A stretch of DNA of 20,000 nt from an uncultured virus (IMG/VR IMGVR_UViG_3300016457_000183) (IMGVR_UViG_3300016457_000183); one strand, 5' to 3'. Positions 1-20,000 are shown, numbered from the stretch's first letter. A program made the numbers and translations. The notes: generated by a model not told the origin, from the letters alone.

Positions 1-1592
1 GTAACTTTAAAATCTGGGTGTACTCTCCCATCATTTTCAACAAACTTCCAAATCCCTCCTTTACCTCCAGAAAGGTAAGTAGAGAGTAACTTTTGACGGG
101 CTCTGAGTTTGAGCAACGAAGTAATTACAGCGGACTTCTTGGGATCAGAGCCTACTTTAGACTTCAGCTTCTGTAAGGTTCCCTCATCAGCCGATGCGTT
201 TCCTGTCGGGGACCTCTTCACTATAGGAAACTTCAAATCAGTATACAACGCCTTAGTCAACTGTTTAAAAGATTTGTAATTGAACTCATAACCCACTGCT
301 TGAAAAAGCTGTTGTTCGTTCTGTTGAATCTCGGACACCACACGCTTCGTTAATTCGTCTACTCGTTTCTTATCAACAAGGATCCCTGTTAATTCAACAT
401 CGACCAAAGCGAGTTGTACCGGGAACTCAACTTTCCAGTACAGCTCCTCGTACCCTTTCTCTCGTATTTCCTCAATTTGCTTTAGGGCAATCATCCTTGT
501 CACAATGGCGTCATGAGTTGCGTACTTGAACAATATTTCTTGCGGAATTTCTGCATATGACTTAATCTTATGCTCCTTCTTGAACTTCTCTAACTCTCGG
601 TCGTACTTTGGGTAATCCAAATACAGTGTAATAAGCGTATTCAAGTCAGCAGGGAGGTTCTCGTTCAACACGTGCTGAGCAATCATGGTATCGAAGTACA
701 TGTTAGTTACACAGAACCCGTTCCTCTTCAGGAACCGGAGGTCAAACTTGCAATTCTGGGCCACTTTACGGCATCGAGACGCAAGAATACGCTTGATGTA
801 AGGAACAACAATCGGGTCATCCATTGGAATAGTATACCCAACCCAATCTTCAAAAGAGAGGGAGAGACAAATGATCGACGATCTAAACGGGTTCGTATCG
901 GTCGTCTCCAAATCGAATGACATCAGTGTGTCTTCTGGGAGTGACTCTACCAACCTTGTCAACTCCTCAAGTGCTCCAAGGGTATTGATCTGGAAAATCA
1001 ACGGAGAAGGTTCTGAGTAAGCCCCTTCAACAATTCTGGCCAACTTTCTCATATCAGCCTCGAACAGCCATCGAAGCTCGGGCTGTCTCATTACACCCGC
1101 CGGATGAATTGTGGGTAACACAGGTCCTACTTCAGTACGGAGTAGGAACCCCCTAGCGGACAGAATAGAAGTAAGCTCACCTCTAGTTACATACTCAAGA
1201 GCTTGTCCACCAAATGTAACGATCAATCTTGGGGAAATGCGTCGAAGTTCCGTATGAAGTCTGTCATAACAGAAAGTCCTCTTCACTTTAGGAACAGGAG
1301 TTAAGACCTCACAAACACAAGCATTAGTAATGTATAAATGTTCTCCACGGGTTTCTAAAAACTTATCAAAGGTTGGAGGTCTAGTACCAAGGATAGGAAT
1401 GAGAAACTTGGCTATCTCTTCTCCTGACTTTCCAACAAACGGCCTTCCTTCAAAGAACTCATTAATACCCGGGCTCTGCCCAACTATACAAATAGGTGCG
1501 TGAACACTCCCTTCCGGAGGAACAAACCTAAGGGAATTCCGATATAGAGGACAGGCACGGCAATACTCAAGAATGTGTGTATGCAACTCCAT
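1..1592 (-). CDS. polA: Family-A DNA polymerase with N-terminal family-4 uracil-DNA glycosylase domain and 3'-5' exonuclease (SPO1-like architecture); 3' part runs off the window
   Basis: Hand translation from ATG 1592 (RBS GAGGAGG at 1601-1607) is open to base 1. UDG4 motifs: CRACPL, IVGQSPGINEFFEGRPFVGKSG, YITNACVC, TIHPAG. Exonuclease motifs: SFDLETT, QNCKFD, FDTMIA, YATHDA. PolA motifs: VELTGILVD, EFNYKSFKQL, KLLSTY, DGRVHPDF. Absent from the ORF track, presumably because there is no stop codon in the window. Confidence 0.95.
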   Translation of the reverse strand, partial: MELHTHILEYCRACPLYRNSLRFVPPEGSVHAPICIVGQSPGINEFFEGRPFVGKSGEEIAKFLIPILGTRPPTFDKFLETRGEHLYITNACVCEVLTPVPKVKRTFCYDRLHTELRRISPRLIVTFGGQALEYVTRGELTSILSARGFLLRTEVGPVLPTIHPAGVMRQPELRWLFEADMRKLARIVEGAYSEPSPLIFQINTLGALEELTRLVESLPEDTLMSFDLETTDTNPFRSSIICLSLSFEDWVGYTIPMDDPIVVPYIKRILASRCRKVAQNCKFDLRFLKRNGFCVTNMYFDTMIAQHVLNENLPADLNTLITLYLDYPKYDRELEKFKKEHKIKSYAEIPQEILFKYATHDAIVTRMIALKQIEEIREKGYEELYWKVEFPVQLALVDVELTGILVDKKRVDELTKRVVSEIQQNEQQLFQAVGYEFNYKSFKQLTKALYTDLKFPIVKRSPTGNASADEGTLQKLKSKVGSDPKKSAVITSLLKLRARQKLLSTYLSGGKGGIWKFVENDGRVHPDFKV

Positions 1593-1619
1593 CTCAATAA
1601 CCTCCTCAGTTACGGTTAA

Positions 1620-2078
1620 TTATTTGCCAGTAGAACCAGCGCCACCGCCCCGATTGTGTAAAGAAGCGGGCAACGCATCGACTGTCACTAACTCCAAACG
1701 CTCTAGTGGTAGGATCAGCATTTGGAGGACTCGCTCACCAGTGTGTACTACTAAAGCACTGTCAGAAAGGTTAGTCACAAAAGGCTCAACAAAGTCGAGG
1801 TAACCAGGATCGTAAACAGATAAACACAGTAAACCCTGTCGTCGCCAGGAAGACCTTGGTACAATTAAGGCAAAGTAGTTTCTTGGTAAAGCCATGCGAA
1901 AGCCGCAGTGCAACTTAACTGTTGCTTGACTAGGGATTAAGTAATCTCCGGGGGAATCACCAAGCGAAGGGGATACCGTGTGAGTAACCAAATCGTAGCC
2001 GGCGGAGAACTGCTCACCTCTACGAGGGACGTAAATCTTATCAAGGGCCTCAATCAAAATATCCTCTGGAAACAACAT
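1620..2078 (-). CDS. dut: Trimeric dUTPase-family protein (divergent motifs)
   Basis: Motifs SAGYDL (1), PRSS (2), YDPGY (3), GERVLQ (4), RGGGAGSTG (5); RBS AAAGGAGG upstream. Confidence 0.85.
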   Translation of the reverse strand: MLFPEDILIEALDKIYVPRRGEQFSAGYDLVTHTVSPSLGDSPGDYLIPSQATVKLHCGFRMALPRNYFALIVPRSSWRRQGLLCLSVYDPGYLDFVEPFVTNLSDSALVVHTGERVLQMLILPLERLELVTVDALPASLHNRGGGAGSTGK

Positions 2079-2092
2079 TACCTAACCTCCTT

Positions 2093-2917
2093 TCAGTTAC
2101 CTAAATAGTTAAACAGCGCAAAATTAAAATCCGATGACCAAGCAAACGCGACAGCGTTGTGTGCATGAATACTCTCGAAATGAGTAACTTTAATCAGGTA
2201 AGGGAGCGCACGCTTTTCGAGTTCAAGACCAATCAACCGAACCATATCCTCTACAAAAACAGGGTTCAAATAAGCACGCTCTGTTACGTATTTCTCATCA
2301 ACCCGCTTCAAGCATTCCCTGATTGGCGCGCTAGCGCCATTTTCGACCACACCCACTAAATCTTCAAACAGGACCTCGTTGTTGGGGGGAGTGGTAACTG
2401 TGACAGAGGCAACTGATCGCTGATTATGCGCTCCAAACTGAGAAATTTCCTTACTACAAGGACATAATGACGTGTAAGGAACGTCAACACTTATCAGTAT
2501 ATAATCAGGGTACCCTTTCATCCTAATACCTGTAACTTTAACTTCAACGGGTAGAAACTGATCGATCTCACTCACAGGAGCAGTAGTAGAAACTAAATAA
2601 GTAAAAGATACCTCTACTCGTGCATTCTCGTTCTCTAATCGACCTGTAACTGCACCTAACGTGTCGGAAACGTTTTGGGTTAACAACTTCTTCTCAGAAA
2701 AGACGTCCTGAATTACCTCGTAAAAACGCGACATATGAACGCCTTTCACTTCCGGGTTTAAAGAACAATACACATTAAAACTTCCAAGTGTTTGCATAAA
2801 TATTTCAGTAAGAGGGTAGTAAACGTAAACAGGGTACCGGATACCCTCGACTCCTACCCAAGGTAAGTAAACTTTAGGAAATCCTTCACTTCGTGATTGT
2901 ACATCAGGAACGCTCAT
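2093..2917 (-). CDS. folE2: GTP cyclohydrolase IB (FolE2)
   Basis: Motifs PDVQ, VGVEGIRYP, KGVHMSRF, TSLCPCSKEIS..GAHNQRS, LKRVDEKYVTERAYLNPVFVEDMVR, ESIHAHNA; RBS AAGGAGG; ATGA overlap with the primase stop. Confidence 0.95.
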   Translation of the reverse strand: MSVPDVQSRSEGFPKVYLPWVGVEGIRYPVYVYYPLTEIFMQTLGSFNVYCSLNPEVKGVHMSRFYEVIQDVFSEKKLLTQNVSDTLGAVTGRLENENARVEVSFTYLVSTTAPVSEIDQFLPVEVKVTGIRMKGYPDYILISVDVPYTSLCPCSKEISQFGAHNQRSVASVTVTTPPNNEVLFEDLVGVVENGASAPIRECLKRVDEKYVTERAYLNPVFVEDMVRLIGLELEKRALPYLIKVTHFESIHAHNAVAFAWSSDFNFALFNYLGN

Positions 2918-3735
2918 GCTACCTCCTTATACACAAATTCTCTTAAACTCATAAAAGAACCCGAGGTCACCTCCAAACACGGGGAGTCCCACAGTTGAGA
3001 AGTATCTGAAGGAGATCCGTCTAAACAGAAAACGGCGTAAGTCTTCACTAAGTAGGTCTGATAGAGTTCTACAGCTGCTCTCACTGATTCTTCCCACGAA
3101 TCATCATCCCAAAATACAAGGAACTTCCTAACCCCCTTTGCTAAGAGTTGGTTAGTTACAGACGAAGAAATAAAGTGTCCAAAAACACAAACGGCCAAAC
3201 CTTCCAAACGATAATAATCAAAAATACCTTCAACAAAAATCGCAAAGTCTCCAACTAGCTTATCAGCACCTAGCAAAACCCCGTTCTTACGGAATCCCTT
3301 CTTAGTCAAATACTTCGGTGCGTCAGGTGCACTAGAAAACAGGCGAATCTGAAAATTATCCTGATCTATAGGAATCACTAAACCATAACCCTGAGTAAAG
3401 AAAACTAAGTTCACCTTCTGAAAACGATCGAGTGCGTGTTTCCTCTCAAGAAGACGATAAACTTCGGGGAATTGATCTCGAACCTCTGTCAAACTATACT
3501 CAACAAACCTACGAGGATCCCAAGTTGAAGAAGAGTCAGTGTGTCCCGAACTCAGAAATCCTCGGTAAGGAACTAAAGACTTTCGGTCCAACTCAGATGA
3601 ACGACCTTTACTACCACATCGAAAACAAAGATAGCGTTTAGCTGCCCAATTTACATACAACTTCCCTTTTACATCAGGAGACTTTCCTCTATAATGGCAA
3701 AAAGGGCAATAGTATCGTTCCCATTCAGTAGTCAT
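2914..3735 (-). CDS. DnaG-type DNA primase (Zn finger + TOPRIM), 273 aa
   Basis: Zn finger CPFC...LCFRCG; TOPRIM motifs FVEGIFD, VCVFG, FWDDD. Start reassigned to ATG 3735 (GGAG RBS, 11-nt overlap with the helicase) rather than 3897. Confidence 0.88.
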   Translation of the reverse strand: MTTEWERYYCPFCHYRGKSPDVKGKLYVNWAAKRYLCFRCGSKGRSSELDRKSLVPYRGFLSSGHTDSSSTWDPRRFVEYSLTEVRDQFPEVYRLLERKHALDRFQKVNLVFFTQGYGLVIPIDQDNFQIRLFSSAPDAPKYLTKKGFRKNGVLLGADKLVGDFAIFVEGIFDYYRLEGLAVCVFGHFISSSVTNQLLAKGVRKFLVFWDDDSWEESVRAAVELYQTYLVKTYAVFCLDGSPSDTSQLWDSPCLEVTSGSFMSLREFVYKEVA

Positions 3736-5107
3736 TTCTACTCTCCGGAAAGGACCGGGGTATCTTAGCCTTATCAATTTTAGTAATAGGGGGACAGTAA
3801 AAAGTAGCCGTAGGATAATGAAGCTCGACCTGGCATCCGTAATAGGATGAGCACCTTCTTGAATAGTCAAGAGAGATATCAAAAATCCGACTGGCAAGAA
3901 CTGCCGACTCGGTAAACTGAGTTAGGTCAGACATAGTAATAACGTGATCACAATCATAAATAATCGCATAACTATGTCCAATCTGTGAACCCTTAATTCT
4001 CTCTTTAAGTCCGCTCTTTAACCGATTTGCTTCCTGCATCTTCATAGCTTCTCTAGTAGTTCGCGCAATTGTCCACAAAGCAACATTTTTCTCTTTAGCA
4101 AAATCGTGTAACCATTCAAATACATCCGTCCCTACTGCATACAACCTTGAACGATCTGAGATGTTCTCAGATTTAATCAAATTCGCATAATCAATCAGAA
4201 CTAAATCAAAAGAGTCACCAATTACATCACACAACTGATCATACTTCGCCTCAATCGCTGAGAACGAGGCTCTCTTAGAAGGAATATCTACTAACTTAAG
4301 AGCTGCTGGAGGTCGTAAAAAATACTTTAGATAGCGTTCTATTAAAGTAGCATTCTTCGCGTAATTCTCCTCGGAAATCCGGAGCGGGGACTGCCCAAAC
4401 TGATTCACTAAGGTAAGGTCGTACCGCATAGCGACCTCAATAGCGGGCATTTCTAAAGTAAAATGAATAACCTTAACCTTCCCTACCACAAGTGCATGCG
4501 CTCCGATCCAGTTCAATAAATAAGACTTTCCCACTTTAGGTGGCGCAATGATAAGAGCAACCTCTCCAGGCAAGACAAACCGAAAAGTCCCAAGTTCAAA
4601 AGGAGTAGGAACTCCCAAACGTTGACGAAGTGATTGCCAGTGCTCGATCCTCTTTGAAATGTCGTCACTCAAATCAAGCACGCCAGTAGACTTCTCTAAG
4701 ATTGCCAGATTCTTAAATAGAGAGGGAAGTTGATCAACTTTACCCTTTGTGAGTAACTGGGAAGCTTTTTGCAGATACCTTTGAGCACGTCTGAATTTAA
4801 CCCACTTAAGAATTTCTTCAGCAATGTACTTCCTATCTCCTTCTTGCCAAGTACACTCAGACCACTCAGTAAAAAACTCAGAAGCCAGCTGCAACTCTTC
4901 TGGGGTTAACTTCTGCTGAGATATCTCCTTAAAGGCGTTCAAGACCACTTCAGGGTGTGGTAGGGTCTTATACTGAAGAATCAAATCTCGGATCGCTCGG
5001 AAAAGGAATTGGTAAACCGGCTGAACAAAATCTTGTTCCTCAACCATCAGGAGCAGCTCAACATCTCGTACCGTAACGAAATAAACAAGGACCCAAACTT
5101 CCTTCAT
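3725..5107 (-). CDS. dnaB: Replicative SF4 (DnaB/gp41-like) helicase
   Basis: Walker A APPKVGKS, HFTLEM, Walker B LVLIDYANLI; adjacent to the primase; RBS GGAGG. Confidence 0.88.
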   Translation of the reverse strand: MKEVWVLVYFVTVRDVELLLMVEEQDFVQPVYQFLFRAIRDLILQYKTLPHPEVVLNAFKEISQQKLTPEELQLASEFFTEWSECTWQEGDRKYIAEEILKWVKFRRAQRYLQKASQLLTKGKVDQLPSLFKNLAILEKSTGVLDLSDDISKRIEHWQSLRQRLGVPTPFELGTFRFVLPGEVALIIAPPKVGKSYLLNWIGAHALVVGKVKVIHFTLEMPAIEVAMRYDLTLVNQFGQSPLRISEENYAKNATLIERYLKYFLRPPAALKLVDIPSKRASFSAIEAKYDQLCDVIGDSFDLVLIDYANLIKSENISDRSRLYAVGTDVFEWLHDFAKEKNVALWTIARTTREAMKMQEANRLKSGLKERIKGSQIGHSYAIIYDCDHVITMSDLTQFTESAVLASRIFDISLDYSRRCSSYYGCQVELHYPTATFYCPPITKIDKAKIPRSFPESRNDY

Positions 5108-5400
5108 ACTACCTCCATAACACGTCGGAAGAACCCAACAACGGAACTTTTACGAGAAGCGTACTGCAAAATCAACCTCCAGTCACTGAAGGAAGTCTCT
5201 CGAATTATCTCCTCGAAATAACGAGGGGCCAACTGTCGTATACCATACTCTTTCAAATAATTATTCAACCGCATTAACTGCTTAACAGACTTAAGGTTGT
5301 CAAATAACTCTATACCAAAGCGGGGATAAACTCTTCTCAATACAAAAACTAGGTCTGCAGCTAGGTCCTGGAGCTCAAGCTGGGTCAAGTACGTGAACAT
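5104..5400 (-). CDS. Hypothetical protein (~98 aa) between the SF2 and DnaB helicases
   Basis: Fills the gap between two genes, and its stop overlaps the helicase ATG (ATGA). ATG 5400 is preferred over the ORF-track start at 5478. Confidence 0.6.
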   Translation of the reverse strand: MFTYLTQLELQDLAADLVFVLRRVYPRFGIELFDNLKSVKQLMRLNNYLKEYGIRQLAPRYFEEIIRETSFSDWRLILQYASRKSSVVGFFRRVMEVV

Positions 5401-6715
5401 CTCCAAACCTTTTATACAAAGCAATTCTGAAATTACCTTGTGATCGGAGAACAGGAGGGAACTGGTCCCATATATCAAAAAAAGCTAGTCGTTTACCCTC
5501 TTCAAATCGAAGACCACGTCCAATTCGTTGAATTATAGCAATCTGAGATCTCACACATGCCGCATTTATTATCGAATAAATCGAGTGATTATCAACGCCT
5601 TCCTCAATAACACGAGTGGCAACCAAAACACCTCTTTCTAACTTCCTAGCTGCCTCCCTTTCTTCCAACCTGGACTTATAACTCACAGTCAAACTCCCAG
5701 GTATCAAACTCTTTAACTGCTCTAAATGGTTCATTCGATGAACTAAGACCAAAACTACTTTCTGTGTACGTTGGAGCTCTAAATCACACAGTAATTTAAT
5801 CAAAGCGTTACGATCCTGATCTAAAGCTACGAACTGCTGATAGATCCAATTACTGTCTTGTAAGCGCCAACCAGGTACGGGATAACGCTTGTTTGAATAC
5901 TTTAGAACGTAAAAATCAACAGGGCACAACAACTTCTCCTTCAAACCCACAGAAAGATCTGCCACATCAACCCGGTCCCCAAAGAGAACTCTCAATTTCT
6001 CATCAAGTCGATCGCTCCGACCAGAAGGAGTCGCTGTAAATCCATACCAACGAGGCGCTTCTGTATGCATCAGAGTCTGAATATAACTAGGTGCTAGCGC
6101 ATGGACACACTCATCTACTAGTACCACATCAGCCTTAAAAGGAAGAGAACGTAAGCTCTGAAATGTAGCAACTACTATCTGACTATCGAACTCTTTTCGT
6201 CCTCCAAAAACGCGCCCGAACTCTAGTTGAGGCATCCAGTCCCGTAGTCGTTCATAATTCTGTTTAGCGAGGCCCTTGTTATGGACAAGGATCAAGACTT
6301 TAGAATTGCGGAAAGCATAAACAAGGGCTCCGATCAAGTAAGTCTTACCAATCGATGTAGGGCCCACTACAAGAGCTGATCGCTTGGAAAGAATGTTATC
6401 TAGCGCAGTTCGCTGAAATGGTTTAAGCTCGTAAGGAAGGTCATCTAAAGAGAGAGGAGTACATTCAGTAGTATCATCTTCAACTTCCAACTTGATGGAA
6501 GAAGGGAACAAACTCAGAAAGGGAGACGGGAAATAACGATTCTCAAAGAAATACTCCTTCTTATCGGAGGACCACGAAACGTGCCGTCCCTTATGAGGTT
6601 CATACTTAATCCTCATTGAAGAAACAGGAAATGAAAGTGCGCTCTTAACTAAGTCCTTCTCAACTTCAGAAGCTTCTATTACCTCAGCAAGCGGGCCCTT
6701 AACTCTAACTTTCAT
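5375..6715 (-). CDS. SF2 DExH-like helicase (UvsW/Rad25-like)
   Basis: Q-motif LKPFQ, GPTSIGKT, DECVH, FTATP, ATRVIEEGVD, QRIGRGLR; RBS AAGGAGG. Confidence 0.9.
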   Translation of the reverse strand: MKVRVKGPLAEVIEASEVEKDLVKSALSFPVSSMRIKYEPHKGRHVSWSSDKKEYFFENRYFPSPFLSLFPSSIKLEVEDDTTECTPLSLDDLPYELKPFQRTALDNILSKRSALVVGPTSIGKTYLIGALVYAFRNSKVLILVHNKGLAKQNYERLRDWMPQLEFGRVFGGRKEFDSQIVVATFQSLRSLPFKADVVLVDECVHALAPSYIQTLMHTEAPRWYGFTATPSGRSDRLDEKLRVLFGDRVDVADLSVGLKEKLLCPVDFYVLKYSNKRYPVPGWRLQDSNWIYQQFVALDQDRNALIKLLCDLELQRTQKVVLVLVHRMNHLEQLKSLIPGSLTVSYKSRLEEREAARKLERGVLVATRVIEEGVDNHSIYSIINAACVRSQIAIIQRIGRGLRFEEGKRLAFFDIWDQFPPVLRSQGNFRIALYKRFGDVHVLDPA

Positions 6716-7700
6716 TAAAAACCTCCTTTAGTGCATCTCCTCGTATCTCTAACGACTTTCCTTTCCTAACCACCTTGAAAAGGGCCATGTAAGAATAGTG
6801 ACTCTGACTAGTACTAGCTGAAAACATCAATGGGAACATAACACACTGTAATAGTTTAAAATAACGAAAATCGTTGAACAAAACAACTACGTACTTCACA
6901 AAGTTCTCATTCCGCTTAATCCAAGCCAGCACACGAAGAAATGAATGTCGTGAAACTAACCAAACAACAGCGCACGAGATCTTCAATAAAGGGAACTCGA
7001 TCTGGTTCCTACTTAAGTCATCCGAAACTACAGAAGACATAGCTTGTCGGATCTCTTCGCTCTCGGGGTCCGCAAGGTCGATCCAATAAAAAGCATCTGG
7101 CGCATACTTAAACGCCATCAAAGCCTTAATGTTGTAACACAACCAGCCAGACGATTCAATAGTAATGACACAGAAAGGGGTATTCTTACCCGTTCGAGAG
7201 ATCAGAGAGCGCAACGTGAGCGAAATACGTTTAACCTGATCGTCCGAAAACCATTCAAAGTAAGGAACGACTTGGGGTAACTTAGAATAATAGTTAATCA
7301 TATTTTCCTCTTTAAGAGCAAAGACGCGCCAATAACGCAGGACATCTTGATACAAGTACATCTTATAAACAACGCGTAACTGTCGCCTTATTATACGTTG
7401 CATTTTAAAAGGAAGATGTTTCGGAACTAGATAAGGGTAAAAGTACGAGACTTTCTCAGGTAACAAAACCTTATAAAAGAAGGGCATAGCATAAAAGTAC
7501 TCCTTTAAAAGAGTTTCAGGACGCCCAGCGTAACCAAATTCCGTCAGTGCGATTGACTCGCACTCAACGTGGAAAGGACAACTAAGACAGCGCGAGTCGA
7601 CAAAACTGAAAAACCCCCTACACATAGAGGGGTTCTCAATCTGATAAGCTCTCCTAGCTCCGTAATTTAGCAAATAAAATTCACCTCGCTGTAACATCAC
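6705..7700 (-). CDS. Hypothetical protein with N-terminal Cys cluster
   Basis: 331-aa ORF overlapping both neighbours (GTGATG overlap with the sbcC stop); Cys motif CRGFFSFVDSRCLSCPFHVEC. Confidence 0.75.
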   Translation of the reverse strand: MMLQRGEFYLLNYGARRAYQIENPSMCRGFFSFVDSRCLSCPFHVECESIALTEFGYAGRPETLLKEYFYAMPFFYKVLLPEKVSYFYPYLVPKHLPFKMQRIIRRQLRVVYKMYLYQDVLRYWRVFALKEENMINYYSKLPQVVPYFEWFSDDQVKRISLTLRSLISRTGKNTPFCVITIESSGWLCYNIKALMAFKYAPDAFYWIDLADPESEEIRQAMSSVVSDDLSRNQIEFPLLKISCAVVWLVSRHSFLRVLAWIKRNENFVKYVVVLFNDFRYFKLLQCVMFPLMFSASTSQSHYSYMALFKVVRKGKSLEIRGDALKEVFNES

Positions 7701-9097
7701 GCATGATGTGTTGTTAGAATTACCTGAGGGAACAGTTTAACCACTTCAGAAGACAACAAAGACATCAACAGACTAAAGAAGGTCTCATCCAAAGAATCCC
7801 CAATGGAGTCGAGGAGTAAAGGGAACTGTTCTACGCCATGAAGCGCGGAAGTGATATAGGAAACAGCAACACGGAATACAGTAGCAACAAAATCACGTTG
7901 ACCCACCGATAACTTGCCAAAAGGGCGTCCATCTACCACTAAATCGAAAGATGGTGTAAGAGTAACTTCTCTAAATGGTGAGCCAGTCAGTAACTTCGAC
8001 GCTAGTGTAGAAACCGAGTTTAATAAAGGAACAGACACACTGTCCAAAAAGTCTCGAAGAGCAGCGCGAGCTTGCAACACTGTTTGACTTCTTAACAACT
8101 GTTCACGGAGTTCGAGTAGACTAGCAAGAGAAGTCTCGCAAGCCTTCTTCCGCTCGATTAAAGCTAACATAGTCTTGTGATCTTCTACAGTAAGGCTTCG
8201 ATCAATTCGGCGACGCTGTTCCTCTGTTAACGTTACTGCCATAGGTAACTGTGCGAGTTGACTACGAACGTTGGCTAATTCCTCCTGGACCTGAGTAAGT
8301 CTACCCTGAACCACGCTACGATCAAATTGAGTAGAGCCACACACGGGGCAACTAGTACTCTGCACGTTACTAACTTTAGTAAGTAACTCGACCAAATAAG
8401 ACAAAGTAGTCATTCTCTGAGTGAGCTTCTGCCGTTCACTTACAACATCCGGCTTCTCCCGAGCTTCTTGCTCTAAGAGGTACAATTGTTCGCGATGAAA
8501 ATTCTCGCGGGAAACGTCAACAGCCGCTAGTTCATCTAACTCCTTCTGAAGAGAAGTAATCTGTTCCTCAGAAACAGTAGATACGCTACGAACTCCGGGA
8601 GAAGTTAACGAATTAATCGCCTCCGTTACTACATCGAGGCGAAGTAGCTCGGAAATCATCTTCCTTCGCAATGGAGGTTTAGCTTGAGCAAGTAGTGCTG
8701 CCTCACGCTGATTGCAACAAATCGTCGCCTTAAAAAGCGCCGCGGGAACAAGCTTATCCCTCCAAAAACCAGAAAGCTCGTTTAACTTCTTGATCTGAAC
8801 ATCGCCGTACTTAAAATTGACACGGGAAGGTTTCAAGTGACGTGTCAAGGAGAAAGGAACACCTCGAAATTCTCCTTCTAACTTAACAAGAGAAGCTCCA
8901 ACTGAGCCCTCTCTAATATAAGACTCTGTACTTTCGTCAAGGACTCTGGACCCGTAGATAGCAAAACTAATCCCTTCAATCAATGAAGACTTACCACCGC
9001 CATTAGGAAGCACCACAACGTTTAAGCCAGAAGTGAACGTAAATTCAGAGTCCTCATAACAGTTAAAATTCACTAATCGTACATTTGATATCTTCAA
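7697..9097 (-). CDS. sbcC: SbcC/Rad50/gp46-like SMC ATPase
   Basis: Walker A PNGGGKSS, coiled coil with CPVCG zinc hook, signature LSVGQR, Walker B LLLDS, H-loop LTTHH; TTG start overlapping the sbcD stop. Confidence 0.9.
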   Translation of the reverse strand: MKISNVRLVNFNCYEDSEFTFTSGLNVVVLPNGGGKSSLIEGISFAIYGSRVLDESTESYIREGSVGASLVKLEGEFRGVPFSLTRHLKPSRVNFKYGDVQIKKLNELSGFWRDKLVPAALFKATICCNQREAALLAQAKPPLRRKMISELLRLDVVTEAINSLTSPGVRSVSTVSEEQITSLQKELDELAAVDVSRENFHREQLYLLEQEAREKPDVVSERQKLTQRMTTLSYLVELLTKVSNVQSTSCPVCGSTQFDRSVVQGRLTQVQEELANVRSQLAQLPMAVTLTEEQRRRIDRSLTVEDHKTMLALIERKKACETSLASLLELREQLLRSQTVLQARAALRDFLDSVSVPLLNSVSTLASKLLTGSPFREVTLTPSFDLVVDGRPFGKLSVGQRDFVATVFRVAVSYITSALHGVEQFPLLLDSIGDSLDETFFSLLMSLLSSEVVKLFPQVILTTHHA

Positions 9098-10071
9098 GAC
9101 GACTTCCCTCCTAATGATTTTTCCTCTAAAGTCTCTATTGCTAACTTAATAGCAGCTGGTGAATACTTAGTTTTATTTGCCTGACAAAACTCACGGAACG
9201 AATCCAAAATAGAGCCTACTATGGGTAGATCACGTTCCAAGTCATCCTTCACATCAACTTCATCAGTGATTCGCACTGTAACATGCAGTGCGACCTTTCT
9301 AACCTGATTGACCCAATCCAGAGAAGCAGAGGAAGGAATCACGCATCTAACAACTGCATTTCTTACCATCTCGAGATCTTCTGGGGGCTTCGTTAGTTCA
9401 ACGAAAGGACGAGTTTCAATCTCAACAAACGTGCGTGACCTTGCAGTTCCGTCACTATAAAAAGTAAACCCGCAGGGAACTCCTAATTGATTAAAAGATA
9501 CCCTTTCCAAAGCTCCTGCATAAAACGTGTTCTGGGACACTTCAAATGGCATGTGAAGATCACCTAACATAGCGATTTTGTATTTATCAGGGACCTCGAT
9601 AGCAGAGTCTTTGAACTTAGGAACACGCCGGTCTCGAAGATGCCCAACAAGATAATCCGCCTCGAGGAAGTTGGGTGGAGACTCCGTATATGGAACACAG
9701 TAAAAGTAAGATCCCCGAACCTCATAAAGTGAAGGTTGTTCAAACAACACGACGTTTCGTAACAGTGATAACGTAACAAGGGGTGAACTGACTCGATGAA
9801 TAGAGTTGTCGTGATTTCCTGCTACTACAATTATAGGGCACTCAAATAGAGCTAGAGCGGATTGTGCTACCGCTATAGCCTGCGCGGGTGGTCTTCTCAC
9901 GTGAAACAAATCACCAGCAATTACTACAACATCAGGGTTTAACTCTCTGGCTTTCTCACAAGCAGTAACAAACGCTCGATAAAAGTCGTACTCACGTATG
10001 TTCTTGTTTCCATCAAACTTACCGTAAGAACTAAACCCCAAGTGTGCATCAGCCATATGAACGATACGCAT
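9094..10071 (-). CDS. sbcD: SbcD/Mre11/gp47-like metallophosphoesterase nuclease
   Basis: Motifs DAHLG, IAGDLFH, AGNHD, GDLH, YAGALERVSF; RBS AAGGAGG. Confidence 0.92.
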   Translation of the reverse strand: MRIVHMADAHLGFSSYGKFDGNKNIREYDFYRAFVTACEKARELNPDVVVIAGDLFHVRRPPAQAIAVAQSALALFECPIIVVAGNHDNSIHRVSSPLVTLSLLRNVVLFEQPSLYEVRGSYFYCVPYTESPPNFLEADYLVGHLRDRRVPKFKDSAIEVPDKYKIAMLGDLHMPFEVSQNTFYAGALERVSFNQLGVPCGFTFYSDGTARSRTFVEIETRPFVELTKPPEDLEMVRNAVVRCVIPSSASLDWVNQVRKVALHVTVRITDEVDVKDDLERDLPIVGSILDSFREFCQANKTKYSPAAIKLAIETLEEKSLGGKSS

Positions 10072-10264
10072 CTGAAACCTCCTTCGAGAGCAAAGTATGC
10101 TCTCTTCTCCATCTTAAACGTAATGGTGCTAAATGATAGACAAAACCACAAGCGGGACACTTAACACGCCAGCGATCTGCCCGATGCCAAAATTCGTTGC
10201 CGCAACCGCAGCGAATCAACAACAAGTTCGCGGAAGGTGTCCACGTAGCATCAACTATCTTCAC
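10049..10264 (-). CDS. Small Zn-ribbon protein
   Basis: Motif CGCG...CPACG; GTG start with GGAGG RBS. Confidence 0.7.
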   Translation of the reverse strand: MKIVDATWTPSANLLLIRCGCGNEFWHRADRWRVKCPACGFVYHLAPLRLRWRREHTLLSKEVSDAYRSYG

Positions 10265-10273
10265 GAGGCCCTC

Positions 10274-11044
10274 CTACGCCTCAATCCCTTCAAGTGAAAG
10301 GTACTTCTCAACCCAAACTAAACACTGACGAAGTGCTTTACTCTCTAGCTCGATAGTGTAATCTAACCACTCTACAATACCGTTAGAAGTCACTTGTTGA
10401 GGTTCAGGTGGTGAGAAGTGACGAAAAGGGAAAGAAGTGTCAAAACTTCTTACAAAAGGGAGCCGTAAATAAAACGGTATCTCTACATCAGGAGTAACTA
10501 GCTCCAATATGTGTACCGGCTTACTGTTGGTAAACTCCTCACAAAGGAACGCAAGAACAGCAAAACGCCCGAATAACTCTCGCAAACTCGCTGAATAAGT
10601 GGGTAGTACACCCGTTACTACCGATGTCTTACTAAGACCGAGTACACTAATATAAGGATTCTCTGCCATAGAAACTAAACACTGGAAAAAATCAGTAGCA
10701 TTCTTTCCCTGAGGTACACCCATAAGGGATAAATTCCCAAACAGAGAGTTACTTCTAACCTCTTTCACAAACTGAGAAACGACGTTTAAAGTCCCTTCCC
10801 TATCATTAGGAACGTAGGGTAGAACTACCTCGGAAACTTTTAACTCCCTTAGGGTAGGTAAAACATCATCGAAGTCACTCACACCAGCTAGTGTAAGCCA
10901 GTGTCCTTTCTTAGCTACTTTCTTATAAAAACGTTTACACTTCTTACTTTGCGTAATTACGTCGAAGAGTACTAAATGGTGGGAAATCCCAAACTGCGTA
11001 AGTAGCTCTAGGTGAGGTATAGGTGTGTCCAACATTAACCACAT
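10274..11044 (-). CDS. Degenerate TGT/DpdA-fold protein, paralogue of 17415..18113
   Basis: Colinear shared motifs with the 232-aa TGT-like ORF (VVLPYVPNDREGT, MGVPQG, SKPVHILE, SFDTSFP); RBS AAGGAGG; start at ATG 11044 or GTG 11047. Confidence 0.75.
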   Translation of the reverse strand: MWLMLDTPIPHLELLTQFGISHHLVLFDVITQSKKCKRFYKKVAKKGHWLTLAGVSDFDDVLPTLRELKVSEVVLPYVPNDREGTLNVVSQFVKEVRSNSLFGNLSLMGVPQGKNATDFFQCLVSMAENPYISVLGLSKTSVVTGVLPTYSASLRELFGRFAVLAFLCEEFTNSKPVHILELVTPDVEIPFYLRLPFVRSFDTSFPFRHFSPPEPQQVTSNGIVEWLDYTIELESKALRQCLVWVEKYLSLEGIEA

Positions 11045-11061
11045 CACTGACCTCCTTCTGA

Positions 11062-11679
11062 CTAAGCAATTATCCCTAACTCCTTCTTAATCTCCTTCAT
11101 CATCTCAGAAAACGAAGTAACAGTTAAATACTCTTCAGGAGAAGAAGAGCCTAAGGAAGTACTGGGGCAATAAGGTCTTTCTGGGCACAATAAGCAAACA
11201 AACCCGCTTACCACTTTATCAAGAACCCAGCACTCAGCAACAGGTAGAACCACTGACTTCTTAAGAAAGTGAGAAAAAACGCCTAAATAAAAAGCTTTGT
11301 CGATCAACTCTAACTCAGAAGGATCTCTTTTACGACGATATTCCATCACATCAAACGGGCGTAGAGGCCATGAACAAACGTTGCCTAACGTGGACGTAGT
11401 GATATTTATAACCCTCTCAGTTAAGCCACGTTTGGTTGCAACCCACGCCAGGTGACGGAGAGCAACAGCTTCGATCTGTCGAACTCGTTCGCGTGAGAGA
11501 TTGAGAATTTCGGCCAGTTCCTCTAGCTTGTGTGGACCTTGATTAGCGACGCGGATTGTACAATTACCGTACTCAGGAGTAGTACGCTCCCAGTAATAGC
11601 AATTAGTCTTAGTACAAGGCTGGGCTGAGGAGAAGCACGGCGGGTCCTTACTGAGATCAGGGAAATCAAGCTCTGTCAC
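11062..11679 (-). CDS. Sigma-70 region-4 HTH protein with Cys-rich flanks
   Basis: KLEELAEILNLSRERVRQIEAVALRHL matches the sigma region 4.2 pattern; N- and C-terminal Cys clusters; GTG start with RBS GAGGAGG. Confidence 0.8.
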   Translation of the reverse strand: MTELDFPDLSKDPPCFSSAQPCTKTNCYYWERTTPEYGNCTIRVANQGPHKLEELAEILNLSRERVRQIEAVALRHLAWVATKRGLTERVINITTSTLGNVCSWPLRPFDVMEYRRKRDPSELELIDKAFYLGVFSHFLKKSVVLPVAECWVLDKVVSGFVCLLCPERPYCPSTSLGSSSPEEYLTVTSFSEMMKEIKKELGIIA

Positions 11680-11786
11680 CGTCTTCTCCTCCTCACTACA
11701 ATACTTCCTTCTTCAAAGACCACTTCAAAAGAGTACCCCCTACTCCGTTTCTTCGAAGTCAACGTCTTTAAAAACTGCTCGATCAA
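11676..11786 (-). CDS. Possible 36-aa bridging peptide MIEQFLKTLTSKKRSRGYSFEVVFEEGSIVVRRRRR
   Basis: The TTG start overlaps the upstream TGA (TTGA) and its TGA overlaps the downstream GTG (GTGA), so it exactly tiles the gap; no RBS. Confidence 0.35.
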   Translation of the reverse strand: MIEQFLKTLTSKKRSRGYSFEVVFEEGSIVVRRRRR

Positions 11787-12373
11787 CCTTGAGGAGGGTT
11801 TTCAGTGTCTTGTGGTTGATTCTGACGTACTTGTTGCAATACTTTGGTCGCATACACATGGGAAACGCCGCAGGCCTTTCGTATCTCTCCTGCTTTCGCG
11901 TTAGGATGTGCCTTCAAATACTCCAAAATCTCTTTCTTCTTATTACCTCTCATAGCATTACCTCCTTTAACCTTACCTTTTTCATCCGACAAAGAGTTAC
12001 TGTTATGTTCAACTTTATCTTTAGAAATGTCAACTTTTTTCTCCGCAGAAGTAGGTTGAGAGCTTTTATCAGCTTTTTTCCTGGTCTTCTGCCCTTCCTT
12101 CTTCTCTTTTTTCCTCTTATCAGGGATTAACGTGTCAAGTTCGAGTTTACGAGAAAGTGTTGCTTTCTTGAAAAAAGCGCTATCGTACACTACATCATCA
12201 ACATCCAAATCGGCGATCCCAACCTCTTTAGCAACCTCACAAGTTGCCCTACGTGAGCACGCGAAACACATCAAAGCAGTGTGGTTTCGTTTCAAAACGG
12301 GACACCGAACTAACCGAGAAACGTGGTCCCTAAACTCTTCCTTAACATCCTCCTTACTCAACAGACGAATCAT
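11783..12373 (-). CDS. Hypothetical protein: Cys-cluster N-terminus, Lys-rich linker, C-terminal HTH
   Basis: ATG 12373 with RBS AAGGAGG; CPV...CFAC...C; HTH-like tail EILEYLKAHPNAKAGEIRKACGVSHVYATKVL. Confidence 0.75.
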   Translation of the reverse strand: MIRLLSKEDVKEEFRDHVSRLVRCPVLKRNHTALMCFACSRRATCEVAKEVGIADLDVDDVVYDSAFFKKATLSRKLELDTLIPDKRKKEKKEGQKTRKKADKSSQPTSAEKKVDISKDKVEHNSNSLSDEKGKVKGGNAMRGNKKKEILEYLKAHPNAKAGEIRKACGVSHVYATKVLQQVRQNQPQDTENPPQG

Positions 12374-12392
12374 AAACAACCTCCTTACATAG

Positions 12393-14426
12393 TCAACAAG
12401 TTGAATAACCGCATCTAGAACAACTCTTACAACCTTGTCCGTTACGTGTCAGAGTGTAATTCTGACACTTAGGACATAAGTCAAATAGTTCTTCTACCTT
12501 CCCACTTGATTGTAAAGTATCACTAAGAGCCTTAGCGACGGCGTCACAGATCGAGGTAACACGGCCAACACGACTGTTCACATAGAAGTCTCCTGTTTCA
12601 ATACCCGATAAAGACTTCATAATCACTTCAGGGCGGGTTCCTGACCTAAGAGCAAGAGAAACAAGTCTCCCTAAACCCATAGCTAGTCCATTAACAACAT
12701 TCCCACTCTTACCGGTAGACACAAATACCTCAATGGGCTTCCCAGATGTTGATCTATTAACCGTGATGTAGATATTATTCAGGCCTTTAAACTTGTAAGT
12801 TTGTCCGATCAGCACGTCCCTTTCAGGTTCGTCTGCTTCAACAATCGATTCCAAAGCACAACCTCTACGGTACACAGTTAACCCCTTAAGACGATATTTT
12901 CGCGCTGTGTAGATAATCTCTTCTATCTCTTCAACAGTAGTTTCCTTCGGGACGTTGATGGTCTTACTCGCTGATGTATGACTTATTTGTTGAACGGTAG
13001 AAACAACCTTTATCTGCTCTTCAGGGGGTATAAAAGGTAGCGTAGTAGGATTGGAGGGAGTCACTGAAGACTTAAGAATAACGGTCTGAAATTCATTTTC
13101 ACTATTAAGAAATTGCCTTTTAACCTGAAAAGATTCAAGAGGCTCTAATCCCGTAGACACACAGCGTAGGAACTGAGATACTGAACCAGTAGGCGCTTGA
13201 GATAGAGTAGTCGTGTTCCAAAATTTCCTGCTCCTCTTAGTGTAACCAACAAGTGAAAGATGTTCATCTTTGTACGTCGGGTCCCACTCCTTCTCAACTT
13301 TAGTCGAGAGGGCCCACTCATTCGACGCAATAAGTGAACCGCGGGCAAGAGCGGTGTACATCTCGGAAATTCTGTCGACATCAGTGTACTTGTATCCTTT
13401 CTTAAAGAGGTACTCTGCAACTCCTGTTAGACCAATACCAACAGGGTGAATCTGGTCAACTCGCTCTCGGAGCTTATGATAAAGCCACTTTGGCTCCTTA
13501 GGTAAGCCCATATTGTGCTTCAAGGTTAAATACAAAATTGCGTTCCCAATATGAGTCATGTAATAACCCAACGCCTCAAAATCCGAGACTGACTCTGCAG
13601 AAAGGGCGTTACCTGTTAAAAGATGGCAAACACTGAAGGGAGGTGAAGCATACTCGGCACAAGGATTCACGTAACGTACAAGAGGTTTGAGCTTAGGAGG
13701 ATAAGGTGAATGCTCGGCAAGTACGTCGGGGAAGAGTAACCCGGGGTCACCAGAAGTCCACATCCCTAACGCGATCTCCTTAATCAGATCACGCTGCTCC
13801 CAAAAATCGCCAAAGGCATTCACAGAAATATTGATTGACCATAAATCACGCCGATCTCTCTTAAGCCGAACATACTTAAAAATGTCTGGGTGGTTGTAAT
13901 CAAGCTGACCTAGCATTGCCCCTCGTCTTTTACCGCCTGCGGCAATACTCTTTGAAGTAGCTTCAAACATAGGAACGAAACCAACAGGGCCTGAACTCAC
14001 TCCCTGTGCTTGATCAACAGCACTTCCTTCTGGGCGCAGAGAAGAGAAGTCTAACCCAACACCACCAGCATACTGAAAGATGCTAGCGCAAGCTTCAATA
14101 TAACGCAGGATGTCCTTAGTTGAATCGGGAATAGGTCCTAACGGGAAACAAGAATAAAATCCGCCTCTTCTTGTATAAGGGTTACCTAGATTCATTAAAA
14201 CGGGGGTTGCAAACGTGAACTTCCTATTACGTGCCATTTGTAACGCTTCTGATAATAGGTCGTTCGAGACAGGGTACTTACGCGAGAGGATGAAATTAGT
14301 AATTCTATCAATTATATCTTCATAAGTCTTCTCCAAACGTTCGGAAGTCTTTGGATGACGAATAGAATATCTTTGATAAATTAGAGCACGCTCGAAGTCA
14401 TCCCAGTCAGTAATTACGTCCGTCAT
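12393..14426 (-). CDS. nrdJ: Class II (adenosylcobalamin-dependent) ribonucleotide reductase with fused TSCPD domain and Zn ribbon
   Basis: Motifs SCF, GGVGLDFSSLRP.G, GGKRRGA, NPCAE, APTGSVS, SKTINVP, KGLTVYR; TSCPD-like IYITVN..PIEVF..GKSG..GRLVSLALRSG..SICDAVA; terminal CPKC..CSRCGYSTC; no ATP cone. Confidence 0.9.
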   Translation of the reverse strand: MTDVITDWDDFERALIYQRYSIRHPKTSERLEKTYEDIIDRITNFILSRKYPVSNDLLSEALQMARNRKFTFATPVLMNLGNPYTRRGGFYSCFPLGPIPDSTKDILRYIEACASIFQYAGGVGLDFSSLRPEGSAVDQAQGVSSGPVGFVPMFEATSKSIAAGGKRRGAMLGQLDYNHPDIFKYVRLKRDRRDLWSINISVNAFGDFWEQRDLIKEIALGMWTSGDPGLLFPDVLAEHSPYPPKLKPLVRYVNPCAEYASPPFSVCHLLTGNALSAESVSDFEALGYYMTHIGNAILYLTLKHNMGLPKEPKWLYHKLRERVDQIHPVGIGLTGVAEYLFKKGYKYTDVDRISEMYTALARGSLIASNEWALSTKVEKEWDPTYKDEHLSLVGYTKRSRKFWNTTTLSQAPTGSVSQFLRCVSTGLEPLESFQVKRQFLNSENEFQTVILKSSVTPSNPTTLPFIPPEEQIKVVSTVQQISHTSASKTINVPKETTVEEIEEIIYTARKYRLKGLTVYRRGCALESIVEADEPERDVLIGQTYKFKGLNNIYITVNRSTSGKPIEVFVSTGKSGNVVNGLAMGLGRLVSLALRSGTRPEVIMKSLSGIETGDFYVNSRVGRVTSICDAVAKALSDTLQSSGKVEELFDLCPKCQNYTLTRNGQGCKSCSRCGYSTC

Positions 14427-14429
14427 TCA

Positions 14430-14903
14430 CTACCTCCTTCGAATTAGTTGGATATCGTCTCGTAAACCGAGCTCAGTCAATACTCGGGAGAGGTAAGTCC
14501 TCTGAATACCTAACCTTCTGGCTATCTCTGTAATGGTTAACCCTTTTCGTAGATAAGCTTGAATGAACTCTCGTTGCATTCTCTTAACAAACTCACGCCA
14601 AGTAACACCTTCTTCAATCAAACTATCAAAGTACGAATCGATACTCGACTCTATAGGTACTATATCACGTAGTCTATCAATATCCCGCAAAATCTCCACA
14701 ACTACGTTTACAACCTTATTGTCAATTACAGCGTTTTGAAATTGGAAGATATTAACGCCCCCCTTACGTAGTCCAGGAGACAGTTGTAAGTCCATATTCT
14801 GCTTAGCAACTATGTTCTCAGACGGAGGGCTACTAACAACACTGAGTAAAGAGTAAACTTTTTCACGTAGCTGAACTAATGCATTCTCAACTCTATCGCG
14901 CAT
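14430..14903 (-). CDS. Fis/NtrC-type HTH DNA-binding protein
   Basis: C-terminal WREFVKRMQREFIQAYL..ITEIARRLGIQRTYLSRVLTELGL resembles the Fis-family HTH. Confidence 0.7.
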   Translation of the reverse strand: MRDRVENALVQLREKVYSLLSVVSSPPSENIVAKQNMDLQLSPGLRKGGVNIFQFQNAVIDNKVVNVVVEILRDIDRLRDIVPIESSIDSYFDSLIEEGVTWREFVKRMQREFIQAYLRKGLTITEIARRLGIQRTYLSRVLTELGLRDDIQLIRRR

Positions 14904-14904
14904 A

Positions 14905-15519
14905 CTATCTAACCTTTACGTAGTACCTATGTTGGGGGGTTCTTCCGTACTCAAGAAGTGCTTCTCGATGTTTCTTCGAGAGAAACCCCAAATTTGACGT
15001 TAAATCGTAAACTTGCCACCCAGGGTTCTCGTTTAACAATGAGAGTAATGCTTCTTTACGCAATTCCTTTGCCAATATCATAGCCAGTCGAAGAACGTAA
15101 ACATACATACTACCGCGAAGTATGGGGAAGCAATCAGCGGGTAATTCAGGAATTAGAGGATCCGAAACAACGATCAAGGAAGGATACTCTTGTACCAACT
15201 GCTCGACTACTCTTAACTTTGATCTACGAATAGCTTCATCTACATTACCAATACGATTGATCTCATCTCCAGCTACAGTATCAACTATAGGGGTCACCAT
15301 TTGTCGTAAGGTGGAAGGCGCTTTAGAAGCTGTGGGAGTATGGTGCACATCAATTACTACGCCACAAGTAACAAGAGGCCCAAAAGCTGCTTCCTTCCCA
15401 TCTGTGTAAAGACCAACAATGTTACTATACCCAACTGAGAAGAACAGCCGCTCTAGGGAAAAATTCTCTAAGCCTTGAACGAGTTCTTCGTTAACACGAG
15501 CTATGCGTTTAAAATTCAT
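14905..15519 (-). CDS. RNase HII-fold protein lacking catalytic acidic residues
   Basis: Segments IVGLYTDGKEAAFGPLVTCGVVI, ILRGS..LAMILAKELR and YDLTSNLGFLSKKHREALLEYGRTPQHR follow the RNase HII pattern end to end; GGAG RBS. Confidence 0.8.
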   Translation of the reverse strand: MNFKRIARVNEELVQGLENFSLERLFFSVGYSNIVGLYTDGKEAAFGPLVTCGVVIDVHHTPTASKAPSTLRQMVTPIVDTVAGDEINRIGNVDEAIRRSKLRVVEQLVQEYPSLIVVSDPLIPELPADCFPILRGSMYVYVLRLAMILAKELRKEALLSLLNENPGWQVYDLTSNLGFLSKKHREALLEYGRTPQHRYYVKVR

Positions 15520-15607
15520 TTAAGCACTCCTGCGCAAGGCTAACGAAGTCATTATCATAGTAACTGCAAAGAAGGGCAAGAGCAAAACTAAATTTTTCCT
15601 AAAGGTT

Positions 15608-15856
15608 TCAAAGGGTTCCGGTACCACAAAGTCGACGATGGACTCTTCGTAAAATGGACGACGGTGGAAGGAAAACAAACTCAAACAAGTGAGACAAGTC
15701 AAAGCACGTTTTACCAATTCTCAACTTACCAAAATAGTGACAGAAAGGGCAAATACTATATGTTAATCGATACCACCCGATTAATCGGTAAGTAGGAAAC
15801 TTCTCAACTATATAACCACACCTAGGACAAAAAACTACATCTCTAGTTGCTGGCAT
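15608..15856 (-). CDS. Small Zn-ribbon protein
   Basis: Motif CPRCG...CPFC; no clear RBS. Confidence 0.55.
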   Translation of the reverse strand: MPATRDVVFCPRCGYIVEKFPTYRLIGWYRLTYSICPFCHYFGKLRIGKTCFDLSHLFEFVFLPPSSILRRVHRRLCGTGTL

Positions 15857-15864
15857 AGCACGAG

Positions 15865-15919
15865 AAAAAAGCCGCCCTTCGCAACCTCTAATTAAGGCGC
15901 TACTTTACCCGTGGGCGGC
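15865..15919 (-). terminator. Terminator-like structure: 7-bp GC stem with a 35-nt internal region, followed by U6
   Basis: GCCGCCC (15871-15877) pairs with GGGCGGC (15913-15919); A6 at 15865-15870 gives the U tract on the minus strand. Confidence 0.5.
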
Positions 15920-15939
15920 GGCCGGGGAAAGGAGGAGGA

Positions 15940-16161
15940 TCAACCTCTACGACGCGCTTCTTCCCGCTTAATCAAGCGCTCAAGGTAGAACTCTGCCTTT
16001 TTTAGGTCCTCTAAAGGAGCACCTTTCCATTTATACCTAGCAAGATATTTTACTACATTCCCCTCAAGGAAATCAAATCCTTGATCTTCAATAAAATCAA
16101 TTACCTCAATCTTACCACGAGTGTAGTGTTTAGGATGACGAACATTCTCCAATAATGCCAT
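15940..16161 (-). CDS. DUF3310 family protein (T7 gp1.7-like putative nucleotide kinase)
   Basis: Motif VRHPKHY..IEVIDFI..FLEGNVVKYLARY..KG..EDLKKAEFYL. Confidence 0.88.
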   Translation of the reverse strand: MALLENVRHPKHYTRGKIEVIDFIEDQGFDFLEGNVVKYLARYKWKGAPLEDLKKAEFYLERLIKREEARRRG

Positions 16162-16170
16162 GTGTACCTC

Positions 16171-16437
16171 CTATTCCCATTTCTTAGCTGAAGTTTCCTG
16201 TCGAATCCTAATGATCTCAATCAAATTCTTATTGAACAAGTACTCGTTAAGGTGCTTCCTTCTGATCTCCTCCTTAACGGCGGCTTTCAAAGCTTTCAGG
16301 TAACATTTACAACACAAATCAAAAGTTTCATATACATCCTCCACGGATCCAGCAGCATCGGCACGGCGGTCATATGAAAAACTAACTCGTTGCACGTCCT
16401 TTTGCGTACCGCAAACATCACAAACTGTAATTTGCAT
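16171..16437 (-). CDS. Small Zn-finger protein
   Basis: Motif CDVCG...FDLCCKC; RBS AGGAGG. Confidence 0.75.
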   Translation of the reverse strand: MQITVCDVCGTQKDVQRVSFSYDRRADAAGSVEDVYETFDLCCKCYLKALKAAVKEEIRRKHLNEYLFNKNLIEIIRIRQETSAKKWE

Positions 16438-16456
16438 GGGAGCCTCCTAGGTAAAA

Positions 16457-16618
16457 TTAAACCTTCTTGGTTAACTTTTGTAGTGCTTTAAAAATCGCTC
16501 TCTCTAAACACAATACCTCAAAACGACTTCCCTTAACAACTAACGTTAACACAGAATCGAACATACCGGGTACCTCACAAGGTTTGTCCTTACGCTTTAG
16601 TTTAAGAACCTCAATCAT
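16457..16618 (-). CDS. Hypothetical protein (53 aa)
   Basis: ATG 16618 with an AGGAGG RBS, directly after the queC stop; start reassigned from 16651. Confidence 0.6.
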   Translation of the reverse strand: MIEVLKLKRKDKPCEVPGMFDSVLTLVVKGSRFEVLCLERAIFKALQKLTKKV

Positions 16619-16620
16619 CC

Positions 16621-17385
16621 TCAATCCTCCTTGTTCCGAAGAAAAGAGCAAGGATCTTTATCGTAGATAGTAGGATCCTCAACTCCTGCTTTCTGAAAAG
16701 CTTCAGCACGTTCAACACAAGTACCGCAGGTGCCACAATGTTTTGGTGGCTCCCCTTTATAACAGGACCACGTTAACTCAAACGGACAATTAAATCTATT
16801 CCCGACAGAAACAACTTCCCATTTCGCAAGATGGGCAAAAGGAGCTAATAACTTTACCTTCCTATCAGAAGCAAGAAAAATTGTTTGTGACATATACCTC
16901 AGGTAGTCAATTCTGCAATCAGGATAAATAAAATGGTCACCTTCATGAGCTGCGATAGCAACGAACTTCTTCCCTAAGGACTCCGCAAGGGCGAGTCCGT
17001 AGGAGATCATTACCGTATTCCTTCCAGGAACTACAGTCTGACGCATACTTTCTTCGGTATAGTACCCTTCTGGTACATCTACTTGATCGTCTAATAACGC
17101 AACTCCTTTAGAAACCAATCGCTTCAGAGACGAAAGATCAACTACATAAACCCTCTCTTTCTCAATTCCAAAATGCTCAACCAACCGGAGGAAGGCGTGA
17201 TATTCAGCTTCATGATGAGTAGAACCATAATCAAAGTGAATCAAAGTAAGGTCCCAACCTAGGTTGAGTAACATCGAGATTAAACTCGAAGAATCAAGGC
17301 CGCCAGAAGATAACACAACAGCACTTCTTTGCGTTGGTTCAATATCATAAACTTCCGCAGGCCGTTCACAAATCGTCCATTCCAT
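16621..17385 (-). CDS. queC: 7-cyano-7-deazaguanine (preQ0) synthase QueC
   Basis: PP-loop SGGLDS, FDYG, TVVPGRN, YPDCR, Zn site TWSCY..HCGTCGTCVER; RBS AGGAGG. Confidence 0.95.
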   Translation of the reverse strand: MEWTICERPAEVYDIEPTQRSAVVLSSGGLDSSSLISMLLNLGWDLTLIHFDYGSTHHEAEYHAFLRLVEHFGIEKERVYVVDLSSLKRLVSKGVALLDDQVDVPEGYYTEESMRQTVVPGRNTVMISYGLALAESLGKKFVAIAAHEGDHFIYPDCRIDYLRYMSQTIFLASDRKVKLLAPFAHLAKWEVVSVGNRFNCPFELTWSCYKGEPPKHCGTCGTCVERAEAFQKAGVEDPTIYDKDPCSFLRNKED

Positions 17386-17414
17386 CTAACAACCTCCTTT
17401 CTAAGGAAACGAGC

Positions 17415-18113
17415 TCAAGTTTGAATCAATTGAAAAAATTCTTCTACTGCCTTCTGCATCGATTTAAAAGAAACTCTATCATTAAAAAAATCGATCCGAT
17501 CATCCAGACCTACCTTTCCTAACGCTTTACGTGTTGGATAAGAAGTATCCAATGACTCAATAGGTACTCCCGAATCAAAAATTTCGGGTAGCTCACTAGG
17601 GTCAGGACACCCTAAAATGTGAACTGGTTTAGAAGTCAACTTAAATGAATAAACTGACAGAAATAATCTGTTAGGATACATCACTCGAGGTATACCAACC
17701 AAATGAAAACGGTTCTCAAACTCAGAATAAAGGATACGTAAACACCGTGTCCACTCGATGATGCTGTGTCCTTGAGGTACAATCATAACTTTAGTATCCG
17801 CAGGAAGTGAGTGTTTGAAAAACTGACGAGTGAGTTTAATGGTACCCTTACTATCACTATACACATCTGGTGCAACCACTACGTCTGGGCGTAACGTTTG
17901 GATGAGCTCTATGTACTTCTTAATGTCAATAGAAGCTCCTTGTTCATAAGCACCGTTGTCCAGATAGAGAGGGAGTTGAGAACGGTGTTCGTGTACGAAG
18001 TTACGGTAAGTCTCATTTTCAAACCAAGGAGCTATAGCGAAGATATAATCACTAAACTCAACTTGAAGCTCAAGGCTTTTCAAAGGAACTTCGAAGGAAA
18101 ACTTACAAGTCAT
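17415..18113 (-). CDS. TGT-fold guanine transglycosylase (DpdA-like), catalytic residues apparently intact
   Basis: LDNG (D52), APDV (D83), VPQG (Q114), HILG and LDTS (D189) occur in the order of the TGT DSG / D / QG / HxLG / D motifs; directly upstream of queC; RBS AAAGGAGG. Confidence 0.78.
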   Translation of the reverse strand: MTCKFSFEVPLKSLELQVEFSDYIFAIAPWFENETYRNFVHEHRSQLPLYLDNGAYEQGASIDIKKYIELIQTLRPDVVVAPDVYSDSKGTIKLTRQFFKHSLPADTKVMIVPQGHSIIEWTRCLRILYSEFENRFHLVGIPRVMYPNRLFLSVYSFKLTSKPVHILGCPDPSELPEIFDSGVPIESLDTSYPTRKALGKVGLDDRIDFFNDRVSFKSMQKAVEEFFQLIQT

Positions 18114-18378
18114 AAATGGACCTCCTTTTTTCTGTACTTACTAAAGCTGAGACCTCACAAAATAGACGCTCAGATGCGCTTATTTTACGCGAATTTTACG
18201 CAGGTACATACCTAAGCAATAGTTTGATATAGCCTAGATAGGTACCCACGATTTAAGTGCTGAAGGTACGCGCGATTCTGCACAAATTCGCGAAAATTTC
18301 GCGATGGAAGTACGCAGGTTTCCCAACTATAGAGACTTCTCCAACAACTAACACACACTAGCCTCTTTTTCAACAATT

Positions 18379-18431
18379 TGAACCAAGCCGGGCGCGCGCG
18401 GCTTGAGTTATAGTTCCTGTTAGGAGTGCCC
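18379..18431. repeat. Copy 1 of a ~53-bp direct repeat (36-bp identical core at 18396-18431)
   Basis: tgaaccaag-GC-rich-gcgcggcttgagttatagttcctgttaggagtgccc recurs at 19825-19876. Confidence 0.95.
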
Positions 18432-18471
18432 ATCCCCTTCTGGGTTGGCAGGTTCATTTTCTTCTCAAAAG

Positions 18472-18507
18472 AAGGACGCGGCGGCGCAGCAGACGCGCCG
18501 CGTCCTT
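18472..18507 (-). terminator. GC-rich 12-bp hairpin, probable intrinsic terminator
   Basis: Arms aaggacgcggcg / cgccgcgtcctt; the minus strand continues CUUUUG. Confidence 0.6.
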
Positions 18508-18510
18508 TGT

Positions 18511-18541
18511 ACAAGATTGTTAAATCTTGTTATATTATATA
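18511..18541. promoter_or_regulatory. 8-bp inverted repeat plus AT-rich tract (operator/promoter or unwinding element)
   Basis: acaagatt-gtta-aatcttgt followed by tatattatata (TATAAT on the minus strand at 18534-18539), about 50 bp from the iterons. Confidence 0.45.
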
Positions 18542-18587
18542 CGCTCAAAATCACCAAAAAGTTCAACGAGTTAGCTGCGCAAAAATC

Positions 18588-18666
18588 GCCAGTTTTACGT
18601 AGAAGCCTGCCGGTTTTACGTAGAAGCCTGCCGGTTTTGTGTAAAGGCATGCCAGTTTTACGTAGA
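18588..18666. repeat. Four tandem 21-bp iteron-like repeats (putative replication origin)
   Basis: gccagttttacgtagaagcct / gccggttttacgtagaagcct / gccggttttgtgtaaaggcat / gccagttttacgtaga; the period is about two helical turns; next to the rep gene and an AT-rich tract. Confidence 0.85.
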
Positions 18667-18710
18667 TTAAGATTTTGGTCCCCGGTTCCCCACTACACCC
18701 CACATTTTTG

Positions 18711-18848
18711 CTAACTCACGTGCCACCACCCCTCATTAAATTTGAACCTTTCAACTTTCCTCCAGTGGTAACGGTACCTATTCAACAAGTCTTTTTCAAC
18801 CCACCAGTGTTCAAGCAACCCCATAGCTATGAGGTCATCGAAAGCTTT
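18711..18848 (-). pseudogene. Relic/alternative Rep C-terminal fragment (45 codons)
   Basis: Reads KAFDDLIAMGLLEHWWVEKDLLNRYRYHWRKVERFKFNEGWWHVS*, which aligns with the Rep tail RAFDLLKRTGLITNWHHDDEFGYHKYSWQKPERFTYNPAWRYPPT* (about 15/45 identities by eye). Same frame as rep, behind two TAG codons. Confidence 0.75.
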
Positions 18849-18869
18849 CTAAACGATAAGAGATGTCAA

Positions 18870-19727
18870 CTACGTAGGTGGGTACCGCCAGGCCGGGTTA
18901 TATGTGAACCTCTCAGGTTTCTGCCAGGAGTACTTATGGTAACCAAATTCGTCATCATGATGCCAATTAGTAATAAGGCCCGTTCGCTTTAACAAATCAA
19001 ATGCCCTAAAAATACTCTCACGTTTACGGGAGGCTCGTATAGGTAAATCTCGAAATACATACCGCATAAGACGATCTTCTCTAATAGCAGTGTATTTTTG
19101 TCCTTGGATCCAAACTCCTAACAAAATAGCCATCGGATTTGATAAATCAAGAATAGGAGCGATGTTGATGTGAAACCCTTTCTGACAAGCTTCCCAAAAA
19201 TCTCCATCAACAGCGAATCCAACCGAAAGTCTTTTAGTATGCCGCCCTCTACCTCGTAAGAGATCAACCTCATTATATTTACCACCATCATAGTAATACA
19301 AAGCAGCATGCCAGAGAAGTCTTCGAATTTCTTTTACTCTACTCTTCCAAGACAAAACGTACATTATACTTGCGACGTTCTTGATACTCTCGAAGATCTC
19401 AGGCCCGCTATAGAACTCTCTCTTTCGATACCGCTTCACAAAAGTACTCCATTGACAAACTGTTACCTTTGTAGGAATGAAGTGACCCTCTTGAGTCGCC
19501 CACTCTCGATCAAGCACCTCTTCTTGTGTGAACACAAAAAGAATGCTCAGGAACGTTTGTAAGTCAAACGCACTGAACATGCGGGAGTTCATAATCTCTA
19601 CTTTCTCAAGGTCACTCCAACCTGCGAATTCAGAGAGTCCTTCTTTGATCACTTTCCGAGAAGTTGTGACTGGAAATGCATCTAAAAAATCTTTAGGAAC
19701 CTTTACAATCATGTCAGACGACATCAT
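18870..19727 (-). CDS. Plasmid-type replication initiator (TrfA/RepA-like winged helix)
   Basis: Pattern FDLQTFLSIL, LSNPMAILLGVWI, IREDRL, IFRAFDLLKRTGLI is typical of iteron-binding Rep proteins; adjacent iterons; RBS GGAG. Confidence 0.65.
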   Translation of the reverse strand: MMSSDMIVKVPKDFLDAFPVTTSRKVIKEGLSEFAGWSDLEKVEIMNSRMFSAFDLQTFLSILFVFTQEEVLDREWATQEGHFIPTKVTVCQWSTFVKRYRKREFYSGPEIFESIKNVASIMYVLSWKSRVKEIRRLLWHAALYYYDGGKYNEVDLLRGRGRHTKRLSVGFAVDGDFWEACQKGFHINIAPILDLSNPMAILLGVWIQGQKYTAIREDRLMRYVFRDLPIRASRKRESIFRAFDLLKRTGLITNWHHDDEFGYHKYSWQKPERFTYNPAWRYPPT

Positions 19728-19824
19728 AACATCTCCTATAGCACATACATAATCCTTAGTTCAAACCCAGCGAGTTTATTCTACTTAACAACAATTCATG
19801 CTAAGATCAACAACTACCTTATTA

Positions 19825-19876
19825 TGAACCAAGGCGCGGGGCGCGGCTTGAGTTATAGTTCCTGTTAGGAGTGCCC
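19825..19876. repeat. Copy 2 of the ~53-bp direct repeat (core at 19841-19876)
   Basis: 36-bp exact match to 18396-18431, plus the shared tgaaccaag prefix. Confidence 0.95.
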
Positions 19877-19958
19877 CTAGTACTGCTGTTTCTGAGGTAA
19901 GCTAACTTGAACAACTCCTAAACGAACTGAAACTTGAACTTTTTTCTTTAATTCGAAA

Positions 19959-19992
19959 AGGTGCGGTTGCGGTCGCAAACGCAACCGCACCT
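19959..19992 (-). terminator. GC-rich 13-bp hairpin, probable intrinsic terminator
   Basis: Arms aggtgcggttgcg / cgcaaccgcacct; U run on the minus strand; same position relative to the repeat as the 18472 hairpin. Confidence 0.6.
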
Positions 19993-20000
19993 GTATAAGA

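Follow-up and report, generated by a model that had tools for sequence, protein, structure and literature searches.

The window (the whole 20,000-nucleotide stretch of uncultured-virus DNA that was analyzed) encodes two paralogous members of the DpdA3 family of TGT-fold transglycosylases, one with a canonical active site (P0002) and one with a degenerate active site (P0001). The reading that we favor, at a probability of about 0.5, is that P0002 is an active transglycosylase and that P0001 is a non-catalytic accessory paralog that has been retained in the same pathway. A non-enzymatic helper paralog has not previously been described for the DpdA3 enzyme family.

P0002 is encoded on the minus strand at 17415..18113 and is a 232-amino acid protein with the features of a canonical, minimal DpdA3-family TGT-fold transglycosylase that is presumed to be active. 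P0001 is encoded on the minus strand at 10274..11044 and is a 256-amino acid DpdA3-family paralog with a degenerate active site that is presumed to be non-catalytic. Translation places both open reading frames where the first-pass annotation had put them. Its start for P0001, ATG 11044, is the likely one since all four orthologs begin at this codon (MW...), which is the next one after the GTG at 11047 selected by the ORF finder (257 amino acids). The motifs it quoted are all present in the translations, namely LDNG, VVAPDVYSDSKGT, MIVPQG, SKPVHILG, and SLDTSYP in P0002 and L-AGV, VVLPYVPNDREGT, MGVPQG, SKPVHILE, and SFDTSFP in P0001. The two proteins are 30% identical over 158 aligned columns (BLASTP, single comparison, E 6e-9), a similarity far above chance that identifies them as paralogs, and both match phrog_20335 (7.6e-10 for P0001 and 2.8e-5 for P0002). 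The genes are not adjacent; 6.4 kb and about a dozen genes lie between them.

The TGT/DpdA-fold paralogy proposed earlier is borne out by the structural models as well as by the BLASTP result. The AF2 model of P0002 has a pLDDT of 97.2, all of its top 50 Foldseek hits are TGT or ArcTGT (best E 6.6e-7), and it superimposes on ArcTGT with a Z of 16.0 and an rmsd of 3.1 (213 aligned) and on DpdA 7UI4 with a Z of 15.1 and an rmsd of 3.1 A over 217 residues. The P0001 model has a pLDDT of 93.3, TGT proteins make up 49 of its 50 top-ranked hits (best E 2.1e-6), and the comparison with TGT gives a Z of 15.2 and an rmsd of 3.3 (216 aligned). Both proteins are confidently modeled as TGT-type TIM barrels. 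The zinc motif of TGT consists of a Cys cluster and a His in a C-terminal zinc-binding subdomain, which adds to the dimer contact. A motif scan of both sequences found no CxCxxC or CxxC motif in P0001 or P0002, so the TGT zinc site is absent from both; their Cys residues (four in P0001 and three in P0002) are all scattered.

The best known relatives of P0001 in tblastn searches are Chryseobacterium phage MA9V-3 (E 7e-13) and the DpdA3 CGPG_00065 of Cellulophaga phage phiST (E 1e-10), and those of P0002 are the DpdA3 proteins of the Campylobacter phage CP220 group (28% identity, E 9e-9). A single profile constructed from relatives of P0001 and of P0002 matches proteins of phiST, CP220, MA9V-3, BSP7, and Youna2 at E 1e-47 to 1e-62, and the DpdA3-type family comprises 5505 representatives at E 1e-3. 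On these matches both P0001 and P0002 fall within the DpdA3 family of phiST and CP220, whose members are short and Zn-less. The DpdA3 proteins of these two phages (CGPG_00065 and gp056; PMC10516641) are likewise Zn-less, TGT-fold proteins of ~230-270 amino acids encoded beside FolE/QueE/QueC-type and replication genes. Their LDN, PD, QG, HxLG, and D[TS]S sites are the same as those of P0002, whereas P0001 lacks sites that they keep. According to the same paper, activity in vitro or in E. coli has been shown for no DpdA3, and its authors' own attempts failed.

Five key sites (the acid/base Asp, the base-recognition Asp, the Gln/His, the Gly of HxLG, and the nucleophile Asp) were scored over 176 family sequences. 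The sites read DDQGD in 161/176 and DDHGD in 9/176, and the six that deviate are P0001 itself and its near orthologs; outside this group none of the 176 sequences deviates at the three Asp positions. P0002 keeps all five (D52, D83, Q114, G168, and D189), and these residues together with G115 and H165 are invariant in 10 of 10 orthologs, down to 36% identity. In P0001 the sites read A-Y-Q-E-D, with Ala at the acid/base Asp, Tyr78 at the base-recognition Asp, and Glu182 at the Gly, while Gln113, His179, Asp203, and the pocket-lining strands are retained. This matches the earlier description of one canonical copy and of one that has lost these three residues and kept the DTS Asp, and it places a TGT-fold copy equipped for catalysis and a paralog without catalytic residues in one genome. 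The substituted positions were mapped to catalytic residues by aligning the family profile to bacterial DpdA 7UI4 (E 4.2e-6), and the mapping agrees with published DpdA roles. In that work, D95 is the acid/base, D130 and H181 bind the base, D256 is the nucleophile, and guanine exchange is abolished by D95A or D256A (PMC10164549). Without the three residues, P0001 would be unable to exchange bases by the double-displacement mechanism of TGT/DpdA.

In the family tree P0001 falls in a clade of eight rows (support 99), in which the degenerate forms P0001, P0004, and P0005 are nested inside canonical members (P0006, P0007, P0041, P0048, and P0058). Because the more distant members of this clade are canonical, the active site was lost recently and in a lineage-specific manner. 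The P0001 and P0002 clades are so distant from each other that they meet only at the root of the 166-row tree. Both genes are on a 137-kb phage record, and both recur in X5, a ~98.6%-identical strain reported by a separate study. A longest contig of 60,504 bp is given for members of both the P0004 and the P0008 cluster, and one of 98,709 bp for members of both the P0005 and the P0009 cluster; the equal sizes suggest the same contigs and hence the pair in two relatives, so that the pair is verified in one phage species only and likely in two more. A family-profile search gave a single family copy in each of the 5/5 complete GenBank DpdA3 phages checked. One copy each was also found in G002, G003, L021, L047, and L048, which are all partial records. 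The described DpdA3 phages have one copy each, whereas the present phage has two from far-apart clades. The first-pass annotation had stated that no such phage pair was known, and for DpdA3 this holds across the 91 viruses of Supplementary Data S1 (PMC10516641), none of which is listed with two. The sole row of that table with two DpdA-family proteins is Mycobacterium phage Knocker (DpdA1 and DpdA4), but its proteins come from two separate subfamilies, and the main text does not take up the pair.

The phage also encodes genes for 7-deazaguanine synthesis. QueC (7-cyano-7-deazaguanine synthase; 16621..17385, minus strand) is encoded 30 nt downstream of P0002 and matches Pfam QueC at 9.1e-54 and NCBIfam TIGR00364 with 156.4 bits (cut-off 150.3). 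A FolE2-type GTP cyclohydrolase I, which catalyzes the first 7-deazaguanine step (2093..2917, minus strand), matches Pfam GCHY-1 at 9.3e-70 and NCBIfam NF010200 with 227.2 bits (cut-off 215). With both genes above their NCBIfam cut-offs, the co-encoding of DpdA3-type proteins with 7-deazaguanine synthesis genes is present here. A QueE-like radical-SAM gene (G000:C1:22358-23044) scores below the NCBIfam cut-offs, and a search of the 137-kb record for QueD (PF01242) gave no match, which leaves the annotated phage pathway incomplete. P0001 is not beside P0002 but lies among genes for DNA replication and repair (SbcCD, helicases). As context only, a dUTPase-fold protein (1620..2078, minus strand; Pfam dUTPase 3.4e-13, all NCBIfam dut models below their cut-offs) is encoded between FolE2 and a UDG-PolA gene.

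We propose that the phage FolE2, QueE-like radical-SAM protein, and QueC would make a 7-deazaguanine base from GTP, probably preQ0 or its amide ADG, and that P0002 would act as a canonical DpdA3-type transglycosylase that swaps guanine for this base. In the published view, the DpdA3 exchange takes place in phage DNA; for the whole DpdA3 family, the substrate may be either DNA or a free nucleotide. P0001 would be a second family member that diverged long ago; in the present phage lineage it has shed its general acid/base Asp, the Asp that recognizes the base, and the HxLG-loop Gly, while purifying selection has preserved its TIM-barrel fold and much of the rim of the pocket. Since the catalytic residues are gone and the gene is still kept by selection, P0001 is probably a non-enzymatic helper. 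It may serve P0002 as a partner subunit, in the way that QTRT2 serves QTRT1, or it may bind the base or modified DNA.

The pattern of selection bears on whether P0001 is instead a functionally replaced relic, made redundant by a P0002-type enzyme that the lineage either acquired or already possessed, stripped of its catalytic residues, and drifting to loss with at most a marginal role. Compared with its 80% ortholog in L021, P0001 has a dN of 0.112, a dS of 1.04, and an omega of 0.108, and the degenerate features common to the two (Tyr, Glu, and the missing first-site Asp) arose before they split, so that the constraint was measured after the degenerate state had been fixed in the common ancestor. 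The 256-codon reading frame is uninterrupted by frameshifts or stops in 5/5 ortholog lineages (down to 44% identity), and the motifs GVPQG.N, KP.HIL, LPF.RSF..S.PFR, and a basic K..KRFYKK helix are invariant in all five. Together with the confident P0001 model, these comparisons make a relic unlikely and indicate that the gene is not decaying and is under purifying selection. P0001 is, however, the fastest-evolving, least conserved, and most relaxed gene of its neighborhood by the same kind of comparison. Its omega is the highest of 11 neighborhood genes, it is 80% identical to its L021 counterpart where 10 neighbors are 86-96% identical, and its ortholog in L015 is 58% identical where 14 neighbors are 60-84% identical. 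The codon changes in strain X5 point the same way (7 synonymous and 7 non-synonymous in P0001 vs 14 and 1 in three neighboring genes; Fisher p 0.014), and one of them is a Gly to Glu change in the FGR motif, the Gly of which is invariant in five P0001-clade orthologs (alignment A1) and the Arg across the wider alignment A3. A relic would also account for degenerate lineages that differ from one another at key sites. The first-pass annotation had regarded a failure of either protein to model as a TGT barrel, or frameshifts or relaxed selection in relatives, as evidence against its proposal. Neither check refutes it, as both proteins model as TGT barrels, the five lineages are free of frameshifts, and dN/dS is 0.11, although the gene is the most relaxed of its neighborhood.

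The same differences between lineages are informative about a possible active enzyme with changed substrate or chemistry (another base, a nucleotide, or a hydrolytic glycosylase) acting through Asp203, Tyr78, and Glu182. Such an enzyme would fit the residues and pocket-lining strands that P0001 keeps, the Tyr and Glu common to P0001 and the 80% ortholog, and the base-specificity shifts for which the DpdA family is known (PMC10516641). The close orthologs, however, read V-Y-Q-E-N and D-T-Q-G-N, with Asn at the Asp203 position in both the 80% and the 54% orthologs, and the 54% ortholog carries Thr and Gly where the other two have Tyr and Glu; the degenerate lineages thus have no conserved catalytic set in common. 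The toggling of the nucleophile position among the three lineages (D/N/N), with no single new pattern common to them, is in keeping with a former active site that is no longer constrained and gives no hint of a new function. Moreover, losing the acid/base Asp alone abolishes DpdA exchange (PMC10164549), and departures at the three Asp positions are found nowhere else among the 176 family sequences scored. We consider an active P0001 unlikely, and with it the altered base specificity that had been raised earlier. Another unlikely role for P0001 is as a stand-alone, non-catalytic reader or shield that binds a flipped 7-deazaguanine or the free base, or a sensor or buffer of the base pool, that does not need to bind P0002; in one variant it would guard modified DNA against 7-deazaguanine-targeting glycosylases or type IV enzymes of the host. 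The retention of the fold and pocket rim without catalytic residues under purifying selection is consistent with this role, as are the position of the gene amid repair and replication genes and the existence of host glycosylases that attack 7-deazaguanine DNA and select against the modification (bioRxiv 10.1101/2025.10.29.685425). The base-recognition Asp is among the lost residues, though, which makes it less likely that a guanine-like base is bound tightly, and P0001 is slightly acidic (pI 5.9), which is unusual for a DNA binder despite its conserved basic helix.

The favored reading of an active P0002 with an accessory P0001 resembles QTRT1/QTRT2, in which a catalytic TGT-fold subunit is joined by a paralog with replaced catalytic Asp residues, the same kind of asymmetry as in P0002/P0001. 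As described in PMC6165067, QTRT2 has Glu in place of Asp279, Cys in place of Asp105, and a degenerate base pocket, and is an obligate partner of QTRT1. QTRT2 differs in that it keeps the zinc subdomain, its heterodimer was shown biochemically, and the substrate is tRNA; P0001 and P0002 lack the zinc subdomain, would not act on tRNA, and arose as a pair independently inside the DpdA3 family. Within the accessory reading, a physical P0001-P0002 heterodimer is conceivable but doubtful, and the distance between the two genes and the missing zinc subdomain weigh against it. More widely, we suggest only tentatively that the QTRT1/QTRT2 arrangement was re-invented in the minimal DpdA3 family, with a dead heterodimer partner needed for efficient replacement, or that the dead copy is a new reader or shield of 7-deazaguanine DNA against host glycosylases or type IV restriction.

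Bacterial DpdA, a DNA preQ0 insertase (7UI4), has the same fold and catalytic logic as P0002 and requires a non-transglycosylase partner for activity (PMC10164549). It is longer (413-436 amino acids), has DNA-binding insertions, and carries a His where the DpdA3-type family has Gln, and its partner DpdB is an unrelated ATPase rather than a dead paralog; no family named DpdB appeared when the window and the remainder of contig C1 were scanned with Pfam. P0002 matches Pfam TGT at E 0.005 and scores 33 bits against Pfam DUF6610 (PF20314; gathering cut-off 27) over profile positions 35-159 of 198. DUF6610 is matched by 11/114 family members at E 1e-3 and has no match to P0001. This score likens P0002 to DpdA4 (Halovirus HVTV-1 HVTV1_69), but DpdA4 proteins are ~387 amino acids long and come from archaeal viruses (PMC10516641), and the nearest named relatives of both P0001 and P0002 are DpdA3.

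It was confirmed that this phage has a 7-deazaguanine system of the DpdA3 type in which a second member of the enzyme family is present, and that the second member has lost its catalytic residues in its own lineage but is maintained by selection. The canonical copy is P0002 (232 aa, window 17415-18113(-)) and the degenerate copy is P0001 (256 aa, window 10274-11044(-)). On translation, the ORFs and all of the motifs quoted in the first-pass annotation were found as described, and the start codon of P0001 is most likely the ATG at 11044 because its orthologues begin MW. The proposed paralogy of the two proteins is borne out by 30% identity over 158 aligned columns (E 6e-9) and by phrog_20335, which is common to both, and the Cys cluster of the zinc site occurs in neither, as had been noted. 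In Pfam, P0002 passed the threshold for DUF6610 (33 bits vs 27), a model matched by just 11 of 114 relatives, and reached TGT at E 0.005, while P0001 had no match. Among GenBank phages, the relatives of P0002 are found in the Campylobacter CP220 group and in Bacillus BSP7-type phages, and those of P0001 in Chryseobacterium MA9V-3, the Cellulophaga phiST group, and Weizmannia Youna2. These proteins were named DpdA3 by Hutinet, Cui and colleagues, who tied the subfamily to complete G replacement (PMC10516641). The DpdA3-type family is large, since a profile built from 20 relatives matched 5505 cluster representatives at E <=1e-3 (1035 at 1e-30).

The structures of both proteins were predicted with AlphaFold2 (pLDDT 97.2 for P0002 and 93.3 for P0001), and the expected TGT fold was recovered for each. 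In Foldseek, the top 50 rows for P0002 were all TGT or ArcTGT (E ~1e-6), with Z scores of 16.0 against ArcTGT and 15.1 against 7UI4, the experimental structure of a bacterial DpdA. For P0001, TGT accounted for 49 of the top 50 rows (E ~2e-6; Z 15.2 to TGT). A 114-row family profile also matches 7UI4 (E 4.2e-6).

In bacterial DpdA, Asp95 is the general acid/base and Asp256 the nucleophile, the base is read by Asp130 and His181, and Gly206/207 lie in the substituent-binding loop; guanine exchange is abolished by D95A and by D256A (PMC10164549). The equivalents in P0002 are D52, D83, Q114, G168, and D189, and these do not vary among its 10 orthologues, the most distant of which is 36% identical. 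In a 176-sequence family alignment, assembled from the best 150 of the 5505 representatives together with earlier hits after exclusion of three fragments or duplicates, the five sites read DDQGD in 161 sequences and DDHGD in 9. The DpdA3 proteins of phiST and CP220 are canonical. The six exceptions are P0001 itself (AYQED), its 80% orthologues P0004, P0026, and P0027 (VYQEN), and its 54% orthologues P0005 and P0028 (DTQGN), so that the nucleophile position reads D, N, and N across the three degenerate lineages. Further degenerate lineages may exist, as the inspection covered the best 150 of the 5505 representatives.

The origin of the degenerate copy was examined in a FastTree tree of 166 rows (local supports, midpoint root), from which 11 fragments, near-duplicates, and fused long forms were excluded and to which phiST and CP220 were added. 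The two proteins fall in different clades, of 8 rows for P0001 and 13 rows for P0002 (support 99 for each), and their last common node is the root of the tree. A recent duplication within the phage was therefore rejected. Within the P0001 clade the branching order is ((P0001, P0004), P0005), then (P0006, P0007), then P0041, P0058, and P0048, and all members apart from P0001, P0004, and P0005 are canonical. Because the outer members are canonical, the catalytic residues of the P0001 line were lost stepwise and recently. The base-recognition Asp and the nucleophile would thus have gone first, and the acid/base Asp and the Gly later.

The first-pass annotation had held that relaxed selection or frameshifts in relatives would speak against its proposal, a check that did not refute it, although the gene is the most relaxed of its neighbourhood. 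When the P0001 gene was compared with its syntenic orthologue in L021, a locus of a related phage, dN was 0.112, dS 1.04, and omega 0.108 (Nei-Gojobori); the same method gave omega values of 0.027-0.090 for ten neighbouring genes. At a second such locus, L015, dN/dS was not usable owing to saturated dS. The identity of P0001 is the lowest of its neighbourhood in both comparisons (80% vs 86-96% in L021; 58% vs 60-84% in L015), in contrast to the orthologues of its presumed partner P0002, which are 95% and 68% identical. In run X5, a sequencing run from another study that holds a strain ~98.6% identical, the codon changes in the P0001 gene are 7 synonymous and 7 non-synonymous, as against 14 and 1 in three neighbouring genes (p 0.014). 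One of the P0001 changes puts Glu in place of the Gly of the FGR motif, a residue that is invariant in the five clade orthologues. The P0001 gene is clearly constrained, because no lineage has a broken frame even though synonymous sites have changed about once each, and because long motifs do not vary, yet it is also clearly more relaxed than its neighbours. The 71-aa ORF directly downstream (window 10049-10264(-)), for which zinc-ribbon matches are weak, differs in X5 by seven codon changes, all of them non-synonymous, but has an omega of 0.069 against L021, and no counterpart was detected in L015. Either it is fast-evolving or its true frame or extent is different.

The window covers the leftmost 20 kb of a large genome of a tailed phage. 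The 137,043-bp viral record G001, rated complete by CheckV, starts with the window DNA, and window 1-18374 is identical to positions 1-18374 of G000:C1 in reverse, a 96.9-kb phage contig that is the largest of a 1.2-Mb MAG. Host assignment from this bin is unsafe, given its 8.8% contamination, its phage contig, and its size relative to the 0.3-0.9 Mb of the 200 relatives that were searched (the single same-genus genome has 0.8 Mb). The sole PTPS gene of the bin (G000:C33:8137-8541) lies on a different contig, which may belong to the host or to a phage. All real genes of the window are on the minus strand. In gene order, P0002 comes first and is encoded 30 nt upstream of QueC, followed by small ORFs that include a DUF3310 protein, an RNase HII-like protein, HTH proteins and ribonucleotide reductase, a protein with a sigma-70 region-4 domain, P0001, and the 71-aa ORF. 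These are followed by SbcD, SbcC, helicases, DnaB, and primase, and then by FolE2, a dUTPase-fold protein, and a UDG-exonuclease-PolA fusion. Just outside the window are gp32-like and RecA-like genes and a QueE-like radical-SAM gene (C1:22358-23044), whose top NCBIfam matches are all QueE models, all below cut-offs, and beyond it lie head, tail, and glycosyltransferase genes.

With the family HMM, G001 has two matches. A single match was obtained for each of five DpdA3 phages with complete GenBank genomes (phiST, CP220, MA9V-3, BSP7, and Youna2) and for each of the partial records G002, G003, L021, L047, and L048. L015 (within G002) and L021 are syntenic with the window but end before the QueC/P0002 position, and therefore cannot show the pair. 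That two related phages also have the pair is indirectly supported by longest contigs of the same length, which are 60,504 bp for the members of both P0004 and the P0002-side cluster P0008, and 98,709 bp for those of both P0005 and the P0002-side cluster P0009. The longest contigs of P0006 and P0007 (62,916 and 17,848) have no equal among the listed P0002-clade clusters, which proves nothing. Strains of the same phage species, at least 95% identical, were found in X5, which spans the whole stretch, and in X6, from a third study, which consists of short low-depth pieces within both genes. No RNA run was among those listed as containing the phage. Among viral contigs, the P0048 query returned two loci with one copy each and the P0041 query nothing. 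A scan of genome contigs with two alignments (A1, of P0001-clade orthologues, and A2) returned no relative, and in one scan of metagenome contigs with A1 the sole match was L021. No second pair was found among the 200 relatives of the bin's host genome, where the matches were ~380-aa Tgt-like genes with weak E-values. The earlier remark that no such phage pair is known agrees with Supplementary Data S1 of PMC10516641, in which none of 91 viruses lists two DpdA3. Mycobacterium phage Knocker has DpdA1 and DpdA4 in one genome, a case absent from the main-text discussion of that paper (PMC10516641). No dead DpdA paralogue appeared among the listed titles and abstract openings of the DpdA, 7-deazaguanine, and phage literature from 2023 on, and no paper linking DpdA with the term pseudoenzyme was found.

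A 7-deazaguanine would be made by FolE2, the QueE-like protein, and QueC, all of which are encoded in G001. QueD/PTPS (PF01242) was not found in this record, rated complete, so the QueD step may be supplied by the host or by a phage gene that escaped recognition. DpdL is a paralogue of QueD, and the PTPS model might have matched a DpdL. The QueF and Gat-QueC families were absent from the Pfam hits of the window and contig C1. Because QueC is present and PTPS-model, QueF, and Gat-QueC matches are lacking, the modified base would most likely be preQ0 or ADG. P0002 would be the exchanging enzyme. P0001 is probably unable to use the TGT mechanism, and we read it as a retained non-catalytic accessory, for which the eukaryotic dead paralogue QTRT2, required by QTRT1, is a precedent (PMC6165067). 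A prediction of the P0001-P0002 complex, made with a 114-row alignment for each protein and without controls, gave a score of 0.00 and a mark of 0.32 and is neutral either way.

Alternatively, P0001 may read or shield modified DNA on its own, and host glycosylases that act on 7-deazaguanine DNA are now known (bioRxiv 10.1101/2025.10.29.685425). It may also be an enzyme with new chemistry, or a fading relic. The two copies are not separable by net charge, as both are mildly acidic (pI 5.9 each; family median 6.2). In CP220, a thymidylate-kinase-type gene flanks DpdA3, whereas none (PF02223) was found in the 137-kb G001. The CP220 gene (L010, 4859-7352) lies between an HD-domain/P-loop gene and the thymidylate-kinase-like gene, and in BSP7 (L045) and Youna2 (L046) the DpdA3 gene overlaps the start of the PolA gene. 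These contexts fit a link to nucleotide metabolism and replication. Whether DpdA3 acts on DNA or on a free nucleotide is decided neither by the missing thymidylate-kinase-type gene nor by acidity.

The mode of action of DpdA3 is still open because tests in an E. coli model were unsuccessful, according to their authors (PMC10516641). A phage with a canonical copy and a selected, catalytically stripped copy is a ready-made natural experiment. If P0001 is a needed subunit, it can be asked whether a missing partner explains the failure of single DpdA3 genes in E. coli. If instead its ligand is the modified base or modified DNA, phages would have a kind of protein that is new to the arms race over 7-deazaguanine DNA. 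Either role would make P0001 a clear viral example of how pseudo-enzymes evolve. If P0001 is only a slowly fading duplicate, it is a minor footnote to a known system. The interest is moderate now and would be much greater if P0001 proved to be required as a partner or to read the modification.

Several other features of the genome were observed. The DNA polymerase (window 3-1592(-), continuing to G000:C1:16783-19905) is a 1040-aa fusion of UDG-superfamily, 3'-5' exonuclease, and PolA domains with an intein-splicing domain at ~residues 751-955. A second intein is found in an epimerase-like gene (C1:88547-90688), and a LAGLIDADG endonuclease gene is at C1:52368-53453. Upstream of P0002 is a ~750-bp gap whose listed ORFs look non-coding and which contains a 21-bp unit repeated 3.8 times (window 18588-18666), possibly an origin or iteron region. 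G000:C1 ends close to this repeat, at window 18374, and a 285-aa ORF without a family match follows it (18870-19727). The ribonucleotide reductase gene (window 12393-14426(-)) is unbroken in the window. The L015 and L021 genes match in two pieces, split at residue 256/257 with ~480-500 nt between, and therefore carry an insertion (L015:2110-2610; L021:2278-2757) that is an intein, an intron, or a homing element. These two independent contigs both stop at the equivalent of window ~15,900 (about 15860-15940), just before the DUF3310/QueC/P0002 block, a hint that assemblies tend to break, or that the sequence varies, at this position.
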